From an uncultured Gammaproteobacteria bacterium (lineage in GTDB: Bacteria > Pseudomonadota > Gammaproteobacteria > Steroidobacterales > Rariloculaceae): 64,000 nt of DNA. Within the stretch, counting starts at the first letter, position 1; each line of letters opens with the position of its first letter. A program made the position numbers and the translations under genes. Below the pieces are notes generated by a model. That model saw only the letters and a list, made by a program, of their open reading frames with translations. It searched no databases and was not told the DNA's origin. Location: NCBI GenBank assembly GCA_964503125.1, contig CAZCZE010000021.1, positions 13,207 to 77,206 on the forward strand, written 5' to 3'. Below are positions 1 through 64,000 of this stretch, piece after piece.

Positions 1-209
1 GTCATGAGCTCCGGGCTGCGGAGAAGCGCAATCCAGGGCCCGGTCGGTTGACCGCGCGCAGCCACGAAACTCGCCAACGCTTGCGCTTGTGGCTCGGTCA
101 GCGCGTCGCTGGGTAGCGGCGGCATCCGGTCTTGCGCGCCGGCTCGCAGTGCGGTGACGGCAAGCGCCGTCGCAACCAGGATACTCATTCGCCGCTTTCG
201 GCTCTGCAT
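1..209 (-). CDS. Carboxymuconolactone decarboxylase (CMD)-family protein with signal peptide, 5' part only (runs off window)
   Basis: Not in the ORF track. My translation from ATG 209: [70 protein letters not shown]. It resembles the CMD-like protein at 24415-25107 (GPFNVMLRSPVM). Confidence 0.7.
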
Positions 210-287
210 GACTTTTCTCCGCCCTTCACCGAAGGCTCGCGGATAGTATGCTCGTGTATCGCGTCTAGCGAGCCGCTCGGGACCAGC

Positions 288-1655
288 ATGACCATTCAGT
301 TCTCGCCCGAAGAGATCCTCGAGACCATCCGCATGGTGCAGATGGAGAACCTCGACATCCGCACGATCACGATGGGCATCAGCCTCCGCGATTGCGCGCA
401 CCCGAGCCTCGAGGCGGCGGCGAAAAAAGCCTACGACAAGATCTGCCGCAAAGCCGCGCGCCTCGTCGCCGTCGGCGCCGAGATCGAGCGCGAGTACGGC
501 ATTCCGATCATCAACAAGCGCGTGTCCGTGACACCGATCGCGCTCGTCGCCGAAGCCAGCGGAAGCGACGACTACGTGCTGTTCGCCGAGTATCTCGAGC
601 GCGCGGCGGCCGAGGTCGGCGTCAACTTCATCGGCGGCTTCTCGGCGCTCGTGCACAAGGGCACTACGCCCGGCGATGACGCGCTCATCGCCTCGCTGCC
701 CGAGGCGCTCGCGCGCACGGAACGCGTCTGCGCGTCGGTCAACGTCGCGACGACGCGCGCCGGCATCAACATGGATGCCGTCGCGCGCATGGGTGAAGTC
801 ATCGTGGCGACCGCGGCGCGCACCGCGGAGCGCGACGGCATCGGCTGCGCCAAGCTCGTCGTGTTCTGCAACGCCGTCGAGGACAACCCGTTCATGGCGG
901 GCGCGTTCCACGGCATCGGCGAGCCCGACTGCGTCGTCAACGTCGGTGTCAGCGGCCCCGGCGTCGTGGCCAACGCCGTCGAAGCAGAGCCGCACGCCGA
1001 CTTCGGTGCACTCGCAAGCGTCATCAAGCGCACGGCATTCAAGATCACGCGCATGGGCGAGCTCGTCGGCCGCGCGGCCTCCGAGAAGCTCGGCGTGCCG
1101 TTCGGCATCGTCGATCTGTCGCTCGCGCCCACGCCCGCACCCGGCGACAGTGTCGCGCGCGTGCTGCAAGCCATGGGACTCGAGCGCGTCGGCACGCACG
1201 GCTCGACGGCGGCGCTCGCGCTGTTGAACGACGCCGTCAAGAAAGGCGGCGCCATGGCGTCGAGCTATGTCGGCGGGCTCTCGGGCGCGTTCATCCCCGT
1301 CTCCGAGGATGCCGTCATGATCGACGCGGCCGCCGACGGCGCGATCACGTTCGACAAGCTCGAGGCGATGACCGCCGTGTGCTCGGTCGGCCTCGACATG
1401 GTTGCCGTGCCCGGTGACACCCCGGCCGCGACGCTCGCGGCCATCATCGCGGACGAAGCCGCGATCGGCATGATCAACCGCAAGACGACGGCCGTGCGTT
1501 TGATCCCGGCGCCCGGCAAAAAAGTCGGCGACGTCGTGTCGTTCGGCGGCTTGCTCGGGCGCGCGCCCGTGATCGCGCTGCACCGCGAGTCGAGCGAGGC
1601 CTTCATCGCGCGTGGCGGGCGTATTCCCGCGCCGCTCCAGGCGCTCAACAACTAG
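288..1655 (+). CDS. DUF711/UPF0210 (PFL-like superfamily) protein
   Basis: From [16 protein letters not shown]; motifs [58 protein letters not shown]-terminal [13 protein letters not shown]. Confidence 0.9.
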
Positions 1656-1675
1656 AAATCGCCCCGGGCAGCGCG

Positions 1676-1719
1676 AAAAAAAAACGAGCGCAGCCGGCGG
1701 GGGGATACACCGGCTGCGC
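1676..1719 (-). terminator. Intrinsic terminator for the urcA-like gene
   Basis: Stem gcgcagccgg (1688-1697) / ccggctgcgc (1710-1719); the A9 tract at 1676-1684 reads as a U-tract downstream of the hairpin on the minus strand. Confidence 0.75.
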
Positions 1720-1739
1720 CCGTAGGCGCACTCGTACGA

Positions 1740-2072
1740 TCAGCGAGCCACGACCTCCTCGGTGCGTCCTGTAGCCGAGCGGTGTAGCGACGCCAACAGC
1801 GGGCTGCCGACGTCCCTGACGGCGTTCTCGACTGCCCGCGCCCGGCACTCATGCTCGAGCCTGTAGAACTCGTGACGGCAAACCAACCGCGCGGCCTCCT
1901 TGATTCGGCCGTACAGCGTCTGCACGCCGACGGCCGTAGAGAGATCGAGGTCTGCGACGCGGACGGTTCGCGTGGCGATTTCGGGAGCCCGAATCGGGGC
2001 AGCCAACGCGGCGGTCGAAACACCGAACGACAGGAACAACGCCGGGATCAAGCGAACTGAAGTCTTCTTCAT
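1740..2072 (-). CDS. UrcA-family small secreted protein
   Basis: Signal peptide, VRVADLDLSTAVGVQTLYGRIKEAARLVC, two Cys. Confidence 0.85.
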   Translation of the reverse strand: MKKTSVRLIPALFLSFGVSTAALAAPIRAPEIATRTVRVADLDLSTAVGVQTLYGRIKEAARLVCRHEFYRLEHECRARAVENAVRDVGSPLLASLHRSATGRTEEVVAR

Positions 2073-2372
2073 GGGGTGCCTCCTTGGCAGTGGGATGGAT
2101 ACAGCAACGAACCTCGTACGTGCGTATCGTTACTCGCCCCCGTTAAAGTCCGATGACGCTTCGCGTAAATATCGATAAGCAGCAAACGTGCCAACTGCCG
2201 GGCGGCGCGTCGTTCCGCCATTTTTCGTCACCCGCGACACGCCGTACGCCTTGCGCCGCACCGGCGCGGAGCGCTCCGGCGAGCGCGCGGCGCGCTTCCG
2301 GTGCGAAGCGGCGGCGCGAGTAGGCAGTAATACGGATACCGTGCCCGCGAAACGCCGCGTACGGTCAGGCGC

Positions 2373-3338
2373 ATGCGCAGTTATCGACGGAAACTCGGCA
2401 TCGCGGGGCTCGCCGTCGCCGCCACGATCGCAGCCATCAGTTACGGATTCCACCGGCGCGACCTTGCGGCAGCGCACGCACGCCTCGCGGGAGCCAGCGA
2501 CGTCGTGACGACACCGTGCGGGCCGATCGAGTACGCAACGGTCGGCGCCGGACCGCCGGTGCTTTTCGTGCACGGGGCGGGCGGCGGGTTCGATCAGGGC
2601 CTCGCGATCGGTGCGCCCGTCGCCGCACGCGGCTACCGTGTGATCGCGATGTCGCGCTTCGGCTACTTGCGCACACCGCTGCCGGCCGATGGCTCGGCGA
2701 AAGCGCAGGCGGCCGCGCACGTTTGCCTGCTCGACGCGCTCGGCCTCGAGCGCGCGGCCGTCGTGGGCGTCTCGGCCGGAGCGCCTTCGGCGCTGCAGCT
2801 GGCCGCGGACCATCCCACGCGTGTCGCCGCGCTCGTGCTCCTCGTGCCGGCCGCGTTCGTGCCGCGGCCCGACGGCGCGGCGCCCGTGCGCACGCCGCCG
2901 GGCACGCGTTGGCTGTTCGACACGGCGCTGCGTTCCGATTTCTTGTTCTGGGCCATGCGCCGCGCGGCGCCGGGCTTGATGACGCGCGCGCTGCTCGGGA
3001 CGCCGCCGGAGCTCGTCGCGCGCGCGGACGCCGCGGAGCGCGCCCGCGTCGCGGCCATTCTCGACGACATCCTGCCCGTGACCACGCGGCGGCTGGGGTT
3101 ACTCAACGACGCCGACGTCACGACGCACCTTACGCGCCCCGCGTTCGAGCTCGTCACGGCGCCGACGCTGACAATCAGCGCGGCCGACGATCTCTACGGG
3201 ACTTACGACGCGGCGCGCTACACGGCCGAGCAGATTCCGGGCGCGCGGTTCGTGGGCCTTGCCGAAGGGGGCCACGTGTTCGTCGGCCATGACGCGGAAG
3301 TGACCGACACGATCGCCGACTTCCTGCGCGCTCCGTAG
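2373..3338 (+). CDS. Alpha/beta-fold hydrolase with N-terminal membrane anchor
   Basis: FVHGAGGG oxyanion motif, GVSAG nucleophile elbow, Asp (ADDLY), His (GGHVF). Confidence 0.9.
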   Translation: MRSYRRKLGIAGLAVAATIAAISYGFHRRDLAAAHARLAGASDVVTTPCGPIEYATVGAGPPVLFVHGAGGGFDQGLAIGAPVAARGYRVIAMSRFGYLRTPLPADGSAKAQAAAHVCLLDALGLERAAVVGVSAGAPSALQLAADHPTRVAALVLLVPAAFVPRPDGAAPVRTPPGTRWLFDTALRSDFLFWAMRRAAPGLMTRALLGTPPELVARADAAERARVAAILDDILPVTTRRLGLLNDADVTTHLTRPAFELVTAPTLTISAADDLYGTYDAARYTAEQIPGARFVGLAEGGHVFVGHDAEVTDTIADFLRAP

Positions 3339-3371
3339 CTCGCTGATTCGGCTAGTCGCGGAACGCCTGAG

Positions 3372-3842
3372 CTACCTGCGGCGGGACTTGGCCTTGCCTT
3401 TCTTGCCCGGGCGCTTGGCCGCCTTTTTCTTCCGCTTCGGCGCCGAGCTCGCTTTCGCCGCCGGGGACTCGTGGACGACGCAGGCCTCGATCTTGTTGCC
3501 GTCCAAGTCGCGGACGAAGGCGCCGAAGTAGTGCGGACCATAGATCGGTCGCGGTCCCGCCACGCCTTCGTCCTTGCCGCCGGCGGCAAGCGCCTCGCGA
3601 TGAAACGCCTTGACGGCGGCGTGGTTGCGCGCCTTGAAAGCGACGTGCACGCCGTTGCCGAGCGTCGCCGGGGCGCGATTCATCGGCAACTGCACCCAGA
3701 ACTCCGGCTCGCTTTCGCCGTACGCAGCCGCATAGGGCAAGAATTCCATCAAGCGCTCGTAGCCGAGCGTCGCGAGCACGCGATCGTAGAAGCGCACGGC
3801 CTCTGCGACGTTTGCGACACCGACCGACACATGGTGCAACAT
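3372..3842 (-). CDS. VOC/glyoxalase-family protein with Lys-rich tail
   Basis: HHVSVGV, NGVHVAF, YFGAFVRDLDGNKIEAC. Confidence 0.9.
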   Translation of the reverse strand: MLHHVSVGVANVAEAVRFYDRVLATLGYERLMEFLPYAAAYGESEPEFWVQLPMNRAPATLGNGVHVAFKARNHAAVKAFHREALAAGGKDEGVAGPRPIYGPHYFGAFVRDLDGNKIEACVVHESPAAKASSAPKRKKKAAKRPGKKGKAKSRRR

Positions 3843-3871
3843 GCGTATCTCCGTGGTTGAAGCGGCAAGAG

Positions 3872-4612
3872 TCAGCTAGACGCGCCGCGACCGCACACGA
3901 CGCACTCGGGATCGCGCTTGAGCGCGACGCTCTGCCATTCGCCGCGTTTCGCGTCCCAGAGCAGCAAGCGGTCGTGCAGCGCCGACGGCCAGCCCAGCAC
4001 GAGCTTGAGCGCCTCCTCGGCCATGAGCGTGCCGATGACGCCCGGCACGGGCGCGAGCACGCCGTTGCCCTGGCAATCGCCGAGCCACTCGTCCTCGTCG
4101 TTGTAGAGGCACGCGTAGCAAGGTCCGTCGCCGCGATTCGGGAACACCGCGATCTGCCCTTCGACGCGCACCGCGGCGCCCGAGACGAGCGGCACGCGGC
4201 GCGTGACGCAGGCGCGGTTCACGGCGAAGCGCGCCGCGAAATTGTCGGTGCCGTCGAGCACAACGTCGACTTCCGCGACGGCCGTGTCGAGCGCGGCGCC
4301 ATCGAGACGCTCGGCCAAGCACACGACCTCGACCTCGGGATTGAGCGCCGTGAGCCGTTTCTTGGCCGCTTCGACCTTGAGCGCACCCACGTCCTCGGGC
4401 CCGTAGAGAATCTGCCGCGGCAAATTCGTCTCGTCGACGCGGTCGAAATCGTTGAGCACGAGCCGGCCGATGCCGCTCGTCGCGAGATAGAGCGCCGCGG
4501 GGCAGCCGAGGCCGCCCAAGCCCACGACGAGCACGCGGGCGCGGCCGAACTTGGCTTGGCCCTCGGCGCCGACGTCCGCGAGCGCAATTTGGCGCGCGTA
4601 ACGCTTGCTCAC
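3872..4612 (-). CDS. moeB: HesA/MoeB/ThiF-family adenylyltransferase
   Basis: RYARQI, GLGGLG, DFDRVDETNLPRQ, DGTDNF, CYAC and C-terminal CVVC; GTG start overlaps the prmC stop (GTGA). Confidence 0.9.
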   Translation of the reverse strand: MSKRYARQIALADVGAEGQAKFGRARVLVVGLGGLGCPAALYLATSGIGRLVLNDFDRVDETNLPRQILYGPEDVGALKVEAAKKRLTALNPEVEVVCLAERLDGAALDTAVAEVDVVLDGTDNFAARFAVNRACVTRRVPLVSGAAVRVEGQIAVFPNRGDGPCYACLYNDEDEWLGDCQGNGVLAPVPGVIGTLMAEEALKLVLGWPSALHDRLLLWDAKRGEWQSVALKRDPECVVCGRGASS

Positions 4613-5508
4613 GACGCGGCACCCCGCTCGAGCTCGAGCACGCGCGGCCGGCCCGCGAGATCGTCGCGCATCGCAGCCACACGCCAACCGTGCCGCGCCG
4701 CGAGCTCGACGAGCGCCGGGCGCTGCTCGGCACCGTGCTCGACGAGCAACGCGCCACCGGCGTTCAGATGCCGCGGCGCTTCGGCGAAGAGCACACGGTA
4801 CGCCTCGAGCCCGTCGGCGCCGCCGTCGAGAGCGAGCCGCGGCTCGAACGTAAGTCCCCCGACGATGTCGGTCGTTCGCACGTAAGGCGGGTTGCTCGCG
4901 ATGAGGTCGAAACGCTCTTCCGGAATCGCTTCGAACCAGCGCGACACGAGCCAACGAATGGTGGGTTCGGGCGTCTCCAGCACGAAGCTCTCATTCACCT
5001 GCGCCTGTTCGATCGCTTCCGGGCTTACGTCGAGCGCCGTCATTCGTATGTCGCGGCGGCTGTGTTTGACCGCGAGCGCGATGGCGCCGCTGCCGGTGCC
5101 CACGTCGAGCACCGTGGGCACCCGCACCGACGCGCAACGCGCGAGCGTCGCTTCGACGAGCAGCTCGGTCTCCGGCCGCGGAACCAGGACATCCGGGCAC
5201 ACCAGGATCGGCAACGAAAAGAACTCGTGGCTGCCGACGATATAGGCGACGGGCTCGCCGCGCACGCGCCGTGCTACGAGCTGCGCGAACTCGAGCCGCG
5301 CGAGGCGCGGAACCAAACGCTCGGGAAACGCGAAGAACGACGCCTGCGGCCGTTCCGTCGCCTGCCACAACAACAGCATCGCATCGAGCCGCGCCGATTC
5401 GCCGACGCCGGCGGCCTCGATGGCGCGCGTGGCGGCCGCCAACAGGTCGTCGGTGCGCTCGCACTGCGCCAGCGTCGCGGTCGGTGGAGACGACTCTGCC
5501 GCGTTCAT
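4609..5508 (-). CDS. prmC: Release factor glutamine methyltransferase
   Basis: VLVPRPETELLV, LDVGTGSGAIA, SNPPY; directly after prfA. Confidence 0.95.
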   Translation of the reverse strand: MNAAESSPPTATLAQCERTDDLLAAATRAIEAAGVGESARLDAMLLLWQATERPQASFFAFPERLVPRLARLEFAQLVARRVRGEPVAYIVGSHEFFSLPILVCPDVLVPRPETELLVEATLARCASVRVPTVLDVGTGSGAIALAVKHSRRDIRMTALDVSPEAIEQAQVNESFVLETPEPTIRWLVSRWFEAIPEERFDLIASNPPYVRTTDIVGGLTFEPRLALDGGADGLEAYRVLFAEAPRHLNAGGALLVEHGAEQRPALVELAARHGWRVAAMRDDLAGRPRVLELERGAAS

Positions 5509-5511
5509 CGT

Positions 5512-6600
5512 TCAGCCCTCGAGACCCAGCGCGCCGAGCAGGTCGGCCTGGTACTCGTTGGCGAGCGGGCCGATGACGTCGTCGAGATCGCCGTTCACGA
5601 TGTCCTCGAGCTGGTAGAGCGTCAGGTTGATGCGGTGATCCGTGAGCCGCCCTTGCGGGAAATTGTACGTGCGGATGCGCTCCGAGCGATCGCCCGTGCC
5701 GACGAGGCCACGGCGCTTCTCGGCCGTCTCGGTCGCCCTCTTCGTCTCTTCGGCATCGCGCAACCGCGCCGAGAGCAACGACATGGCGCGCGCGCGATTC
5801 TTGTGCTGCGAGCGCTCCTCCTGGCATTCCACGACGATCCCCGTCGGCAGGTGCGTGATGCGAATCGCCGAGTCCGTCTTGTTGACGTGCTGGCCGCCGG
5901 CGCCCGACGCGCGGTAGGTGTCGACCTTGAGATCGGCCTTGTTGATCTCGATCTCGCCGACGTCCTCGGGCTCGGGGAACACGGCCACGGTGCAGGTCGA
6001 GGTGTGGATGCGCCCTTGCGCCTCGGTCTCGGGCACGCGCTGCACGCGGTGCACGCCCGACTCGAACTTGAGCTTCGAATACGCGCCCTTGCCCGCGACG
6101 CGCGAGATGACCTCGCGATAGCCGCCGTGCTCGCCGGCATTCGAGCTCAACACCTCGACGGTCCAACCCTGCCGCTCCGCGTAGCGGCTGTACATCCGAA
6201 ACAGGTCGCCCGCGAAGATCGCGGCCTCGTCGCCGCCCGTGCCGGCGCGCACCTCGAGGAACAGGTTCGCGTCGTCGTTCGGGTCCTTCGGCACGAGATG
6301 CAGCAGCAATTGCCGCTCGAGCGCCGCGAGCCGGCCGGCGAGCTCCTTGTGCTCGTCGTCGGCGAGCGCACGCATGTCGAGATCGGCGCTGGCGCGCAGC
6401 TCCGCGGTCGCAGCGAGATGCCGCTCGAGCTCGCGATGGAGGTTGAAGTCGCGGGCGACGGCGTTGAGGCGCGCGTACTCTTTCGAAAGCTCGCGGAAAC
6501 GATCCTTGTCCGTGATCGTAGCGGTGTCACCGAGCAGCCGGGCGACCTCTTCGTGCCGCTCGACCAACTCCGTGAGCTTGGTGCGCAGCGACTCCTTCAC
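5512..6600 (-). CDS. prfA: Peptide chain release factor 1
   Basis: [44 protein letters not shown]; GTG start at 6600. Confidence 0.97.
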
Positions 6601-6728
6601 TTGGTTGCCGTGGCGCTTGCAATCGCCAGCGCGAGCGCGGCGAGCACTCGACCGCTCCAGAGCAAGGCGATATCGCCGAGTCTTTCGGGGTCGAGCCAGA
6701 TCGCAAAAAGTTCGCGCAGCTCCGCCAT
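6597..6728 (-). pseudogene. 43-aa membrane ORF, probable stub of an MscS-like N-terminus, coupled to prfA
   Basis: ATG 6728: [43 protein letters not shown]; its TGA overlaps the prfA GTG (GTGA). Confidence 0.45.
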
Positions 6729-6854
6729 CGGCAAATTGTCGAAGAATCATTGGGGGATCACAAGCAAGGCCCGTGTGGCGCGAGGCCGCGGCGCCGCCGC
6801 AAAGTGCGCTGCAATCGAGCATTAATCGGCCGACGGCTGGGGTATATTGAAGCC

Positions 6855-8633
6855 ATGAAGCGCGCCTTCCTGTTGATCCTCGCTGCAACGGTCGCCGCGC
6901 CCGCCCTGGGTCAGACGATCGATCTCAGCATCCCCGAGGTCGAGGTAGATTCGCACCTGCTGCTCGGCGAAATCGCGCTCGACCGCCGGGATCTCGCGAC
7001 GGCCGCGAACGAGTTCTTAGCGGCCGCGATGCTCGCCGAAACGCCCGGCCCCGCGGAGCGCGCCACGCGCATCGCCCATGAGGTCGAGCTCACCGAGGCG
7101 GGCCTCCAGGCCGCGCGCCGCTGGCGCGAGCTCGCGCCCGAGGACGAGCGTCCCGCCTGGTACCTCGGCGTATTCGAGACGCGCAGTAATCGCGTGCCGC
7201 GCGCGATCGCCGAGTTCGAGACGTTCATCCGCTCGCTCGACGAGGTGCGCACCGGGTTCGCGCTCGTGCTCGAGGCGCTCGGCGACGAGCCGTACACGGC
7301 CACGGCGACGGCCATCATGCGGGCGCTCAACGCCACTTTCCCCGACGTGCCCGCCGGGCAGTACGCGCTCGCGCGGCTCGCGCTGCGCTCCGGCGACTTC
7401 GAGCTCGCGCTCACGAACGCGGAGGCCGCGAGCAAGTCCGACGCCGATTGGATCGAGGCGCAACTGCTCTACGCGCGCACGCTGCTCGTCACGGGCCGCA
7501 GCGAGCAGAGCCTCGCGATTGCGGCCGAGCTCGCGGAGCGTCACGACGAAGTCGAGGTGCAGCTCCAATACGCCGAGCTGCTGCTCTCGGCCGCCCGGCC
7601 GCGCGAGGCTGAGGCGCTCTTGAACGAGATCCTCGCCGAGAATCCCGGCTTGCCCGAAGCGACGCGCGCGCTCGCGTTTCTTGCGATGACCGAGGAGCGT
7701 AACGAGGACGCGAAGCGCTACTTCAACGACCTGCGCGCCGAGCCCAACTACCGCAGCGAGGCGTTCTACTACTTAGGCAGGCTTGCCGAGACCGAGCGCG
7801 ACTTCTTGCAAGCCACGCGCTCCTACGCGCGCGTCACCGAGGGCACCCACGCCGTCGAGGCGCAACTGCGCACCGCGCGCATCCTGTTCGGCGAGCAGAA
7901 CGACGGCGAGGGCGCTATACGGCATCTGCGCGATTTCGGCGAGGCCAACTCGCGCTTCGCGACCGACATGCTCGTCGCGCAGGCACGGCTGCTGCTGCAA
8001 ATGGGGCAGCCCGAGGAGGCGATGCGGCTCTTCGACACGGCCCTCGCCGCAGCGCCCGACGACCCGGCGCTGCACGCCGCGCATGCGCAGCTCTACGTCA
8101 TCCAAGTACAGGGCCGAGTCGAACGCGGCGCGCTCGACGAAGCCGAAGCGCTGCTCACCGAAGGGCTGGACCGCTACCCCGACAACGTCACGCTGCGCTA
8201 CTCGCTCGCGTTGCTCTACGAGGATCAGAACCGCAACCGCAGGGCGCTCGAGGTGCTCGAGGCGCTCGCGGAGGAGCATCCCGACGACGCGGCGATCTTG
8301 AACGCCTACGGCTACTTGCTCACGGACGAGTTCGGCCGCCACGAGCAGGCGCGCGACTACATCGAACGCGCGCTTGCGCTCAATCCCGACAGCGCCGCCA
8401 TCATCGACAGCATGGGCTGGGTGCTGTTCAAGCTCGGGGACCATGAGGCGGCGCGCGATCACCTCGAGCGCGCCTATCGCCTCGAGCCCGAGGCCGAGAT
8501 CGCGGCGCATCTCGTCGACGTGCGTTGGCAGCTCGGCGAGCGCGACAGCGCGCTCAAGCTGCTGCGCGAGTCGCTCGAGGCCGATCCCGACAGCCCTCAT
8601 TTGCGGGAGCTCACGGACCGCCTCGCGCCATGA
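6855..8633 (+). CDS. Exported tetratricopeptide-repeat protein
   Basis: Signal peptide [20 protein letters not shown]; many TPRs, ending NAYGYLL...[11 protein letters not shown]; usual lolB neighbour. Confidence 0.92.
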
Positions 8634-9256
8634 CGGCCGGCCGCTCTGCGGCGGCCCTGCTCGTCGCGGCATCGCTCGCCGCGGCGTGCGCGACACTGCC
8701 GGTCGGCACCGACGGGCGCAGCTTCGACGAGCGGCGCGAGGTGCTCGAAGCAGTCGATTCGTGGGAGATGCGCGGCCGGCTCAGCGTCGATACGGGCGAT
8801 CGCGCGTTTCAAGGCCGCTTCGCCTGGCGCCAGGACTTGACCTCGCTCGATCTCGTGGTGCGCAATTTTCTCGGCGCCGGCGTGCTGCAAGTGGCCGGGC
8901 CGCGCGACGCGCTCACGGTCACGGCACGCGGCGAGACGCGGACGCTCGTCGATCCCGAGCGCGAGCTCTCGGAGCTCGTCGGCTGGTGGCTGCCCATCGG
9001 CAGCCTGCCCGCGTGGCTACTCGGGCTGCCCGATCCCGATTTTCGCGCGGCGACGGAGCCCGGCGCCGACGGCACGCTCGCGGCCCTCGAGCAGCGGCTC
9101 TGGCGCGTCGCTTACCCCGTCTATCAGCTCGCCGACGACACGGGCGCTGCGAGCGCCGTGCTCGTGCCGCGCCGCATCGACCTCGCGCACGAGGGTCTCG
9201 CGCTGCGCCTCACGATCGACGAGTGGCTTCCTAAGGGCAGCGCACGCTCGCCTTGA
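8630..9256 (+). CDS. lolB: Outer-membrane lipoprotein insertase LolB
   Basis: Lipobox LAAAC, WEMRGRLSV, FAWRQ, WWLPIGSLPAWLLGLP; ATGA overlap with the TPR gene. Confidence 0.9.
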   Translation: MTAGRSAAALLVAASLAAACATLPVGTDGRSFDERREVLEAVDSWEMRGRLSVDTGDRAFQGRFAWRQDLTSLDLVVRNFLGAGVLQVAGPRDALTVTARGETRTLVDPERELSELVGWWLPIGSLPAWLLGLPDPDFRAATEPGADGTLAALEQRLWRVAYPVYQLADDTGAASAVLVPRRIDLAHEGLALRLTIDEWLPKGSARSP

Positions 9257-9289
9257 ACGAAGCGCCACCGGCCCGCCACAATAGTGGCT

Positions 9290-9364
9290 TGGGGCGTAGC
9301 CAAGCGGTAAGGCAACGGGTTTTGATCCCGTCATACGTAGGTTCGATTCCTACCGCCCCAGCCA
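9290..9364 (+). tRNA. tRNA-Gln (anticodon TTG)
   Basis: Acceptor stem TGGGGCG/CGCCCCA, anticodon arm acggg-TTTTGAT-cccgt, T-loop GTTCGAT, encoded CCA. Confidence 0.97.
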
Positions 9365-9399
9365 CTCGTGCCGAGTGAACTCGAACCAGGAGCCGGAAC

Positions 9400-10353
9400 T
9401 TGGACCCGATCTCGACGACCATCTTCGCAGGCCGTGCCCACCCCGCTCTTGCGCGCGACATCGCCTTTCACCTCGGGCTATCGTTGGGCCGCATCACCGT
9501 CGGCCGTTTCAGCGACGGCGAGATCAGCGTCGAGATCATGGAGAACGTGCGCGGCCGCGACGTCTTCATCGTGCAGCCCACGTGCCCGCCCGTGAACGAA
9601 AATCTCATGGAGCTCTTGATCATGGCGGATGCGTGCCAGCGCGCCTCGGCGGCGCGCGTCACGGCCGTGGTCCCCTACTTCGGCTACGGCCGCCAAGACC
9701 GGCGCCGACGCGCCGCGCGCGTGCCGATCACGGCCAAGCTCGTCGCCAACCTCATCGCGACGGCCGGAATCGACCGCGTGCTGTTCGTCGACGTCCACGC
9801 CGACCAGATCACGGGGTTCTTCGATATCCCCGTCGACAACGTCTACGCCTCGCCCGTGCTGCTCGGCGACGCCTGGAAGCAGAAATACAAGGATATGGTC
9901 GTCGTGTCGCCCGACGTCGGCGGCGTCGAGCGGGCGCGCGCGCTCGCCAAGCGGCTCGACGACGCCGGCCTCGCAATCATCGACAAACGCCGCCCGCAGC
10001 CCAACATGGCCGAGGTCATGAACGTCATCGGCGAGGTGTCGGGCAAGAGCTGCGTGCTCGTCGACGACATGGTCGACACGGCCGGCACGCTTTGCCAAGC
10101 GGCTTCCGTGTTGAAGCAGCGCGGCGCGGTCCGTGTCGTGGCCTACATCACCCACCCCGTGCTCTCGGGCCCTGCCGTGGAGCGCATCAAGGAGTCGGCG
10201 CTCGACGAGATCGTCGTGACCGATACGATCCCGCTCAGCGAGGCAGCCCGGGCCTGCTCGCGGATCCGGCAGCTCTCCGTGGCCGAGCTCCTGGCCGAAA
10301 CGCTGCGCCGCATCAACGAATCCGACTCGGTCAGCTCGCTGTACCTCGACTAG
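9400..10353 (+). CDS. prs: Ribose-phosphate pyrophosphokinase
   Basis: TTG start after AGGAG; [39 protein letters not shown]. Confidence 0.97.
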
Positions 10354-10406
10354 CCTGGCCGGGTTTGGCCCTGCTATGATGCGCGGCTTCCTGGAGGTGC
10401 CGCCCC

Positions 10407-11171
10407 GTGAACGTGAAAGCCACATTCGAATTGGCCGGAGAGCCACGCCCGCAGCTCGGCCGCACGGAGAGCCGTCGCCTGCGCAAAGCGGGCAAAGTAC
10501 CCGCCATCATGTACGGTGGCGGCGAGCCCCCGGAAGCCGTGGTGCTCGACCACAACACGCTGCGTCATCAGATGAGCCGCGAGGCGTTCTTCACGAGCAT
10601 CCTCACGCTCAAGGTAGGTGCGAAAGCACAGCAGGTGGTCGTCAAGGGCGTCGAACGCCACCCGGTCAAACCACAGATCATGCACCTCGACTTGCAGCGC
10701 GTGCGCGAGGACGTCGAGATCACGCTGTCGGTGCGCATCCACTTCACGGGCGAGGCCGAAGCCAAGGGCGTCAAGGACCAAGGCGGCGTCGTCGATCACT
10801 TGATGACCGACGTCGAGATCCGCTGCTTGCCGCGTCACTTGCCGGAGTACCTCACGCTCGACGTCACGAACCTCGAGCTCAACCAGATCTACCACTTGTC
10901 GGACATCAAGCTGCCCGAAGGCGTGACGCTCGTGGCGCTCGCGGGCGGCCACGATCACCCCGTCGTCGCGATCAACCCGCCGCGCGCCGAGGAAATCGAC
11001 ATCCCCGTCGAGGCCGAGACGCCCGCGGGCGAAGTGCCGGCCTTGGCCCAGGTCGAGCCGGCCGCCGAAGGCGAAGCCGGTGCCGAGGCGAAGCCCGACG
11101 CCAAAGGCGCGAAACCCGAAGCGAAGGGCGCAAAGCCCGAGGCCAAGGCCAAGCCCGAAGGCAAGAAGTAG
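10407..11171 (+). CDS. rplY: 50S ribosomal protein L25/general stress protein Ctc
   Basis: SRRLRKAGKVPAIMYG, RHPVKPQIMHLDL, GVKDQGG; position between prs and pth. Confidence 0.95.
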   Translation: MNVKATFELAGEPRPQLGRTESRRLRKAGKVPAIMYGGGEPPEAVVLDHNTLRHQMSREAFFTSILTLKVGAKAQQVVVKGVERHPVKPQIMHLDLQRVREDVEITLSVRIHFTGEAEAKGVKDQGGVVDHLMTDVEIRCLPRHLPEYLTLDVTNLELNQIYHLSDIKLPEGVTLVALAGGHDHPVVAINPPRAEEIDIPVEAETPAGEVPALAQVEPAAEGEAGAEAKPDAKGAKPEAKGAKPEAKAKPEGKK

Positions 11172-11194
11172 CACGCTCCCGTTTCACCGCCCCC

Positions 11195-11225
11195 GAAAGG
11201 CCGCCCACGAGGCGGCCTTTCTGTT
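11195..11225 (+). terminator. Probable intrinsic terminator or attenuator after rplY
   Basis: gaaaggccgcc-cacga-ggcggcctttc followed by tgtt (weak U-tract). Confidence 0.6.
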
Positions 11226-11275
11226 CGCGCCGGGCGACCCGCCGATGTCCTATGCAATGATGCAGCCCTGATTCG

Positions 11276-11899
11276 ATGACCACGCCAATGGGCACGCAGA
11301 TAGACTTGATCGTCGGCCTCGGCAACCCGGGGCCCGAGTACGCGACGACCCGCCACAACGCGGGCTTCTGGTTCGCCGATCTGCTCGCCCAAGAGCACGG
11401 CGGGACGTTCACGGCCGCGCGCAAGCTCCACGGCGACAGCGCCGAGATCAAGATCGCGGGCCACCGGATTCGATTGCTCAAGCCGATGACGTACATGAAC
11501 CTCAGTGGCCAGTCCGTGAGCGCGACGATCAACTACTACAAGATTCCCGCGGAGCACGTGCTCGTCGCCTACGACGATCTCGACTTGCCACCGGGCCGCG
11601 TCCAGCTCAGGTTCGACGGCGGCAGCGCGGGACACAACGGCATAGCCAACGTCATCGAGCACATCGGCCCCACGTTCTGGCGCCTGCGCTTCGGCGTCGG
11701 GCACCCGCGCGATGCGGAGCGGGCGGGCCGCAAGCAAGTCATCGACCACGTGCTCGAGCGCGCCCGCGGCGCGGAAGAGGAGACGCTGCGCGAGACGTTG
11801 CGCGAAGCGGCCGATATCCTGCCCGTGCTGCTCGACCAAGGCGCCGAGCGCGCGAAGAATCGTTTGCACACGCGCAAGCGGGCCTTGGGGGCCGACTGA
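11276..11899 (+). CDS. pth: Peptidyl-tRNA hydrolase
   Basis: GLGNPG, TRHNAGF, YMNLSG, AGHNG. Confidence 0.96.
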   Translation: MTTPMGTQIDLIVGLGNPGPEYATTRHNAGFWFADLLAQEHGGTFTAARKLHGDSAEIKIAGHRIRLLKPMTYMNLSGQSVSATINYYKIPAEHVLVAYDDLDLPPGRVQLRFDGGSAGHNGIANVIEHIGPTFWRLRFGVGHPRDAERAGRKQVIDHVLERARGAEEETLRETLREAADILPVLLDQGAERAKNRLHTRKRALGAD

Positions 11900-11902
11900 C
11901 CC

Positions 11903-12994
11903 ATGGGAATCAAATGCGGCATCGTCGGCCTACCGAACGTCGGTAAGTCGACGCTGTTCAACGCGCTCACGGCCGCGGAGATCCCGGCCGAGAACTACCC
12001 GTTCTGCACGATCGACCCCAACGTCGGCGTCGTGACGGTGCCGGACGCGCGTCTCGATGCGCTCGCCGAGATCGTCAAACCGGAGAAAATCGTCCCGACG
12101 ATCGTCGAGTTCGTCGACATCGCGGGGCTCGTCGAAGGCGCGAGCCAGGGCCAGGGGCTCGGCAATCAGTTCCTCGCCCACATCCGCGAGACGCATGCGA
12201 TCGCCCATCTCGTGCGCTGCTTCGAGAACGACGACATCGTCCATGTCGCGGGCCGCATCGACCCGCTCCACGACATCGAGGTCATCGACACGGAGCTCAT
12301 GCTCGCCGACCTCGAGACCGTGCAGAAGGTCCATCAGCGCGCCGAGCGCGCGGCGAAGACCAACGAGAAAACCGCGGTCGCGCGGCGCGACGCGCTGCAC
12401 AAACTGGTGACGGCGCTTGGGGAAGGCAAGCCGGCCCGCAGCGTCACGTTCGCCGCAGGCGAGGACGAGGTCCTGAACGAGCTGCACCTCATCACGGCGA
12501 AGCCCGTCATGTACGTCGCCAACGTCGCCGAGAGCTCGCCCGCCGACAACCCGCACGTGGCCGCCGTGTGCAAGCTCGCGGCCGCGCAAGGCGCCGAGGT
12601 CGTCATGATTTCTGCCGCCATCGAGGCCGAGATCGCGCGCTTGCCGGAAGCCGAGCGCGCCGAGTTCCTCCGCAGTCTCGGGCTCGAAGAGCCGGGCTTG
12701 AACCGCGTGATTCGCTCGGCCTACAAGCTGCTGGGGCTCAAGACGTTCTACACGGCCGGCCCGAAAGAGGTGCGCGCGTGGACCGTGAAACGCGACGCGA
12801 CGGCGCCGCAGGCCGCTGGCGCGATCCACACGGATTTCGAGCGCGGCTTCATCCGCGCCGAGGTCATCGGCTACGAGCAGTACGTCGCGCGGCGCGGCGA
12901 GCAGGGCGCGCGCGAAGCGGGCGAGCTGCGTCTCGAAGGCAAAACCTACGTCGTGCAGGAAGGCGACGTGGTCCACTTCCGGTTCAACGTTTGA
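11903..12994 (+). CDS. ychF: Redox-regulated ATPase YchF
   Basis: GLPNVGKSTLFN, NYPFCTIDPN, DIAGLV, IHTDFERGFIRAE. Confidence 0.97.
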   Translation: MGIKCGIVGLPNVGKSTLFNALTAAEIPAENYPFCTIDPNVGVVTVPDARLDALAEIVKPEKIVPTIVEFVDIAGLVEGASQGQGLGNQFLAHIRETHAIAHLVRCFENDDIVHVAGRIDPLHDIEVIDTELMLADLETVQKVHQRAERAAKTNEKTAVARRDALHKLVTALGEGKPARSVTFAAGEDEVLNELHLITAKPVMYVANVAESSPADNPHVAAVCKLAAAQGAEVVMISAAIEAEIARLPEAERAEFLRSLGLEEPGLNRVIRSAYKLLGLKTFYTAGPKEVRAWTVKRDATAPQAAGAIHTDFERGFIRAEVIGYEQYVARRGEQGAREAGELRLEGKTYVVQEGDVVHFRFNV

Positions 12995-13019
12995 CTAGCG
13001 CACCGCGGAGGATGCCGTC

Positions 13020-14282
13020 GTGCACGTGATCGTACTGGGCGCGGGGTTGTTGGGGGTCACGTCGGCGTATTTCCTGCGCCAACTTGGGGCAGACGTGACG
13101 GTCGTCGACCGGCAGGCCACGCCGGCCGCCGAGACGAGCTTCGCGAACGGCGGGCAGATCTCGGTGAGCCACGCCGAGCCGTGGGCGAATCCGAGCGCGC
13201 CGCTCAAAGTGCTCAAGTGGCTCGCGAAAGAAGACGCCCCACTGCTCTTTCGGCTGCGCGCCGATCTTCACCAGTGGCTCTGGACGCTCGAGTTCCTGCG
13301 CGAATGCACGCCCGCGCGCACGCGGCGCAACATCGAGCGCACCGTGCGCCTCGGCACCTACAGCCGCGAGATGCTCCAGCAATTGCGCCGCGACATCGGC
13401 ATCGACTACGACCAGCGCACGCAGGGCATTCTGCATTTCTACACGAGCCAAAAAGAGCTCGAAGCCGCAGAGGCGCCGGCCGCCCAAATGCGCGCGCTCG
13501 GTTGCGACCGCGTGGTCATCACGGCCGACGAGGCCGTGCGCATCGAGCCCGCGCTGCGCCACATTCGCGTGAAGCTTGCGGGAGCGACCTACACGTCGCA
13601 GGACGAGTCGGGCGACGCCAACCGCTTCGCGCGCGAGCTCGTCGAGCACTGCCAAGCCGACGGCGTGCGGTTCCTCATGAGCCACACGGTCACGGCATTG
13701 CGCGCGGCCGCGGGACGTCTCGAGCACGTCGAAGCAACGGACAGCGAAGGCCGGTTCCAATTCCTGCGCGCCGACGCCTACGTGGTGGCCCTCGGCAGCT
13801 GGAGCCCGATCTACGTGCGGCCTCTCGGGATACGGCTGCCGATCTACCCCGCCAAGGGCTACTCGGTGACGATGCCCGTGCGCGATCGCACGCGAGCGCC
13901 GGAAGTATCGCTGACCGACGACGAGTACAAGCTCGTGTTCTCGCGGCTCGGCGAGCACCTGCGGATCGCGGGTACGGCCGAGCTCAACGGCTACGACCGC
14001 GACTTGAACCGCGTGCGCTGCGAGGCGATCGTGCGCCGCACCGAGGACCTGTTCCCGGGCGCCGGCGACGCGGAGCGCGCGCAGTTCTGGACGGGCCTGC
14101 GGCCCGCAACGCCGTCGAACGTACCGCTCATCGGCCGCTCGAAGCTGCCGAACCTATATCTCAACACGGGCCACGGCACGCTCGGCTGGACCCACGCGTG
14201 CGGCTCGGGCAAGAGCATCGCCCGCATCATCAGCGGTCTGAAACCCGAGGTGGAGTTCCCTTTTCTCGGCATGCCGACGTGA
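13020..14282 (+). CDS. dadA: D-amino acid dehydrogenase
   Basis: GAGLLG, ETSFANGGQIS, YPAKGYS, WTGLRPATP, NTGHGTLGWT. Confidence 0.92.
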   Translation: MHVIVLGAGLLGVTSAYFLRQLGADVTVVDRQATPAAETSFANGGQISVSHAEPWANPSAPLKVLKWLAKEDAPLLFRLRADLHQWLWTLEFLRECTPARTRRNIERTVRLGTYSREMLQQLRRDIGIDYDQRTQGILHFYTSQKELEAAEAPAAQMRALGCDRVVITADEAVRIEPALRHIRVKLAGATYTSQDESGDANRFARELVEHCQADGVRFLMSHTVTALRAAAGRLEHVEATDSEGRFQFLRADAYVVALGSWSPIYVRPLGIRLPIYPAKGYSVTMPVRDRTRAPEVSLTDDEYKLVFSRLGEHLRIAGTAELNGYDRDLNRVRCEAIVRRTEDLFPGAGDAERAQFWTGLRPATPSNVPLIGRSKLPNLYLNTGHGTLGWTHACGSGKSIARIISGLKPEVEFPFLGMPT

Positions 14283-15067
14283 CCGACCTGTTGCTGCCGC
14301 TCCTGGCCGGTGTCCCGATGGGACTCGCCATCGGCTTGATCGGCGGCGGCGGCTCGATTCTCGCCGTGCCGTTGCTCGTCTACGTCGTGGGCGCGGCATC
14401 GCCGCACGTCGCTGTCGGCACGGCGGCCGTCGCCGTCACGCTCAATGCCGCCTGGGGCCTCGTGTCGCACGCACGCGCCGCCAACGTCAAATGGCCGTGC
14501 GCAGCCGTGTTCGCGGCCACCGGCGTCATCGGCGCGGCGCTGGGCGCCGAGGCAGGCAAGGCGCTCGAAGGCGAGCGCTTGCTCGCGGCGTTCGGCGTGC
14601 TCCTGATCGTGGTAGGGGCGTTGCTGTTTCGGCCGCGCCGCACGCCGGCGCAGCCTGACGTTCGGCTCTCGCGCGACACCGCGGCGCACCTGTTGCCTCG
14701 CCTGCTGCCCATCGGGCTTGGCGTGGGGCTACTTGCCGGCTTCTTCGGGATCGGCGGCGGCTTTCTCATCGTGCCGGGGCTGGTGCTGGCGACCGCGATG
14801 CCGATGAGCACGGCGATCGGCACCTCACTCGTCATCGTCACCGCTCTCGGCGCGACGACGGCCGCCTCGTACGCGTGGTCGGGGCTCGTCGACTGGCGGC
14901 TTACGGCGCTGCTCGTCCTCGGCGGAGCGGTCGGCTCGACCATCGGCATGCGGTTGGGCCGGCGACTCGCAAGCCGCAAACGCGCGCTCGACGTCGCCTT
15001 CGCCGGCATCGTGATCGCCGTCGGCGTTCTCGTGATCCTCGAATCCGCGCAGACGATCGGCGAGTGA
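14279..15067 (+). CDS. Sulfite exporter TauE/SafE-family membrane protein
   Basis: GLIGGGGSILAVP and GFFGIGGGFLIVP repeats, about 8 TM segments; GTGA overlap with dadA. Confidence 0.9.
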   Translation: MTDLLLPLLAGVPMGLAIGLIGGGGSILAVPLLVYVVGAASPHVAVGTAAVAVTLNAAWGLVSHARAANVKWPCAAVFAATGVIGAALGAEAGKALEGERLLAAFGVLLIVVGALLFRPRRTPAQPDVRLSRDTAAHLLPRLLPIGLGVGLLAGFFGIGGGFLIVPGLVLATAMPMSTAIGTSLVIVTALGATTAASYAWSGLVDWRLTALLVLGGAVGSTIGMRLGRRLASRKRALDVAFAGIVIAVGVLVILESAQTIGE

Positions 15068-15079
15068 GCTCCGCCTACC

Positions 15080-15784
15080 CTACTGCACGACCGTCGCGGT
15101 CACGATCATCGTCGGCTTGACGGCCAGCGAGTCGAGGTAGGCGCCGCCGTCGGCCCATAGCCGGCCCTGGTCGAGCCCGCCGTTCGGATCGCCGACCTGC
15201 ACGAAACGGTCGACGACGTCCATGCCGCTCACGACCTTGCCGAACGCCGTGAAGTTGTACTCCGGATCGGCGAGCCGGTTGTTCTCGCGATAGTTGATGA
15301 ACACCTGGGTCGAGTTGGTGTCGACGCCGGCCTTGGCGAACGCGAGCGTGCCGCGCTCGAGCGCGAACAGCGTCGGGTCGTCGCGAAACATGCGGTTCTC
15401 CCACGCGCGATGCGGCGCGCGCCAGTTGATGCCGAACTGGGCGACGAATCCGGCGACGACGCGCGACACGGGCGTGTCGTCGAAGAACCCGCTGCGCGCG
15501 AGCTCGATGAACCGCTGCGCGGCGTTCGGCGCGGCCTGTGGATAGACCTCGATCACCACGTCTCCGGCCGTCGTCGCGAGCCGCACGGTCGTCACTTCCG
15601 TGATCGCAGGCACCGTGCCCTCCTTGCCCGGCAGCGGCACGAGCTTCACGGCCGGCGCGGGGGCCGACGCCGCGTTGGACTCGGGCGCGGCGGTCGCCTC
15701 TTGGCTGTCGGTGCTCGGTTGGCAGGCGGACAGCAGCACGCCTGTCAGCACTGCTGCGAGCCGTAGCCGCGAAGAATGGTTCAT
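15080..15784 (-). CDS. Cyclophilin-type peptidyl-prolyl isomerase (lipoprotein)
   Basis: Lipobox LLSAC, GFVAQFG, RGTLAFAKAG, STQVFIN, FTAFGKVVSGMDVV; GGAGG before ATG 15784. Confidence 0.9.
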   Translation of the reverse strand: MNHSSRLRLAAVLTGVLLSACQPSTDSQEATAAPESNAASAPAPAVKLVPLPGKEGTVPAITEVTTVRLATTAGDVVIEVYPQAAPNAAQRFIELARSGFFDDTPVSRVVAGFVAQFGINWRAPHRAWENRMFRDDPTLFALERGTLAFAKAGVDTNSTQVFINYRENNRLADPEYNFTAFGKVVSGMDVVDRFVQVGDPNGGLDQGRLWADGGAYLDSLAVKPTMIVTATVVQ

Positions 15785-15888
15785 GCCGAAATCCTCCAAT
15801 AGGGTCGCGTCGCCGCAAACTGCCAAACCGGCCGCGAAAAAGCAATGCTAAAGTCTCGCCGTCGCGAGCGCGTCCAAAGGGGGGGCTC

Positions 15889-17190
15889 ATGCAGTCGGCG
15901 TCGTCCATCTCACGCGCGGATTGGCGCGTGATCCTGCTCGCGAGCTTAGGCGGCGCGCTCGAGTTCTACGACTTCGTCGTCTACAGCCAGTTCGCGCGGT
16001 ACATCGGCAGCAACTTCTTTCCGAACGACGACCCCATGGTGTCGCTCGTCGTGTCGTTCGGCGTGTTCGCCGTCGGCTATTTCGCGCGGCCGCTCGGCGG
16101 CCTCTTCTTCAGCCACATCGGCGATCGCATCGGCCGGCGCCGCGTGCTGATCATCACGATTCTCGCCATGTCCGCGGCCACGGCCGGCATCGGCCTGCTG
16201 CCGACCTACGCGCAGTGGGGCATCGCGGCCTCGGTGCTGCTCGTCGCGCTGCGTATCGTGCAGGGTTTCTGCCTCGGCGGCGAGCTGCCGGGCGCCATCT
16301 CGTACGTCGTCGAGACCGCGCCGCGGCGCTCGGGCTTCTCCGTCGGCGTCGTATTCTTCTGCGTGAACACGGGCGTCCTGCTCGCCGCACTACTCAATGT
16401 CGTCGTGCACGAGACGCTGACCGTCGAGCAGATCGGCGACTGGGGCTGGCGCATCGGCTTTCTCGTGGGCGGCGGTTTGGGCCTCATCAGCTTCTTCTTG
16501 CGGCTCTCGCTCGAGGAGAGCAAAGAGTTCGCGCGCATTCGCAAGGTCGCGGGCGCGTCGGCCGTGCCGATCGCAGAGCTCCTGCGTACGCATTCGCGCG
16601 CCGTGCTCGTCGGTGTCGGGATTCTCGCCGTGACGGCGGGCTTCAACGGCCTGCTGTTCGCGATGCCGGCGTTCCTGCCGCAGACGATGGGCTACGAGGC
16701 GGCGCACGCGAGCGCGGCGCAGACCGTCGCGCTGGCGATCATGTCCGCAGGCCTATTGTTCGTGGCCTGGCTCAGCGATCGCGTGTCGCGCGCGCGGTTG
16801 ACCCTCGTCGGCACGGCGCTGCTCGTGCTGCTCGCGTGGCCGTTCTTCGCGGCCGCAGAGAGCCGCAGCGTCGACTTGCTGTTGCTGTTCGCGCTGGCCG
16901 GCGCCGTCGGCTCGATTTGCGCCGGCACCGTGATCGCGATCTCCGCCGATCTCTTCCCCACGCGCATTCGCTTCTCGGGCGTGGCGCTGTCCTACAACCT
17001 CGCCTTTACGCTGTTCAGCGGGCTCGCACCCGTGATCGCCGCGCTGCTGGCGCGCAACACGGGAGTCGCAGCGACAGCCGCGTACTACATGATCGGCTGC
17101 GCCGCGCTATCGTTCGGCGCGGCGCTCGTCATGCACCGGTACGACGGTCGGATCCTCGCAGACGCCGCCGCGCACGATCGGCCCGGCTGA
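15889..17190 (+). CDS. MFS transporter (metabolite:H+ symporter type)
   Basis: LEFYDF, RPLGG, GDRIGRR, GGELPG, 12 TM pattern. Confidence 0.92.
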   Translation: MQSASSISRADWRVILLASLGGALEFYDFVVYSQFARYIGSNFFPNDDPMVSLVVSFGVFAVGYFARPLGGLFFSHIGDRIGRRRVLIITILAMSAATAGIGLLPTYAQWGIAASVLLVALRIVQGFCLGGELPGAISYVVETAPRRSGFSVGVVFFCVNTGVLLAALLNVVVHETLTVEQIGDWGWRIGFLVGGGLGLISFFLRLSLEESKEFARIRKVAGASAVPIAELLRTHSRAVLVGVGILAVTAGFNGLLFAMPAFLPQTMGYEAAHASAAQTVALAIMSAGLLFVAWLSDRVSRARLTLVGTALLVLLAWPFFAAAESRSVDLLLLFALAGAVGSICAGTVIAISADLFPTRIRFSGVALSYNLAFTLFSGLAPVIAALLARNTGVAATAAYYMIGCAALSFGAALVMHRYDGRILADAAAHDRPG

Positions 17191-17203
17191 GGCGCCGTCA
17201 CGG

Positions 17204-18220
17204 TCATTGGCGGCATTCGTAGGGATGTAGCTCTTCGCCCGGCCGCCACTCCCAAGCCTTGCGCAAGGTGACGGGGCGCGAGAAGGTCGAGGGATCCGTC
17301 ACGATCATCGTGTATTCGAGGCGGCTGCCGTCGGCGTTCAGCGCGAAGCGCTCCTCGAGCGCCGCGTCGGGACCGAGCGGAATGCCCGTGCCGTTGAGCC
17401 AGCCGTAACCGAGGTTCGTCGTCGACACGACGAGCGTCTGACCTTCCCACCGCCCGTGCGACACGCCGAGCAACGTGCGTGCGCCGGTGCCGGCCGGCGC
17501 CTCTCGCGCCATCGCGATGCGGCGCACCGTGTCGTACTCCTCCATCTTGAGGAGGATGTCGTCGCCGTCCCTGGCGAGCTCCATAGGATACGGCTGCTCC
17601 ATGATGTACGGCATACCCTTCGGTGCGCAGTTCGCCGTGGGGTCGTCGCGCAGCGGGTCGAACTCGGCGCGCACGGCCACGGCCGCTTCCGTGAGCGGTA
17701 GCTCGCCGCCCCAAAACGCCGGCGGGCTCGTGGCGTTCGTCCAAACGCGAAAGAGCCCGAGGCCTTGCGAATCGGCGGCCACGGCGCTGCGGATGTCGCG
17801 GCCGATCGTTTGCTGCGACCAACGCGGCCTGACCGCCGCGCCGAACAGGATCTCGTTGCCGTTCGGCAGCAGCATGTTCGTCAGCCACATGACGTTGTTC
17901 GCCTGCCGCCCGCCGTTGCCGGCGATGCGCACGCGGTTGCCGATGCTCACGAGCTCGGCCGTGAGGCCGAAGCGGCTCACGATGCTCACCGAGTTCGTCT
18001 CGATCTCCCAGAGCCGCTCGACGCCGTCGGCGCCCGCGCCGCGCATCTTAAAGCGGACGTGCGGGTTGACCCACGCCACTTCGGTAATCACGCCTTCGGC
18101 CTCGATGAGCGGGCCGGCGCGGTCGTAGACGGCTGCCGTCGAATGGTGGGCCGAAGCGGCTGCCGCGGCGACGAAACTCGCGGCGACGATGCTCACCCGA
18201 GCGGTAAACACGACTGTCAT
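17204..18220 (-). CDS. Secreted fusion: DUF6152-like N-domain plus uncharacterised beta-rich C-domain
   Basis: Signal peptide then HHS...WVNPH...WEIE...GNRVRIAG; C-domain DPTANC..GMP...PYP...SHGRWEGQTLV...YEC. ATGA overlap with the upstream SBP gene. Confidence 0.8.
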   Translation of the reverse strand: MTVVFTARVSIVAASFVAAAAASAHHSTAAVYDRAGPLIEAEGVITEVAWVNPHVRFKMRGAGADGVERLWEIETNSVSIVSRFGLTAELVSIGNRVRIAGNGGRQANNVMWLTNMLLPNGNEILFGAAVRPRWSQQTIGRDIRSAVAADSQGLGLFRVWTNATSPPAFWGGELPLTEAAVAVRAEFDPLRDDPTANCAPKGMPYIMEQPYPMELARDGDDILLKMEEYDTVRRIAMAREAPAGTGARTLLGVSHGRWEGQTLVVSTTNLGYGWLNGTGIPLGPDAALEERFALNADGSRLEYTMIVTDPSTFSRPVTLRKAWEWRPGEELHPYECRQ

Positions 18221-18993
18221 CGTTCGACTCCTTTGGCCGCGAACGTCGCGACCGCGGCCGGCGCCGCGACGCAGTCGACGAGCGCGCGGGCCGCGTCTTG
18301 GCTCGTCGCGTGCGCACCGAGTGCCGCCGCGAACGACACATAGCTCTGAAACTCCGCGGGCAGCGGCCCGACGAGCTCTAGGCCTTCGACGGGCAGAACC
18401 TCGCTCACGAGCGTGAACAGAAGCTCGGCCTCGCCCGCGACTACTTTGGCCGCCGCGCGCACCGAGCCCTGCTCGAGCAGCGCCTTGGCCTTCATCTCTG
18501 CCGAAATCCCTAGGTGCTCGAACATGCGCTCGATGTATATGCGGCTCGCACCGTCCTGCGCGTAGGTCACGGACTTCGCAGCCAGCAGCGTTTGCTTGAT
18601 GCCGGTGGGCGTCGCGATGTCGGGATGGCGCGCGCCCGCGCGAACACCGACGCCGATGCCGGAGCGACCGAGCGGCGCAAGCGAGTCCTTCGTGAGATGG
18701 CCCGCCCCTGCGAGCTCGGCGGCGACCTCCGTCGTCGCGAACACCACGTCGACGCCCTCGCCCGCCGCCACACGTTGGCGAATCGACGCCGACGTGCCGT
18801 AGTCGATGGTCACGCTGCGCCCGAGCGTGCGCTCGCACTGCGGCACGAGCTCGTCGAGCGCGGCGCGCACGCCGTTCGAGGACAGCACTCGGACGTCCGC
18901 GCTCTGCGCCGCGGCCTGGGACGTGCTCGCGCCGGCGAGCGCCACTAGCGCGGCCGCCAGGGCCGCACGCGGCGCTGCCGCCGCCGCGCTCAT
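18217..18993 (-). CDS. ModA-like (SBP_bac_11-type) substrate-binding protein
   Basis: Signal peptide; LSSNG, GTSASI, GEGVDVV, RSGIGVGV, GASRIY, SEVLPVEG. Confidence 0.85.
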   Translation of the reverse strand: MSAAAAAPRAALAAALVALAGASTSQAAAQSADVRVLSSNGVRAALDELVPQCERTLGRSVTIDYGTSASIRQRVAAGEGVDVVFATTEVAAELAGAGHLTKDSLAPLGRSGIGVGVRAGARHPDIATPTGIKQTLLAAKSVTYAQDGASRIYIERMFEHLGISAEMKAKALLEQGSVRAAAKVVAGEAELLFTLVSEVLPVEGLELVGPLPAEFQSYVSFAAALGAHATSQDAARALVDCVAAPAAVATFAAKGVER

Positions 18994-19448
18994 CGCGTTT
19001 CGGCCGCGGTGCTCGTGGCGGGGCCCATGCCCCAGACTTGGATCAACGCCGGCTCCTCTTTCGCGCCGTCGTAATGCACCTGCCCGGCCTTGTGGTAGAC
19101 GTAGGTGCCGGCCTTCACGGGCACGGTGCTGTCGGGATCGAACGTGTTGCCCGTGCCGAGCCACCACGTGCCCTCGAGCACGACGAAGAACCGGTCGTTC
19201 GGGTGGAAATGCGGCCGGCTCATGTTGCCGGGCAGCCACCGCAGCTGAATGACGTACGGGCCGGGCTGCGACGGGTCGCCAAACAGCACGGCTTGCTCGT
19301 TGGTGCCGGCGGCGTTCCTCACGAATTTGATGTCCTCGGGAGCCACGAAGTCGACGGCGTTGCGGTCGATGTCCGCCGCCCCCGAGCCCGTGAGCACGAC
19401 GGTCAGGATTCCAAGGGCGGCGGTGCAGAGGCGAATGGGGCCTTTCAT
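18990..19448 (-). CDS. Secreted cupin-domain protein
   Basis: GDPSQPGPYV, SRPHFHPNDR, H(K)AGQVHYDGAKEE cupin His motifs. Confidence 0.88.
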   Translation of the reverse strand: MKGPIRLCTAALGILTVVLTGSGAADIDRNAVDFVAPEDIKFVRNAAGTNEQAVLFGDPSQPGPYVIQLRWLPGNMSRPHFHPNDRFFVVLEGTWWLGTGNTFDPDSTVPVKAGTYVYHKAGQVHYDGAKEEPALIQVWGMGPATSTAAETR

Positions 19449-19462
19449 GGTGCGTCCTTCTT

Positions 19463-19538
19463 GGTGCCGGTGTTACGGTTTCGGTTAGACCGAAAGGTGC
19501 CGGTGTTACGGTCTAACCGAAACCGTAACACCGGCACC
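19463..19538. repeat. Perfect 30-bp inverted repeat with an internal third copy of a 17-mer (REP-like)
   Basis: Arms 19463-19492 and 19509-19538 are exact reverse complements; ggtgccggtgttacggt occurs at 19463 and 19496, and inverted at 19522-19538. Confidence 0.9.
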
Positions 19539-19547
19539 TCCTCGCCG

Positions 19548-20459
19548 CTAGGTCGACGACGACGCCGGGCGCGGCGACCAATCCCCGGGGCCGAAGAACT
19601 GCTCGATGAGCCCGCCCAAGCTCCCGCCGAACACTTCCTCCGCGGCCGATTCACCGCCGTCCCGGAACGACGCCCGGCGCGTGAACTCGATGAGCGCAGC
19701 GATGTCGTGGCCCAGCGCGCGCACGCAGTAGCGCGCGAGCTCGTAGCTCAGGCCGTTGCCTTCGTCGGTGCGGGCGAACGAGCGCCCGCTCCAGAATTCC
19801 TGAATGGTCTGCTCGTTCCAGAAGTCCTGGTGCTCCGTCATTCGCTCCGGGTCCATGCGCAACGGCCGGTTGCCGCAGATCTCGTTCTCGAATGTCACGG
19901 CAAACCCCTCGTTGAGCCAGAGCGGCAGCGGCAGGTTCCTCAGGTGACAGTGCGTGAGCTCGTGGGCGATGACGGCCTCGGTTTCGGGCAAATCGAAAAA
20001 CGGGATGGCGACATGGCCGTATTCGGCGTTGAGGAAGACACCGCTGCTCAACGGGTGCTCGCCGTCGGGATAGAAGTAGGCGCTGTACTCGTAGTACGCC
20101 TCCTGGCTCGCGAACAGCATGACGACGCTCTTGCCGTGACCGCCATCCTCGACCGCGCTGTCCAGCCCGGCGCGAATCTGCTTCCAGGCGCGCTCGACGA
20201 AGCGCTCGACGAGCGCGGACACGCGCGTATCGAGCGGCGTCAGCACCAGGAAATTCGCGGTCTCCGCCACCCTGTACGGGGAGCCGAGATGCTCCGCCGT
20301 GACCTCGAGCCACGTGCGCGCGACGCGGCACCAGTGCTCGTGCGCCCCGGTCTGCGGCAAGCGCTCGACGAGCGCGTCGAGAGCCTGCCAATGGGGGCGC
20401 GGGAAACCCTCGAGCACGGGCATGTGGCGCGCGACGGACTCTCGATCGAGCACATCCAT
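19548..20459 (-). CDS. Hypothetical protein with gluzincin-type HExxH motif
   Basis: AHELTH followed by WLNEG; GGAG before ATG 20459. Confidence 0.7.
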   Translation of the reverse strand: MDVLDRESVARHMPVLEGFPRPHWQALDALVERLPQTGAHEHWCRVARTWLEVTAEHLGSPYRVAETANFLVLTPLDTRVSALVERFVERAWKQIRAGLDSAVEDGGHGKSVVMLFASQEAYYEYSAYFYPDGEHPLSSGVFLNAEYGHVAIPFFDLPETEAVIAHELTHCHLRNLPLPLWLNEGFAVTFENEICGNRPLRMDPERMTEHQDFWNEQTIQEFWSGRSFARTDEGNGLSYELARYCVRALGHDIAALIEFTRRASFRDGGESAAEEVFGGSLGGLIEQFFGPGDWSPRPASSST

Positions 20460-20550
20460 TGGAGCACTCCCCGACGATTTCGCCCCAAATCGAACACGGC
20501 GCCGCGGGTCCGATAGACTCGCCTTACATCCTAGCGAAAGGAACCGTGCA

Positions 20551-21858
20551 ATGGAGAGTCTATTCTCTGCGGAGCGTTGGCTGGCGGTGTGGAACACCGC
20601 CGTCGACTGGCTGCTCGCGAACGTCCTCGTCGTCGACACCGGAACGCAACTCGCGCTCGTCGCATTCGCATTCGGCGTCGCGGCGCTCTCGGCCCGCCGC
20701 TTGCGGCCGGTGCTCGACCGCCTGAAAACCCACGCGATCCTGGGCCGCGGCGCACAACTGCTGGCGCAGCTGTTGCTCCCGCTCATCTGGCTCATAGCGT
20801 TGTGGCTCGGTCTCTCCGCGGCCATCGCCATGGGCCAGCCTTCGGGCATCGTGAGCACCTTCGCGACGCTCGTGGCGGCGTGGATCGCCATCTATTTGGC
20901 GTCGCAGCTCGTCAAGAACCCGATCTGGGCGAAGCTCTTCGCCTGGGTCGCGTGGTCGATCGCGGCCCTCAGCATCGTCGGGCTGCTCGACCCGGCCGTG
21001 GCGTTGCTCGACTCGGCCGCGATCCAGGGCGTCTCCGCCTATGACGTCATCAAATCCACGATCGCATTCGCTGTGCTGCTGTCGGTCGCGATGTACTCCG
21101 CGGGATTGATCGAGTCGCGCATTCGCACGAGCAGCGCGTTGTCGCCCACGGTGCAGGTGCTATTCACGAAGTCGCTCAAGATCGTCCTCGTCTCGCTCGC
21201 GATCCTCATCGCGATCAACAGCGTCGGCATCGACCTCACGGCCCTGGCCGTCGTCGGCGGCGCGATCGGCCTCGGCATCGGGTTCGGCTTCCAGAGGACC
21301 ATCAGCAATTTGGTCAGCGGCCTCATCCTGCTCATCGACGAGTCGATCAAACCGGGCGACATCATCTCCGTGTCGGGCACCTATGGCTGGGTCACGACGC
21401 TCGGCGGCCGCTACGTCTCGGTCGTGACGCGCGACGGCGTCGAGCACTTGATCCCGAACGAGACGCTGATCTCCGAACGCGTGGAGAACTGGACGCACAC
21501 GCACAGCCGCACGCGGCTCAAGCTCGACGTCGGCGTGCACTTCGACTCGGACCTGCGGCGGGTGATCGGCCTCTGCGAGGAGGCGGCGCGCGAGACCGAG
21601 CGCGTGCTCGCAGATCCCGAGCCGAGATGCCTGTTCATCGAGTTCGGCGACAGCGCGCTGAAGCTCCAGGTGCGTTTTTGGATCGCCGACGCGCAGAACG
21701 GCGTGCAGAACGTCAAGAGCGCCGTGCTGCTGCGCATCTGGGAGAAGTTCAAGGAGCACGCCGTCGAGGTGCCCTACCCGCAGCGCGACCTGCACGTGCG
21801 CTCGCCGGGGCCGAGCCCGCTCCCGGCGCCCGAACGCACCGCCCAGCGCTCGGCGTAG
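20551..21858 (+). CDS. Small-conductance mechanosensitive channel (MscS family)
   Basis: GIDLTALAVVGGAIGLGIGFGFQ, IKPGDII, LIPNETLI, FGDSAL, VPYPQRDLH. Confidence 0.93.
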   Translation: MESLFSAERWLAVWNTAVDWLLANVLVVDTGTQLALVAFAFGVAALSARRLRPVLDRLKTHAILGRGAQLLAQLLLPLIWLIALWLGLSAAIAMGQPSGIVSTFATLVAAWIAIYLASQLVKNPIWAKLFAWVAWSIAALSIVGLLDPAVALLDSAAIQGVSAYDVIKSTIAFAVLLSVAMYSAGLIESRIRTSSALSPTVQVLFTKSLKIVLVSLAILIAINSVGIDLTALAVVGGAIGLGIGFGFQRTISNLVSGLILLIDESIKPGDIISVSGTYGWVTTLGGRYVSVVTRDGVEHLIPNETLISERVENWTHTHSRTRLKLDVGVHFDSDLRRVIGLCEEAARETERVLADPEPRCLFIEFGDSALKLQVRFWIADAQNGVQNVKSAVLLRIWEKFKEHAVEVPYPQRDLHVRSPGPSPLPAPERTAQRSA

Positions 21859-21876
21859 GAGCTCGACGCGGAGCGA

Positions 21877-22065
21877 CACGAGGAGTTGTTGGCCAAGCTC
21901 GACGCGGACGAGGAAGGCCGTGCTGCGGCGAGCGGCCGAAGAGTACCAGACGTGATTCTTGCGATCGATCAATCCAGGTTGCTGTCGTTCGTGGGTTCGC
22001 TGAGCGCAGCGCAGATGCGGCAGGTGTGCCGCGCGTTGGCGATCGCGGCGGGATGCGCGGATTGA
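21877..22065 (+). pseudogene. Collapsed relic of an RHH antitoxin plus PemK/MazF-type toxin pair
   Basis: One frame gives EELLAKLDADEE then IDQSRLLSFVGSLSAAQMRQVCRALAIAAGCAD*. A shifted frame at 21917-21946 gives AVLRRAAEEY. No start codon. Confidence 0.6.
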
Positions 22066-22080
22066 AGGCTGCCTAGAGAG

Positions 22081-23787
22081 TCACGCCGCTATCGTCGACC
22101 AGCTCGCGATCACGCGCTCGGCCGTGCGCCAGGCGAGCGCCTGGGCCGTGAGCGTCGGATTGCGCGCGCCGCTCGTGCCCATCACGGACGCGCCGAGCAC
22201 GCCCAAGTTCGGCACCTCGTGACAGAAGCCCCAGCGGTCGACGACGTTGCTCTCGGGGTTGTCGCCCATGCGCGTGCCCCCGTACGCGTGCGTCGAGACA
22301 CCCATCGTGCCTATGGCCAAGCGCACCGTCGCGATCGCGCCCGCTTCGAGGAACCACTGTTCCATCTTGTCCTGGATGAAAGCGGCGACGCGTTTCTCGT
22401 TTTCTTGGTGATCGGCCGTGATGCGCACGACGGGGTCGCCGAGCGGATCCTTCACCGTAGGGTGCAGATCGAGGTAGTTCACCTCGTACGGCAGCGTCGT
22501 CTTCTGCAAGTACGAGTTGACCCAACGGTCGGCGTTCTCCATGACGAACGCCTTCCACTGCGAACCCCAACGCGGCGCGCGGTCGAACGTCGGCATGCTC
22601 GCGGCCGCGATCGGCCGTTGGTCGGAGTACACCCAGAGATTGCCGCCGCCGACGAAGTCGAGACCCGCGTGGTCGAAGTTGTCGTCGGCAAAATCGTCGA
22701 TCGCGACGCCTTGCGCCGGGAGCCCGTACCAACGGTTGAGCTTGTGCGGAAACAACGCGAGCACGCCGCCGGCCTGGTTGTGCGTGAAGTAGTGGCGGCC
22801 CACCTGGCCGCGATTGTTTGCGAGCCCGCGCCTAAAAGCGCGCGACGTCGAGAGCAGCAACAACCGTGTGTTCTCGTACGTGTAGCCCGCGAGCAGCACG
22901 ACCGACGCCGGCTGAATGTAGGTCTCGCCTTCCTTCAGATACTGCACGCCCGACGCGCGCCCTTCCCCATCGACGTCGATGCGCGTGACGTGTGCCTCGG
23001 TCACTACGCGCAAGTTGCCCGTCGCCTCCGCGCGCGGAATCGTCGTCACGGCCGTCGAGTTCTTCGCCGACACGTGGCAGCCGCCGCGATTGCAGAAGCC
23101 GTGATAGAGGCACGCGCTCCGGCCTTGATAGGTCTCGGAGTTGACAGCCGCGGGACCGGGGAACGGGTGCCAGCCGAGCCGCCGTGCCGCACCGCCCATG
23201 AGCTCCGTGAACTCCGTGCCGCGCAGCGGCGGCATCGGGTACGCCTGCTCGCGCGCGCCCTCGAAGATGTTGCCGCGGGGATCGATGGCGCCTTTGACGT
23301 TGCCGGCCTGCCCCGAGACGCCGAGCGCGCGCTCGACCTTGTCGTAGTAAGGCTCGAGCTCCGTAAGACCGAACGGCCAGTTTTCGACGGTCGAGCCCTT
23401 GGGGATGCGCGCCGCGCCGTAGCGCCGCGTGGTGTCGCTCACCACCTTGAAGTCCCAGGGGTTCAAGCGCCAGCTCTGCGCCCAGTAGTGCAACGTCGTG
23501 CCGCCGATGCCGTTCATCATCGGGTGAATCGCGCCGCGCGGGTTGTCGGGCGCCGCGGCGTTCGGCCGGTGCACGGGCACCTCGCGATTGGCCTTCTGCG
23601 CAGCGTGAGGCCAACCGCGGAAATTGTTGCGCAGCTCGTCGGGCGCGAAGTCGCGCGGCGTAAGGCGCGTGCCGGCCTCGAGGCCGACGACCATAAGCCC
23701 CGCGGCCGCGAGCGGCTCCACGGCCACGCCGCCGGCACCGCCGAGGCCGATGACGACCACGTCGGTCGGCGTAAGCCTAGTCGTCAT
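22081..23787 (-). CDS. GMC-family flavoprotein (gluconate 2-dehydrogenase alpha-subunit-like)
   Basis: GLGGAGG, NGIGGTTLHY, CLYHGFCNRGGC, STHAYGGTRMG, NPTLTAQALA. Confidence 0.9.
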   Translation of the reverse strand: MTTRLTPTDVVVIGLGGAGGVAVEPLAAAGLMVVGLEAGTRLTPRDFAPDELRNNFRGWPHAAQKANREVPVHRPNAAAPDNPRGAIHPMMNGIGGTTLHYWAQSWRLNPWDFKVVSDTTRRYGAARIPKGSTVENWPFGLTELEPYYDKVERALGVSGQAGNVKGAIDPRGNIFEGAREQAYPMPPLRGTEFTELMGGAARRLGWHPFPGPAAVNSETYQGRSACLYHGFCNRGGCHVSAKNSTAVTTIPRAEATGNLRVVTEAHVTRIDVDGEGRASGVQYLKEGETYIQPASVVLLAGYTYENTRLLLLSTSRAFRRGLANNRGQVGRHYFTHNQAGGVLALFPHKLNRWYGLPAQGVAIDDFADDNFDHAGLDFVGGGNLWVYSDQRPIAAASMPTFDRAPRWGSQWKAFVMENADRWVNSYLQKTTLPYEVNYLDLHPTVKDPLGDPVVRITADHQENEKRVAAFIQDKMEQWFLEAGAIATVRLAIGTMGVSTHAYGGTRMGDNPESNVVDRWGFCHEVPNLGVLGASVMGTSGARNPTLTAQALAWRTAERVIASWSTIAA

Positions 23788-24418
23788 CGCGCTCGCCTTC
23801 CGTCTCGTGCGCGTCGAACTGCGCGTGGTCGTAGGCGGAGCGGTAGTCGGGTGACGGCGCCGCGCTCATGCGCTGTTGCTCGGCCGTGACCGCGAGCGCG
23901 ACCCCGGGATAGCCGAGCAGCTCCCAGCCGACGAAACCCTGATTGCCGCCGTAGTGCGGGTCGCCGAACGTGCCTTCGAACGTGTGGCCGAGCACGAGGT
24001 CGAAGAACGCGGCCGACGACGGCGTGAAACCGGTCGCGCGGTTCTGCTCGAGGTCGGTGAGCACGGCGTCCTGCCGCTCGGGCGCGAGCGCGGCAAACCC
24101 GGCGCCCGCTGTTGCGCGCGCATAGGATTCGAGCGCTGCGAGGCCGGCGGCGTAGGCCGGCCGGTGCGCCCCAAGCGCGTCGCCGAGCGCGCCGTCGATG
24201 TAGCGTGCGGCGCCGGCCTCGAGCGCACCGGGCCCGTTCGCGTCGTTCGGGATGAGCCGCGCGACGACGGCCTCGAGCGTGGCGGCCTCGGCCGGCGACA
24301 GGTTGACGTACGGCGCAGCGCGCGCGGCCTGCGCGAGCGCTGCCGCCGGTATGACCGTGACGGCGCCGACCGCAGCGCTGCCGCGCAGCACGGCACGGCG
24401 CGACCACCGCGGGCTCAT
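23777..24418 (-). CDS. Gluconate 2-dehydrogenase subunit 3-family protein, Tat signal
   Basis: SRRAVL twin-Arg motif, LIPND..GPGA, EGTFGDPHYGGN...GW..LGYPG. Confidence 0.9.
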   Translation of the reverse strand: MSPRWSRRAVLRGSAAVGAVTVIPAAALAQAARAAPYVNLSPAEAATLEAVVARLIPNDANGPGALEAGAARYIDGALGDALGAHRPAYAAGLAALESYARATAGAGFAALAPERQDAVLTDLEQNRATGFTPSSAAFFDLVLGHTFEGTFGDPHYGGNQGFVGWELLGYPGVALAVTAEQQRMSAAPSPDYRSAYDHAQFDAHETEGERDDD

Positions 24419-25107
24419 GGCGCGAGCTCGGGCGCCACGCCTTCGGGCAACGGGTGCTCGTCGACGTTGAGCAGCATCGACACGAGCCCGTAGTAGCCGA
24501 GCGTGAAGACGATCTCCGTGACGCCCTGCTCGCCGAACGCCGTTTTCGCGGCGGCGAACGTGGCATCGTCGACGCGCTGGGTCCCCAGCAGCGCGGAGCA
24601 GAAGTCGTAGAGGGCCGCCTCGGGCGCCGACAGCCCGCCCGGCCGTTCGCCGCGAGCGACGGCCGCGATGATCTTGGGGTCGAGCCCAGCCGCGAGAGCC
24701 GCGTTCTTGTGCGCGTTCCACTCGTAGTGCGTAGTCCAGTGGCGCGCCGACAGCAGAATCGCGAGCTCGCGCAACGCCGGCGGCAGCGACGAGCTGAAAC
24801 GCACCTGCGCGCCGAGCTCCTGTGCGAGGTCGCCCATGACCGGCGAGCGCAGCATGACGTTGAACGGCCCGCTCATCGCCGTGCGCGGGCCGTCGAGCAC
24901 GTGACGCGTCATGGTCTTCTGCGCCTCGGTCATCTCGGCCCACGTGAGCGCGCGGAAGCGGTTGCCGACGAGCTTGGGGTCGAGCGTGTCGGGCAGCGCG
25001 GCCGCGTCGGCCGCAGGCGGCGCCGCGCCCTGGGCCGCGAGATTCGCCGCCCCGACGATCGACAGCATCGATGACCCGAGCCAAACCGCGACGAATCGAG
25101 CTTTCAT
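24415..25107 (-). CDS. CMD-family protein with signal peptide
   Basis: GPFNVMLRSP, RELAIL..ARHW..HYEWNAH, GYYGLVSMLLNV; no CxxC. Confidence 0.85.
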   Translation of the reverse strand: MKARFVAVWLGSSMLSIVGAANLAAQGAAPPAADAAALPDTLDPKLVGNRFRALTWAEMTEAQKTMTRHVLDGPRTAMSGPFNVMLRSPVMGDLAQELGAQVRFSSSLPPALRELAILLSARHWTTHYEWNAHKNAALAAGLDPKIIAAVARGERPGGLSAPEAALYDFCSALLGTQRVDDATFAAAKTAFGEQGVTEIVFTLGYYGLVSMLLNVDEHPLPEGVAPELAP

Positions 25108-25213
25108 GACCGCCCCCTTATGGCACCTGGTCCGCCGTGCGAGACGATACACCAGGCCCGTGTTGCAGCGTACAATCCCGGCCGCGAGCCCCACGAATCA
25201 CGAGGCTACCGCC

Positions 25214-26245
25214 ATCGCCACCGAGCCCCTCAGCGAAACGCTGGTTCTGCCCGCCCGCTCGACGTTGTTCCATGTCATCGACCCGCGCGTGTTCGAGCGC
25301 CCGTTGCTCGACGAGCTCTGCGCGCTCGCGACCCGTGTGCGCCTGCTCGCCAAGTCCGACGAGGGCGCCCGTGCGCTGCGCGACCTGCTGCCGACGCGCC
25401 GGGCCATGCTCTATTTCACGCAGCCCTCGACGCGGACGTTCCTGTCCTTCAACAACGCCTGCCACATCGTAGGCATGCGCACGAGCGAGATTCGCGACCC
25501 CTCGACGTCGTCGGAGGTGAAAGGCGAGAGCTTCGAGGACTCGATCCGCACGTTCAGCTCGTACGTCGACGTCATCGTCATGCGCACCAAGGAGTCGGGC
25601 CGAGCCGCGCAGGCCGCACGGCTCATGAACGGCATTCCACGCCCCGTGCCCGTCATCAATGCCGGCAGCGGCAGCGACCAGCACCCGACGCAAGCCCTGC
25701 TCGACATCTACACGTTGGCACGCAGCTTCGCAGCCAGCGGCGGCATCGACGGCAAGGTCATCGGCATGATGGGCGACTTGAAACGCGGCCGCACCGTGCG
25801 CTCGCTCTGCTACCTCATGAAGAGCTACGTCGGCGTGCGGCTCGTGTTCATCGCGCCCGAGCACTTCGCCATGCAGGCCGACGTCAAGGCCTACCTCGAC
25901 CAGCACGACATTCGCTACAGCGAGACGACGAGCCTCGACGACGTGCTGCCGACGCTCGACGCGCTCTACGTGACGCGCATGCAAACCGAGTGGGACACGG
26001 CCGGCGAATCGAGCGCGCTGGATCTGCGCCGCTTCAGCGTCGGCGAGCGCGAGCTCGCGCAGCTCAGGCGCGATGCGATCATCATGCACCCGCTGCCGCG
26101 CGGTCCCGAGATCGACCCCGTCGTCGACCAAGATCCACGAGCGATGTACTGGCGCCAGGAGCGCAACGGCATGTGGATGCGCGTCGCCGTGCTCATCAAG
26201 ATCTTCGCGGCCGAGAGCAGCGTGCTCGAGACCGAGCCGCGCTAA
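25214..26245 (+). CDS. pyrB: Aspartate carbamoyltransferase catalytic subunit (start uncertain)
   Basis: FTQPSTRTFLSF, HPTQALLD, GDLKRGRTVRS, MHPLPR, YWRQERNG. No in-frame ATG near the 5' end. Confidence 0.9.
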   Translation: MATEPLSETLVLPARSTLFHVIDPRVFERPLLDELCALATRVRLLAKSDEGARALRDLLPTRRAMLYFTQPSTRTFLSFNNACHIVGMRTSEIRDPSTSSEVKGESFEDSIRTFSSYVDVIVMRTKESGRAAQAARLMNGIPRPVPVINAGSGSDQHPTQALLDIYTLARSFAASGGIDGKVIGMMGDLKRGRTVRSLCYLMKSYVGVRLVFIAPEHFAMQADVKAYLDQHDIRYSETTSLDDVLPTLDALYVTRMQTEWDTAGESSALDLRRFSVGERELAQLRRDAIIMHPLPRGPEIDPVVDQDPRAMYWRQERNGMWMRVAVLIKIFAAESSVLETEPR

Positions 26246-27249
26246 TCGCCGTCGCTCGCCGAGCCGGCGCTCTCTCGATAGGCGTCTGCCTCGCCGGGCC
26301 GGTCCTTGAACTTCCGGTGGGTCCAGAAATATTGCTCGGGACATTCGCGGATGAAGCTCTCGAGGACGGCGGTGAGCTTGAGAGTGTCGTCGAGGACGTC
26401 CTTGCTCGGGACATCGGGAGGCGGCGCCTGGAAGCGCAGTAGATAACCCGAGTCGTCCGGAAGCCTACGGAAGAACATCGGCACGATCGCCGCGCCGCTG
26501 AGCCGCGCAAGGCGGCTCGGCGCCGTGCTCGTCATGGCCGGATGCGAGAAGAACGGCACGAGCTCGCCACTGTCGATACGCGCCTGATCCGGCGCATAGA
26601 AAACAGCGGCGTTCTGCGCGAGCAAGGCCAGCATCTCGCGGATGCTATCGTTCGCAACCGAAACGTGGGCGTAGCCGGCGCGGCCGCGTCTCTGCAACGC
26701 GTTGAGCAGCGGATTACGCCGCCCGCGGAACATGAACGCATAGAGCGGCACCAGCGGCTTGACCATCGGCGCGCAAATCTCGAGCGTCGTGAAGTGCCCC
26801 AAGTACAACAGGACGCCTTTGCCCTTCGCGAGCGCGTCGTGCAGGTGCTCGACGCCTTCGATGCGAAACAAGTGCGCGCGCCGCTCTGCCGAGCCGTACC
26901 ACGCGAACGCGAGCTCTGCGAAGAACGCGCCGACGTTCGCGAAGTGCCGCGCCATGATCGCGTTTATCTCGCGCGGGGCGAGCTCGGGGAAACAGAGCTC
27001 GAGATTGCGCTTCACGATACGGCGCCGGCGCCGCGACAGCGCGCCGGCGATGCGTCCCAGCACCTTGTGAAGCCGGATCGCCGTGCGCCACGGCAGAGCC
27101 GCCGTTGCGCGCAGCCAGAACGCGAACGCCCATACGGGCCAATACCGCGGCGAGCGGCAACGCGCAAACACGACCTCCGGCGGAGCGTTGAGCAGCTCCT
27201 GAACGTCGGCGCGCGTTCTGCGCGGCTGACTCGAAGGGGATACGGGCAC
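26242..27249 (-). CDS. lpxL: Lipid A lauroyl/myristoyl acyltransferase (start uncertain, GTG 27249 or 27171)
   Basis: PRYWPVW, HFTTLE (Hx4E), YAPDQ, VPFF, PEQYFWTHRKFKDRP. Confidence 0.85.
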   Translation of the reverse strand: MPVSPSSQPRRTRADVQELLNAPPEVVFARCRSPRYWPVWAFAFWLRATAALPWRTAIRLHKVLGRIAGALSRRRRRIVKRNLELCFPELAPREINAIMARHFANVGAFFAELAFAWYGSAERRAHLFRIEGVEHLHDALAKGKGVLLYLGHFTTLEICAPMVKPLVPLYAFMFRGRRNPLLNALQRRGRAGYAHVSVANDSIREMLALLAQNAAVFYAPDQARIDSGELVPFFSHPAMTSTAPSRLARLSGAAIVPMFFRRLPDDSGYLLRFQAPPPDVPSKDVLDDTLKLTAVLESFIRECPEQYFWTHRKFKDRPGEADAYRESAGSASDGD

Positions 27250-27301
27250 CGGAACGTCGTGCTGGCGGGCGGCGCGCTCGCGCCGTCCGCCGGCCCTGCG
27301 G

Positions 27302-27880
27302 CTATTGCGGCGGCGGTGCGCTGCGGTAGCGCCCCACGTAGGCCGCCTTCGCAAAGATCTTGCCCGCCATCGCCGCGAGCAGCTCGTCGCGGCCCGCCGT
27401 GTTCGGCAAATCGAGGTTGGCGTTCAACGCGTAGAGCTCGAACACGTAATGGTGATAGCGCGGTCCCGGCGGCGCGCCCGGGCCGAAGTACGAGTTCTGG
27501 CCCGCGATGTTGCGGCCCGTCACCGAGCCCTCGGGCAAGCTGCCCTCGGGGATGCCTTTGGCCGTGGCCGGGATGTTCCAAGCGAGCCAGTGCAGCACGT
27601 CGTTGGTTCCGCCTTGGAGCGCGACGTCGAGGTCATGAAAAATGAGCGCGTAGCTCACGGTCGTGTCGGGCGCGTTCGAGAACGTGAAGCCGGGCTGCAC
27701 GCCTTCGCGGCCCGCGTACTTCTGCGGCACGATGCCGCCGTCCTCGAACGCCGTGCTCTCCATGAGCAGCGGCGGTAGCCGGAACCCGCCGCCGCCTTGA
27801 GCGAGCGCCGGCGCGCCGGCGAGCGTTGCCAAGATCACGAGCGCGGTCGTCCCGCACACCTTAGTCAATTTCATCGTCAT
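27302..27880 (-). CDS. YbhB/YbcL (PEBP/Raf-kinase-inhibitor-like) protein, secreted
   Basis: HDLD...HWLAWNIP, YFGPGAP, HHYVFELYAL; AGGAGG RBS. Confidence 0.9.
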   Translation of the reverse strand: MTMKLTKVCGTTALVILATLAGAPALAQGGGGFRLPPLLMESTAFEDGGIVPQKYAGREGVQPGFTFSNAPDTTVSYALIFHDLDVALQGGTNDVLHWLAWNIPATAKGIPEGSLPEGSVTGRNIAGQNSYFGPGAPPGPRYHHYVFELYALNANLDLPNTAGRDELLAAMAGKIFAKAAYVGRYRSAPPPQ

Positions 27881-27887
27881 GTTCCTC

Positions 27888-28253
27888 CTAGTAATCGAAT
27901 TCGTAACCGGCCGCGAGATGCAGACCGACCACCACGGCGGCTGCAATCCCCGCGATGAGCCCCGCGCGTTTCCCGCGCGAGGGCGCGGGCACCCGCAACT
28001 CCCAGACTTCGGCACGGCTCACATTGACGCGCTCGTCACGCAGCGTTTTGAGCTCGATCGCACTGTCGGTCAGCGCCACGACGTTGACGTCGTCGTGCCA
28101 ACCGGTCGGCGTCAGCACCGACACACGGTCGCCGGGCTCGAGAGCCGCGACCGTGGCCGCTAGCTCAGGTGACTCGACCGGGCGCATCGTCGTGCAGCCG
28201 GTCGCCGCCCAGGCAGCGAAACACAGTAACGAGACGCGCAGAACACTCGGCAT
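27888..28253 (-). CDS. Hypothetical lipoprotein with C-terminal hydrophobic helix
   Basis: Lipobox-like AATGC; GAGG RBS; GC3-rich codons. Confidence 0.65.
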   Translation of the reverse strand: MPSVLRVSLLCFAAWAATGCTTMRPVESPELAATVAALEPGDRVSVLTPTGWHDDVNVVALTDSAIELKTLRDERVNVSRAEVWELRVPAPSRGKRAGLIAGIAAAVVVGLHLAAGYEFDY

Positions 28254-28275
28254 TGCCCGCTCCTCTGGCCCGACG

Positions 28276-29634
28276 TCAGTCGACGATCGCCTGATAGGCG
28301 AGCGTCTGGAAGCGCGCCGCGAAATCGAAATCTGCAATCATGTACTGAGCCATGAGGATCAAGACGAGATCCTCCTCGGGATCGAGGATGGCCCAGGTCG
28401 ATGCGGCGCCCGCCCAGCCGAACGTGCCCTTCGATCCCAAGTTGCCGGCCTGCGCCGGGTCGAGCAGCACGGACACGCCGAGCCCGTAGGCCAGCGAGCC
28501 TCCTCCGCTAGCGCCCGGCGCGCCGATACTGATGGCGGGGATGCTCGGCGGTAGGTTGTTGCTCGTCATGAGCTCGACGGTCTTCGTGCCGAGCAACCGC
28601 TGGCCGTCGAGCTCGCCGCCGTTGACGAGCATCTGGCCGAAGCGCGCGTAGTCCATGGCCGTCGACGACATGCTCAAGCCGCCGAACGGAATGTCGGTGT
28701 AACGCGCGTAACCGCCGCCGACCGGCCCGTTCGTCGGCGCCCCGGGCGGGGGCACGCCTTCGCGCGTCTCGACGCGCACGAGGCCGGAAGCGGGATTCGT
28801 AGGGTCGTTCGGCGCGTAGTTGGCCGTGTAGCGCCCGACGTACGAGCGCGGCACGCCGAACGTCGCGTCGCTCATGCCGAGCGGCTCGAAAATGCGCTCG
28901 CGCACGAAGTCGTCGAACGGCATGCCCGAGAAATGCTCGACGAGATACGCCTGCACGTCGTGCGCGACGCTGTATACCCACTGCTCTCCCGGGTGGTAGA
29001 GCAGCGGCACCTTCGGCAGGTTCTCGGCGACGAGCTGCTCAAGCGAGGTCGTCGTGACGAAGTCGACGCCGTTCTCTGCATACGCGCGGTCGAGGACGGG
29101 CGCGGTGCCGAATCCGTAGCTGAACCCCGCCGTGTGGCGGAACACGTCGTGGATCGTGGGCTTGCGCCGCGGCGCCGCAAGAAGCATGCGCTCGCCGTCC
29201 ATGCCGTCGAGCACCTGTACGTCCTTGAACGCCGGGATGTACTTGTCGAGCGGGTCGCTGAGCTGGAACTTGCCCTCCTCGTAGAGCATGAGCAGCGCGA
29301 CGCTCGTGACGGGCTTGGTCATCGAGTAGAGCCGGAACAGGCTGTCGGCGCGCATCGGCATGTTCGTCTCGCGCTCCGCCATGCCGTAGGCCTTGAGATG
29401 CGCGACGCGCCCGCGCCGCGCGATGAGCACGACGACGCCGGCCTTGCGGCCCGCATCGACCTCGGCCTGCATCGCGGCGTCAAGTCGTGCGAGGCGCTCG
29501 GCCGAGAGGCCGACCTCGGCCGGCCGCGCCGTCGGCAGCTCGGCCGCGGTCACTGTCGACGCCGCGCCCGCGAGAAGCAGCGCCGCAACGAACGGGAGCT
29601 GTCGCGCGCGCCGGCGCGATCCCAAGGTAGCCAT
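28276..29634 (-). CDS. Serine hydrolase (beta-lactamase class C/esterase family), secreted
   Basis: YSMTKPVT (SxxK), PGEQWVYS, FGWAGAAST. Confidence 0.92.
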   Translation of the reverse strand: MATLGSRRRARQLPFVAALLLAGAASTVTAAELPTARPAEVGLSAERLARLDAAMQAEVDAGRKAGVVVLIARRGRVAHLKAYGMAERETNMPMRADSLFRLYSMTKPVTSVALLMLYEEGKFQLSDPLDKYIPAFKDVQVLDGMDGERMLLAAPRRKPTIHDVFRHTAGFSYGFGTAPVLDRAYAENGVDFVTTTSLEQLVAENLPKVPLLYHPGEQWVYSVAHDVQAYLVEHFSGMPFDDFVRERIFEPLGMSDATFGVPRSYVGRYTANYAPNDPTNPASGLVRVETREGVPPPGAPTNGPVGGGYARYTDIPFGGLSMSSTAMDYARFGQMLVNGGELDGQRLLGTKTVELMTSNNLPPSIPAISIGAPGASGGGSLAYGLGVSVLLDPAQAGNLGSKGTFGWAGAASTWAILDPEEDLVLILMAQYMIADFDFAARFQTLAYQAIVD

Positions 29635-29687
29635 GAATCCCCCTTCGTGACCGGCCGAGGGCCGGCGTTTTCCAGGCATCGTAGTCC

Positions 29688-30227
29688 GTGGCCGCGCCTG
29701 GCCGCAACGGCGAGCTCGCACTCGTCGCTCTCGACGGGCGACGCGAAGTGCTCGGCCGGCTACCGGGCACCGTCTACGCGCCGCGGCTCACGCGCGAGGG
29801 CTTGCACGTGGCGTTCGACGATCAAGCCGGCGGCACGTCGAGGGTATACGTCGCCGCGCTCGACTCGCGGCAGCCGCTGCCTTCGGTCGAAGGTGGTAGC
29901 TCATTCCCGCTCTGGTCGTTCGACGACGAGAGCGTCTTTTTCATCGCGACCCGCAACGGCGAGCAAGCGCTGTTCGCGCAGCTCGCGGACGGCACGGGTG
30001 CACCGGAGCTCATCGTGTCGCCGGCGCGCGCGCCCGAGGCCTGGACTCCGAACGGTCGCCTGCTGAATTTCATCACGCCGCGCGACGGCGACTACGCGAT
30101 CTCGGCCTGGGACGCGTTCGACCGCACCGTCACGCGGGTCTTAGGGCGTGACGGCTCGCTGCAGCACAGCAGCCACTACTCGCCCGACGGCCGGCTGCTC
30201 ATGCTGTTTTCCGGTCGACTGAGGCCG
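29688..30227 (+). pseudogene. Truncated TolB/PD40 beta-propeller gene fragment
   Basis: APRLTREG.HVAF, PLWSFDDESVFF, PEAWTPNGRLL, HYSPDGRLL repeats. No RBS or N-terminal domain; similarity stops at the direct repeat. Confidence 0.65.
30183..30227 (+). repeat. Left direct repeat of the 13.3-kb block
   Basis: cccgacggccggctgctcatgctgttt (30183-30209) is identical to 43526-43552; the next 18 nt match with 1 indel and 2 mismatches. Confidence 0.92.
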
Positions 30228-30636
30228 TTCGCGGATAGGACGGATAATCGGGTTGTGTCGGCCGATGAGCTGCGCGCGCGACTGGAGCGCGCGACGGCCT
30301 GCCGATGCCGGCATGCGCGGTGCTCGCGGTTTCCGTGGCGCTGTGTCTCCTTTGCGGCGTTCGGGTCTTCCAGCTCCCGGGACGCATCGAGGTCGCCCAG
30401 CAATACGGATATACAGCGGAGCGTGCGCCGCATTCGTCGACGAGTTGCGCGAGCGCTTGGGTCAGAACGACGCCATCGAGTCCGTCTCGATCCTGCACAA
30501 CGTAGACGGCATGCAGGGGGGGCCTCCGATCGCCATCGGGGAATTGGCGCAGGGCCAGCATTGCAAGCTTGGTAGCCTGTTCCCTTCAACGGGCGTACGC
30601 TTGGCGATTAGCTCCCCGCCAAGAGGGAGGGCCACG

Positions 30637-33600
30637 ATGAATTGTCCGCGCTGCGGAACGCCAAACCGCGACGATCGACGGTTCTGCTCCGCGTGCGGGA
30701 TGCGTTTGACCGTCGCGTGCCAGGATTGCGGCACGCAGAACGAGCCGCCCGTGCGTTTCTGCGGCGGGTGCGGCAAAGCCTTGCCGAGCGCGGACGCGGC
30801 AGCGGCGCGGAGTCCTTTCCACGATATCGAGCGCCGTCAGCTGACGGTGATGTTCTGCGATTTGGTCGGTTCGACCGCGCTGTCGCGCGAGCTCGATCCG
30901 GAGGATCTACGTGACCTGCTGCGCCGGTATCACGAGCAAACGCGGCGGGTCATCGCGCGCTACGGTGGATTCATCGCGCGTTACGTGGGCGATGGGCTCC
31001 TGATCTACTTCGGCTACCCGCATGCGCGCGAGGACGCAGCCGTGCGGGCGATCCACTCCGGCCTCGAGATCACGAGCCTGGTTCGGGAAACGGCTGAACC
31101 TCTCCGCGGCAATCCCGCCGGACTGGCAGTTCGAATCGGCATCGCAACCGGTCTCGTCGTCGTCGACGACTCGATCGGCGACCGCGTCGCCGAAGACGCT
31201 GAAGCCGTCGGCGAAACTCCGAATCTCGCTGCCCGCCTACAGGGTCTCGCGGAACCGAACAGCGTCGTCGCCGCCGACGCGACACGCGAGCTGGCAGGCG
31301 GCCTATTCGTCTACGAAGATCTCGGCCTACAGCAACTGCGCGGCTTCGACCAGCCGGTCCGCGCATGGCGCGTGCTGCGCACGAGCGAAGCCCAGAGTCG
31401 GTTCGCGGCGGCACGCGGCACCCAGCAGACACGTCTGATCGGTCGCGACACCGAGCTGGGCCTCTTGCACGGTCACTGGCGAGACGCGGCGCGCGGCGAT
31501 GGCCGGCTCGTTCTGCTCACGGGCGAGGCCGGCATCGGCAAGTCGCGGCTCGCCGAGTCTCTCGCCGATCAAATCGCCGGCGAGCCGCATGTGACCATTC
31601 GATATCAGTGCTCGCCGTATCACCTCAACACTGCGCTGCACCCTTTCATTCACCAACTGGAGCTCGCGGCGAATCTGCGGCGCAACGACGATCTCGCGAG
31701 CAAGGTCGAAAGGCTCGAAGCGTTGCTTGCCGACGCGCGCATGGAGAAGGAGGAAGGCGTTCCGCTGTTTGCCGCATTGTTGTCGCTGCCTGCGTTGGAT
31801 CGCTATCCGCGCCTACAAATGACTCCGCAACAGCAGAAGCAGAAGACTCTGGTGGCGTTGCTCGACTATGTCAGGAGCAGCGCTTCGCACAGCCCGGCAC
31901 TCCTCATTTTCGAGGATTTGCACTGGATCGACCCGACGTCCACGGAATTTTTGACTCTGCTTGCGCCGCTCGTCGCGAGCATGCCGGTTCTGGTCGTCGC
32001 GACTTCACGGTCGACGACGCAGCACGACTGGCTTCAACTACAGCACGTTCATACGCTGCAACTCGAAAGGCTCGACCGCCGCCATGCGGCGACCATGATC
32101 AGCCATCTTCTCGAGAACGAGAACCCGCCGGCCAACCTCGTGAATGAGATCATGGCGAAGACCGATGGTGTACCGCTCTTCATCGAAGAGCTCGCGAGAA
32201 CGCTACTGACGGCCGGGCTCCCGAAGGAGCACGATCCGGCGTCGCTGCGCCAGCCGGCGACGATTCCATCTACGCTGCAAGATTCGTTGATGGCGCGACT
32301 CGATCAGCTCGGCACCGCTCGAAAGGTCGCCCAAGTCGCGGCTGCCATCGGACGCGAGTTCTCTTTCGAGCTGCTGGCGGCGATCGCGCCGCTCGACGAG
32401 ACCGAGCTACGCGATGCGCTGTCGACGTTGACCGATGGAGCGGTCCTGCTCGCACGCGAGGAAGGCGCGACGACCACGTTCCAATTCCGGCACTCGCTGG
32501 TGCAAGCCGTGGCGTACTCCAGCTTGCTGCGCAGCACTCGCCGCGAGCTTCATCAACAGATCGCGGCAACTCTCGAGAGCCGCTATCCGGAGCGCGTGCG
32601 CGTCGAGCCCGAAATCATCGCGCATCACTACACCCAGGCTCACGAGGATTTGCGCGCGGCGACCTACTGGGCGGCGGCAGCGCTGCGCGCGCTCGAACGT
32701 TCGGCGTTCGTGGAAGCACAAGGACACGTCACCAAGGGACTGAGCCTGCTCGAAGGCGCCGACGAGACGGACCGCGACCGCGCTCGGTTGACGCTCAACC
32801 TCGAAGTGCTGCGCGGCGCTGTGTACCGCGCCGTGAAAGGCTTCGCCTCGTCGGGCGCAGAGCAGAGTTTCACGCACGCACTCGACTTGTGCGAGCGCCT
32901 CGGCGACACCCGCAGGCTCGTGGATGTGCGTCGCGGGTTGTTCGCCTGCTACTACTCGCGCGGCACGCATGCGCTGGCGCAGGAGCAAGGCCAAGAGGTC
33001 AAGGCATTGGCCGAACGACTCGGCGATTCGGGCGCACGCATGCTGGCTCACTGGATGCTCGGCTGCGTCGCCTTTTGGAGAGGCGAGCTCGTCGCGGCCG
33101 ATCGCGAGCTCGAGGAAGCGATCGCGCTTTATGACCCGAAGCAGCAGCAAGCGAACACGCTCGCGCTACAGATCGATCCGGGCGCCAACGCGCTCTGCCA
33201 TCGCGGCTGGCTGCAGTGGACGCTCGGTTATCCGGACCGCGCCCTGCAGACGAGCGAGCACGCGATAAAAACAGCGCGTGACCTCAACCAACCGTTCGCT
33301 TTGTCGATGGCGCTGTTCTTTGCGATCGTCACACGCACGTGCTGCGGCGATTGGGAGATCGCGGCGCGCCAACTCGAAGAGCTTACGTCCGTGACCACGG
33401 AACACGGGCTAGAGTATCTGCGCAGCGTCGCGCGAGTGCTCAAAGGCCAGGAGCTGATCGCATCCGGCGAACTTGCGGCCGGCGTCGACGAGACGTTGCT
33501 CGCGCTCTCCGAGCTCGAAACTCAAGAGGCAGGTTTGGGAGTGCCCTGGACCTTGTCGATCCTCGCGCTCGGGTACACGCGGCTCGGCAAGACTGCCGAG

Positions 33601-33975
33601 GGCTTCGATACGCTGGACAAGGCGTTCGCAGTGGCCGAGCGAAACGGCGAACGCCACTGGGAAGCCGAGCTGCACCGCCAGCGTGGCGACCTGCTGCTGT
33701 TAGGCCCATCGCCCGATCAGACGGAAGCCGAGCGCTGCTACCGAAACGCGATGCAGGTCGCGCACCTCCAAGGCGCGACGTCGCTCGAGCTGCGGGCCGC
33801 GATGAGCCTCGCCCGGTTGCTCGAGCGCCAGCGCCGGCAGGCAATGGCGCAAGACGTTCTCTCCGAGGCTCATGCCCGGCTCACCGAGGGCTTCGACACC
33901 GTCGACCTGCGCGAGGCGAGCACGCGGTTGGAATCTTTCGTCGCCGCTAGGCATGACAAGCTGCGATCTTCGTAG
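30637..33975 (+). CDS. Double zinc ribbon - class III adenylate/guanylate cyclase - STAND AAA ATPase - TPR protein
   Basis: Four CxxC pairs; FCDLVGST, YVGDG, GETPNLAARLQ; Walker A GEAGIGKS; FEDLHWID; TPR-like tail; GGAGG before ATG 30637. Confidence 0.93.
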   Translation: MNCPRCGTPNRDDRRFCSACGMRLTVACQDCGTQNEPPVRFCGGCGKALPSADAAAARSPFHDIERRQLTVMFCDLVGSTALSRELDPEDLRDLLRRYHEQTRRVIARYGGFIARYVGDGLLIYFGYPHAREDAAVRAIHSGLEITSLVRETAEPLRGNPAGLAVRIGIATGLVVVDDSIGDRVAEDAEAVGETPNLAARLQGLAEPNSVVAADATRELAGGLFVYEDLGLQQLRGFDQPVRAWRVLRTSEAQSRFAAARGTQQTRLIGRDTELGLLHGHWRDAARGDGRLVLLTGEAGIGKSRLAESLADQIAGEPHVTIRYQCSPYHLNTALHPFIHQLELAANLRRNDDLASKVERLEALLADARMEKEEGVPLFAALLSLPALDRYPRLQMTPQQQKQKTLVALLDYVRSSASHSPALLIFEDLHWIDPTSTEFLTLLAPLVASMPVLVVATSRSTTQHDWLQLQHVHTLQLERLDRRHAATMISHLLENENPPANLVNEIMAKTDGVPLFIEELARTLLTAGLPKEHDPASLRQPATIPSTLQDSLMARLDQLGTARKVAQVAAAIGREFSFELLAAIAPLDETELRDALSTLTDGAVLLAREEGATTTFQFRHSLVQAVAYSSLLRSTRRELHQQIAATLESRYPERVRVEPEIIAHHYTQAHEDLRAATYWAAAALRALERSAFVEAQGHVTKGLSLLEGADETDRDRARLTLNLEVLRGAVYRAVKGFASSGAEQSFTHALDLCERLGDTRRLVDVRRGLFACYYSRGTHALAQEQGQEVKALAERLGDSGARMLAHWMLGCVAFWRGELVAADRELEEAIALYDPKQQQANTLALQIDPGANALCHRGWLQWTLGYPDRALQTSEHAIKTARDLNQPFALSMALFFAIVTRTCCGDWEIAARQLEELTSVTTEHGLEYLRSVARVLKGQELIASGELAAGVDETLLALSELETQEAGLGVPWTLSILALGYTRLGKTAEGFDTLDKAFAVAERNGERHWEAELHRQRGDLLLLGPSPDQTEAERCYRNAMQVAHLQGATSLELRAAMSLARLLERQRRQAMAQDVLSEAHARLTEGFDTVDLREASTRLESFVAARHDKLRSS

Positions 33976-33987
33976 GAGCAGGGAAAA

Positions 33988-35490
33988 ATGACCAACAACA
34001 GACTCACGAGCAGCAAGATATTCGAGCCGATCAAGATCGGTAACGTGACGTTCGATAACCGGATCCTGCGATCGTCCGTCGGCGGACGTCATTGCACTTA
34101 CGACGGTACGGTCACCGACGTCTGGAAGAACTTCGAGACGCGCTTCGCGGAGGGCGGCGTCGGCGGAATCATCGCGACGACATTTCACGTGAATCCTCAT
34201 CGGCTTTCACCGATGCAATATCCCTCGATCGCCGACGACAAGTTCATGTTGAACCTCGAGCGGCGCATCCGCGAAATCAAGCGCGCGCGCCCGGGATTGA
34301 AGTACATCATCCAGATCGGCGACCCCGGTTACGTCACGTACGAAAGCCTTTTCAGAGATCCGAAGGACGCGCTGTCTGCGTACGGTGGATTCGATCTCGC
34401 GTTCGGCTATCAAACGTGGCGCAAACCGATGTCCGAGGGGGAAATCTGGCAATCGATCGCCGATCACGCAGAGGCCGCGAGGCGCGTGCGAGAGGTCGAC
34501 GCCGACGGCGTCGAGATCGCGGCCGCCAAAGGCTACCTGATCCACCAGTTCCTGAACCCCGGCATCAATCGCAGGCGGGACCAATGGGGCGGAAACCCCG
34601 AGAACCGGTTTCGGTTCTTTGAGGAAGTCGTCAAGGCAGTACGGAAAGCAGTCAAGGACGACTTTCTCGTCGGAGTCAGGCTCGCGGCCGCCGACCACAA
34701 CCTGAGCCCATTGGCCTTTGCGGCGATGCGCTGGCCGTCACCGTTGCTTGCGTTATCGCGAGAGCGCCGGCACGGCAACGACGAGGCGCAGATGATCGCC
34801 TACGCGCAAAAGCTGCAGAGACGAGTCGACTATCTGCACATCGTGTCGGGTTTCGGTTTCCCGAGCCCGCGCGAGACACCCGGCGACTTCCCGTACGACG
34901 AAGTCAAGATGTTCTTTCACGCGACCCATACGCTGACGGGGAAGACCCGGCTGCGATCGGGGCTGTTGACGTTGATCCCGAAGCACGTCCTGCGATGGGT
35001 GCTGTCGCGCGGGTGGAAGTACGTTCCGGCGATCAATCGCGACGCCGCAAAACGGTTCAAGGAGCAGGTGCGGGACTGCAAGGTCATCGTCAACGGCGGT
35101 TTCCGCGAGCGCGCCACGATCGAAGAAGCGCTCGACTCGGGCTCGGCCGACATGGTGTCGATGGCGCGCGCATTGCTCGCGAACCCCAACTTGCTGAACT
35201 TGCTCCGCGACGGTCACGACGCACCGAACCGTTGCTCCGGCTGCAACAAGTGCGTCGGACGGACCGGAACGAGCCCGTTGGGTTGTTACGACGTACGCCG
35301 GTTCAACGGCGATGTACAACGGATGTACGAAGAGATACTGAAATGGAACGAGCCCGATCGGTTCGACGCCGCCGACCGCGAGCCCTCCGAGCGACAGGAT
35401 GAAGAAGAAACGGCTCCGCCGCCGAATGTCGAGGTCCTGAGGGCTGAGCTCAGCCGCCTATCCCCTGGTGCGCAGCCGGCACCGAAATGA
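33988..35490 (+). CDS. NADH:flavin oxidoreductase (Old Yellow Enzyme family), atypical
   Basis: FEPIKIG...NRILRS, GYLIHQFLNP..NRR.DQWGG..ENRFRF, VNGGFR, SMARALLANP, CSGCNKC. Confidence 0.88.
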   Translation: MTNNRLTSSKIFEPIKIGNVTFDNRILRSSVGGRHCTYDGTVTDVWKNFETRFAEGGVGGIIATTFHVNPHRLSPMQYPSIADDKFMLNLERRIREIKRARPGLKYIIQIGDPGYVTYESLFRDPKDALSAYGGFDLAFGYQTWRKPMSEGEIWQSIADHAEAARRVREVDADGVEIAAAKGYLIHQFLNPGINRRRDQWGGNPENRFRFFEEVVKAVRKAVKDDFLVGVRLAAADHNLSPLAFAAMRWPSPLLALSRERRHGNDEAQMIAYAQKLQRRVDYLHIVSGFGFPSPRETPGDFPYDEVKMFFHATHTLTGKTRLRSGLLTLIPKHVLRWVLSRGWKYVPAINRDAAKRFKEQVRDCKVIVNGGFRERATIEEALDSGSADMVSMARALLANPNLLNLLRDGHDAPNRCSGCNKCVGRTGTSPLGCYDVRRFNGDVQRMYEEILKWNEPDRFDAADREPSERQDEEETAPPPNVEVLRAELSRLSPGAQPAPK

Positions 35491-38400
35491 CGGCGGCCGC
35501 TGCGCATTCGCCGAGGCGGCGGTAGCTTTCCCACTGCTCGTCGGTGAAGAACTGGTCGAGCGTCGAATCGTGCGGAAAATGCAGATTGCGGGCCGCGTAT
35601 GAACGGAGGTCGAGCGGCATATCGCCAAGCCGGCTCGCATTGATCATCAACAACCAACACGGCGTCCCACCGTTATCGTAGTCGACGCGCGCCAACGCGC
35701 TGGAGTGACGTCCGAGACGCCCGATCTCCCACAGAGACCCGACGCCGGCGGGGTCGACCCACTCTCGAACCCACTTTGGAACGTGGCCGTTCGGGTCGAG
35801 AGCGGACCAACGGCCACCACCGGGCGGCGCTGGTCTCGGCTCGAGCCAACTGATCTCGGCGCCGAAGTCCAAACGGGCGCGCCGCATGAGCAGCGCGATC
35901 GCCGCCAGCTGATAGTCCTTATCCTCCGTCGCATTCGCGCAGATCATCAAAGCCACACGCCGGCGCAGCAACTCGTAGACGCCGGTCTCCTCGAAGTGCC
36001 CGCCGTCGCTCAGATACCAAAGCCGCTCGGAGGGTCCCGTGAAGTACCCCCGCCACTCGTTCAAGATCGCCGCGTGCGCGGGGAATATCCGCGCAACCGA
36101 GGACTTCAGGCGCCGCAGCAGTGCCGGCGGGTAGCGGCCGGGCCTCGCGCCGCCTTCGATGCCGGAGTTCCACCAATAGCCGAGCCGGATGTTGAACAAG
36201 CCGAGCAGCAGCGACGTCGGCAGGCTGGTGTGCCGCCCCAAGCCGGTCCCGAGCGCCGCGCCGGACGTCGAGATCCACTGGCTCAGCATGAGCGGCTCCA
36301 CGGGCGCCGGCTCGCCGCTGCGCTGTGCGAGCACATGAAATGCGCCCGGATCCGTGCCGCTCGTGACGGCCGTGAGGCCCGCCCGGAGCGCATGCGGGTC
36401 GTCCGCATCGGGTTCCCACAGCGCGTGGAACCGTCTACCGACGCTGACACCGCTCGGACCGACACACATCGACAGACCTTTGTCGAGACGCAACGGGCGT
36501 GCCGAGGCTGCATCGACCGTCTCGTTGACGCAGGCGTTGATGAGGTGCAGCGGTCCGCCGTAACGCTGTGGGTCGTACTCATCGAACGGCAAGTCGTCCC
36601 CGGGATCCGCCGCCTGCACTTCCGAGTTCGCGTCCGCGGGCCTTGCATGCACGCGGGTTGGGTTCGCGGCTCCGAGGAAAGCGCGGCTCAAGCGCGCGGC
36701 ATACAGCGCCTGCAACGAGAGCGTGTTCGGAAAGTCGCTCGACTGCCCGATCGCGAGCGACAGCCCGAGCGCGGCGAGCAACAGCCAGATCCCGAGAGTG
36801 CGGCTCGACTCGAATGCCGAGTGCACGAGAAGATCCAGGGTGAACAGCAGGAAGCCGAGCAACACGAACGCCAGCACCCACCGCACGAATCGGCGCAACC
36901 AGCGACTCAGAACGGAGAACGACCCTTCTTCGCCGCGGACGAGATTCTCGACGAACGCGCGCAACACGGGCAGCGCGGCCGCAATGCCGGCCATGCCGAC
37001 CGTCGCCATCGGCAGCATGCCCGTCACGGTTGAGCGGCGCGCGAGCGCGTCGAGCGCTACCCAACCGGCGCAGATCGCGACGAGTAGCAAGCTTTCGCCG
37101 GCCGCGCGCGTGAGCCGGTTGCGGGCGAGATCGCCGCGCAGCTTGAGCGGCGCCGCGGCACGCCAGCGCACCGCCTCCTGCGCGACCCAAGCGAGCACCA
37201 GCAGCAACAAGGCGAGCGGCGCGTAGGGCCGCAACTGCGGCACGCCGAGCGCGGATACCGCGGCCGCGAGCCCGAACAACCAGACTGGAATCGAGGCGCG
37301 CGGATGCTCCAGCGTGCTGGCGCGCGGCGGAGCGAGCCAGTACGCGAGCGTAGTCGGCACGAGCGCGACTGCGGCCACGACGACCGGCAGCCACCACCAG
37401 GGCCCGAGCGGGATCCCGAGCAGCGTCACGCCGTCGATCTGCGCGAACACCGTGTCGGCGGCCAACCGCAAAGTCGCGAGCGCCGCGACGAAGAATGCGC
37501 CGATGCACACGTGCACCGCGAGCAGGTTGCGCCAGATCGTCGCGATGTTCGACGTCAAGTCCGAGCGACCTTCGCCCGAGATGTAGTTTGCATGCGTGCG
37601 GAGCCACCACATTTCCGGGGAACCCGTATCGGCGAGCGCGGCTTGCACGCGTCGCGGCATGTGAGCCATGTCCTTGCCGCGCATGAACAGTCTGCCGAGA
37701 AAGGCCCCGATATAGCCGCCTCCCGATACGGTCGATAGGAAATCGATGCCGCGGAACCGATCGCAGCGCGCGAGCGCCTGCACGACGCCCAGCGCGAAGG
37801 TCGCACTGCGGATACCGCCGCCCGACAGAGCGAGCCCGACCGCGTCCGCGGGCAACTTTGCGTCGGCCGGGTTCGCCGGAGGCGGCGGTGGCCGATCGAT
37901 CGCGAGCTCACGCCGCCTATGCACGGCCCTCGCCTCGGCGGCGCGCAGGTGACGCGGATATTCGCGGCGGTCTGCGAGCAGCACGTCGGCTGCCTTCTCG
38001 CCGATCATGAACACCGACGCAGCGATGAAGTAGCCGGGGATCTCGGGAAACACCGACGCATCGACGACGCGTAGACCCTCGACGCCGTACACCCGGAAAT
38101 CGCTCGAAACGACTGCGTCGGTCTTTTTCGTATCGGGGCGCCACGCGTCGGAACCCATGCGACACGTGCCGCACGCGTGGTGGCCCCAAGCTTGGTACTT
38201 GACCCACTCCTCGAGCACACGCGAGTAGTCCCCGGCCTGCGGGCCGGGCTGAAGCTCGGACTTGAACGGCTTGATCGTCGCGTTGAGCTTGCGCACCCAC
38301 TCGATTCCCTCGAGCAGCGTCGTGACATCCTTGTCCGCCTCCTCCGAGCTCTCGTCGAAGTAACGGAAGTTGATCACCGGCTGCTCGAACGCAGAATCCG

Positions 38401-40138
38401 ACCGAAGCTCGACCGTACCGCTGCGATTGCGCGTGTGGCCCTGCAGGAGGACCCACGTCCACAGCCTCCGGGTCAGCGCGTGCTCGGGCGGCCACGTCAT
38501 GTCCCCGAGGCGCAGGACGGTGCTCAGCAATTGTCTCGACCAGCCGTGGTAGTAACCACGAAACGCCACCGGGAAGCCCACGATCAGCAGGTCCGGCTCC
38601 TCGCCATAACGAGGCTCGTCGGTGGTCATGAAGATCGCGAGCGCACCGCCGTTCGTCGCGTAGAGCCCGCGGCCGGTCCTGAGCCACTCGTCGCGCGCGC
38701 GATCCCCGTCGTGCCCTGGCTGGAACGACACGGTGCGTAGCGTCCGGAATTCCTTCTTCGTCTCGCTGATGATGCTGATCTCGTTGCGGTCCTGAAGGTA
38801 GCGCCCGACCGCCGGCAAATGGACGATTTCGCCGACCTTCGCGCCGTCGTGGCCCTGCAGTCCGTCGATGCCGTGCTTCTGCAACTGTTCCTTGTCGCCG
38901 ATGCCGCTCAGCATGAGCAGCTGCGGTGTGTTGAAGACACCGGCCGAAAGAACGATCTCGCGCGAAGCATAGAACCGCTTCAACGGAGCCTTCTCCGCGG
39001 CCTGCGCGCAGAAGCGTGGACTCGCGTCGTAAAGGTGCGCCCCGCAACGCACTTCAACGCCGATGGCGCGCGGCGTTTCACCTTCGACGTGGTCGGCGAA
39101 AATCACGCGCGTGACGTGCGCGCCGGTCAGAATCACGAGCCGATCCGGATGCCGGGTGGCAGTCTCGCGCAAATGCTCGCGAACACCGACGCGACGGCTG
39201 CCGTCGGTGCCGATCGGGATGAACGACAGCGTCGGGTTGTCCGTCGCGCGCGGCGTGTCGAGGTTCGGGTCGAGATACTTCACCCACTGCGTCACCAACA
39301 CGCGCTTGAGCAGCTCGCCGATACCTCCGGCTCGGAGCAGATGGCCGAATACTCGCAGGATTATGCGGCGGAAGGTCCCGTCTCGCAGTGCGATACCGAC
39401 GACGAGCACCGGATCGATGAAGCTCGTCTTCTGCCAACCGGCGAACCCGTGCCCTCCGCCGTCGAGTGTCAGGCGCGGATTCAGGAAAGCGACGAGGTGA
39501 CGCCAGCCGCTGTAGAAAAACCCGAGGGCCCTACGAAAGAACCCGTGGTACTGCGTGTAATAGAGGCAATTCTCGACGCGAGTGAAGTAGCCGTTCATTT
39601 TCTCCGCGCGCCAGCTATCGTCGTGCGTCAGGCTGGCGATTCGGTTCCAGTCGCCGGCCGGAGGCTTGACCACGATCATGGCGTGATGCGCCGTGCAGCC
39701 GCCGAGCGCGCTGGAACGCGGATAGTGCACGCCGCCTTTCGGCCCATCCCCGCCCTTCGAGGGGTCGGTGCGGATGTCGTACTTCAAGTCACGCTGTTGC
39801 AGCTCGTCGTCGTCGTAGTGACGCACCGAGTAATCCCAGTTCAGCACCTCGTCCTCGGCCGCGGCGGGGTGATAACCGGGGATGCGATAGACCTCGCGCT
39901 CCTCGCGATCGTTCGGGGCGCCGTCGGCATCGGCGCGCGGCGGCACGAACGGACCGCCCGTTTCCGTGTGCGGCAATCCGGGGTCCAATCCCGACTCGAT
40001 GACGAGCACGCGCAGGCCTTCGAGGGCGAGGCGCGCCGCCAACGGGCCGCCACCGGCTCCCGACCCGACGACGATGTAATCGAACGGGGTCTCCTCGTGA
40101 GCCTGCGCCTTCTCGATCAGCTCGTGGACAGTTGGCAT
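35450..40138 (-). CDS. GMC oxidoreductase - patatin/cPLA2-like phospholipase fusion with membrane helices (1562 aa)
   Basis: GSGAGGG, WGHHACGTCRMG, RVVDASVFP; then LALSGGGIRSATF, STVSGGGY, many hydrophobic helices, and LSDGGHFE. GAGG before ATG 40138. Confidence 0.88.
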   Translation of the reverse strand: MPTVHELIEKAQAHEETPFDYIVVGSGAGGGPLAARLALEGLRVLVIESGLDPGLPHTETGGPFVPPRADADGAPNDREEREVYRIPGYHPAAAEDEVLNWDYSVRHYDDDELQQRDLKYDIRTDPSKGGDGPKGGVHYPRSSALGGCTAHHAMIVVKPPAGDWNRIASLTHDDSWRAEKMNGYFTRVENCLYYTQYHGFFRRALGFFYSGWRHLVAFLNPRLTLDGGGHGFAGWQKTSFIDPVLVVGIALRDGTFRRIILRVFGHLLRAGGIGELLKRVLVTQWVKYLDPNLDTPRATDNPTLSFIPIGTDGSRRVGVREHLRETATRHPDRLVILTGAHVTRVIFADHVEGETPRAIGVEVRCGAHLYDASPRFCAQAAEKAPLKRFYASREIVLSAGVFNTPQLLMLSGIGDKEQLQKHGIDGLQGHDGAKVGEIVHLPAVGRYLQDRNEISIISETKKEFRTLRTVSFQPGHDGDRARDEWLRTGRGLYATNGGALAIFMTTDEPRYGEEPDLLIVGFPVAFRGYYHGWSRQLLSTVLRLGDMTWPPEHALTRRLWTWVLLQGHTRNRSGTVELRSDSAFEQPVINFRYFDESSEEADKDVTTLLEGIEWVRKLNATIKPFKSELQPGPQAGDYSRVLEEWVKYQAWGHHACGTCRMGSDAWRPDTKKTDAVVSSDFRVYGVEGLRVVDASVFPEIPGYFIAASVFMIGEKAADVLLADRREYPRHLRAAEARAVHRRRELAIDRPPPPPANPADAKLPADAVGLALSGGGIRSATFALGVVQALARCDRFRGIDFLSTVSGGGYIGAFLGRLFMRGKDMAHMPRRVQAALADTGSPEMWWLRTHANYISGEGRSDLTSNIATIWRNLLAVHVCIGAFFVAALATLRLAADTVFAQIDGVTLLGIPLGPWWWLPVVVAAVALVPTTLAYWLAPPRASTLEHPRASIPVWLFGLAAAVSALGVPQLRPYAPLALLLLVLAWVAQEAVRWRAAAPLKLRGDLARNRLTRAAGESLLLVAICAGWVALDALARRSTVTGMLPMATVGMAGIAAALPVLRAFVENLVRGEEGSFSVLSRWLRRFVRWVLAFVLLGFLLFTLDLLVHSAFESSRTLGIWLLLAALGLSLAIGQSSDFPNTLSLQALYAARLSRAFLGAANPTRVHARPADANSEVQAADPGDDLPFDEYDPQRYGGPLHLINACVNETVDAASARPLRLDKGLSMCVGPSGVSVGRRFHALWEPDADDPHALRAGLTAVTSGTDPGAFHVLAQRSGEPAPVEPLMLSQWISTSGAALGTGLGRHTSLPTSLLLGLFNIRLGYWWNSGIEGGARPGRYPPALLRRLKSSVARIFPAHAAILNEWRGYFTGPSERLWYLSDGGHFEETGVYELLRRRVALMICANATEDKDYQLAAIALLMRRARLDFGAEISWLEPRPAPPGGGRWSALDPNGHVPKWVREWVDPAGVGSLWEIGRLGRHSSALARVDYDNGGTPCWLLMINASRLGDMPLDLRSYAARNLHFPHDSTLDQFFTDEQWESYRRLGECAAAAVISVPAAHQGIGG

Positions 40139-40182
40139 CGTGCTCACCTCGTTGCCGTGCGGCTGAAGCGGACGCTCGAGCG

Positions 40183-43100
40183 CTAGAGCGTGCGTAGGAA
40201 CGCTTTGAGCTGCCGCTTTTCGTCGTCCGACAGCGGCTCTGCGAACCAATGGCCCCGGTCGAGCACGAAGTCCGGGCTCTTGTTGATGCGCAGCAGCGCG
40301 AGCCCGGCCTCGCGCTCGAACTCTGCAAGCACGTCCGCGTCCGTCACCCTATCCGCCTCAACCTCCACACAAGGTTTGTGCGCCGCTAGCAGCCGCGCCT
40401 TGAAACCGGCGCGTAGCAATGCCGAGAGTCCGTTCGCAATGTCGCCTCCGGCCGCCGACGAGCTCGCGTTGATGACGAGACTCACGGGCGTGCCTTTCGG
40501 TATCGGTCCGACGATGAGGTCTCCGCGCCGGCCCGACGTGAACTCGTTGAGCCACCAGCCGAGGTACAAGCTGAGGGCCGCGAGCAAGGCGAATGTCGCT
40601 CGTGCGAGCCAGCGCCGACGATCGCGTGCCCAGAACAACAACACGACCGCCACGGCTACGGTCGCCACAGGCCCCACCCACGGCCAGATGCCGAAGACAT
40701 AATCGAGGCGGGTGACGACGAGAACGGCCGCGTTGAGGACCGCGATCAGAAACAGTGCAAACGCCGCATGGCGGGCGCGCCCCGCGGCCGCGAACACGAG
40801 GCACGCGGCGGCGAGCGCAATCCAGAGGTACAGGGTTGCGACCCGCGTCCCGAACGGGCCCAGCACGCTCTCGAACAACGAACGAATGAACGGCTCCCGG
40901 AAAATGAAACAGCTCTCGGCTGTCGTCCGGTAGATGAAACCCGGGTCGTTGCCGGCGAGCTCGGGGTGCGTCAAGCGCAGGTCGCCGGGCCGGGAATTTG
41001 CGCTGGGTTGCCGCCGGTCTTTCCAGAGCAGCTTGTCGATACCGTCCTCGAACGCGAGCAGTCGACCTTCGATGGACGGATCTCGATTTAAGAGCCCTAG
41101 CGCATTGTTATGCAGGTACGGTGCCGTCGCCCAGAGGCCGATCAGGGACGGCGGCCGGTAATAGCCGGGTCCGCCGGACGGCGGGTAGTAGACATCGTTG
41201 TTGCCCCAGACATCGAGCGGCGCGCCGGAATAGGGATTGTAGAAATGCACGGGCCCGACGGCCGGCAGGCTCTTGTAATCCTCCGAGGAGAAATTGTCCC
41301 AGACCTGTCCGCGCATCGCGTTCGTGCCGACGGCACGCTGAGAGTTCGTGCCGACGAGCGTGACCGGGACACGGATGTCCGTCGAAAGAAAATTGTCTTC
41401 GAGGAAGGGGTCGGTCGCCGCGGCCGGCGTATCGGCCGGGGTACCTGCGATCGTACTGATTTGCCGCACGTAGCCGGCATACGCCGCGCTGTTCGTGAAC
41501 CTCTCCCAGTCCGCGAATGTGCGCGGCAACACGAGCCGCGTGAAGGGCCACGCCGTCGATCCCGAGTGCTCTTCCCAGTCGTCCGCGAACTGAAGTGCGA
41601 ATCCTTCGGGCTGCTTGCTCGAGTGGCAGATCGCGCAGTTCGCGATGAACACGGCGCGGCCGGCGCTCGCGCGCGCGCGCTCCTCCTCCGAGATCGGCGG
41701 GGCGCCTCGCGCGCTCGCGAGCGGCATCGGTGGCGCGACGTTGGCTCCGGTCCGCGGGTTCTCGTAGAGGAAGTAGTCGAGAATCGCCGGCACTCGATAC
41801 TTTAGCGAGGTGCGCCAATAGACGGAATTCGCGCGCAGGCTCGCGACCGAGAACGGCCGTTGCCCGCGGAAACCGATGATCGGCCGCGACGTGCGGGCCC
41901 ACTCCTCCGAAAACGTGCCGATGTTGAGGTACACGCGTGCGACGGAGGCTACCGCGCCGATGCTGTCGCCGCCGTCGACGAGCATCCGCGGCGTATGGCG
42001 CGGCGTAACCCTCGCATCGCTCTCCTCGAGCGACGGCACGAGCAGGCTCGCGCGACCTTGCTCTTCGGGCGGGTTTCGCATCGCGCGGTCGACCCGGGCC
42101 GGCAAGTCGAACACCGCGTTGATCGTGTTCGAGTTGTTGATGTGGTCGGAGCTGAGCAGCGACGTGTCGACGGTGCCGGGCTGTTGGCTGTTGAGGAAGT
42201 GGAAGAAGAAGGACTTCTCGTCCGTGAGATTCGCGAAGAGTCGGACGGGCGTCCAGTATTGATTGCCGATCGTGCTCGACAGATTGCTCCACGCGGGCTC
42301 CGCGGGATCCGCCGGCGGGTTCAGCGGGTGCGGCGCGACGTGGCAATACGCGCACGACATGCCGACGCGAAACGGCCGAACCAACTTGGGGTCGCCGTGG
42401 ACGTCGCGAGCGAGGTCGTAGAACGCGTCGCTCGAGTCCTCGACGCGCTCCTTCCAACGGAGACGCGCTTCTCCGGCCTCTGTGGTGTTGCCGAAAAAAT
42501 CCGGGTTCAGCATCAGACGTAACCCGATCACGCCGCTCGGATACCCGTAGACGAGCGGGTCGACGCCGTCCTTCGGCAGGCGCTGGATGGTGTCCTCGTA
42601 GAGCTCGCGGTCACCCGGCTCGAACGGCTCGTAGAGCCCGGTCGGCTGCGGCCGAGGCGGCTCGGACATCCCCACATCGGCGTCCGCTTCCGGCGGCCGC
42701 AACAGGATCTCGTCGCCGTTCGCTTCGTCGAGATAGAGGCCGAGCAACTTGCGGGCGGGATCGGTCTGCGCCCGCATGCCGGGCTGATTGATCATTCCGC
42801 GGTCGCGGAAGCGAAACGCGCGCTGACGCGAATCGAGCAGAACTAGAAAGTCGACGAGGCCGAAGCCGTGCTGCTGTGCCCAGTTCCAGAATTCGTCGTT
42901 GCCGCCAGCCCACAGCATCCAAGAGTTCTTGCCGCGAATGGCGTCGCGCGCGTCCGGTGTAACGCGCGCGTCCGCGGGGACAGGCGCGCCATCAGTGAAG
43001 TCGAACGGCTCGAGTTGACCCGTGGGCCCGACGATCTGATCCATTTCGTGGAACAGATTGCGTGGTTCCACCGGAAACGAGTCGTCGTCGCGCTGCCAAA

Positions 43101-43341
43101 CAGGCGTACCGCTTGCCGTGTGGCCGCGCTGAGGCTCGTCTTGCGGCGCGGCGGGATCGGCCTCCGTCTGCCACTGCTCCCACCCTTGTTCGGAGGAGGG
43201 TGCCCGCGCGGCCTGAGGAAGAGGTGTCGCGCCCCGATCGTCGCCGCCCTCGCGCACGAGCAGGACGACGACGGCGACGAGAGCCGCCGCATAGAGCAAA
43301 GATTGGCGCCTCGCCCCGTGACGCTGCTGCCGACGCTTCAT
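40183..43341 (-). CDS. Membrane-anchored di-haem c-type cytochrome, RoxA/di-haem peroxidase-like (1052 aa)
   Basis: CAYCH (42340-42354), CAICH (41623-41637), PSLIGLWATAPYLHNN, C-terminal RGHWF..LSDDEKRQLKAFLRTL; N-terminal anchor plus about 4 internal TM helices. Confidence 0.8.
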   Translation of the reverse strand: MKRRQQRHGARRQSLLYAAALVAVVVLLVREGGDDRGATPLPQAARAPSSEQGWEQWQTEADPAAPQDEPQRGHTASGTPVWQRDDDSFPVEPRNLFHEMDQIVGPTGQLEPFDFTDGAPVPADARVTPDARDAIRGKNSWMLWAGGNDEFWNWAQQHGFGLVDFLVLLDSRQRAFRFRDRGMINQPGMRAQTDPARKLLGLYLDEANGDEILLRPPEADADVGMSEPPRPQPTGLYEPFEPGDRELYEDTIQRLPKDGVDPLVYGYPSGVIGLRLMLNPDFFGNTTEAGEARLRWKERVEDSSDAFYDLARDVHGDPKLVRPFRVGMSCAYCHVAPHPLNPPADPAEPAWSNLSSTIGNQYWTPVRLFANLTDEKSFFFHFLNSQQPGTVDTSLLSSDHINNSNTINAVFDLPARVDRAMRNPPEEQGRASLLVPSLEESDARVTPRHTPRMLVDGGDSIGAVASVARVYLNIGTFSEEWARTSRPIIGFRGQRPFSVASLRANSVYWRTSLKYRVPAILDYFLYENPRTGANVAPPMPLASARGAPPISEEERARASAGRAVFIANCAICHSSKQPEGFALQFADDWEEHSGSTAWPFTRLVLPRTFADWERFTNSAAYAGYVRQISTIAGTPADTPAAATDPFLEDNFLSTDIRVPVTLVGTNSQRAVGTNAMRGQVWDNFSSEDYKSLPAVGPVHFYNPYSGAPLDVWGNNDVYYPPSGGPGYYRPPSLIGLWATAPYLHNNALGLLNRDPSIEGRLLAFEDGIDKLLWKDRRQPSANSRPGDLRLTHPELAGNDPGFIYRTTAESCFIFREPFIRSLFESVLGPFGTRVATLYLWIALAAACLVFAAAGRARHAAFALFLIAVLNAAVLVVTRLDYVFGIWPWVGPVATVAVAVVLLFWARDRRRWLARATFALLAALSLYLGWWLNEFTSGRRGDLIVGPIPKGTPVSLVINASSSAAGGDIANGLSALLRAGFKARLLAAHKPCVEVEADRVTDADVLAEFEREAGLALLRINKSPDFVLDRGHWFAEPLSDDEKRQLKAFLRTL

Positions 43342-43525
43342 TTTCGTTTTCTCCCCCAGGCTCGAGCCGGGGTACGCGGTTATACGAAGCGGAAAGGAGC
43401 CTCAGCGCTGCTATCTTATGTAAGTTCTCTCCAAAACGTTAGCTCTCGTAGCCAAGACGGCTGCGCGCGGCCGGGTAGTGGCGGTTGCGAGGACCGTGAA
43501 CCGGTCGCCGGCCGTCGACATCGCA

Positions 43526-43569
43526 CCCGACGGCCGGCTGCTCATGCTGTTTCCCGTCGACTGGGGCCG
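43526..43569 (+). repeat. Right direct repeat of the 13.3-kb block
   Basis: 43526-43552 is identical to 30183-30209 and continues cccgtcgactggggccg. Confidence 0.92.
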
Positions 43570-43684
43570 CGTTGCCGGCGAGGGCCCCGTCGAACTTGGC
43601 CTTAGGACCGCAGTCGAACTCGAGTCGGTCGAGCCGGCGCCGTGCTACCGTAATGGCAACAATAATGAGCTCCGGGGGATGCCC

Positions 43685-46438
43685 ATGAAGTCGCTCCACG
43701 CTGTTCGCGTTTGCTGCCTGTCGTTCGCCCTCCTCTTCACCGCCGTCGCCGCCGCGCAGGGGCCGCTGCCCGCCGGCATCACGCACGTCACGACCGTGGA
43801 AGGGATCGCCGAGTACCGGCTCGCGAACGGTCTGCGCGTGCTGCTGTTCCGCGATCCTTCGAAGGCGACGATCACCGTCAACATGACGTACCTCGTCGGC
43901 TCGGCCGACGAGAGCTACGGCGAGACCGGCATGGCGCACCTGCTCGAGCACATGCTGTTCAAGGGCTCGACGAAGTACCCCGACATCCTCGCCGCGATCC
44001 GCAGCCGCGGCGCACAGTTCAACGGCACGACGTCGTGGGACCGCACCAACTACTTCGAGACGTTCGACGCGACCGACGCCAACCTCGAGTGGGCGCTCGA
44101 TCTCGAAGCCGATCGCATGATCAACGCCTTCGTCGCCCAGAGCGACCTCGACACCGAGATGACCGTCGTGCGCAACGAGTTCGAGTCCGGCGAGAACAAT
44201 CCGACCGGCGTGCTCTACCAGCGCGTACTGAGCACGGCGTACCTCTGGCACAGCTACGGCAAATCGCCGATCGGCAGTCGCAGCGACATCGAGGGCGTCC
44301 CAATCGAGCGCTTGCGAGCGTTCTACGAGCGCCACTACCAGCCCGACAACGCCGTGCTGGTCGTCGCCGGGCGGTTCGAGGAGCCCCGCGTGCTCGAGCT
44401 CATCGCCGGTAAATTCGGCCCCATTCCGGTACCCACGCGCGTGCTCATCGACAATTACACGATCGAGCCGACCCAGGACGGCGAGCGCGAAGTCATCGTC
44501 CGGCGCGTCGGCGACGTGCAGATCCTCATGGCCGGTTATCACGCACCCGCCGGCACGCACACGGACTTCGTGCCGTTGCAGTTCGCCGCGGACGCGCTCG
44601 CCGACGAGCCCGGCGGGCGACTCTACAAGGCACTCGTGCAGACGGGGCTCGCGTCGCAAGTAGCCGCGCAGACCCTGCAGCTCCGCGACCCCGGCATGAT
44701 CGTCTTCTTCGCGCTGGTTCGCGAAGACGCGTCGCTCGACGAGGCGCGCGCCGCGATGATGAAGACGATCGACGACTTGCGCACGAACCCGATTACGGCC
44801 GAAGAGGTCGAGCGCACGCGCAACCAGGCGCTGTCCGGCTTCGAGCGGCAAATGAACAACACACAGGCCATCGCCGTGCAGCTCAGCACTTGGGCGTCGA
44901 TCGGCGATTGGCGTCTATTGTTCCTCGACCGCGATCGCGTCCGCGCAGCGACCGTCGCCGACGCGCAGCGCGTCGCGCTCGAGTACTTCAAGAGCTCGAA
45001 CCGGACCGTCGGCCTGTTCATCCCCGGCGAGCCGGACCGCGCCGAGATTCCGGCGCGGCCCGACATCACGGCCATGTTGCAGGGCTACAAAGGCGACGAA
45101 GCGCGCTCCGAAGGCGAAGCGTTCGAGCCGACGCCCGCGAACATCGACGCCCGCACGTCCCGCGTCGACCTACCGAACGGCATCAAGCTCGTCATGCTGC
45201 AAAAGGAGACGCGCGGCGATGCGGTCAATGCCCTGATCCGTTTGAACTACGGCGACGAGAACAGCTTGAAGGGTGTGGGCCAATTCGCGGGGCTCATGAC
45301 GCCGATGATGACGCGCGGCACTCGCGAGCGGTCACGGCAGGAAATCCAGGACGAGCTCGCGCGCCTACAAAGCACGCTCGGCATCGGCGGCAGCCCGGGC
45401 CTCACGTCCGCGAACATCCAGAGCACGCGGGCGAATCTTGCGGCGACGCTCGAGCTCGCGATCGACGTGCTGCGCGAGCCCTCGTTCCCGGAAGACGAGC
45501 TCAAGACGCTCAAGGACCAGCTGCTCACGAGCATCGAGGCGCAGCGCAGCGAGCCGCAGGCGATCGTCGCGCGCGCTTACGGCCGGCACTGGGGGCGCAA
45601 CTATGCGCGCGACGACGTGCGCTACGCCGCCACTGTCGACGAGGACATCGAGTTCATCACGCGCGCCACGGCAGCCGACCTGCGCAGGCTGCACTCGGAG
45701 TTTTTCGGCGCTACGCAGGCCGAGGTCGTCATTGTCGGCGACTTCGATGCCGACGCGATCCGCGCGCTGCTCACCGAACGGATGGGCGATTGGCGCAGCC
45801 CGAAACCCGCCAGCGACGTGTTGAACCTCTATGCCAACCTCGCAACCGACCCGAAGACCGAGCTGTTCAACACGCCCGACAAGGAGAACGCCTTCTTCCT
45901 CGCCGGAATGCGGATCGAGATGCGCGATTCGCATCCCGACTACCCGGCGCTCGTGCTAGGCAACTACATCTTAGGCTCAGGCGCGGCCTCGCGGCTGTTC
46001 GGCCGCATCCGCGGCCGCGAGGGCTTGAGCTACGGCGTGGGCTCGGGCTTCAGCGCGTCGCCGCGCAGCGACGGCGCCTCGTTCACGGTGAACGCGATCT
46101 CGGCGCCGCAGAACAGCGAGCGTGTCGAAGCGTCGTTCCGCGACGAGCTCGCGACGATCTTGCGTGACGGCTACACGGAGCAGGAGCTCACCGAAGCGAA
46201 ACGCAGCTGGGCGCAGCAGCGCCAGGTCGCTCGCACCCAGGACGGCGGGGTGGCCAACACGCTCGGCTTATGGACGCACGTCGGCCGCACGATGGCGTGG
46301 GACGCGGAGCTCGAGGCGCGCGTGCAGGCGCTGACCGTGGAGCAAGTTCGCGACACGATGCGCCGGCATCTCGACGTGAGCAAGATGACGTTCATGCGCG
46401 GCGGGGACTTCGAGGGCGCGGCGGGCGGCTCGCAGTAG
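43685..46438 (+). CDS. M16 zinc peptidase (pitrilysin/PqqL-like, double domain), secreted
   Basis: Signal peptide MKSLHAVRVCCLSFALLFTAVAAAQ; AHLLEH (HxxEH); NGTTSWDRTNY; second half with RGREGLSYG. Confidence 0.93.
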   Translation: MKSLHAVRVCCLSFALLFTAVAAAQGPLPAGITHVTTVEGIAEYRLANGLRVLLFRDPSKATITVNMTYLVGSADESYGETGMAHLLEHMLFKGSTKYPDILAAIRSRGAQFNGTTSWDRTNYFETFDATDANLEWALDLEADRMINAFVAQSDLDTEMTVVRNEFESGENNPTGVLYQRVLSTAYLWHSYGKSPIGSRSDIEGVPIERLRAFYERHYQPDNAVLVVAGRFEEPRVLELIAGKFGPIPVPTRVLIDNYTIEPTQDGEREVIVRRVGDVQILMAGYHAPAGTHTDFVPLQFAADALADEPGGRLYKALVQTGLASQVAAQTLQLRDPGMIVFFALVREDASLDEARAAMMKTIDDLRTNPITAEEVERTRNQALSGFERQMNNTQAIAVQLSTWASIGDWRLLFLDRDRVRAATVADAQRVALEYFKSSNRTVGLFIPGEPDRAEIPARPDITAMLQGYKGDEARSEGEAFEPTPANIDARTSRVDLPNGIKLVMLQKETRGDAVNALIRLNYGDENSLKGVGQFAGLMTPMMTRGTRERSRQEIQDELARLQSTLGIGGSPGLTSANIQSTRANLAATLELAIDVLREPSFPEDELKTLKDQLLTSIEAQRSEPQAIVARAYGRHWGRNYARDDVRYAATVDEDIEFITRATAADLRRLHSEFFGATQAEVVIVGDFDADAIRALLTERMGDWRSPKPASDVLNLYANLATDPKTELFNTPDKENAFFLAGMRIEMRDSHPDYPALVLGNYILGSGAASRLFGRIRGREGLSYGVGSGFSASPRSDGASFTVNAISAPQNSERVEASFRDELATILRDGYTEQELTEAKRSWAQQRQVARTQDGGVANTLGLWTHVGRTMAWDAELEARVQALTVEQVRDTMRRHLDVSKMTFMRGGDFEGAAGGSQ

Positions 46439-46552
46439 GTCGCGACGCCGTTCCTCGGGCAAGTAGATCTCGCAAGTCCGCGCTGAATCGTCTTGAATCG
46501 TTCTGATCGGGTCGCCGCGCCCGCCCGGCGCAATTTCCGGTATCGTCGCGCC

Positions 46553-48445
46553 ATGAATCGCCCCCGCTCTTCGCGCCAGCACTACGACGTCTTCCGCAAG
46601 CACTACCGCGAGGGCACGCTCGACGACGTCACGCCGGGCGCGACGCCGGCCAAAGCGGCGCCCGGCGCGAAGCGCCGCGACTACCTCAAGGACTATCTGC
46701 GCTGGCTCTGGCCCGAGCGCTGGGCCGTCGTGGTCATCTTCTCGCTCGCGATCCTCACGGCGGGGCTCGAGATGATCGAGCCGCTGTTCATGCGCTTCAT
46801 CACCGACCGCGTCCTGCTCGACAGCACGGCCGCGACGCCCGACCGCCTGAGGCTCCTCAACCTCGCGGGCGGCGCGTTCCTAGGCGTCATCACGCTGTCG
46901 GCGGCGCTCAACCTCACCCGCGACTACCGCCAGCGCCTCGTCAACACGCGCGTGATGCTGTCGCTGCGGCGCTCGCTGTTCGAGCGGCTGCTGCGCTTGC
47001 CGCTCGCGACGCTCTGGGACATGAAGACCGGCGGCATCCTGTCGCGGCTCTCGGGCGACGTCGATTCGACGACGGGCCTGCTGCAAATGGCCATCGTCTC
47101 GCCGTCGATCTCGGTGATTCGCTTAGCGATCGCCGTGACCGTGCTCACGGTGTTGAACTGGCAGCTCGCGCTCGTCGCGCTCGCGGTCATTCCCGGTGCC
47201 GTGCTCATCAGCTTCACGTCGGCGAGGCGCATTCGGCCGATCTACCGCTCGATGCGCAAGGACGTCGAGGGCATCGACGGTCGCGTCGGCGAGACGTTCT
47301 CCGGCATTCGCGTCGTGCGCGCCTTCGGCCGCGAGCTGCGCGAGATGCTCGAGTACGCGCGGGGCCGCAACTCCCTCGTGCGCAAGGAGCTGTTCGCGCG
47401 CCGTCGCGAGCTCTGGCTCTGGACGTCGTGGGGCTTCGCGCTATCGGCCGTCAACGTCGCCATCGTCTGGTACGGCGGCCACCTCTACATGGCGGGCGAG
47501 GCTTCGATCGGCGACATCATGGCGTTCCAGTGGTATTCGTTCCTGCTGCTGAACCCCGTCTGGCAGATCGTCAACTCGTTCTCCGAGCTCCAGCGCTCGC
47601 TCGCGGCCACGGAGCGCGTGTTCGAGGTGCTCGCAATGCCGAGCGACAAACCCGACCGGCCCGACGCGCGCGACGCGCCGCCCGCCGTCCGCGAGATCGA
47701 GTTTAAGGACGTCGAGTTCGAGTATCGTGAGGGCCGGCCCGTTGTGCGCGAGTTCAACGTCAAGGTGCCGGGCGGCACCGTGGTCGCGCTCGTCGGCCGC
47801 AGCGGCGCCGGCAAGACCACGGTGACCGATCTCGTCGCGCGGTTTCACGACCCGACGCGCGGCCGGATCTTGCTCAACGGCGTCGACGTCCGCGACTTGC
47901 GGCTGCGCAGCTACCGCGACCTGTTGGCGATCGTGCAGCAGGACGTGTTCCTGTTCGACGGCTCGGTGCGCGACAACATCGCTTACGGGCGCCACGCTGC
48001 GACCGACGCCGACGTCGAGGACGCCGCGCGGCGCGCCAACGCGCACGAATTCATCGTGAACCTGCCCGAGCGCTACGACACGTTCATCGGCGAGCGCGGC
48101 GTGAAGCTCTCGGGCGGCCAGCAGCAGCGGCTCGCGATCGCGCGCGCGATTCTCGCGGCGCCGCAGATCCTGATTCTCGACGAGGCCACGAGCAACCTCG
48201 ACACCGAGAGCGAGCAGCTCATCCAAGCGTCGATGGCCGAGCTGCTCAAGGGCCGCACGACGTTCGTGATCGCACACCGCCTGTCGACGGTGCGCCGCGC
48301 GGATCTCATCCTCCTCATGGACGACGGCCGCATCGTCGAGCGCGGCACGCACGCGGAGCTCATGGCGCGCCGCGGCCTGTACCACGAGATGGTCGTGCGG
48401 CAGATGGCCGCCGACAGCCAGGAAGTCGGCGCCGCGTGGCAGTGA
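46553..48445 (+). CDS. ABC exporter, fused permease/ATPase
   Basis: TM domain, GRSGAGKT, LSGGQQQR, ILDEATS, IAHRLST. Confidence 0.93.
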   Translation: MNRPRSSRQHYDVFRKHYREGTLDDVTPGATPAKAAPGAKRRDYLKDYLRWLWPERWAVVVIFSLAILTAGLEMIEPLFMRFITDRVLLDSTAATPDRLRLLNLAGGAFLGVITLSAALNLTRDYRQRLVNTRVMLSLRRSLFERLLRLPLATLWDMKTGGILSRLSGDVDSTTGLLQMAIVSPSISVIRLAIAVTVLTVLNWQLALVALAVIPGAVLISFTSARRIRPIYRSMRKDVEGIDGRVGETFSGIRVVRAFGRELREMLEYARGRNSLVRKELFARRRELWLWTSWGFALSAVNVAIVWYGGHLYMAGEASIGDIMAFQWYSFLLLNPVWQIVNSFSELQRSLAATERVFEVLAMPSDKPDRPDARDAPPAVREIEFKDVEFEYREGRPVVREFNVKVPGGTVVALVGRSGAGKTTVTDLVARFHDPTRGRILLNGVDVRDLRLRSYRDLLAIVQQDVFLFDGSVRDNIAYGRHAATDADVEDAARRANAHEFIVNLPERYDTFIGERGVKLSGGQQQRLAIARAILAAPQILILDEATSNLDTESEQLIQASMAELLKGRTTFVIAHRLSTVRRADLILLMDDGRIVERGTHAELMARRGLYHEMVVRQMAADSQEVGAAWQ

Positions 48446-48454
48446 GGCGCTACG

Positions 48455-48664
48455 CTAGCGCTTGCCCGTGAACACGAGCAGGCCGAGGCCCGCGACTGCG
48501 GCGACCGCACCGCCGATGAGGTACAGCATCGTCTGATCGCTGTACTCACCCGTCAGCGTCTCACGCACCTCCTCGAGCGGCGCGTCGGTTGCTTGGAACC
48601 CGAAGTACAGCGCTATGGCGCCCGCGACGAGCAACACGAGGCCGGCGATCTTCTTGCTGGGCAT
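48455..48664 (-). CDS. DUF3185-like small membrane protein
   Basis: Two TM helices flanking EVRETLTGEYSDQTMLYL. Confidence 0.75.
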   Translation of the reverse strand: MPSKKIAGLVLLVAGAIALYFGFQATDAPLEEVRETLTGEYSDQTMLYLIGGAVAAVAGLGLLVFTGKR

Positions 48665-48670
48665 GATGGG

Positions 48671-50188
48671 CTACTCCGGTAACGCACACTCGAAACTCGT
48701 GGCATCGTTGGTGTCACCGCGGCCTTCGTAGCGCGCCACCTGCGGGTGTGGGCACAGCGGCCGCGTCATGGCGACGTTGCCGTCGCGCACGGCGCGTGCG
48801 GTGATGCTCGCGGGCTTGACTCCCTTCTCGACCCAGCCCGCAAGCGCCGCCATCCAGTCGACCTGATCGGGGCCCACTCCGCCGCGGCAGTGGCCGACGC
48901 CCGGCAGCATGAAGAGCCGCAGGTAGTCGTCGGTGAGCGCCGCACCGTCGCCGCCCGTGGTCTTGCTCGCGAACTCGACGACGTCGTCGTAGTACTCGAG
49001 CGTCTGCTGCGGCATGACGCCGGGATCGTTCCAGCCGTGCCAGACGATGAGCTTGCCGCCGGCGGCCTTGAAGTCGCGCAGATCGGGATCGACGGCATTC
49101 AAGACGCCGAACAGCTTCGCGTCGATGAGGTCGACGTCGGAGTCGAAGTCGAACGTCTTCCAATCCCAATTCGGATTCTCGAAGCCCAAGCCGTTGAGCA
49201 CCGCGCCCGAGATCGCGAACGGCGTTTGGCCGTTCATGAGCATGCCCCACCCCGGATTGCCGGGCTGCGGGCCCTCGCCGCCGGGCTCGAGGCCGGCATA
49301 GATCTGCGCGCCCGTGCGCGGATTCACGGCGCCCTGGTAGGCAAGCTCGAGTGCCTCGATCTGCGGCGCACTCAAGCCCGGCACTTTGCTCGGATCGAAA
49401 TCGCAGGTACTCGGATCGGTGAGGATTCCATCTTTGACCCCATCGTTGGCGTCGCACTGCGCGAGCGCGGCTTCGCCCACGCGCGTGAGGTCCTCGCGCG
49501 TCAACACGGCACCGGGCTTCTTGAGCGTGGCGTGCGCCATCCAGAGCTGTCCCATGTGCAGCTGTGTGAAACGGTTGACCGGCGCGCCGGACGCGATGCC
49601 GTCGTAGTCGTCGGGATAGCGTTGCGCGGTCATGAGGCCTTGCCGCCCGCCCGTCGAGCAGCCGTTGAAGTACGAGTACTCGGCCGCCCGCCCGTAGTGC
49701 GCCTCGATCACGGCTTTCGCCTTGACGGTCATCTCGTGGATCGCGCGATAACCGTAGTCGATGACGCGCTGACGGTCGGCCATCCAGGTCGTGTCGGAAG
49801 CCACGTGACCCGTGTCCGTCGACGACGAGGCGTAGCCCGCACGCACGGCTTCGGCCATCGCGGGATAACTGATGATGCCGGCGAGCCCGCCGCCGCCGAC
49901 GGCTTGGAAGCGGCCGTTCCAGGCGCTGCCCTCGGGCAACCAGACCTCGAAATTGATCGCCGGCGCCACCGTGCCCGCGACGCGACACATAGCCGGCACC
50001 GCCAGGGGCTGCTGCATGCCGGGCGCCGCGAAATTACCGGCGGCGACACGCTCGGCGACCGTGATTTTCGCCTCCGGGAGCGCGAGCTTGGCTAGCTCTG
50101 CGCACGCCGTCGCGGCGTAAGCCGGCGCGCCGAAGCAGAACGAAACGGCAGATGCGAGCGTCGAGAGCGTGAGCAACGGGCGCTTCAT
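48671..50188 (-). CDS. Tannase/feruloyl esterase-family hydrolase, secreted
   Basis: NGCSTGG, HGWND, PGVGHC, RPLCPHP. Confidence 0.93.
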   Translation of the reverse strand: MKRPLLTLSTLASAVSFCFGAPAYAATACAELAKLALPEAKITVAERVAAGNFAAPGMQQPLAVPAMCRVAGTVAPAINFEVWLPEGSAWNGRFQAVGGGGLAGIISYPAMAEAVRAGYASSSTDTGHVASDTTWMADRQRVIDYGYRAIHEMTVKAKAVIEAHYGRAAEYSYFNGCSTGGRQGLMTAQRYPDDYDGIASGAPVNRFTQLHMGQLWMAHATLKKPGAVLTREDLTRVGEAALAQCDANDGVKDGILTDPSTCDFDPSKVPGLSAPQIEALELAYQGAVNPRTGAQIYAGLEPGGEGPQPGNPGWGMLMNGQTPFAISGAVLNGLGFENPNWDWKTFDFDSDVDLIDAKLFGVLNAVDPDLRDFKAAGGKLIVWHGWNDPGVMPQQTLEYYDDVVEFASKTTGGDGAALTDDYLRLFMLPGVGHCRGGVGPDQVDWMAALAGWVEKGVKPASITARAVRDGNVAMTRPLCPHPQVARYEGRGDTNDATSFECALPE

Positions 50189-50364
50189 GTTCTTGGTTCC
50201 TTGTCAGGTGGACGCCGGGCCCAACGCCGGCGGAGCTCTTCAGCCGAAAAGCATAGGGCGTTTACCGCTGCGCTGTCACGAGTTTTGCCAAGACACGTCC
50301 GCTCGGGGTCCCGTTCGTCGGGGCTGCGCTACCATGGCCCGCAACGATCTCGAGGGGGTGTCAC

Positions 50365-51627
50365 ATGTCGAGCGTTTCGAAGCTTGCTGCCGCGTCCGTC
50401 GGCATGGTCGCGGTCATCGCCGCAGCCTGGCCCAGCGCCACGCTGGCCGGTTCGCTCCCGACCGCCCGGCCCGAGGAGGTCGGGTTGTCGTCCGAGCGGC
50501 TCGCGCGTATCGGCCCAGCGATGCAAAGACACATCGACGCCGGCGAGATCGCGGGCGTCGTGACGCTCGTCGCGCGCCGCGGGCGAATCGCGCATTTCGA
50601 AGCGTACGGGTTCGCGGACATCGCCAAACGCACGCCGATGCGCACCGACCACATCTTCGGCTTGGCGTCGTCGTCGAAGCCGATCACGGCCGTCGCTATC
50701 ATGATGCTCGTCGAAAGCGGCGAGATCCGGCTGACGGATCCCGTCTCCAAGTTCATCCCCGAGTTCGCGGCGCCGGCGCAGGTCGCCGTGCCGAAACAGG
50801 GGGGACCCGAGGGCTCCTACGATCTCGTGCCGGCGACACGACCGATCACGGTCGCCGATCTTCTGAAGCACGGTTCCGGCCTGGTCAGCGGCGGCCTCGG
50901 CGCCCGCGCGGCGAACACCATCGCGCCGCGCACGCCTCAGGACACGCTGGTCACGTACATTGCGAAGCTCGGCGCCGTGCCGCTCGATTTCCAGCCGGGC
51001 ACGCTCTGGCGCTACAGCGGCCTCGCGGGCTTCGATGTGCTGTCACGCATCGTCGAGGTCGCGTCGCAGCAGACGTTCGACGAGTTCTTGCGCGAGCGCA
51101 TCTTCGAGCCGCTCGACATGCCCGATTCGGGGTTCTACTTCACGGGCCGGCAGGTGGACCGCCTCGCCATGATGCACGCGCGGCGCGACGGCAAGCTCGA
51201 GCCGGCACCGCGCGAGCTGTCCCAAGTGTATTTCTCGGGCGCCGGCGGGCTCGCCACTTCGGTCGAGGACTATCTACAGTTTACGCAGATGCTCTTGAAC
51301 GGCGGCGAGCTCAACGGGCGCCGCTTGCTCGGCCCGCGCACGGTTGAGCTCATGACGGCCAACCACACGGGCGACATGGTCAACGGCCAGTTCGGGCGGC
51401 CTGCGCGCGGCATGGGCTTCGGGCTCGGCATGCAAGTCGTGCTCGATCCCGTGGCCGCGGAGCTTGCCGTCTCGAAAGGCGCGATTAGCTGGCCCGGCGG
51501 CACGGGCGTCGCTCATTGGATCGAGCCGGCCGAAGAGCTCGTGTCGATCTACTTCATCCAGGGCGGGCAAGGCGGCCCCGCGCGCCAGGCGTTCGAGAAC
51601 GCCGTGCGCCAGGCCATCATCGACTGA
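50365..51627 (+). CDS. Serine hydrolase (beta-lactamase class C/esterase family), secreted
   Basis: ASSSKPIT (SxxK), PGTLWRYS, SWPGGTG. Confidence 0.92.
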   Translation: MSSVSKLAAASVGMVAVIAAAWPSATLAGSLPTARPEEVGLSSERLARIGPAMQRHIDAGEIAGVVTLVARRGRIAHFEAYGFADIAKRTPMRTDHIFGLASSSKPITAVAIMMLVESGEIRLTDPVSKFIPEFAAPAQVAVPKQGGPEGSYDLVPATRPITVADLLKHGSGLVSGGLGARAANTIAPRTPQDTLVTYIAKLGAVPLDFQPGTLWRYSGLAGFDVLSRIVEVASQQTFDEFLRERIFEPLDMPDSGFYFTGRQVDRLAMMHARRDGKLEPAPRELSQVYFSGAGGLATSVEDYLQFTQMLLNGGELNGRRLLGPRTVELMTANHTGDMVNGQFGRPARGMGFGLGMQVVLDPVAAELAVSKGAISWPGGTGVAHWIEPAEELVSIYFIQGGQGGPARQAFENAVRQAIID

Positions 51628-51643
51628 TTCAGCGGCTCTACGC

Positions 51644-51835
51644 TCAGCGCTTGCGCCGGCCCGCGGCGCGCTTGAGGTTGACGGATTCGTGCGACGCCGA
51701 ATCCGCGAGCTCGCGCACGTATTCATCGTAGAGCGCGAGGTTGTCGCTGTCGCGGCTCACCACTTGCAGCACGGGCTGCACGTCGAGCACGTGCGTCTCG
51801 GCCCAGACGTCCCCTTGTTCGCGTCGGTTGCTCAT
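51644..51835 (-). CDS. Small hypothetical protein (63 aa)
   Basis: Fills an otherwise empty intergenic gap and has GC3-rich codons; no recognised motif. Confidence 0.45.
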   Translation of the reverse strand: MSNRREQGDVWAETHVLDVQPVLQVVSRDSDNLALYDEYVRELADSASHESVNLKRAAGRRKR

Positions 51836-51953
51836 TCGTCACCACAACAGCTGTATTAAGAGCACACGGTACGCGTAGAGGCGACGTGGCGCCTCGAAGG
51901 CCGTCACGATCGGACATAACGCATTCGGCGCGCCCACATGCGATGATTCGTGC

Positions 51954-53015
51954 GTGACCCGTCGCCCTGTAGCCGCCTCGGCAGCGATAGTCGCGCTCCT
52001 CGTGGGCGGCGGGTGCACGGACGTGACGCAATCTACTGAACCGCAATGGTCCTTGGTCTTGCACGGCGGCGCCGGCACCATTGAGCGCGCCGAGCTCACG
52101 CCCGACGTCGAGGCCCAGTATCGCGACGCGCTCGGCGAGGCGGCGAAGCGCGGCGGCGCCATCCTCGCGAGCGGCGGCTCGGCGCTCGACGCCGTGACGG
52201 CGACCGTGGCGTATCTCGAGGACAGCGAGATCTTCAACGCGGGACGCGGCGCGGTGTTCACGGCCGAGGGCCGCAACGAGCTCGACGCGTCGATCATGGA
52301 CGGGCGCACGCGCGCGGCGGGCGCCGTGGCCGGGCTCACGCGCACGCGCAACCCGATCCGCGCCGCGCGCGCGGTCATGGAGAGCTCCCCGCACGTGATG
52401 CTCGTAGGCGACGGTGCCGAGGCATTCGCGCGCTCGCAGGGGCTGGAGCAAGTCGAACCCGGCTATTTCTTCACCGAACGGCGCTGGCAGCAGCTACAGG
52501 AACTCCTACGGCAACAGAATCTGCCGTTGCCGCCGCGCCCCCCCGGCGCGCCACCCGCCGAGCAAGCGCGTGCCGCCGGAACGCCCGACGACCACACGTT
52601 CGGCACCGTCGGCGCCGTCGCGTTCGATCAAGCCGGCAACCCCGCGGCCGCCACGTCCACGGGCGGCACGACCGGCAAACGCTGGGGCCGCGTCGGCGAC
52701 TCGCCGATCATCGGCGCGGGCACCTATGCACAGAACGGCGTCTGCGGCGTGAGCGCCACGGGCACGGGCGAGTTCTTCATCCGCGCGGGCGTGGCGCGCG
52801 CGATCTGCGCGCGCATGGAGCTCACGGGCGAGAGCGCGGCGCAAGCAGCCATAACGGCGATCGCCGAAGTCGGCGCGCTCGGCGGCGACGGCGGCGTCAC
52901 CGTGCTCGACCGGAGCGGCCGACACGCCTGGGCGATGAACACTTCGGGCATGTACCGCGCGTATCTGGCCGACGGCGGTGAGCCGTCGATCGAGATTTAC
53001 GCGGGCGACGAGTAA
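51954..53015 (+). CDS. iaaA: Isoaspartyl peptidase/L-asparaginase (Ntn hydrolase)
   Basis: LHGGAG, FNAGRG, ELDASIM, GTVGAVA (Thr nucleophile), STGG, GRVGDSP, SATGTGE. Confidence 0.92.
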   Translation: MTRRPVAASAAIVALLVGGGCTDVTQSTEPQWSLVLHGGAGTIERAELTPDVEAQYRDALGEAAKRGGAILASGGSALDAVTATVAYLEDSEIFNAGRGAVFTAEGRNELDASIMDGRTRAAGAVAGLTRTRNPIRAARAVMESSPHVMLVGDGAEAFARSQGLEQVEPGYFFTERRWQQLQELLRQQNLPLPPRPPGAPPAEQARAAGTPDDHTFGTVGAVAFDQAGNPAAATSTGGTTGKRWGRVGDSPIIGAGTYAQNGVCGVSATGTGEFFIRAGVARAICARMELTGESAAQAAITAIAEVGALGGDGGVTVLDRSGRHAWAMNTSGMYRAYLADGGEPSIEIYAGDE

Positions 53016-53031
53016 CGTCGGCGCCTGGGGG

Positions 53032-53472
53032 TTATTGCTCGGCCTGCCCGCCTTCGACCGTCGGGTCGCCCGGCGTGCCGACGCCCGTCGAGCCCACGAA
53101 CAACCGCGAGCCGTCCTTGACGAGCGTCACTTGCGTGCCCGCGGCGCGGTGGGTGCGGTCGCGCGCTTGGAAGCCGCGGATGCGGATCTCGGTGCCGGCC
53201 GGCAGCGAGTCGCGGTTGAAGCCGCGGCGCAGCAGCGCATTCGGCGCAGCGCCTTCGAAAGCCCAGTCCTGCACCTCGCCGCTGTCGGTCTTTACGGTGA
53301 TGTAGATCCACGAGTGCGGATTGCTGAAGCGCATTTCCTTGACGACGCCGACGACCTCGACGGGCCGGTTGGCATCGAACTCCGAGGCGAACGAGTGGTG
53401 GCCCTCGCCGCGCGCGCCAGCGAGCAGCGCCGCGGCGGCAACGGCGGTCAAGAGCGATAGCTTCGCGTTCAT
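53032..53472 (-). CDS. DUF6152-like secreted protein
   Basis: Signal peptide then HHSFASEFD, FSNPHSWI, WAFE, LPAGTEIRIRG. Confidence 0.85.
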   Translation of the reverse strand: MNAKLSLLTAVAAAALLAGARGEGHHSFASEFDANRPVEVVGVVKEMRFSNPHSWIYITVKTDSGEVQDWAFEGAAPNALLRRGFNRDSLPAGTEIRIRGFQARDRTHRAAGTQVTLVKDGSRLFVGSTGVGTPGDPTVEGGQAEQ

Positions 53473-53481
53473 GGCTCCTCC

Positions 53482-54324
53482 TTACTTGATCGGTTCCTTG
53501 AGGAGCTCGCCGTAGAGCAACGGCTCGGCGAGCTCGACACATTTGTACTCGAAGATCTCGGCGTTCGGCTCGACGCGTCGATAGAGCGGCATCGCAATTT
53601 TCCAGGGCCGCGAGTAGGTGCGCGGATCGGCGATCGTCGCTTCGTACCAGAGGTGGTTGTCGCCCATCGGCGTGTAGCGCTCGGTCACGGTCATGCCCTG
53701 GTGGTAGTTGCCGGCGCGGTCGAGCCAGGTGTCGCGAATCTGGCCGAACACCTCGATGACGAGCGTCTCACCCTCCCAGTGGCCGTTCGACCAGCCGAGC
53801 CATTGATCGACGAGCACCTCCTGCGGATTCAAGTGGTTCGTCATGCGCACGGTGCGATTCGACGTGGCGAACTCGTAGACGAACATGATATCGCCGTCGC
53901 CCTGCACGATCTGGAACGGATACGGCAGGTACGTCGAGCGCGGAATGCCGGCGCGGTAGCACTTCGCCTCGGGATCGTTGGCGGGCCAGCCGGCGTGGTT
54001 CTCGTCGCGCTGCTCGAGGGCTTCGGGCAGGTACGGTATCGTGCCGCCCTCGACGACGCTCTGCCCCGGCGGCACGCCGAACAGCGCGCCGAGCCGCCAC
54101 TGCCCCGGCACGGCCTGCATCGGGCCGCCCTCAAGGTTCCAGTGCGCGGTGTTGAGCGCCTGCCACACACCGTTCAAGTTCGGATGGCCGTCGATGCGCG
54201 CGGGGCCCGAGATCGTCGGCGCTGCAGACGCGGCGGCCTGCTCGGTCGACGTCTCTGCGGCGGGGCCGCAGGCCGCGAGCAACGTGCAGCACGAGACGAG
54301 CGCAGCGAGTTTTCTTGTTGGCAC
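53482..54324 (-). CDS. Uncharacterised lipoprotein, partner of DUF6152
   Basis: Lipobox LLAAC; GHPNLNGVW, DPEAKC..G.P, GWSNGHWEGETLV, TERY, YSRPW, EYKC. Confidence 0.8.
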   Translation of the reverse strand: MPTRKLAALVSCCTLLAACGPAAETSTEQAAASAAPTISGPARIDGHPNLNGVWQALNTAHWNLEGGPMQAVPGQWRLGALFGVPPGQSVVEGGTIPYLPEALEQRDENHAGWPANDPEAKCYRAGIPRSTYLPYPFQIVQGDGDIMFVYEFATSNRTVRMTNHLNPQEVLVDQWLGWSNGHWEGETLVIEVFGQIRDTWLDRAGNYHQGMTVTERYTPMGDNHLWYEATIADPRTYSRPWKIAMPLYRRVEPNAEIFEYKCVELAEPLLYGELLKEPIK

Positions 54325-54342
54325 GGCTCGATACTCCGGCGG

Positions 54343-54531
54343 CTACTCGCGCTCGTGCTCTTGGCGGTTGGCCTGCGCCTCGCGCACGCGCGCTTCATAG
54401 TTGCGCTCGGCCGTGTCCTCCGCGGGCGTGGTCGCGACGACGATCGGCACCTGCGCCGCGGCGGCCGTGGGCATGACCACGCTGGCGCATACCACTGCCC
54501 GGCGCAACGCCGCCCATTCGCTGCTTCGCAT
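54343..54531 (-). CDS. Small secreted peptide (62 aa)
   Basis: AGGGGG before ATG 54531; signal-like region ending AAAAQ; charged helical tail. Confidence 0.5.
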   Translation of the reverse strand: MRSSEWAALRRAVVCASVVMPTAAAAQVPIVVATTPAEDTAERNYEARVREAQANRQEHERE

Positions 54532-54636
54532 AGCCCCCCTTCTACGCCGCGCGCTCGAGCGCGAGCGTTCTTTGCTCGATAGTAGTACTGCCTCTTCGGG
54601 CAGCACAACGGGGAGCCCGGCAAGCCGGCCGACGGC

Positions 54637-55155
54637 TCAGAGGCCGAAGGCGTAGAGCAGCGTGTCGTTGTACATGATCATTCGGCCGAAATAGATGACG
54701 CCGAACCAGGCGACGAGCGACACGACGGCCACGACCTTCGCGGCCGGCGCCGCGTCGCCCGCGGCGGGGACGGCTTCGGCGGCCCGCGCAATGCCCGTGA
54801 AGTAGTACGCCACGAGGTTGAGCGCGGCGATGAGGATCAGCAGCATCTTTATCTGGAACGCTAGATTGCCGAGGTAGGCCATCGGCCCGCCCGCGATGTT
54901 GCCCGTGACGAATACGAGCCCGGTGCCGACGTTCAACAAGAACCCCACCACGCCGACGGGGATGAGCTTCTCGAGGCTCGCAATCGGCACACCTTTGCCT
55001 AGGCCTAAGATCCGTAAGTCGAGCCAGCCGACCGTGCCGATCAAGAGCGCCATGCCGATGAAGTGCAGCATTTCGCAGATCGGCCACACCCAATCGTAGT
55101 CGTTGACGAGCTGCGCGAGCCAACCGAGGTCGAGTATTGCCGCCAACGCTTCCAT
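54637..55155 (-). CDS. DUF6644-like membrane protein
   Basis: WPICEMLHFIG, DLRILG, TGLVF, FQIKM, GRMI; 4 TM helices. Confidence 0.8.
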   Translation of the reverse strand: MEALAAILDLGWLAQLVNDYDWVWPICEMLHFIGMALLIGTVGWLDLRILGLGKGVPIASLEKLIPVGVVGFLLNVGTGLVFVTGNIAGGPMAYLGNLAFQIKMLLILIAALNLVAYYFTGIARAAEAVPAAGDAAPAAKVVAVVSLVAWFGVIYFGRMIMYNDTLLYAFGL

Positions 55156-55183
55156 CAGTGCCTTTCCCCAACGCGTCAGCGCG

Positions 55184-55699
55184 TCAGATGCCGAAGTAGT
55201 ACTCGATGAGGTACGGGTACGCCGTCAGACGACCCGCGATGATGGCGAGGCCCCAGCATGCCAGCGAGGCGATCGCGAGCTTGCGCGCCGACGCCGGGGC
55301 GTCGCCGGCGCTCGCGAGCTCGCTCGCGAACACCCGGTGGCGCAGCAACCGCATCACGAGCACGCCGCCTGCGACGAACACGAGCTTCGCGTAGAACAAC
55401 GGATTCGCGAGCATGCCCGTGGCATTGGCCGCGAGCAGCGCGAGGCCCGAGAGCGCGTTGACCCAGAAACCCACGTACATGACGGGAAACAGCCGGCCGA
55501 GCGGCGCGAGCGGAATGCCCTTCGCAAAACCGAGCAGGCGCAGCGCGACCGCGGAGCTCAGGCCGACGACCACGGCGAGGCCCATCGCGTGCAGCGACAG
55601 CACGAGTGTGTACGCCCAGAGCGACGGGGACTCGCGAACGAACGTGGGATAAGCGCTGTTCTCTATGGCTTCGAGGAGTTGCAGCACGGCTTCCGTCAC
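55184..55699 (-). CDS. DUF6644-like membrane protein (tandem paralogue)
   Basis: LSLHAMG, ALRLLG, SGLALL, FYAKL, GRLTAY; 4 TM helices. Confidence 0.8.
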   Translation of the reverse strand: MTEAVLQLLEAIENSAYPTFVRESPSLWAYTLVLSLHAMGLAVVVGLSSAVALRLLGFAKGIPLAPLGRLFPVMYVGFWVNALSGLALLAANATGMLANPLFYAKLVFVAGGVLVMRLLRHRVFASELASAGDAPASARKLAIASLACWGLAIIAGRLTAYPYLIEYYFGI

Positions 55700-55850
55700 C
55701 TCTCGGCCCACGCGCTTGCAGCAAGCGCCCAGGCGTCGTCGTTGTCGCGTGGCAATGTGTCACGCAACGGCGAGCGCGCTGAATACGTAGAAGCACGTAC
55801 GAGCGGTTGAGAGTCCGGCCCCGCCGGATCGAGTGGACGCGGCCCGCGCG

Positions 55851-56240
55851 TCAGCGCGTCTTGGAATCGCGTGCGCGGCGGATCAGGTCAGCCATCGCCT
55901 CGAGATCCGCCGGATCGAGCCGCCCCAGCATCTCGGCAATTCGCTCCAACGTGCGCGCCATTCCCTTTTCGAGGGTCGCGCGTCCTATCGTCGGGGCAGT
56001 CACGGCTTCGACGACGGAGAGCTCGGAGATGGAGACCGGCTCGCGTCGAGCCACGACGCTGAGCGTGCTCAACCGTTCCCACGTCAGGTCGCGCAACAAG
56101 GCCGCGTTCTTCAGGCCTCGGGACAGCCGATAGAACGCCAGGACAGCCTTTGGAAAGGTCGAGCGGCCGGAAGCGAGACCGGCCCGGGGCGGCCCCGAGA
56201 CTTCGTTTGCGCCGTTTTGCGGCCTGACACTGCGGGTCAA
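55851..56240 (-). pseudogene. MarR-family regulator with an internal in-frame deletion
   Basis: LTWERLSTLSVV...PVSISELS..EAVTAPTI runs directly into GRATLEKG; the rest of the recognition helix and the wing are absent. Confidence 0.6.
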
Positions 56241-56369
56241 TACGCCTGCCTAGTCCGAATGGACTACGTGCTTTTCGCATTTATATACGTGCATCACGCA
56301 GCTAAATATGGCCTTTTTGTGACGCGGGCGGCGTTTCCGTTCGTGGCATTTTGCAATGCTTCGCAACTA

Positions 56370-56397
56370 CCCAGGGACGGATTCCCTGGGCCGGGAG
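56370..56397 (+). promoter_or_regulatory. GGA-loop hairpin plus GGA-containing SD (candidate CsrA/Rsm sites)
   Basis: cccaggga-cggat-tccctggg (56370-56390) contains ACGGAU; SD GGGAG at 56393-56397 before ATG 56404. Confidence 0.55.
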
Positions 56398-56403
56398 CAT
56401 TGA

Positions 56404-56676
56404 ATGCTCGTGGTCTCGCGCAAGGAGAATGAGTGGATCCGGATCGAGCCCGTCGAGGGCCTCGATCCGGCCCTTACGTTGCATGACGTTTTTGCGGACG
56501 GACCGATCATCGTCGAGGTGATGCACGTTGGCCGGCGCGCGCGGCTGGTCATCGACGCACCTCCCGCACTCAAGATCTCGCGCGGTTCGCCGGCCGCCCC
56601 GGGTGAGGCGCCCGCCGTGCCGGAGCCGGGCGTTGCCGCAACCGCCGTCGCTGCACTGCTGCAAAGCTCGCCATGA
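56404..56676 (+). CDS. Atypical CsrA/RsmA-family protein
   Basis: MLVVSRKENEWIRI...IIVEVMHVGRRARLVIDAPPALKISR follows the CsrA pattern, with an insertion after strand 2 and no HREE. Confidence 0.75.
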   Translation: MLVVSRKENEWIRIEPVEGLDPALTLHDVFADGPIIVEVMHVGRRARLVIDAPPALKISRGSPAAPGEAPAVPEPGVAATAVAALLQSSP

Positions 56677-58178
56677 GACCAGCGACGAGCACGCTACCGG
56701 CGCGCCCAGAGATTCTGCCGAAGTCCGTCGACGGCAGCGGTCTGCTCGCGGCAATTCTGGTTTCGCCCCGCGGCCGCGTGCTCGGCGTGAACAAAGAGCT
56801 CGAACGGCTGCTCGGCTATCCCTCACGCGAGGCGCTCCTGAACAGGTACGTGCCGGACGACCTCCTCCGGCAATCGGGCGACTGGGCGCGCTGGGCGCAG
56901 GTAGCGACCGACGGCGACGCCAAAGACATCGAGACCGAGTTCGTGACGGCCGACGGGCGCAGCGTTTACCTGCGCGGCAAGATCGAACGCGTCACGCGGC
57001 ACAAGAGCGGAGCCGCATCCGTGCGGGGCATTTTCGTCGACGACACGCCACTGCACCGGCTCCGCGAGCTCTCGCTCGAGACGGCGAGAATCGAGGCTGC
57101 GCTCAGTCTCGCGGCTGGAGTCTCCCACGACTTCAACAACCTCCTGACCGTTCTCGTCGGCAATCTGTATCTCGTTTCGGAGCTCGTCCGGACGGACGCC
57201 GCATTGCACGAAAAAGTACGCAAAGCACGCGACGCCGCGAAACGGGGTGCTGCTCTCGCGCGGCAGCTTCTCGACGTCGCTCGAGGCGCCGACGCCGACG
57301 TCGGTGCCGCGCTCGTCAACGCTAAGCAGGTCGTCGAAACGCTGTCGCCGCTTCTGAAGGCTGTGCTCGGAGCCCGCATCAGTCTCAAGACGACCGTCGG
57401 CCAGAACGTCCCTGCGGTCAACGTCAATCGAGCACAGCTCGAGAGCGTCGTCACCAACCTCGTCATCAACGCGCGCGACGCGATTCCCGACGGCCGCCCG
57501 GGGACCGTCACGATCACCGTGGGCAAACGAGAAATCCCGGCGGCCAACGTGACGGCGGTCAAGGCCGGCTCGTACGTCGAGCTGGCGGTCGGCGATGACG
57601 GCTGCGGGATTCCGTCCGAGCTCATCGAGCGCGTGTTCGAGCCCTTCTTCTCGACCAAGGCCAAGACCAAGGGGAATGGCCTTGGGCTGCCGATGGTCCG
57701 CTGGTTCGCCGAGAAGGCCGGCGGCGCCGTATCGCTCAAGAGCCGTCCCGGCGAAGGGACCGCCGTCGCCGTCCTCTTGCCCGCGCATCACACGGAGGCT
57801 GCGGACACGGCGGGTCTCACGATGCCGCTATCGTCGCTCCCGAGCGGTAACGAGCAGGTCATCGTTCTTTCGGACGACGACGAGTTCCGCGTGACGGTAG
57901 AGCAGATCCTTAGCACGTTGGGATACCGCACGTTATCGCGAGACCACGGTAGCGACGACGACGCGCTGCGCGCCGTGCTTGTCGTGGACGCGCAAGCGCT
58001 TCGGACGGAGGCGGCCGAGCGAATCGATGCGCTCGTGCGCCGTCAAGGCCGAGCGCTCGGCGTCGTCGTGGTCGGCGAATGCCAGGCCGACTGGCCGATC
58101 ACGCCCGTGACGATCGGGAAGCCATTCACTTTGCCCGAGCTCGCCAAAGCTGTTCGCACTGCGGCCGAAGGAGTCTGA
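56673..58178 (+). CDS. PAS-containing hybrid histidine kinase with divergent receiver
   Basis: SHDFNNLL H-box, NLVINARDA, DDGCGI, FEPFFSTK, GLGL; C-terminal REC-like domain ending IGKPF. ATGA overlap with the csrA-like gene. Confidence 0.92.
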   Translation: MRPATSTLPARPEILPKSVDGSGLLAAILVSPRGRVLGVNKELERLLGYPSREALLNRYVPDDLLRQSGDWARWAQVATDGDAKDIETEFVTADGRSVYLRGKIERVTRHKSGAASVRGIFVDDTPLHRLRELSLETARIEAALSLAAGVSHDFNNLLTVLVGNLYLVSELVRTDAALHEKVRKARDAAKRGAALARQLLDVARGADADVGAALVNAKQVVETLSPLLKAVLGARISLKTTVGQNVPAVNVNRAQLESVVTNLVINARDAIPDGRPGTVTITVGKREIPAANVTAVKAGSYVELAVGDDGCGIPSELIERVFEPFFSTKAKTKGNGLGLPMVRWFAEKAGGAVSLKSRPGEGTAVAVLLPAHHTEAADTAGLTMPLSSLPSGNEQVIVLSDDDEFRVTVEQILSTLGYRTLSRDHGSDDDALRAVLVVDAQALRTEAAERIDALVRRQGRALGVVVVGECQADWPITPVTIGKPFTLPELAKAVRTAAEGV

Positions 58179-58180
58179 CC

Positions 58181-59377
58181 ATGCCCCAGAAGGATCCCGT
58201 TCTCCTTGCGCTCGACGACGAGGAGGAAATAGCCGAAACCGTGTGTGCCATCGGCGCCAGAGCCGGTTTCCGTACCATCTCATCCACGACGCCGGCGCGA
58301 ATCCGCGAGCTCGTCGAGCAAAACCACCCGGACGTCATCGTGCTCGACCTGCAGATGCCCGGCCTCGACGGCGTCAGCGCGCTCCGGCACCTCGCCGACG
58401 TGCGTTCAACCGCGAAAATCTTTCTCGTGACCGGGATGGACGAGCGCACGATCGCCTCCGCAGAGCAGTACGGGCTGCGCCGTGGCCTCACGATTTTCGG
58501 CACGCTCCAGAAGCCCTTCGATCCCGACGAGCTCTTCGCGCGGCTGGAGCGCGCGCATGCGGCCATTCGCCCGTTGACGGCTCACGACCTCGAACAGGCC
58601 ATCGCCAACGGCGAGCTCGTGGTCCACTACCAGCCGATCATCCGGCGGTTCGCGGACAACACTTGGGACATCGCGGCAGTCGAAGCCTTACTGCGCTGGA
58701 ACCACCCGATCCGCGGGCACCTGACGCCCGACTCGTTCGTGTCGATGGGCGAGGCTGGCGGCTTGAGTCGCGCCATCACCGACTTCGTTCTCCAACGCGG
58801 CATCGAACAGCTCAAAGGCTGGGAGGCGCTGCGTCTGCGATTGGGGCTTAGGATCAACGTCGCCGCAACGCTGATTTCCGACATCGGCTTCCCGGATCGC
58901 CTCGAAGCGATGCTCGTTCAGCACTCCCTCGATGCCGAGATGCTCGCCTTGGAGATCACGGAAACGGCGATGCTCGAGCAGACGCCCGACGCGTTCGACA
59001 TTCTCACGCGGCTCAGAATCAAGAACATCGGCCTCGCGATCGACGACTTCGGCATCGGCTATTCCTCGCTGACACAGCTGTTTCGGATGCCGTTCAACGA
59101 AATGAAAATCGATCGGTCCTTGGTCGGTCGAATCATCGAAGCGAAAGAAGCCATGATCATGGTCGACGCGCTCGTGGCGCTGGCGCACAAGCTCAACCTC
59201 GTGGTGTGCGCGGAAGGCGTGGAGAATCAGGCGACGCTCGACGCTCTCGGCGGATTCGGCTGCGACTTCGCGCAGGGCTATCACATCAGTCCGCCGGTGC
59301 CGGCCGCGGAGATCCCGAAGATCATCGCCCGCTGGGATCAGCAGCAGCACCGCCAGCCTGCGGCCAAGTCGCGCTAG
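58181..59377 (+). CDS. REC-EAL c-di-GMP phosphodiesterase
   Basis: DLQMPGLDG, KPF; EALLRW, LEITET, DDFGIGYSSL, KIDRS, AEGVE, QGY. Confidence 0.93.
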   Translation: MPQKDPVLLALDDEEEIAETVCAIGARAGFRTISSTTPARIRELVEQNHPDVIVLDLQMPGLDGVSALRHLADVRSTAKIFLVTGMDERTIASAEQYGLRRGLTIFGTLQKPFDPDELFARLERAHAAIRPLTAHDLEQAIANGELVVHYQPIIRRFADNTWDIAAVEALLRWNHPIRGHLTPDSFVSMGEAGGLSRAITDFVLQRGIEQLKGWEALRLRLGLRINVAATLISDIGFPDRLEAMLVQHSLDAEMLALEITETAMLEQTPDAFDILTRLRIKNIGLAIDDFGIGYSSLTQLFRMPFNEMKIDRSLVGRIIEAKEAMIMVDALVALAHKLNLVVCAEGVENQATLDALGGFGCDFAQGYHISPPVPAAEIPKIIARWDQQQHRQPAAKSR

Positions 59378-59483
59378 CTGCTACCCGCGACGTTCTCGCC
59401 CGCGAGCGCTCGCCGGCTTGCAAGCGGCGGGCGTGCACGTCAAAGTCCTGCCCTTCGCGCGCGATTACCGCTAAGGGACGATC

Positions 59484-60365
59484 ATGAAAGTCGGATTCGT
59501 CGGCCTCGGCCGCATGGGACAGGGCATGGCCCGCCGCCTGCTCGATGCGGGGCACACGCTCACGGTGTTCGATCAGTTCCCCGCGCAGGCCACGGCGCTC
59601 GGCGCCGCGGGCGCGCACGTCGCGGCGTCCGTGGCCGAGCTCGCCGCACGCAGCGACGTCGTCGTCACGATGCTCGTCCAGGACTTAGGTCTAGCGCAGG
59701 TCGCGCTCGGTCCCGGTGGCATCAAAGACTCGCTCGCGAAAGGCGCGATCCATCTCGTCATGGGCACGCACGGCGTCGCCGTGGTGCGCGAGCTCGAGGC
59801 CGGCCATCGCGCCGCAGGCCAGACGCTCGTCGCCGCGCCCGTGCTCGGCCGGCCCGATCTGGCCGCGAGCGGCCAGCTCGGCATCGTCGTCGCGGGGCCC
59901 GAGCCCGCCGTCGCGCGCTGCAACGAGCTACTCCAGTCGATGGGCGGGCGTATTTTCGCCGCGGGTGTCAAGCCCGAGTCCGCCACGGCCATCAAGCTCG
60001 CGAACAACGCCGTGCTCGGCTGCGCGATGGTCGCGATGGCCGAGGGCTTCGCGCTCGTGCGCAAGTACGACGTGGCGCCGCAGGTGTTTCAGGACGTCAT
60101 GGTCGAAGGCTTGTTCGCCGCGACCGCGTACAAGGTGTACGGCCAGAAGATGGTCGACGAGAGCTTCGATCAGGTCGGCTCGCCGATCCATGTGGGACTC
60201 AAAGACTCGAACTTGATTGCGGCCGCCGCCGACCTCGCGCGCGTGCCGATGCCAAGCCACAACGTCTATCGCGACCGGCTGCTCGGCGCCGTCGCTCACG
60301 GCGACGGCGATCGCGACCAGGCCGTGCTCGCGCGCGAGCAGGCCCGCGCGTCGGGGCTCGAGTAA
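59484..60365 (+). CDS. NAD(P)-dependent beta-hydroxyacid dehydrogenase-family oxidoreductase
   Basis: GFVGLGRMG, APVLG, KLANN. Confidence 0.9.
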   Translation: MKVGFVGLGRMGQGMARRLLDAGHTLTVFDQFPAQATALGAAGAHVAASVAELAARSDVVVTMLVQDLGLAQVALGPGGIKDSLAKGAIHLVMGTHGVAVVRELEAGHRAAGQTLVAAPVLGRPDLAASGQLGIVVAGPEPAVARCNELLQSMGGRIFAAGVKPESATAIKLANNAVLGCAMVAMAEGFALVRKYDVAPQVFQDVMVEGLFAATAYKVYGQKMVDESFDQVGSPIHVGLKDSNLIAAAADLARVPMPSHNVYRDRLLGAVAHGDGDRDQAVLAREQARASGLE

Positions 60366-60371
60366 CGCGAG

Positions 60372-60845
60372 TTAGGCTGCCGAGAGCGTTCTAGCGGGCT
60401 GCGGGCGGCCGAGATACAACAGGTGCGCCGCGCCCATCGCGGGCAAAGCCACGAACATCACGTAGAACCCGCCCCACTCGATCGAGAACTCGGTGCCGCT
60501 CGCGAGGTTCGCCACGACGTAGACCGCGGCGAGCAGAATCGGCCCTCCGACGAGGGCCGCGCTGACCCAGCCGCGCCGCAACGCTCGACCGAGCACGATG
60601 TGGCGCATGGCGACGACGAGCCCGAGCGGGCCGAGCAGGCCGATCACGGCACCCACGAGCATCTTCGCGAGCATCGCGACGCCTACGGGCGTGCCGACGT
60701 AGAGGTCGATGGTCGCGCCGTCGAGCCACGCGACGCCCGACGGGTCGAACATGACAGCGAACCAGCCCAACGTCAGCGGAACAAAACACAGCGCCATCTC
60801 GAGCGCCAACACGAAACGCGAAACTCGCAGAGTGCCCATGTCCAT
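60372..60845 (-). CDS. Hypothetical 4-TM membrane protein
   Basis: GAGGAG before ATG 60845; four hydrophobic segments. Confidence 0.7.
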   Translation of the reverse strand: MDMGTLRVSRFVLALEMALCFVPLTLGWFAVMFDPSGVAWLDGATIDLYVGTPVGVAMLAKMLVGAVIGLLGPLGLVVAMRHIVLGRALRRGWVSAALVGGPILLAAVYVVANLASGTEFSIEWGGFYVMFVALPAMGAAHLLYLGRPQPARTLSAA

Positions 60846-60907
60846 GTCAGTTCTCCTCAAGTTGATGGCGGCGAGCGAGCAACCGCACGCCTAGCGCAAT
60901 CCTTCCC

Positions 60908-61318
60908 TCAGCGCACACGATCCACGGACATGGGTCCATACGGCGTCGCCGCGTCGAAGCCCAGCACCGCGCCACGGCCGTCGACACGGAACTTCACGTC
61001 GACGTCCGGGGACTGCTGCAGGAAGAACTCTGTTTCGGACGTCCCCAGCATCTCGAACGGCACGTACCCGGGGCTCTGCGCGTAGAGCCGCCCATCCTTC
61101 ATGCTGAGATCGACCGCGAAATCCGCCCGCCCTTCGTAGCGACCGACGTAGCGCTCGAGAATCGCCGGATCCAGCGTGATCGAGGCGCGCACCGGCCGGG
61201 CGATGCGAGGAGTTCTCACCGGCGCGAGCGGCGACTCCACGGGTTTGAGCCAGAGCCATAGCGCGCAAAACACCACGCAGGCGGAGAGGAACACGGCGGG
61301 ATGTATCGTGATTTTCAT
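60908..61318 (-). CDS. DUF3471-like domain protein with N-terminal anchor
   Basis: ITLDPAILERYVGRY, DGRLYAQ, SETEFF. Confidence 0.75.
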   Translation of the reverse strand: MKITIHPAVFLSACVVFCALWLWLKPVESPLAPVRTPRIARPVRASITLDPAILERYVGRYEGRADFAVDLSMKDGRLYAQSPGYVPFEMLGTSETEFFLQQSPDVDVKFRVDGRGAVLGFDAATPYGPMSVDRVR

Positions 61319-61328
61319 TGCACTCGCC

Positions 61329-62684
61329 TCAGGCCGCCGCACGCACGGTGGCGTCCGCTCGGCAGCGCATCCAATCGAGCTGCGCCCAGCGGCGCTGCGC
61401 GATGCTCCGGAAGGTGAGCGCAAGCACCGCGAGCGCGCCCTCGAAAACGTAGACCACCGTCGCCGGCGTCGCCGGCCTGGACGCGTAGTTCGCGGCGATC
61501 ATCAATAGGACCATCGCCGCAACCGCGAGCGCGGCATCGAGCCAGCCGATCGGCGCGGTGATCATCATGCCGAGATAGGTGCTGAGCGCGATGCCAAGCA
61601 TCGCGAGACCCATGCCGAAAACGAGCACCTTCGTCGGCACGTACGCCTCCGAGCCGAGCACGACGAGCAGCACGAGCAGCACGCCGAGCGCAAAGCTGTT
61701 GTGGCGCCAGAGCGCTTCCTCGACGCGTCTGAACAGCTCCGCGCGCGTCCAGCGGGCTCGCAGCCACAGCCTGCGGCTACGCGTGGCCGCCATGCTTGCG
61801 ATCGCGCCTGCCAGGATGCTTAAGATCGACATAAAAAACAGCCACGGGCTAAATGCTGACGGCGCCGCGACTTCGAATCCGGAGAGGAAATACCAGGCCA
61901 TCAGAATCGCCACGACTTGCCCGAGCGCCAGCGCCCACGGCCGCCCGGTCCCGATCAAGAAATCGACCTCCCCACCCCCGTGGTACGCCGCGCCCTTGAA
62001 GCGCGCCGCGATCGCTTGCCGGATCCGGCCGACGGTGCCCTTCCACCGCGGGGCCAGCAGAAATGCGGCGGCGAACACGCCCCAGATCAGAAACGACGCG
62101 GCCCATGGGGCGGTGAGCGATCTCGACGGCGCCGCGATGAAAGGCAGCGGCACGATGAGCGTCGCGATCATGACGATCGACCCGACGAGGAGGCCGATCG
62201 CAGAGCTGGTCCTACCGATGATCCAAAGCACGACGTACAGCAGATTGCTCGTGAGTAGCGCCACCACGAACGCACGCTCGAACACGACGTCGAGCTGCAG
62301 CGGCGTGCGCATGTAGTAAACCGTGGTCGTGCCGGCCACGACCAAGGCCACAAGAGTCAGCGTGACGAATACGCTCGCGAGGAGCTTGATGCGCCCGTGC
62401 GGCAACACGTACAGGTAGTGGCTCGCCGCGAGCCGCGCAAACAGCGTCGGCAGCAGCGAAGCGCCGAACGCGACGGCTACGACGCCGGCGACGGGCGTCA
62501 AGAATATGAGCGTTTCTACGCCCTGCGAGAAGCGCGATGGCTCGCCCTGGCTGCGGAGAATCGGCGGCAGGTACAGAAACAGCACGCTCCCGCCGAACAC
62601 GCCGAGCGCACCGAGCGTCGTCGTGATTGCGAGCAGCGGCGTGCCCGTGAAATACGTGCGCACGAGCCTGAGCAGGGCTTTCAT
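61329..62684 (-). CDS. ABC transporter permease-like membrane protein (about 12 TM)
   Basis: Highly hydrophobic; ATGA overlap with the ABC ATPase gene. Confidence 0.75.
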   Translation of the reverse strand: MKALLRLVRTYFTGTPLLAITTTLGALGVFGGSVLFLYLPPILRSQGEPSRFSQGVETLIFLTPVAGVVAVAFGASLLPTLFARLAASHYLYVLPHGRIKLLASVFVTLTLVALVVAGTTTVYYMRTPLQLDVVFERAFVVALLTSNLLYVVLWIIGRTSSAIGLLVGSIVMIATLIVPLPFIAAPSRSLTAPWAASFLIWGVFAAAFLLAPRWKGTVGRIRQAIAARFKGAAYHGGGEVDFLIGTGRPWALALGQVVAILMAWYFLSGFEVAAPSAFSPWLFFMSILSILAGAIASMAATRSRRLWLRARWTRAELFRRVEEALWRHNSFALGVLLVLLVVLGSEAYVPTKVLVFGMGLAMLGIALSTYLGMMITAPIGWLDAALAVAAMVLLMIAANYASRPATPATVVYVFEGALAVLALTFRSIAQRRWAQLDWMRCRADATVRAAA

Positions 62685-63559
62685 CGATGCAGCTCCAAGA
62701 AGATGTCCTCGAGCGCGAGGTGCTCGACCTCGAGCTCCGCGTCGAGCTCCCTGCTCAGCGTCTTCTCGGCGTCCGGTCCCCAGTCCTTCACGATGGCCGT
62801 CGCCGAGATGCCGTTGCGCTTCAGCTTCAGCACGTTGGGGATCGGGAGGGACTCGGGTAACGGGCTCGTCGCGCGCACGTGCAACCGCACGATCGACTCC
62901 TTCAGAGAATCGAAGTCGCCCTGCCAATACATTCGCTGATCCTTGAGAATCCAGATCTTGTTCGCGAGCCGCTCGACGTCCGATACGATGTGCGACGAGA
63001 AGACCACGGCGCGGCTGCCGTCTGCTGCGACCTCGACGATCTGCTCGAGGAATTGGCGCCGTGCAATCGGATCGAGGCTGGCCACGGGCTCGTCGAGGAT
63101 CAGGACGTCGGGCTTGTGGCCGAGCGCGAGCAGGATCGAGAGCTTCTGTCGCTGCCCGACCGACATGCTCTTGATTCGCTGGCGTGAATCGACTTCCCAC
63201 TCATCGCACAACCGCGCGACGAGCGCATCGTCCCAGCGCGAGTAGAACGAGGCGATCACGCCGATCTGATCCGCCGCCGTGAGTTGATTGACGAGCTCGT
63301 CTTGCTGCGGCACGAAGCCGATGCGCGCTTTTGCGGCGCCCGGCAAGCCATAGCTGTCGTAGCCGAAAATCTGCACGCTGCCGGTGGTTGCCGGCGTGAA
63401 GCCGAGAACGAGCTCGAGCAAGGTTGTCTTGCCCGCACCGTTCTTGCCGAGCACGCCGACGACGTCGCCCGGCCCGACCGCGAACGAGGCGCCGGCGAGC
63501 ACAGTCTTGCCCGAGAAGGACTTACCGAGGTCGTGCGCGACGATGTACGGATCGCTCAT
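62681..63559 (-). CDS. ABC transporter ATP-binding protein (YtrB-like)
   Basis: GKNGAGKT, MSVGQRQK, ILDEPV, FSSH. Confidence 0.93.
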   Translation of the reverse strand: MSDPYIVAHDLGKSFSGKTVLAGASFAVGPGDVVGVLGKNGAGKTTLLELVLGFTPATTGSVQIFGYDSYGLPGAAKARIGFVPQQDELVNQLTAADQIGVIASFYSRWDDALVARLCDEWEVDSRQRIKSMSVGQRQKLSILLALGHKPDVLILDEPVASLDPIARRQFLEQIVEVAADGSRAVVFSSHIVSDVERLANKIWILKDQRMYWQGDFDSLKESIVRLHVRATSPLPESLPIPNVLKLKRNGISATAIVKDWGPDAEKTLSRELDAELEVEHLALEDIFLELHR

Positions 63560-63932
63560 CTTTGATCTCCCATGCGTTGCGTAAAGCCGCGACGACCTCG
63601 CCCTCTCCGAGCTCGAGCTGCCGGGCCGCGAGGACGAGCTGCTCGATCTGCGGCTCGAGCTGCGCCACTCGTTTCGCCGGCGGCGACTGCGTGCGGCCCG
63701 GCTTTGCGACCGTCATCGGCTTGCCACGATGCCGTTCGAGCACGCCCTCCGTCTCGAGCAGGTTGTAGACCTTCGATACCGTCATCGGATTGATCGCATG
63801 CTCCAACGCCAATGCGCGAATCGACGGTAGCTCCGTGCCCGGCGGCAGCTGGCCGCTCGCGGCCATGCGCCGAATTTGCTCGGAGAGCTGCCTGTAGATC
63901 GGTACGCCCGAGTGAGGTTTGAGGATGAACAT
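63522..63932 (-). CDS. GntR-family regulator, YtrA subfamily
   Basis: PIYRQL...GQLPPGTELPSIRALA....INPMTVSKVY..LE.EG; short C-domain; upstream of an ABC ATPase. Confidence 0.92.
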   Translation of the reverse strand: MFILKPHSGVPIYRQLSEQIRRMAASGQLPPGTELPSIRALALEHAINPMTVSKVYNLLETEGVLERHRGKPMTVAKPGRTQSPPAKRVAQLEPQIEQLVLAARQLELGEGEVVAALRNAWEIKDERSVHRRARPR

Positions 63933-63950
63933 CGGTAATGGCTAGCCGCC

Positions 63951-63978
63951 TAAGTGCACTAGTACAATGATGCACTTA
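63951..63978. promoter_or_regulatory. Palindromic operator upstream of the ytrA-like gene
   Basis: taagtgca-N12-tgcactta, a perfect 8-bp inverted repeat ending 19 nt upstream of the start codon. Confidence 0.7.
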
Positions 63979-64000
63979 TGCGATGTTGCGGCGCAAGGCT

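Follow-up and report, generated by a model that had tools for sequence, protein, structure and literature searches.

Chromosomal plasticity hotspots hold variable content between conserved core genes. Many integrase-mediated islands and prophages target the 3' ends of genes, among them tRNA and tmRNA genes and protein genes such as icd. In CIMEs, cargo flanked by direct repeats contains no recombination or transfer genes, and the repeats are att sites of a known ICE/IME family whose integrase acts in trans (PMC5704250, PMC7563491). Two routes that use host recombination, homology-facilitated illegitimate recombination (HFIR) and the single-crossover integration of circularized DNA, have also been documented (PMC3240628). 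A comparable model, that of the "orphaned 3' region", has been put forward for Rhs/CDI and T6SS effector loci (PMC5361080). Here we analyze a 64-kb stretch of DNA (the window) from a soil gammaproteobacterium, in which a block of genes lies between two copies of a direct repeat. A sequence-only reading had taken this repeat as the boundary of an acquired unit. The repeat itself is real: 27 of 27 nt (CCCGACGGCCGGCTGCTCATGCTGTTT) are identical between 30183-30209 and 43526-43552, a distance of 13,343 bp from start to start. A further 18 nt in copy 1 and 17 in copy 2 are near-identical, differing by T/C, an extra G in copy 1, and A/G, for a similarity of ~46 nt in all with one indel. Even with 3 mismatches tolerated, the 27-mer matches the window at these two places only, and a chance origin is very unlikely, as none of 100 dinucleotide-preserving shuffles reproduced the match. 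The interval between the copies holds exactly four large genes, as had been proposed, and it is not at a tRNA, the sole tRNA of the window lying at 9290-9364. Rfam, promoter, and terminator scans near the repeats returned nothing relevant.

The repeat is not the end of an element. Alignment to intact homologs identifies both copies as the 3' terminus (…APDGRLLMLFPVD-stop) of a native gene for a TolB-like propeller lipoprotein of ~300 aa. Full-length homologs of this gene end in …RRQFDIAPDGRLLMLFPVD, with SPDGR 95 codons before it, and blastn of intact propeller genes against the window placed the gene body, copy 1, and copy 2 as listed here:

28276..29634, minus strand: beta-lactamase-family serine hydrolase gene, the native left flank (NCBIfam, translation)
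29645..29712, plus strand: conserved upstream region of the propeller gene (…GCATCGTAGTCC…GCCGCAACGGCG; blastn to L087 and L089, alignment), with a 131-bp deletion after it, through which the start codon and lipoprotein signal peptide were lost
29711..30193, plus strand: propeller pseudogene body, approximately codons 31-195 of the ~300-aa lipoprotein, ending in the blade motif SPDGR
30183..30228, plus strand: repeat copy 1, spanning the terminal ~13 codons of the propeller gene, its TGA stop, and 5 nt beyond
30229..30572, no strand: left orphan DNA, 344 bp
30573..43462, no strand: conserved four-gene module, equal to L090 13437-542 (single 12,945-bp alignment, 85% nt identity)
43463..43514, no strand: right orphan DNA, ~40-52 bp, absent from L090 and with propeller homology undetectable
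43515..43570, plus strand: repeat copy 2, the resident propeller 3' end (FDIAPDGRLLMLFPVD; 96% identity over 52 nt to L087)
43685..46438, plus strand: M16 (pitrilysin-family) zinc protease gene, the native right flank (Pfam, synteny)

In the relatives L094 and L089, the propeller gene is intact, present in a single copy, and located directly upstream of the M16 protease gene. The order in L094 is beta-lactamase-family gene (minus strand), then further along the propeller gene (plus) followed by the M16 gene (plus), and positions 10627-13566 of this contig match window positions 43502-46428 in one uninterrupted alignment; in L089 the propeller 3' end likewise runs on into the M16 upstream region. 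A 26-mer of the repeat is single-copy in L087, L088, and L089. The upstream motif of the propeller gene is present in L081, L082, L087, L088, and L089.

The propeller gene of the window is a pseudogene. Its body has 83-84% nt identity to the intact L087 and L089 genes, with a GC3 of 0.84-0.90 in its frame and protein homologs (P0122-P0126). Besides the loss of its start and signal peptide through the 131-bp deletion, it carries an in-frame 285-bp deletion between two CCCGACGGCCG motifs, which encode SPDGR and APDGR and lie exactly 285 bp apart in L087, L089, and L094. This deletion, inside the common CCCGACGGCCG, joined copy 1 to the SPDGR blade and sets the left edge of the 27-mer. Copy 1 has a +1 (G) frameshift, and in copy 2 the stop has changed from TGA to TGG. 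Copy 2 is contiguous with the native M16 upstream region and has 11-24 more bases of the parent gene 5' of the 27-mer (from 43502/43515); judging from the alignment with L094, sequence derived from the propeller gene may start again at 43502. Both junctions of the insert thus adjoin propeller-gene sequence. Some other features at the left end did not withstand scrutiny. Two plus-strand ORFs (28933-30066 and 29688-30575) were rejected as genes, as they had no Pfam match; by frame-specific GC near copy 1, only 29700-30230 is coding-like. The long plus-strand ORF, called in the database as a 255-aa protein (P0121), is chimeric, as it reads through from the pseudogene into orphan DNA. A common left break point was also considered, as similarity among the window, L081, and L082 ends after GCAACGGCG, but L087 and L089 diverge there from each other, so this position may mark only the end of a conserved promoter element.

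These results do not support the reading of the repeat as the delimiter of a unit. The repeat is sequence from the 3' end of the target gene, its left edge was formed by a deletion within the propeller pseudogene, and 344 bp on one side and ~40-52 bp on the other of unrelated DNA separate the repeats from the conserved module. The origin of this orphan DNA was sought among propeller genes, L090, and all fetched loci, and scores did not exceed those of shuffled controls; the 3' part of the left stretch has a coding-like GC pattern in the frame of the adjacent cyclase gene. Because a native gene's tail is simply present twice, the locus represents an ordinary rearrangement in a very variable region, not a new kind of mobile element. 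It shows how a long exact repeat around an island can mislead when the repeat is target-gene sequence with edges set by later decay, and here the repeat is neither a mobility signal nor the boundary of a functional unit.

The module is also found in the relative L090, where all four genes keep their order and align at 85% nt identity. It lies there at an Amidohydro_2 / Acetyltransf_3 site, between unrelated flanks that have no counterpart in the window, and no repeats flank it. The earlier account had itself named relatives with the block and without the repeats as evidence against it, and L090 is such a relative. As the module occurs there in another context without the repeats, the repeat belongs to the target and not to the module, and the four genes move as a unit. 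The stretch common to both is 30573-43462 rather than 30183-43552, corresponding to a module of ~12.9 kb within an insert of ~13.3 kb that includes the orphan DNA. A search of the block ends in the window and in L090 found no terminal inverted repeats or direct repeats. No locus in which a propeller tail adjoins the module was found in the collections searched. The two loci provide a clean natural example of a multi-gene module at two chromosomal sites in close relatives without any recombinase.

That the block is accessory was borne out by the comparison with sister genomes, as the same flanks occur without it in L081, L082, L085, L086, L094, and L095. The beta-lactamase-family gene is syntenic in L081, L082, L085, and L086 (76-86% aa identity), and the M16 proteases of relatives have 79-91% aa identity. 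A scan of a genome collection with the M16 protease returned only relatives at 65% identity or less without synteny, together with one 4-kb contig, and for this reason provided no empty site. The composition of the block is mildly atypical, with a GC3 of 0.78-0.83 against 0.88 +/- 0.03 (MWU p = 0.001), and its tetranucleotide composition is atypical as well. The interval from the OTCase gene to the M16 gene had different content in every relative examined: nothing, DctPQM, a histidine kinase with an EAL regulator, a Tricorn-like cluster, CorA, or the propeller gene. In this it is like other plasticity hotspots, with a gene set that differs from relative to relative, and nothing singles it out from them; it is one more example.

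No recombinase or transposase domain was detected in the four block proteins or in 30 other ORFs of the 64-kb window, which agrees with the sequence-only reading. Insertion by homology or microhomology, which that reading had named alongside mobilization in trans, is the most plausible class of mechanism because the window has no recombinase. We rejected a transposon or IS-bounded composite, given that the block ends in the window and L090 have no inverted repeat between them, that the window has no transposase, and that the duplication (at least 46 bp) is too long compared to the short 2-14 bp target-site duplication expected of a transposon. The ends of the block differ between the window and L090, and there are therefore no element-specific ends. 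An island of the integrase type was rejected as well: the flanking repeats are target-derived, yet the window encodes no tyrosine or serine recombinase and the ends are not common to L090. Like integrase islands, the locus has flanking direct repeats that correspond to a target gene's 3' end, with the native tail displaced to the far side of the insert. It departs from them on several points: no integrase is encoded in the window, the target gene was left unrestored, L090 has other ends, and both repeats are separated from the conserved module by orphan DNA.

The polarity of the event is that of an insertion, not of an ancestral presence of the block. We believe that its origin probably lies in a host-recombination-mediated insertion with duplication of the target, followed by decay. 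In the ancestral state, the propeller gene would have stood between the beta-lactamase-family gene and the M16 protease gene. Approximately 13.3 kb would then have been inserted at the tail of the propeller gene in this lineage, duplicating at least 46-70 bp of target, so that one tail came to lie to the left of the insert and the resident tail to its right, where it is still continuous with the sequence upstream of the M16 gene. Decay of the disrupted gene would have followed, through the 131-bp loss of start and signal peptide, the 285-bp deletion, the +1 frameshift, and the change of TGA to TGG. Integration by host recombination rather than by an element-encoded enzyme may have followed one of two routes, either a single crossover of a circularized fragment bearing a short stretch of propeller tail, or the entry of a linear fragment anchored on the left by propeller homology and joined illegitimately on the right, as in HFIR; either would leave the resident 3' tail orphaned downstream. 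A variant order, in which the crossover took place at the upstream SPDGR motif and the 285-bp deletion arose in the right copy, would be inseparable from insertion followed by deletion. Some points count against this account. The homology-dependent routes require incoming DNA in which a propeller tail already lay beside the block, which merely shifts the first illegitimate joining back by one step, and a target duplication of 46-70 bp is unusual for a simple illegitimate insertion. A recombinase acting in trans may also be encoded in the genome beyond the 64 kb visible here. Neither a donor nor an intermediate was seen, and host recombination is proposed here as the probable mechanism. The locus is nonetheless like those explained by HFIR and the orphaned 3' region model in having no element enzyme, no defined element ends, and a conserved resident gene as anchor, with the resident 3' end displaced downstream of the new module to give a direct repeat of gene-tail sequence. 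It is unlike the orphaned 3' region loci in that the anchor is the gene of a small propeller lipoprotein rather than a toxin gene, and the cargo is a 13-kb metabolic or signaling module.

Among the alternatives, an intragenomic copy-and-paste by replication template switching (MMBIR-like) is unlikely. A fork broken in the propeller tail would have taken the module from a template at another locus before re-entering upstream of the break point, yielding the duplication and the filler in one event. This would fit the filler DNA at both junctions, the use of microhomology at the SPDGR/APDGR motif, and the presence of the module at a second type of locus in a relative from the same sample as an "empty" contig. 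However, the flanks of the L090-type locus were not co-copied and a second copy of the module is not seen in the 64 kb, and in bacteria there is, to our knowledge, little documentation of such events for tracts of 13 kb. It is also quite unlikely, in our estimate, that the module is a recombinase-less cargo of related soil Gammaproteobacteria, hopping repeatedly from one chromosomal site to another through a mechanism that acts in trans or is still undescribed and that produces target duplications of ~50-70 bp, and perhaps also encoding an uncharacterized, cyclic-nucleotide-regulated system of membrane-lipid oxidation (patatin lipase-GMC oxidase, di-heme cytochrome c, and ene-reductase).

We consider it improbable that the block was ancestral at this site and that relatives with the propeller gene beside the M16 gene lost it through direct-repeat recombination. 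Deletion between direct repeats of 27-46 bp would leave a single-copy site like one that was never occupied, and the block is old in the clade, as its divergence from L090 (85%) equals that of the core (81-90%). Against this stand the adjacency of propeller and M16 genes in L094 and L089, which spans a wider range of relatives than the window-L081 pair, the location of the only other block copy at another locus, and the composition of the block, which is unlike that of its flanks; the duplication of the tail would in any case still require an insertion-type event. A CIME-like element, with attL/attR repeats generated by an integrase that is encoded elsewhere and targets the propeller 3' end, is distinctly improbable. 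The locus does resemble CIMEs in having direct-repeat-flanked cargo without recombination or transfer genes inside, a documented arrangement (PMC5704250, PMC7563491), and repeats derived from a gene 3' end are seen in many integrase-borne islands. Unlike in CIMEs, no partner ICE/IME or second att-flanked copy is in evidence in the 64-kb window, and no integrase is encoded there; moreover, the independent L090 copy has other ends and no such repeats, the common DNA stopping 344 bp and ~52 bp inside the repeats, the target gene was not restored, and the identity begins on the left at a deletion junction and not at a core site. An assembly artefact that merged a block-free chromosome with a separate block molecule (e.g., a 13.3-kb circle) through the common repeat is highly improbable even for what is evidently a metagenome-type contig of 82.7 kb, as exact identity spans just 27 nt, less than usual final k-mers and reads, the copies have 3 differences in 46 nt as well as different flanks and are thus resolved as distinct sequences, and each junction independently links block-side DNA to propeller-derived sequence.

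The cargo of the proposed insertion consists of four genes:

30637..33975, plus strand: Zn-ribbon / class III nucleotidyl cyclase / AAA_16 / TPR signaling protein (Pfam)
33988..35490, plus strand: Old-yellow-enzyme (OYE) family FMN oxidoreductase, 500 aa (PF00724, E = 1e-50; NCBIfam)
35450..40138, minus strand: GMC flavin oxidoreductase fused to a membrane-embedded patatin-like domain (Pfam; motifs, transmembrane stretches)
40183..43341, minus strand: di-heme cytochrome c, 1052 aa, membrane-anchored or secreted

The start of the cyclase gene is uncertain (the ORF is open from 30253), and its cyclase-AAA-TPR part matches TIGR03903 with E = 1e-171, yet below the family cutoff. The GMC-patatin fusion (database entry P0135) has 1562 aa from its ATG in an ORF open to 40249, and its PDB matches are alcohol oxidase, choline oxidase, and fatty-acid photodecarboxylase. 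The cytochrome c has CXXCH at residues 330 and 569 and weak similarity to RoxA-like proteins and di-heme peroxidases, and no relative with a solved structure was found. We also considered a Pycsar or CBASS-type defense system and rejected it: PADLOC gave only generic matches of the cyclase domain to PycC (E = 1e-15) and none for the other three proteins, and distant relatives keep the cytochrome c and GMC-patatin genes without the cyclase, so there is no conserved cyclase-effector pair. The view of the four genes as one functional package holds in part. They travel together, as L090 demonstrates, but more distant relatives retain only the cytochrome c and GMC-patatin pair, which limits the four-gene package to this sub-lineage. 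A metagenome scan with the GMC-patatin protein returned two distant loci only. Homologs were also seen in Rhizobium and Pseudomonas. This uncharacterized pair, a large di-heme cytochrome c and a GMC-patatin fusion, is a candidate for biochemical study. The pair is widespread and is sometimes further fused to a P450.

The 27-mer CCCGACGGCCGGCTGCTCATGCTGTTT occurs at 30183 (copy 1) and 43526 (copy 2), with starts 13,343 bp apart. The ~18 bases 3' of it are also similar, with one T/C and one A/G difference and an additional G in copy 1, so sequence comparison reproduced the repeat as the sequence-only reading had described it. Only these two sites were found in the window even with 3 mismatches allowed, and none of 100 dinucleotide-preserving shuffles yielded any such site, in agreement with the claim that a chance match is very unlikely. 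The window is chromosomal (66-70% GC), with core genes such as prfA, prmC, prs, pth and ychF; among named relatives, the closest are MAGs of soil Gammaproteobacteria. Its only tRNA lies at 9290, and no recombinase or transposase domain was found in the four block proteins or the 30 other window ORFs, so the claims that the block lacks a recombinase and is not at a tRNA both hold. Domain assignments bore out the four-gene content between the copies:

30637-33975, +, Zn-ribbon / class III cyclase / AAA_16 / TPR protein
33988-35490, +, OYE-family flavoprotein
35450-40138, -, GMC oxidoreductase fused to a membrane patatin-like domain
40183-43341, -, di-haem cytochrome c, 1052 aa

The composition check proposed earlier showed the block to be mildly atypical, which fits an accessory origin: GC3 of its genes is 0.78-0.83 vs 0.88 +/- 0.03 in 32 other genes (Mann-Whitney p = 0.001), and tetranucleotide distance is elevated over 30-44 kb.

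Frame-specific GC revealed a + strand coding signal at ~29700-30230 that reaches copy 1 without a stop codon. Full-length homologues of the translated fragment are TolB-like propeller lipoproteins of 292-300 aa (66-81% identity), all of which end in …RRQFDIAPDGRLLMLFPVD and, 95 codons before that, have a blade motif SPDGR. Using the intact propeller genes of two loci from relatives (L087 and L089) as blastn queries against the window, we obtained four matching pieces:

29645/29670-29712/29715, propeller upstream region
29711-30193, propeller codons ~31-195 (83-84% identity)
30183-30224, copy 1: last ~42 nt and stop of the propeller gene
43515-43566, copy 2: last 52 nt and stop of the propeller gene (96% identity)

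Both repeat copies thus correspond to the tail of a single native gene. The body and copy 1 alignments overlap by 11 nt, CCCGACGGCCG, a motif found twice in intact propeller genes, exactly 285 bp apart, where it encodes SPDGR and APDGR. The left edge of the exact repeat is thus the junction of an in-frame, motif-to-motif 285-bp deletion within the pseudogene, and was ruled out as an insertion boundary. The propeller gene has also lost its start codon and signal peptide through a 131-bp deletion; copy 1 is frameshifted by an additional G (+1) and retains the TGA, which is TGG in copy 2. Directly after the stop codon, both copies have GGCCG, which is absent from L087 and L089, suggesting that one lineage, or two very close ones, gave rise to both tails, and the 3 differences in 46 nt between them indicate that the insertion was not very recent.

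Two gene models here are artefacts of stop-poor, high-GC sequence. The 255-aa database call P0121 (29688-30575) was rejected as a read-through chimera of propeller pseudogene fragment and non-coding orphan DNA, and a 986-aa extended ORF from 43478 precedes the real, signal peptide-bearing start of the M16 zinc protease (ATG 43685). Upstream of the propeller gene lies a conserved ~45-70-bp element (TTTTCC.GGCATCGTAGTCC…GCCGCAACGGCG; window 29645-29712, L081 9806-9878, L082 6836-6907, L087 9916-9961, L089 1061-1128). It is kept even where the propeller gene is deleted, all sequences diverge right after it, and it may be a divergent promoter that is shared and has been maintained by selection.

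P0136 (84% identity) is the one close relative of the GMC-patatin protein, and on its contig (L090) the genes for cytochrome c, GMC-patatin, OYE and cyclase lie in the order and orientation of the window. A single alignment of 12,945 bp (85% nucleotide identity) links L090 to window 30573-43462, and L090 has an equal composition offset. The convergent OYE and GMC-patatin genes overlap by 41 bp in the window (35450-35490) and by 38 bp in L090 (8524-8561), a conserved overlap. The L090 flanks (Amidohydro_2 on one side; Acetyltransf_3 and FAD_binding_3 on the other) are unrelated, with no match in the window, and no direct or inverted repeats were found at its block ends. This indicates that the four genes move together and that the repeat is not part of the moving unit. 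The horizontally acquired unit of the sequence-only reading is partly supported, by this co-movement and the mildly atypical GC3, but without its repeat; a relative with the block but no repeats, which that reading had named as contrary evidence, does exist. The idea that the repeat defines a four-gene package fared similarly: the same four genes recur in L090, but the repeat lies outside the conserved module, and in distant relatives (38-50% identity) just the pair of cytochrome c and GMC-patatin is retained. Orphan DNA, 344 bp on the left (30229-30572) and about 40-52 bp on the right (43463-43501/43514), separates module from repeat copies, and neither stretch has a detectable relative. A CIME-like element with an integrase acting in trans, the earlier suggestion of mobilisation in trans, is disfavoured, as the L090 copy ends differently and is not flanked by the repeats. 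L090 and the block-free L081 are from one sample, and as block identity (85%) equals core identity between window and L081 (81-90%), the age of the module seems to match that of the lineage split, with the module just sitting at different sites.

The proposed search of sister genomes for the empty site was successful. L094 has the order bla-family (-), one small gene, propeller (+), M16 (+), and its 10627-13566 matches window 43502-46428 in a single alignment block, indicating that the propeller tail continues straight into the M16 upstream region, as it does in L089; a 26-mer of the repeat occurs once each in L087, L088 and L089. In L081 (M16 88% identical), bla lies directly beside M16 with only the upstream element and a few propeller-tail bases remaining, so this locus is a deletion derivative. 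The second beta-lactamase-family gene, intact at window 50257-51627, is likewise reduced in L081 (17704-18064) to fragments (residues 79-145, 423-456) by another internal deletion. The polarity at the site is thus insertion; propeller-M16 adjacency is widely distributed, which speaks against ancestral presence of the block with loss from relatives. A misassembly is improbable because only 27 nt are exactly identical, the copies are distinct and there are two independent junctions. The OTCase-to-M16 interval (window 24900-43700) differs in content in every relative examined (L081, L082, L085-L087, L089, L094, L095), with variants including empty and propeller only. Other occupants are:

L082, DctPQM
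L085, histidine kinase and EAL regulator
L086, Tricorn-like cluster
L095, CorA and small ORFs
P0008 contig, only PBP, beside M16

Such varied cargo indicates a chromosomal plasticity hotspot, with the four-gene block one of many occupants.

The final structure needs an event that flanked the insert with propeller tails, plus the 285-bp deletion, and we infer three equally parsimonious routes. A circularised fragment with a propeller tail of at least 57-70 bp may have integrated through a single crossover; the deletion would then have affected the left copy, or the right one where the crossover was at the upstream motif. Alternatively, a linear fragment could have been anchored on the left by propeller homology, with illegitimate joining 52-65 bp ahead of the resident stop (HFIR, documented in PMC3240628), analogous to the "orphaned 3' region" model (PMC5361080). 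A single event of replication template switching could also account for both duplication and filler. None of the three routes needs a recombinase, in agreement with the lack of an integrase, transposase, terminal inverted repeats or shared ends. The feature is thus explained as a target-gene tail that was duplicated around an insertion without a recombinase; the locus is hypervariable, and events of this kind are ordinary.

The uncharacterised module is a more interesting by-product than the repeat. In it, a flavoenzyme resembling alcohol oxidases is fused to a patatin lipase domain that has transmembrane segments; the other parts are the large di-haem cytochrome c, an ene-reductase and a regulator of the cyclase-STAND type. 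This domain content suggests that the module may oxidise membrane lipids or fatty alcohols under the control of signalling, and a defence-system reading was not supported. In distant relatives, DUF4331, TPR and DUF7379/LCAT-like alpha/beta hydrolase (lipase-like) genes accompany the pair in place of OYE and cyclase (L083 359-2363; L091 14780-18376), again pointing to lipid chemistry. The pair of di-haem cytochrome c and ~1550-aa GMC-patatin fusion (window 35450-43341; L091 6770-14740; L084 1690-7259) has no solved structure or named function and is conserved across Proteobacteria and Acidobacteria-like MAGs, including Rhizobium, Pseudomonas, Paraburkholderia and Roseateles. Some GMC-patatin versions have an added C-terminal P450 (2000+ aa), and in L084 GMC and patatin are separate genes.

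Follow-up and report, generated by a model that had tools for sequence, protein, structure and literature searches.

A widespread di-haem cytochrome and GMC-patatin gene pair, convergent with a STAND cyclase operon, is probably tied to oxidative processing of a membrane lipid

The window, a 64,000-nucleotide stretch of DNA from an uncultured Gammaproteobacteria bacterium (GCA_964503125.1, CAZCZE010000021.1:13207-77206), was predicted from its sequence to contain two convergent two-gene operons, and the ORF listing and translations confirmed this layout. Genes A and B (plus strand) face genes D and C (minus strand) tail to tail, with gaps of 12 bp between A and B and 44 bp between D and C, and B and C share 41 bp at their 3' ends (35450-35490). 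The domains of all four genes were verified with Pfam and NCBIfam, while two finer labels of the original prediction, RoxA-type for gene D and classical old yellow enzyme (OYE) for gene B, did not hold. GC3 in genes A-D is of coding type (0.78-0.83), below that of the adjoining genes (0.86-0.93). Because the ORFs, the domain calls and the coding-type GC3 agree, the four-gene arrangement is real. Over 30637-43341 the A-B and D-C operons converge without co-transcription of one with the other. The features are as follows.

30637..33975, plus strand: gene A, 1112 aa, STAND-type class III nucleotidyl cyclase (Pfam, NCBIfam)
33988..35490, plus strand: gene B, 500 aa, FMN (OYE TIM-barrel) and [4Fe-4S] module of the FadH/TMADH class (Oxidored_FMN)
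35450..40138, minus strand: gene C, 1562 aa, GMC flavoprotein-patatin fusion
37904..40138, minus strand: gene C residues 1-745, GMC flavoprotein domain (GMC_oxred_N, GMC_oxred_C), predicted cytoplasmic
37538..37903, minus strand: gene C residues 746-867, first half of patatin-like hydrolase, with oxyanion-hole motif GGGIR and nucleophile Ser805 in TVSGGG
36740..37537, minus strand: gene C residues 868-1133, insertion of about 8 transmembrane (TM) helices (hydropathy scan)
35450..36739, minus strand: gene C residues 1134-1562, second patatin-like half, with catalytic Asp1378 in SDGGHFE
40139..40182, minus strand: D-C intergenic spacer, 44 bp
40183..43341, minus strand: gene D, 1052 aa, integral-membrane di-haem c-type cytochrome with two CXXCH motifs

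Gene D encodes a protein anchored in the membrane that carries two c-type haem-binding motifs, CAYCH (residues 330-334, at 42340-42354) and CAICH (residues 569-573, at 41623-41637). An N-terminal anchor (1-33) is followed by a periplasmic domain of ~800 aa, four TM helices (831-935) and a conserved C-terminal domain (936-1052), and the signal/anchor and TM count place the predicted catalytic mass in the periplasm. Distant orthologues begin with lipoprotein-type signals. Both CXXCH motifs, H744 and H1031 were invariant in 132 sequences, and the family comprises 1518, 916 and 327 clusters at 50% identity for E<=1e-3, 1e-10 and 1e-30, respectively. The evidence for a RoxA-type enzyme was confined to short motifs. 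The RoxA-like_Cyt-c match was marginal (27.1 bits, cut-off 26.7), the NF040606 di-haem peroxidase model scored 37 bits over one third of its length (cut-off 150), the alignment with a rhizobial NF040606 protein spanned only 28 columns around one haem motif, and PF21419 was matched in 25 of 25 orthologues via the short motif RPPSL..W.TAPYLHN. This motif and the two CXXCH motifs are common to the RoxA/RoxB rubber oxygenases and the NF040606 subfamily; however, gene D is twice as long and has five TM helices, whereas RoxA is secreted and cleaves polyisoprene. A Foldseek search of the PDB with the AlphaFold model of gene D (pLDDT 88.5, pTM 0.90) returned no fold match at E<0.9, including to RoxA (4b2n) or any cytochrome, and thus 'RoxA-type' holds only at the motif level. 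Since no likeness of gene D to RoxA, CCP or MauG was detected in fold or along the full sequence, a dioxygenase role for it is a guess.

Gene C joins, in one polypeptide, a GMC flavin dehydrogenase domain and a patatin-type Ser-Asp hydrolase domain, the catalytic parts of which are cytoplasmic by predicted topology. The GMC domain matched profiles of choline oxidase, alcohol oxidase and fatty-acid photodecarboxylase (E ~1e-42). Its FAD motif GSGAGGG, H151 and H653-H654 were invariant in the orthologue alignment. H654 aligns with the choline oxidase catalytic His, and an invariant G-Y-F stands in place of the second catalytic His/Asn. Pfam Patatin was matched in 33 of 38 orthologues, with a score for this gene C (28.0 bits) that barely exceeds the 27.7 cut-off; residues 746-867 also matched profiles of VipD, ExoU and cPLA2-delta. 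G773-G-G-x-R777 and S805-G-G were invariant in 33 sequences, as was D1378-G-G in the alignment. The TM insertion separates the two patatin halves, no signal peptide was found, and the Arg/Lys-rich loops, as read from the sequence, alternate as expected for an N-in/C-in topology; since the helix count is even, the GMC domain and both patatin halves would stay cytoplasmic. The GMC and patatin/TM parts are separate adjacent genes in Planctomycetota and some Verrucomicrobiota, providing a Rosetta stone for the fusion, and a P450 is fused to the C-terminus of gene C in three Casimicrobiaceae-type loci. The invariance of the FAD motif, H654, GGGxR, Ser805, Asp1378 and both CXXCH motifs favours catalytic competence of the D-C pair.

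Of 79 genome loci from six phyla, 74 have gene C directly 3' of gene D and in the same orientation, with a median estimated gap of 41 nt in the 74 loci, and gene D lies upstream of a GMC-patatin gene in all 14 metagenome loci with enough flank. The 44-bp spacer in the window likewise indicates an operon junction. Carriers include Alpha-, Beta- and Gammaproteobacteria, Verrucomicrobiota, Planctomycetota, Myxococcota and Thermoanaerobaculia, in which the module is patchy and often plasmid-borne. Thus, D-C is an obligate gene pair and the core of the locus. A literature search found no publication on this gene set, and the earlier note knew of no described system with such a composition; D-C is a widespread and undescribed membrane pair.

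By topology, gene D is periplasmic and gene C cytoplasmic, and together they have 13 TM helices. This helix content, and the nearness of the GMC domain to choline and alcohol oxidases, would suit a redox module in which the GMC domain oxidises a small alcohol in the cytoplasm and electrons pass via quinone in the TM domains to gene D, acting as a periplasmic quinol-dependent peroxidase or oxidase, with the patatin fold mainly a scaffold or regulator. Membrane-bound complexes that dehydrogenate sugars and alcohols are known to pair a GMC flavoprotein with cytochrome c, and there are quinol peroxidases anchored in the membrane. As in D-C, the flavoprotein and cytochrome genes of such complexes are adjacent and their products membrane-associated. 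However, the FAD glucose, gluconate, sorbitol and fructose dehydrogenases have all subunits in the periplasm, a small subunit with a Tat signal, a three-haem cytochrome and no lipase, whereas the GMC part of gene C has no export signal and is cytoplasmic by its 8-TM topology, opposite gene D. No invariant His that could serve as a b-haem ligand was found in any TM helix in the alignments of genes C and D, and the OYE, P450 and extra di-haem accessories described below would be left unexplained. Catalysis by the patatin domain is favoured by its Ser-Asp dyad and oxyanion hole, neither of which varies across phyla. We therefore regard a redox module as improbable.

Gene B was described by the original prediction as an OYE reducing enals and enones. 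This candidate was rejected: gene B is an FadH/TMADH-type FMN/[4Fe-4S] module that lacks a reductase domain. It matched Oxidored_FMN with 173 bits, its closest PDB match was 2,4-dienoyl-CoA reductase (1ps9), and its motif C416-x2-C-x2-C-x10-C433 (35233-35286) was aligned with the cluster ligands of 1ps9 and histamine dehydrogenase (3k30). FadH and the trimethylamine and histamine dehydrogenases (FMN, [4Fe-4S] and ADP/FAD) have the same FMN TIM barrel and CxxCxxC...C motif, but gene B ends after the cluster motif and has no C-terminal FAD/NAD(P)H domains, so that it needs an external electron partner. It falls far under every cut-off of the NCBIfam equivalog models and belongs to a distinct subfamily of ~450 aa with 783 matches. 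The final ~40 residues of gene B, which give rise to the 41-bp overlap with gene C, are not conserved.

Gene A starts at an ATG with AGGGAGGG just before it, and its N-terminus is kept in the L089 homologue. It has a double zinc ribbon, a Guanylate_cyc domain, an AAA_16 NTPase and TPRs (Pfam, NCBIfam), with predicted metal-binding Asp residues in FCD73 and GDG118, the motif NLAARL196 and the Walker A sequence GEAGIGKS296. Gene A is thus a class III cyclase joined to a sensor of the STAND NTPase-TPR type. It shares the order of cyclase, NTPase and TPR with STAND class III adenylyl cyclases (TIGR03903 'TOMM kinase/cyclase', mycobacterial Rv0386-like), and scored 574 bits over positions 280-1266 of TIGR03903, under the cut-off of 706. 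In contrast to that architecture, gene A has no kinase domain and has an N-terminal double zinc ribbon, and it is set apart from STAND class III cyclases by its specific co-transcription with an FMN/Fe-S reductase. In five of eight contexts of B homologues (L084, L086, L087, L089 and L090; Ramlibacter, Variovorax and three metagenome contigs), a cyclase with 45-57% identity to gene A directly precedes the OYE in an operon free of D-C. A-B is therefore a second conserved operon, independent of D-C.

A sensor cyclase near a patatin could also point to abortive infection of the CBASS or Pycsar style, in which the STAND cyclase senses infection and produces a cyclic nucleotide, and the patatin destroys the membrane. 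Known defence systems include STAND sensors as well as patatin effectors, and the cyclase domain of gene A matched Pycsar PycC models (E 1e-15 to 1e-5). However, those matches reflect generic class III cyclase homology, genes B, C and D had no match in a PADLOC search, gene C has no cNMP-binding domain and its constant partner is a periplasmic cytochrome rather than a cyclase, and the neighbourhoods are metabolic or regulatory, without defence islands. This alternative, raised by the original prediction, was not supported, and we consider it highly improbable.

Whether the two operons belong together was judged from the co-occurrence of the four families. The whole A-B/C-D block recurred only in two close relatives with 69-81% identity, the P0002 contig and L095, one of which differs in the D-side (upstream) flank. 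Elsewhere the operons mostly occur apart: a B homologue is absent from all 80 genome loci holding gene D, and an A-like cyclase is present in only 6-7 of them. The predicted single four-gene system thus resolves into two modules with no fixed four-gene unit. It is possible that these are neighbours by chance, with A-B a self-contained sensor-cyclase/reductase that has no part in D-C function, as their separate occurrence, the convergent orientation and the unconserved overlapping tail of gene B would allow. We consider this unlikely, because two further contigs retain the block, one of them with another flank, and because the families meet repeatedly in other arrangements. A TM-less D-like gene lies directly 5' of a B-type OYE in two of the eight B-homologue contexts (L083, L088), and in L087 a C-like patatin/TM gene lies 2 kb from the cyclase-OYE pair. 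A seven-gene operon on Rhizobium and Sinorhizobium plasmids (pRL11 of R. johnstonii 3841; S. fredii, with different flanks) encodes, in order, an OYE, a RoxA-like di-haem protein, a 143-aa protein, a second RoxA-like di-haem protein, a D-like protein, a GMC protein and a patatin/TM protein; it holds a genuine NF040606 member (203 bits), of which the sole PDB relative is RoxA 4b2n. In seven loci of a Burkholderiales/Casimicrobiaceae clade (L015, L018, L021, L025, L054, L063, L131), a paralogous STAND cyclase (34-36% identity to gene A) and a P450 adjoin D-C in the same orientation; the three P450 fusions to gene C are among these seven. The best PDB matches of this P450 were the fatty-acid hydroxylases CYP4B1 and P450 BM3, its I-helix has acid-Ala in place of acid-Thr, and no reductase accompanies it. 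These recurrent independent associations support a functional link, and D-C and A-B are probably tied to the oxidative processing of a membrane lipid.

We estimate at about 40% the probability that both operons act on a common substrate class, most likely an unsaturated inner-membrane acyl lipid, in a full oxylipin-like pathway. By inference only, this would be a trans-membrane enzyme set that oxygenates, frees and redox-tailors the lipid, with lineage-specific cNMP or two-component regulation. As genes C and D are on opposite faces, a substrate common to both would have to lie within the bilayer or pass through it. Gene D would oxygenate or peroxidatively convert an unsaturated acyl chain in the periplasmic leaflet. 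The patatin domain of gene C would then cut the (oxidised) chain off the glycerolipid at the cytoplasmic face, with its 8-TM insert opening access to the bilayer and probably docking the TM helices of gene D, and its GMC domain would dehydrogenate the hydroxyl to a ketone. Gene B may reduce the conjugated C=C formed in this way, perhaps taking electrons from the gene C flavin via its own Fe-S cluster; in other lineages, the reductase-less P450 fused to gene C would replace it. Gene A may bind a pathway-related ligand and make cAMP or cGMP, which would act on cNMP-dependent transcription factors such as the cNMP-binding regulators adjoining the D-C locus L018 and the A-B-type locus L090. The output would be an oxidised, oxylipin-like fatty acid, either a signal or a breakdown intermediate. 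The substrate assignments all derive from family membership and gene neighbourhood, and the lipid release, oxygenation, tailoring and sensing proposed earlier are likewise inferred; as a whole, that interpretation is partly supported. Counting against a lipid pathway are the lack of the usual second catalytic His/Asn in the GMC domain, the near-threshold Patatin score and the many D-C loci in other company (below); the convergent and mostly separate operons count against a single pathway.

The first step is modelled on the periplasmic di-haem, CCP-like fatty-acid dioxygenases of Pseudomonas aeruginosa, PA2077 (10S-dioxygenase) and PA2078 (7,10-diol synthase; 'FadCCP'), the oxidised products of which are sensed by a dedicated regulator in oxylipin-dependent signalling (PMC4496055, PMC6377657). 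The likeness of gene D to this oleate-diol synthase, which acts on unsaturated fatty acids, lies in the CXXCH pair and the periplasmic location. As described, however, PA2077 and PA2078 belong to the CCP family, are soluble and ~600 aa long, and have no TM helices; neither has a GMC-patatin protein, an OYE or a cyclase as its partner. Gene D has no CCP fold match. The proposed set also has the enzyme kinds of the plant oxylipin/jasmonate pathway, which comprises an acyl-lipid lipase, a lipoxygenase, a CYP74 P450 and the old yellow enzyme OPR3: an acyl-lipid hydrolase, a haem/iron oxygenase, a reductase-free P450 and an OYE-family ene-reductase. The plant P450 needs no reductase, and the D-C-linked P450 lacks both the I-helix Thr and a reductase partner. 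Homology of the parts is no closer than superfamily level: the plant oxygenase is a lipoxygenase and not a c-type di-haem protein, its OYE is of the OPR and not the FadH/[4Fe-4S] class, and it has no counterpart of the GMC dehydrogenase.

The same enzymes and topology could serve to repair or detoxify peroxidised membrane lipids rather than to make a product. Gene D would then act in the periplasm as a (lipid) hydroperoxide peroxidase, and the damaged acyl chain would be excised by the patatin domain, much as in eukaryotic peroxiredoxin 6, where a peroxidase and a PLA2 activity are united. The GMC domain with gene B or the P450 would dispose of hydroxy/enone fragments, and the cyclase or two-component systems would report stress. 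The only family signal of gene D is a 'di-heme cytochrome c peroxidase' model, the adjoining regulators vary by lineage as expected of an inducible stress operon, and OYE-class enzymes are commonly associated with electrophile stress. However, no nearby gene encodes a periplasmic protein that could donate electrons to a peroxidase, thiol-peroxidase and stress-regulon genes are not among the conserved neighbours, and a patchy, often plasmid-borne module would be unusual for core membrane repair, which makes such a role rather doubtful. In ~35 D-C loci the adjoining genes instead encode DUF4331-like, TPR, HupE/UreJ_2 or DUF4198 proteins; no link of these proteins to lipids is obvious, and they hint at a different theme, such as metals.

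The four genes lie in the window as two convergent pairs, whose limits according to the ORF list and the translations are as follows.

30637-33975, + strand: A, STAND cyclase, 1112 aa
33988-35490, + strand: B, OYE-type FMN/[4Fe-4S] protein, 500 aa
35450-40138, - strand: C, GMC-patatin fusion with transmembrane (TM) helices, 1562 aa
40183-43341, - strand: D, di-haem membrane cytochrome, 1052 aa

This arrangement was confirmed as originally predicted: 12 bp separate A from B, 44 bp separate D from C, and B and C share 41 bp at their 3' ends. The predicted domains were likewise returned by Pfam and NCBIfam, namely cyclase and STAND in A, Oxidored_FMN in B, GMC and Patatin in C, and two CXXCH motifs in D. 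A scan for promoters and terminators across 29700-43600 gave no signal above chance.

A survey of D in one genome per GTDB species yielded 80 loci from Alpha-, Beta- and Gammaproteobacteria, Verrucomicrobiota, Planctomycetota, Myxococcota and Thermoanaerobaculia, 79 of which included DNA downstream of D. A C orthologue started directly after D, on the same strand, in 74 of these 79 loci (median gap, 41 nt); among the rest, C was nearby on the opposite strand in two and absent in one. In the reverse test, the patatin/TM part of C was searched against metagenome contigs. Patatin proteins with multi-TM insertions form a large superfamily that includes this part. Only a clade of ~33-48% identity within it carries the GMC domain, and D stood in front of the GMC-patatin gene at 14/14 metagenome loci with enough upstream sequence. 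These results show that D and C are an obligate pair, which constitutes the core two-gene module. In Pirellulaceae, Gemmataceae and some Verrucomicrobiota, GMC and patatin/TM are encoded by separate adjacent genes with a 4-bp overlap, and the fusion in the window therefore serves as a Rosetta stone for two interacting enzymes. Metagenome loci L103-L170 (L-numbers denote the loci compared) encode stand-alone multi-TM patatin-like proteins, with a median length of ~1000 aa and 25-41% identity to the C-terminal part of C; they lacked both a GMC domain and D, and conserved neighbours that might hint at function were not found.

The D family is large. Searches gave 889 matches with the window protein as the query and 4632 with a verrucomicrobial member, and the family forms 1518, 916 and 327 clusters of 50% identity at E<=1e-3, 1e-10 and 1e-30, respectively. 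Its full-length relatives are named only "hypothetical" or "cytochrome c". The two c-type haem-binding motifs of D, CAYCH330 and CAICH569, were invariant across 132 sequences. Both are held in a domain of ~800 residues, which is assigned to the periplasm because c-type haem attachment requires this compartment. The N-terminus of D is an anchor, and distant orthologues carry lipoprotein-type signals; four TM helices (831-935) have their positive loops on the cytoplasmic side, and topology prediction places a conserved C-terminal domain back in the periplasm. One verrucomicrobial locus has a second, shorter D-like gene (736 aa) after the patatin/TM gene (L065, 9581-11791).

D had been proposed to be a RoxA-type enzyme, and this assignment did not survive closer comparison. 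An AlphaFold model built from 25 sequences was poor (pLDDT 55), and the model from 132 sequences, which was confident (pLDDT 88.5, pTM 0.90), was used instead. Foldseek, for which haem-less cytochrome c models can be hard, found nothing in the PDB at E<0.9 with this model, and a two-domain cytochrome c peroxidase fold was not recovered. A D profile searched against PDB sequences matched only the CXXCH neighbourhood and returned no relative, and Pfam gave no match to PF03150 (CCP_MauG). D scored 37 bits against the di-haem peroxidase model NF040606 (cut-off, 150) and 15-17 bits against the RoxB and RoxC models (cut-off, 900). The sole family-level model that it passed was PF21419, a 39-residue RoxA-like_Cyt-c motif (27.1 bits; threshold, 26.7), and hhalign aligned only 28 columns of D with a genuine NF040606 protein. 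Membership in the RoxA type was therefore dropped, and the resemblance is one of motif.

In C, GMC_oxred_N scored 56.7 bits (cut-off, 23) and GMC_oxred_C 94.8 bits (cut-off, 24.6). An alignment of 33 C orthologues from the fetched loci showed that the FAD-binding GxGxxG motif, H151 and H653-H654 are invariant. H654 aligns to the catalytic His of choline oxidase, and the second catalytic His/Asn position is occupied by an invariant G702-Y-F704 instead. Choline oxidase, alcohol oxidases and fatty-acid photodecarboxylase are the closest GMC enzymes of solved structure, each matching at ~E 1e-42, and the GMC matches identify no substrate. The window contains a second, stand-alone GMC oxidoreductase of 594 aa, 12 kb from C (22081-23865, - strand).

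The Patatin Pfam score of C is only just above the gathering threshold, and VipD, ExoU and cPLA2-delta are matched only around GGGxR...Ser. The motifs that correspond to the catalytic elements are as follows. The oxyanion-hole motif G-G-G-x-[RK] is G773-G-G-I-R777, of which G773-G-G-x-R777 is invariant; the putative nucleophile elbow is T-V-S805-G-G as compared to G-x-S-x-G, with the first Gly replaced by Thr and the Ser and Gly-Gly invariant; Ser805 aligns to the Ser of VipD and ExoU; and the catalytic Asp motif D-G-[AG] is an invariant D1378-G-G. D1378 lies ~570 residues past Ser805 because the TM insertion intervenes: approximately eight TM helices (residues 868-1133) split the patatin domain into two halves. 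From the even number of helices, the distribution of charge in the loops and the lack of a signal peptide, the GMC domain and the two patatin halves are predicted to be cytoplasmic, so that the catalytic parts of D and C are on opposite faces of the membrane. Judged from their sequences, the catalytic residues of C and the haem motifs of D are intact, and lipase activity is predicted for C.

B, which had been described as an OYE, does contain the FMN TIM barrel of that family (Oxidored_FMN, 173 bits; cut-off, 27); it is better described as a FadH-type Fe-S flavoprotein in a distinct ~450-aa subfamily. Its Cys motif, C416...C433, aligns to the [4Fe-4S] ligands of 2,4-dienoyl-CoA reductase (1ps9) and histamine dehydrogenase (3k30). 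B has 500 aa as compared to 670-730 aa and lacks the C-terminal FAD/NAD(P)H domains, and would therefore need an outside electron partner. All of its NCBIfam equivalog scores were far below the cut-offs; by sequence, B resembles FadH and is not FadH. In A, Pfam identified a double zinc ribbon, a class III cyclase (Guanylate_cyc), an AAA_16 STAND NTPase and TPR_12. The metal-binding Asp pair, the Asn/Arg, the Walker A/B motifs of the NTPase and the repeat sensor were located, and Arg was read at the position expected for the adenine-specifying Lys. We examined B homologues in eight genomic contexts. A STAND cyclase stood immediately 5' of the B homologue, with an overlap or a gap of <=10 bp, in five of them (L084, Ramlibacter; L086, Variovorax; L087, L089 and L090), and A shares 45-57% identity with these OYE-linked cyclases. 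Thus, A followed by B is a second conserved operon. A D-like gene preceded the OYE in two contexts (L083 and L088), and neither gene was found at L085.

The complete block of A-B and C-D recurs in two relatives, L095 and the contig P0002, at 69-81% identity, and the flank on the D side (upstream) in P0002 is unlike that of the window. The window is high in GC (65-70%); GC3 is 0.78-0.83 in A-D versus 0.86-0.93 in the neighbouring genes. A coding-looking stretch without a clear start lies between a beta-lactamase-family gene and A (29688-30575, + strand). It had zero Pfam matches and looked like a beta-propeller remnant only by eye; possibly it is what remains of a gene at the block's edge. This putative remnant, the lower GC3 and the different flank in P0002 together suggest that the block moves as one unit. 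The flanking genes (beta-lactamase-family hydrolases, PEBP, lipid A acyltransferase, M16 peptidase with ABC exporter, and tannase) are unrelated to A-D, and their adjacency to the module is not kept elsewhere. A double M16 peptidase (986 aa) and then an ABC exporter diverge from D across a 136-bp spacer (43478-48445, + strand), and this pair did not lie beside D at any of the other loci examined.

The original prediction joined all four genes in one system. What held up is a recurrent functional network around lipid-type chemistry; its components are two modules, as the cyclase-OYE pair occurs alone in five of the eight contexts, with no adjacent D-C at any of the five. D-C and A-B could then be two unrelated modules that are adjacent by coincidence, a question orthogonal to that of the chemistry, and we regard such coincidence as improbable. 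The families meet in other arrangements: the D-family proteins encoded directly before a B-type OYE at L083 and L088 are TM-less, and at L087 a C-like patatin/TM gene lies 2 kb away from the cyclase-OYE pair. A seven-gene, same-strand operon on pRL11 of Rhizobium johnstonii 3841 (L171, 3017-15369; NC_008384.1, RL_RS32270 to RL_RS32240) has the following order.

Gene 1: OYE, shares 31% identity and the Cys motif with B
Gene 2: di-haem protein, genuine NF040606/RoxA-like
Gene 3: membrane protein, 143 aa
Gene 4: second di-haem protein, RoxA-like
Gene 5: D-like protein, 32% identity
Gene 6: GMC oxidoreductase, 37% identity
Gene 7: patatin/TM protein

The arrangement was also recorded at L175 and L176. 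The operon is conserved on Rhizobium and Sinorhizobium plasmids; its flanks differ on the plasmid of Sinorhizobium fredii, and the patatin gene is missing in Sinorhizobium sp. B11.

A paralogous STAND cyclase and a cytochrome P450 accompany D-C at seven loci, six in genomes (L015, L018, L021, L025, L054 and L063) and one in a metagenome (L131), and the paralogous cyclase is always found with the P450. In the six genome loci, the cyclase is co-oriented with D-C and shares 34-36% identity with A along its whole length; at L131, only a 99-residue fragment is visible at the contig end (48% identity). In three loci (L015, 11408-17551; L063, 6154-12192; L025, ~13045-19038), the P450 is joined to C as a C-terminal fusion, and in another (L054, 13658-15025) it overlaps C by 4 bp. 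Among solved structures, the fatty-acid hydroxylases CYP4B1 and BM3 are nearest to this P450. All seven P450s have D-A-L in place of the expected acid-Thr pair of the I-helix, together with an unusual Cys loop, FFSxxRQSCxG, and no reductase gene was found near them. An acid-Ala pair and the lack of a reductase are as expected for a peroxide-using rather than an O2-activating P450. The P450-cyclase-D-C operon of L018 has as its neighbour a LuxR regulator (14809-15834) that contains a cNMP-binding domain, and the cyclase-OYE operon of L090 has a Crp-type regulator (12601-13404) beside it; both are candidate readers of cyclase output. In Paraburkholderia, the partner of D-C is a hybrid histidine kinase with a LuxR response regulator. 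Thus, redox partners (OYE/Fe-S proteins, P450s and RoxA-like di-haems) and signalling partners (cyclases, cNMP regulators and two-component systems) both recur beside these families.

Other lineages have other third genes. A protein of ~900 aa that matches DUF4331 only faintly stands directly after C at L045 (18391-21162) and at ~24 other loci; this partner occurs in Verrucomicrobiota, Myxococcota and Planctomycetota. DUF4331, TPR and HupE/UreJ_2 genes (with DUF4198 in rhizobia) also lie beside D-C, as at L003 (17677-22107) and L172 (16887-20195), and further partners are Amidohydro_2 and alpha/beta hydrolase proteins. Pfam and NCBIfam gave no function for these recurrent genes (DUF4331-like, HupE_UreJ_2, DUF4198, Amidohydro_2 and alpha/beta hydrolase), and the DUF4331-type set does not fit a lipid model.

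Our main reading, oxidative acyl-lipid processing by the D-C and A-B families, has a probability of roughly 0.4. The shared substrate would be a lipid that resides in the bilayer or passes through it, in the simplest case an unsaturated acyl chain. Four observations point to such a substrate: the patatin dyad implies cleavage of an acyl ester, the nearest solved relatives of the accessory P450 are fatty-acid hydroxylases, the nearest relative of B acts on dienoyl thioesters, and in Pseudomonas aeruginosa periplasmic di-haem enzymes dioxygenate oleate to products that signal (PMC4496055, PMC6377657). The components belong to known superfamilies, and the likeliest chemistry has precedent. As a set, lipase, oxygenase and P450 or OYE resemble the enzymes of plant oxylipin synthesis. 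The same enzymes might instead repair peroxidised lipid, which we consider doubtful. Electron supply is a matter of speculation. Since B and the P450 both lack a reductase and the P450 can be fused to C, the flavin of C might hand on to them the electrons gained from alcohol oxidation. That the genes form a quinone-linked electron-transfer module is a distinctly less probable explanation.

Because D has a novel fold, the membrane arrangement is two-faced and the distribution is broad, there is room for a categorically new reading, in which D and C form an unknown trans-membrane complex making an oxylipin-type lipid signal that the STAND cyclase reads out as cAMP or cGMP. We consider this unlikely as a whole. 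D would then be a novel-fold di-haem oxygenase facing the periplasm and C a flavoprotein-lipase facing the cytoplasm, and the tailoring enzymes (FMN/Fe-S ene-reductase, reductase-less P450 or RoxA-like di-haems) would be interchangeable. The literature searched yielded no description of this gene combination and nothing relevant on patatin with GMC and cytochrome c, on GMC family oxidoreductases with patatin-like phospholipases, on DUF4331 or on pRL11 with patatin, and the database names for the module proteins are all generic.

The original prediction had offered an anti-phage role as its alternative. A defence locus of the Pycsar or CBASS type would pair a cyclase with a cognate cNMP-binding effector; Pfam and PADLOC revealed no such combination here. 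B, C and D had zero PADLOC matches, A had only generic cyclase (PycC domain) matches, and C has no cNMP-binding domain. Phage defence is therefore extremely unlikely, and we rejected it.

The D family comprises hundreds to thousands of sequence clusters from soil, rhizosphere and freshwater bacteria, and its carriers include rhizobia, Paraburkholderia, Verrucomicrobiota, Planctomycetota, Myxococcota and Acidobacteriota. Its strict pairing with the unique fusion protein C, with catalytic domains on both faces, points to membrane-lipid chemistry undescribed in bacteria. To our knowledge, what is known of oxylipins in bacteria comes mainly from a single Pseudomonas system; another, far more widespread oxylipin-type set would raise questions of lipid signalling, membrane repair and plant-microbe interaction, the last because the rhizobial operon sits on symbiosis-related plasmids. 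Were D and C to make such a signal, a lipid-signalling pathway would have gone unrecognised in numerous bacteria of soil and rhizosphere, and it would be the prokaryotic equivalent of jasmonate synthesis with its logic of lipase, oxygenase and P450/OYE. The operon of STAND cyclase and FMN/[4Fe-4S] reductase offers a handle on the ligands sensed by a large, poorly understood class of cyclases, and the rhizobial operon offers a genetically tractable model for the system. An INSeq study of R. leguminosarum 3841 found pRL110509, a 'putative oxidoreductase', to be required in nodule bacteria (bioRxiv 10.1101/2020.05.07.082560). This gene lies near the pRL11 operon, and the RL_RS numbering suggests that it is a neighbouring SDR gene and not an operon member.

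Follow-up and report, generated by a model that had tools for sequence, protein, structure and literature searches.

The 64,000-nucleotide window analysed here, a stretch of DNA from an uncultured Gammaproteobacteria bacterium, carries a gene (gene A) whose product we propose to be a catalytic di-haem c-type enzyme of the RoxA/fatty-acid-di-haem-peroxidase superfamily, built into the inner membrane and working with the product of the adjoining gene (gene B) on hydrophobic chains. We assign this proposal a probability of roughly 0.5. The gene A protein is best read as a periplasm-facing haem oxygenase or peroxidase on the bilayer, with a chemistry that we infer, coupled metabolically to a cytoplasm-facing lipase/oxidoreductase. 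Its architecture is unusual in that a four-helix membrane hairpin pair lies within a cytochrome c domain, between a structural histidine and the presumed sixth ligand of the haem. To our knowledge very few RoxA-type di-haem oxygenases have been characterised, namely those of rubber cleavage and the oleate diol synthase of P. aeruginosa. The superfamily holds a large, phylogenetically broad branch without functional annotation, whose members appear to be held in the membrane and encoded together with lipases and flavoenzymes. The literature searched contained no description of the A-B pair or of the gene A family. The two genes are as follows.

40183..43341, minus strand: gene A, a 1052-aa di-haem c-type protein assigned to the RoxA superfamily, anchored at its N-terminus and carrying a four-helix TM bundle as an insertion (open reading frame, homologues, AF2 model)
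35450..40138, minus strand: gene B, a 1562-aa fusion in which a GMC FAD oxidoreductase (residues about 1-740) precedes a patatin-like lipase (about 766-1562) (Pfam GMC_oxred_N/C and Patatin)

Gene A has a Shine-Dalgarno sequence, GGGGGAG, 8 nt before its ATG. Full-length homologues with the same architecture number more than 889 among database proteins, every one of them named 'hypothetical' or 'cytochrome c', and a profile of the second haem domain gathered 750 clusters at 50% identity. Exactly two CxxCH motifs are present, CAYCH at residues 330-334 and CAICH at 569-573, and their spacing of 239 residues agrees with the original prediction of two such motifs about 240 aa apart; a motif scan of the protein for CxxxCH, CxxxxCH and CxxCK variants found none. 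The WATAPYLHNN motif and the GH...L..FL.TL-type ending that had been noticed at the outset are likewise present, at residues 737-746 and 1028-1052 (the latter DRGHWFAEPLSDDEKRQLKAFLRTL). The sequence features of the protein are listed below.

43243..43311, minus strand: N-terminal signal-anchor, residues 11-33, following a K/R-rich cytoplasmic tail (hydropathy; AF2 helix 6-30)
42340..42354, minus strand: haem-binding motif 1, CAYCH (C330, C333, H334), invariant in 49/49 and aligned with the first CxxCH of NF040606-type proteins
41623..41637, minus strand: haem-binding motif 2, CAICH (C569, C572, H573), invariant and coming after the N-terminal helix of a class-I cytochrome c
41104..41133, minus strand: WATAPYLHNN (residues 737-746), the 'MauG motif' of RoxA-like proteins, with H744 (PF21419 match; third hhalign match)
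40534..40848, minus strand: inserted four-helix TM bundle, residues 832-936 (without counterpart in TM-less relatives; AF2 helices; loop charges)
40186..40260, minus strand: C-terminal DRGHWF...LSDDEKRQLKAFLRTL with H1031, then the closing helix of cytochrome domain 2 (invariant residues; hhalign)

Alignment of 49 homologues with 50-81% identity to the gene A protein demonstrated that C330, C333, H334, C569, C572, H573, H744 and H1031 are invariant in all 49. D1028, R1029, G1030, H1031, W1032 and F1033 at the C-terminus are invariant as well. This invariance, together with the retention of the architecture in more than 889 proteins, indicates that the features of gene A are not due to chance. 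A joint alignment of families with and without the TM bundle reduced the common histidines to 334, 573, 744 and 1031, with no conserved methionine. No conserved second ligand for haem 1 emerged from the same alignment, as no further histidine or methionine is common to both families. Motif 1 would presumably bind the N-terminal, catalytic haem. Conservation extends well beyond the haem motifs, as the periplasmic part of about 900 aa holds more than 200 other invariant or near-invariant residues. The N-terminal 540 residues matched no known family in Pfam or NCBIfam.

The RoxA-like di-haem identity claimed in the original prediction is supported at the sequence level through a chain of profile matches. 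Pfam PF21419 (RoxA-like_Cyt-c) scores 27.1 bits against the full protein (gathering threshold 26.7) and 29.3 bits against the domain alone, in a match that spans just 18 of the 39 profile positions, and it matches 13 of 13 tested family members at E <= 0.01. The best-scoring named family, NF040606 'di-heme cytochrome c peroxidase', also matches 13/13 tested members (best E 3.7e-10); against the gene A protein it reaches 37.2 bits (E 2e-9) over profile positions 293-444 only, compared with a cut-off of 150 bits for the 524-position model. Comparison of the gene A family with an alignment of NF040606-type proteins by hhalign gave four collinear matches, which extend over the two haem sites, WATAPY.HN and the C-terminus, once alternative alignments were allowed; the default output contained a single 21-column match. 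The haem-2 segment, which has weak matches to Cytochrome_CBB3 and CcoP, aligned with the second haem site of the NF040606-type proteins at E 7e-6, and the C-terminus aligned with their GHLYGTELSADEKQALIEYLKTL at E 8e-5. The NF040606-type proteins in turn match the RoxA structure 4b2n (E 1.2e-23) through WATAPYFHNG and GGH..L.D.E..ALIEYIKTL motifs, and the short NF040606-type paralogues encoded beside relatives of gene A score 170 bits (cut-off 150) and also match the RoxA, RoxB and RoxC models. Residues 508-522 of RoxA read GAWATAPYFHNGSVP and its C-terminus reads GGH641DFTQSLTDSERWALIEYIKTL. By this chained alignment H744 corresponds to RoxA His517, and H1031 to His641, which serves the C-terminal haem of RoxA as sixth ligand. 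The feature set of RoxA (two CxxCH, the MauG-type motif WATAPYFHNGSVP and the distal C-terminal His641) finds its equivalents in CAYCH330, CAICH569, WATAPYLH744NN and GH1031WF. The chained profile evidence supports placing the gene A protein in the RoxA superfamily as an uncharacterised di-haem member.

By the cut-offs of the named families the protein lies outside RoxA, RoxB, RoxC, NF040606 and bCCP/MauG. Against the RoxA, RoxB and RoxC models (NF050033, NF050034 and NF051462; cut-offs 1000, 900 and 900 bits) it scored 17.2 bits for RoxC and 15.4 for RoxB, both over residues 726-748 only, and RoxA was not reported. Pfam PF03150 (CCP_MauG) gave no match at E <= 1. The original prediction had named a Foldseek comparison with RoxA and MauG as a check, and no significant match was obtained. 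The AF2 model itself has an overall pLDDT of 81 and a pTM of 0.84, with low pLDDT in the haem pockets, which were modelled without cofactor. The whole model returned nothing significant and mostly spurious helical-membrane matches. With a periplasmic model (residues 40-815) MauG ranked first and second, at E 1.4-1.7, probability 0.02-0.03 and a TM-score of about 0.2. 4B2N was absent from the matches of either model; the haem pockets are poorly modelled without cofactor.

Comparison with the characterised relatives places these similarities in context. RoxA (Xanthomonas sp. 35Y, PDB 4B2N), RoxB and RoxC share with gene A two CxxCH haems and a near-identical WATAPY[FL]HN motif. RoxA further shares a C-terminal G-H-x-F...L-[ST]-D-x-E-[KR]...TL, in which His641 and His1031 each lie 21 residues from the C-terminal Leu, and acts on a hydrophobic substrate, as would be expected of the gene A protein. 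RoxA is, however, a secreted, soluble protein of about 70 kDa with a cleaved signal peptide and a haem spacing of 199 aa, whereas the gene A protein has an N-terminal anchor, four internal TM helices in a 105-residue bundle between H744 and H1031, and about 540 unmatched N-terminal residues. Its N-terminal haem domain did not align with RoxA, an enzyme that cleaves poly(cis-1,4-isoprene) oxidatively and has Phe317 and Trp302 as distal-pocket residues. The FadCCP enzymes of P. aeruginosa, PA2077 (10S-dioxygenase) and PA2078 (7,10-diol synthase), are RoxA-related periplasmic proteins acting on unsaturated fatty acids, with CxxCH spacings of 245 and 235 aa compared with 199 aa in RoxA (PMC4496055). 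By the values tabulated there, their spacing of 235-245 aa brackets the 239 of gene A and is likewise followed by a MauG-type motif (H744 in gene A) and then a distal C-terminal histidine (H1031); in RoxA-like PA2077 the N-terminal haem is assigned a single axial histidine and the C-terminal haem two, the MauG-motif histidine being listed apart (PMC4496055). The FadCCP proteins also share the C-terminal Leu and are encoded by tandem di-haem genes, as are relatives of the gene A protein, but they are about 630 aa long, their signal peptide is cleaved, they lack a TM bundle, and a GMC/patatin partner is not reported for them. The NF040606 proteins, which are anchored and 465-510 aa long, have both haem sites, an APYLHN motif and GH.[YF]G..L...K.AL.EYLKTL; they differ in being half the size of the gene A protein and in lacking both the long N-terminal domain and the internal TM insertion.

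The bCCP/MauG/YhjA-QPO proteins (PF03150 superfamily) resemble our reading of gene A in being di-haem proteins with one reactive and one electron-transfer haem. YhjA/QPO is, in addition, membrane-anchored, but it has three c-type haems instead of two CxxCH and a single N-terminal helix instead of a polytopic insertion. The starting statement that RoxA/RoxB and CCP/MauG proteins share the gene A motifs but are soluble needs one correction, as not every CCP relative is soluble: a TM helix is predicted in E. coli YhjA (PMC10301912), and an N-terminal anchor also occurs in the short RoxA-like paralogues near relatives of gene A.

Both membrane elements foreseen in the original prediction were recovered. 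The N-terminal anchor is a hydrophobic segment at about residues 11-33, and the tail before it averages 2.1 K+R and 0.5 D+E across the family. Between the last two motifs, in a hydrophobic stretch where about four TM helices had been proposed, AlphaFold predicts helices at 816-853, 856-877, 886-904 and 910-935. In the joint alignment at least 80% of 46 TM-less relatives have gaps opposite residues 832-936, which identifies the bundle as a real insertion. Relatives carry 0, 2 or about 4 inserted helices, always an even number, and the loop charges of the bundle fit the positive-inside rule along an out-in-out-in-out path. The predicted topology would run from a cytoplasmic N-terminus through one anchor helix to a periplasmic haem domain of about 800 aa and then, through the four-helix hairpin pair, across the membrane and back, leaving the last 115 or so residues in the periplasm to supply His1031 to haem 2 and complete the second cytochrome domain. 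The conserved residues of the bundle are W840, D880, W888, P891 and W904. A b-type haem or quinone site within it was considered but not supported, since His858 is conserved in just 59% and the other candidate ligands are not conserved.

Gene A is strictly paired with the GMC-patatin fusion of about 1540 aa and about 8 TM helices, the two being adjacent in 79 of 84 loci and the other five loci stopping at a contig edge. The linkage spans Alpha-, Beta- and Gammaproteobacteria, Verrucomicrobiota, Planctomycetota, Myxococcota and Acidobacteriota (at least six phyla) in otherwise unrelated flanks. Pairwise identities of the A and B proteins correlate at r = 0.93, a value to be expected of any co-inherited pair. 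In the window gene B starts 44 nt after gene A with its own RBS, GAGGTGA. Its GMC part matches PF00732 (56.7 bits) and PF05199 (94.8 bits), with PDB matches up to E 4e-28 to alcohol oxidases, choline oxidases and fatty-acid photodecarboxylase, and the FAD motif GSGAGGG (GxGxxG) and the AWGHH with the active-site histidine are conserved in 62 sequences (the gene B protein and 61 homologues). The patatin part matches PF01734 at 28.0 bits (cut-off 27.7) and retains SGGGIR at 772-777 (SGGGxRS in the family), VSGGG at 804-808 and DGGH at 1378-1381; its nucleophile motif is TVSGG, compared with the canonical GxSxG. About 8 TM helices (868-1133) lie between the Ser and Asp motifs, so that this domain, too, is split by a membrane insertion. 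The absence of a signal peptide and the even number of TM helices place the FAD domain in the cytoplasm. The only conserved third gene in the 84 loci, a DUF4331-like secreted protein at 16 of them, is absent from the window. A promoter scan found no sigma-70 promoters and terminator-like sites at background level. Rfam and tRNA scans returned only a tRNA-Gln, distant from the locus.

The idea of a lipid or polyisoprenoid substrate, put forward before gene B was considered, gains strength from gene B, in whose product a polytopic patatin lipase is joined to a GMC flavoenzyme, and the A-B pairing points to a bacterial system, so far undescribed, that oxidises membrane lipids. In the proposed mechanism haem 1 (His334), with no conserved sixth ligand, would be the likely site of reaction with O2 or peroxide, and haem 2 (His573/His1031) its bis-His partner, as in RoxA. 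The inserted bundle would pin the active domain onto the outer leaflet, and the substrate would therefore probably be a bilayer-derived hydrophobic chain (an unsaturated acyl chain, free fatty acid or isoprenoid). The Ser-Asp lipase and FAD domain of gene B would sit on the cytoplasmic leaflet side of an 8-TM platform, A and B acting as one unit and possibly in physical contact. The lipase may free or remove an acyl chain, the di-haem domain may then oxygenate or peroxidatically process it, and the GMC domain may oxidise the alcohol formed; in relatives an OYE ene-reductase would take the enone. Coupling through metabolites rather than electrons is suggested, as partner flavoproteins lack signal peptides and the di-haem proteins are exported (as lipoproteins) or anchored. 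Counting against the proposal, typical bacterial lipids are monounsaturated, and four conserved histidines for two haems would also fit two bis-His electron-transfer haems. A bolder version, which we offer only tentatively, would make A and B a trans-membrane lipid-oxidising machine widespread in soil and rhizosphere bacteria, in which an acyl chain, excised by the patatin at the cytoplasmic leaflet, crosses the bilayer by way of the two TM bundles, is oxygenated at the periplasmic face by a RoxA-type di-haem dioxygenase and is finished by the GMC oxidase; it would amount to oxylipin or oxidised-lipid remodelling of the cell's own membrane, with the TM-less forms (accompanied by OYE, GMC, FadL and short di-haem genes) as soluble ancestors.

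The strongest competing explanation, which we nevertheless consider unlikely, is a quinol-dependent peroxidase or mini redox chain, in which the bundle would form a quinol site passing electrons to haem 2, haem 1 and then H2O2 or a lipid hydroperoxide while the GMC part of gene B reduces the quinone pool; a quinol site of this kind has been proposed for the membrane-anchored YhjA/QPO. Quinone-reducing, membrane-associated GMC dehydrogenases are known, the bundle does sit in the electron-transfer (C-terminal) haem domain beside the His1031 ligand, and the closest named family is a 'di-heme cytochrome c peroxidase'. Membrane-anchored, quinol-linked CCP relatives also exist, but these (YhjA/QPO) have three haems compared with the two CxxCH of gene A (PMC10301912). 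The bundle moreover lacks a conserved His, Glu or quinone-site-like motif, PF03150 does not match, and the patatin domain is left unexplained. Nor would such a route be open to the TM-less lipoprotein relatives with cytoplasmic OYE/GMC, yet these keep the gene partnership.

A pure electron carrier, that is, a membrane di-haem cytochrome c shuttling for the GMC dehydrogenase in the manner of the cytochrome subunits of flavoprotein dehydrogenases, is disfavoured and improbable. The four conserved histidines could make two bis-His haems, a flavoprotein is always encoded alongside, and PDB sequence searches, run with the gene A protein and with profiles of its family and of the haem-2 domain, returned generic cytochrome c subunits only (among them CcoP and the alcohol dehydrogenase cytochrome subunit), with no RoxA, CCP or MauG. 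The topology, however, puts the FAD domain in the cytoplasm and the c-type haems in the periplasm, and neither TM bundle conserves a redox cofactor site; direct FAD-to-haem transfer was rejected on account of this placement on opposite sides of the membrane. The conservation of the periplasmic part outside the haem motifs goes far beyond the needs of a carrier, and RoxA and NF040606, with which the protein shares homology, are enzymes. Defence systems such as the CapV type of CBASS often use patatin effectors, and the A-B cassette is compact, consists of two genes and occurs in variable genomic contexts, sometimes on plasmids; a conflict module with the lipase as membrane-destroying effector and the di-haem protein as periplasmic redox or stress sensor is very improbable all the same. 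PADLOC matched neither protein, which sets aside a known defence system, the flanks conserve no nucleotide-signalling, NTPase or toxin-antitoxin partner, and the conserved FAD oxidoreductase active site and the OYE/GMC/FadL partners of relatives point to metabolism.

If lipid oxygenation by A and B is correct, many rhizobia, Paraburkholderia, Verrucomicrobia and planctomycetes would make or process oxidised lipids by a new route, with relevance to bacterial oxylipin signalling, to membrane repair in oxidative stress and to the use of hydrophobic substrates in biocatalysis. Cultivable hosts make this hypothesis open to direct testing.

Relatives of gene A show related partnerships in other arrangements. 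One 2-TM relative has GMC and patatin as two distinct genes within one operon, and TM-less relatives adjoin polytopic patatins, GMC, OYE, a FadL-type porin and tandem short di-haem paralogues, partners that recall, by analogy, the two-di-haem oleate-diol-synthase operon. Short di-haem genes of the NF040606 type lie beside TM-less relatives in 33/85 loci. OYE genes flank 14 of the relatives' 85 loci and just 1 of the 84 TM-type loci, so the link between the window's own OYE gene and genes A and B is uncertain, though they are possibly associated.

33988..35490, plus strand: 500-aa FMN oxidoreductase of the OYE type containing CxxCxxC...C (Pfam Oxidored_FMN), convergent on gene B, whose 3' end it overlaps

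This protein shares 51% identity over 447 aa with an OYE whose gene directly follows that of a TM-less di-haem relative.

Every motif that the original prediction named for gene A, a di-haem c-type protein with an inserted transmembrane (TM) bundle, is present where it had been placed.

40183-43341 (-), gene A, open reading frame of 1052 aa

The two CxxCH motifs, noted as about 240 aa apart, are CAYCH (330-334) and CAICH (569-573) at a spacing of 239 residues, and a motif scan of the 1052 aa found exactly these two and no variant haem motifs. WATAPYLHNN was located at 737-746 and the GH...TL ending is the C-terminal DRGHWFAEPLSDDEKRQLKAFLRTL (1028-1052). The proposed N-terminal anchor is a hydrophobic segment (11-33) after MKRRQQRHGARRQS, while the approximately four TM helices appear as three strong hydrophobic segments and one weaker segment within 831-937. 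A Shine-Dalgarno sequence (GGGGGAG) precedes the ATG. The AlphaFold2 model, built from 48 homologues (mean pLDDT 81, pTM 0.84), shows bundle helices at 816-853, 856-877, 886-904 and 910-935, followed by a C-terminal alpha/beta region with a closing helix at 1039-1051. The best 120 of more than 889 homologues from a protein search are 933-1151 aa long, carry only the names 'hypothetical protein' or generic 'cytochrome c', and share 49-80% identity over 91-100% of their length (the window's own 100% entry is left out of this range). Positions invariant in a 49-sequence alignment are the two CxxCH motifs, H744, the D1028-F1033 block and some 130 more.

The TM bundle is an insertion relative to relatives that lack it. 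Searching 1.84 billion representative proteins with a haem-2 domain profile (residues 545-775) yielded 750 clusters at E <= 1e-3, with 211 at E <= 1e-30. They include complete TM-less proteins of 670-725 aa (P0182, P0201, P0219, P0241, P0243 and P0249), in which the hydrophobic block is missing; these carry two CxxCH motifs and WATAP[FY]LHNN as well as a signal peptide or a lipoprotein box, and end in PDFV.D[RH]GH.[FY]G..L.D.[DE]K.ALI.Y.K[TR][FL]. When 30 TM-type and 46 TM-less sequences were aligned together, at least 80% of the latter had gaps at the positions of gene A residues 832-936. P0171 (794 aa), also matched by the profile, carries two inserted helices, and a crude hydropathy tally of 140 complete proteins gave classes with 0, 2 and approximately 4 helices between the two motifs; such even numbers are demanded by the topology. 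Family-wide loop charges agree with a path that has the N-terminus in, the large domain out and the C-terminal region out: mean K+R and D+E are 2.1 and 0.5 in the N-terminal tail, 1.5 and 0.1 in the TM1-2 loop, and 2.7 and 0.2 in the TM3-4 loop, and the two are balanced in the putative periplasmic stretches. With this predicted topology, both haem sites and the C-terminal His lie in the periplasm, the compartment in which the Ccm system attaches c-type haems.

Direct evidence tying gene A to RoxA, CCP or MauG is thin. Pfam RoxA-like_Cyt-c (PF21419) scores 27.1 bits against a cut-off of 26.7 over 18 residues, NF040606 ('di-heme cytochrome c peroxidase') scores 37 bits (E 2e-9) against 150, and the scores for RoxB and RoxC, at 15-17 bits, fall far below their cut-off of 900. 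Gene A thus lies below the curated thresholds of RoxA, RoxB, RoxC and NF040606, and it is not a member of PF03150 either; PDB sequence searches returned generic cytochrome c subunits only. The originally proposed Foldseek comparison with RoxA and MauG was run on two models and gave no significant match: for the second model (residues 40-815, pTM 0.83) the MauG chains 4l1q_A and 3sxt_B were the sole hits below E 2, at E 1.4-1.7 and a TM-score of about 0.2, and the full model gave spurious helical matches only. Confidence in these cofactor-free models is low at the haem pockets.

An indirect connection runs through short anchored di-haem proteins of 465-510 aa, which adjoin TM-less relatives in 33 of 85 loci.

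L092-L103, L107-L111, L122 and others, for example L122:1084-2478 (-), short anchored di-haem proteins, often in tandem pairs

These bridge proteins pass the NF040606 cut-off at 170 bits, are matched by the RoxC, RoxB and RoxA models (E 4e-21 to 7e-16), and their profile finds RoxA itself (crystal structure 4b2n_A) at E 1.2e-23; these scores make them genuine NF040606 members and clear homologues of RoxA. The weak gene A matches to NF040606 (best E 3.7e-10) and PF21419 recur in all 13 family members tested, and hhalign aligned the family with the bridge proteins in four collinear local matches, at haem site 1 (E 4e-4), haem site 2 (E 7e-6), YRPPSLIGLWATAPYLHNNA (E 3e-4) and GHWFAEPLSDDEKRQLKAFLRTL (E 8e-5). 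In the 4b2n_A alignment RoxA reads ...GAWATAPYFH517NGSVP... and ends ...GGH641DFTQSLTDSERWALIEYIKTL. Taken together, the hhalign matches and the bridge-4b2n alignment indicate that His744 corresponds to RoxA His517, the 'MauG-motif' His, and His1031 to RoxA His641, which PMC4496055 and the RoxA literature name as the C-terminal haem's second axial ligand. Both RoxA and the gene A protein end exactly 21 residues past this His, with ...TL. These counterparts would put the bundle within the second cytochrome domain, spliced in between the structural His and the sixth ligand. As judged from sequence comparison, the gene A protein is homologous to RoxA/FadCCP-type di-haem enzymes and probably works like them.

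The principal new finding lies in the genes adjoining gene A.

35450-40138 (-), gene B, 1562 aa, own RBS, 44 nt downstream of gene A

The N-terminal part of gene B is a GMC FAD oxidoreductase (GMC_oxred_N and GMC_oxred_C matches), with alcohol oxidase, choline oxidase and fatty-acid photodecarboxylase as best PDB relatives (E 1e-28 to 1e-22), and it is fused to a patatin-like lipase. The patatin halves, carrying oxyanion/Ser (SGGGIR772, VSGGG804) and Asp (DGGH1378) motifs, are split by approximately eight TM helices (868-1133); these catalytic motifs and the GMC motifs GSGAGGG and AWGHH are kept in 61 homologues. Because gene B is without a signal peptide and its TM helix number is even, both catalytic domains should face the cytoplasm. 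We compiled 84 gene A loci, 80 from one-genome-per-species contigs and 4 via individual homologues; among the latter are loci from a Rhizobium plasmid, from Dongia soli and from two metagenome-assembled genomes. A gene B homologue adjoins gene A in 79 of them (78 directly downstream, one divergent), and in the remaining 5 the contig ends within 380 bp of gene A. The carriers belong to Alpha-, Beta- and Gammaproteobacteria, Verrucomicrobiota, Planctomycetota, Myxococcota and Acidobacteriota, and the genes flanking the pair are otherwise unrelated between loci. Cultivable carriers include Rhizobium sp. CCGE531, Dongia soli, Paraburkholderia, Labrys and Pseudomonas sp. R5. Pairwise A-A and B-B identities correlate at r = 0.93 (26 loci), which indicates that the genes travel as a unit. 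A literature search found no paper on the gene A family, the TM insertion or the GMC-patatin pairing, and the two-gene membrane module is a candidate new pathway. A secreted protein of about 650-750 aa, weakly matching DUF4331, is encoded immediately after gene B in 16 loci; the window lacks it.

L043:14761-17013 (+), DUF4331-like secreted protein, plus 15 other loci

Related functions recur beside the other architectural variants. Downstream of P0171 the GMC protein (635 aa) and a polytopic patatin (930 aa) are encoded separately, and polytopic patatins with 8-12 TM helices were also found with TM-less relatives, so the split patatin is a module of its own that is not confined to the GMC fusion.

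L085:5225-8017, L101:2437-5253, L154:1195-3984, L135:1536-5750, stand-alone patatin-like proteins of at least about 930 aa with 8-12 predicted TM helices, beside 2-TM or TM-less relatives
L110:1-1050, L137:4807-6108, L139:4218-5576, recurrent neighbours of TM-less relatives (350-aa protein, 434-aa protein, FAD_binding_4 oxidase)
33988-35490 (+), window OYE-family FMN oxidoreductase, 500 aa, converging on gene B with 3' ends overlapping by 41 nt

GMC genes occur near TM-less relatives in 25 of 85 loci and OYE-type FMN reductases in 14 of 85, the OYE lying directly downstream in at least 11 loci (14 counting the L094, L095 and L098 matches). One or two short RoxA-like di-haem paralogues often accompany TM-less relatives, and one such locus has a FadL/Toluene_X porin. 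The window OYE shares 51% identity with the one directly downstream of P0182 (L087) and has a C-terminal CxxCxxC...C motif, a pattern of the [4Fe-4S] type known from enoate and 2,4-dienoyl-CoA reductases. An OYE stands beside only 1 of 84 TM-type loci, and the link of the window OYE to genes A and B is therefore uncertain. Also near TM-less relatives are a 350-aa protein (7 loci) and a 434-aa membrane protein (5 loci), both without Pfam or NCBIfam matches, and a FAD_binding_4 oxidase (6 loci).

The functional statements made here on both genes are inferences drawn from sequence, models and gene neighbourhood. That gene A might be a pure electron carrier appears improbable: more than 200 positions outside the haem motifs are invariant or near-invariant in its approximately 900-aa periplasmic part, a degree of conservation that argues for an enzyme. 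The only potential haem ligands conserved across the TM and TM-less families are His334, His573, His744 and His1031, with no conserved Met in the alignments. In PA2077 the N-terminal haem has one axial His and the C-terminal haem two, the MauG-motif His being separate (PMC4496055); by homology with RoxA and this ligand pattern, the distal site of haem 1 in gene A would be open or only weakly occupied, as in catalytic haems. A reading of the pair as a defence module is very unlikely; both it and the carrier are less likely than the main rival. The main rival, that gene A is a quinol-fed peroxidase whose bundle forms a quinol site by haem 2, accommodates the position of the bundle but seems doubtful.

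We prefer, at a probability of about 0.5, a model in which both proteins act on lipid chains. The four-helix bundle would pin the RoxA-like domain onto the outer leaflet, where haem 1 may oxygenate or peroxidatically convert a chain drawn from the bilayer, either an unsaturated acyl chain or an isoprenoid; the gene B patatin would free or remove that chain at the inner leaflet, and the GMC domain would oxidise the alcohol that results. The di-haem proteins are exported and membrane-attached by lipoprotein box, anchor helix, or anchor plus bundle, whereas their flavoprotein partners are without export signals, so the two are more plausibly coupled by a membrane-permeant or hydrophobic metabolite than by electrons passing directly between them. 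Together, the recurring genes (for a lipase, one to three RoxA-like di-haem enzymes, an alcohol-oxidising GMC, an ene-reductase and a hydrophobic-compound porin) resemble a lipid or oxylipin-type pathway. The closest known parallel is the oleate-diol synthase of P. aeruginosa, which is encoded by two di-haem genes, with tabulated haem spacings of 245/235 aa against 239 in gene A (PMC4496055).

Other genes in the window include, upstream of the OYE gene, a STAND-like signalling protein, and, divergent from gene A, a peptidase gene followed by an exporter. The tRNA is the sole Rfam or ARAGORN match in the 64 kb.

30253-33975 (+), 1240 aa, double zinc-ribbon, adenylate/guanylate cyclase, AAA_16 ATPase and TPR (the STAND-like protein)
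43478-46438 (+), 986-aa tandem M16 (insulinase-type) peptidase with signal peptide
46493-48445 (+), ABC exporter with fused TM domain
9290-9364 (+), tRNA-Gln (anticodon TTG)
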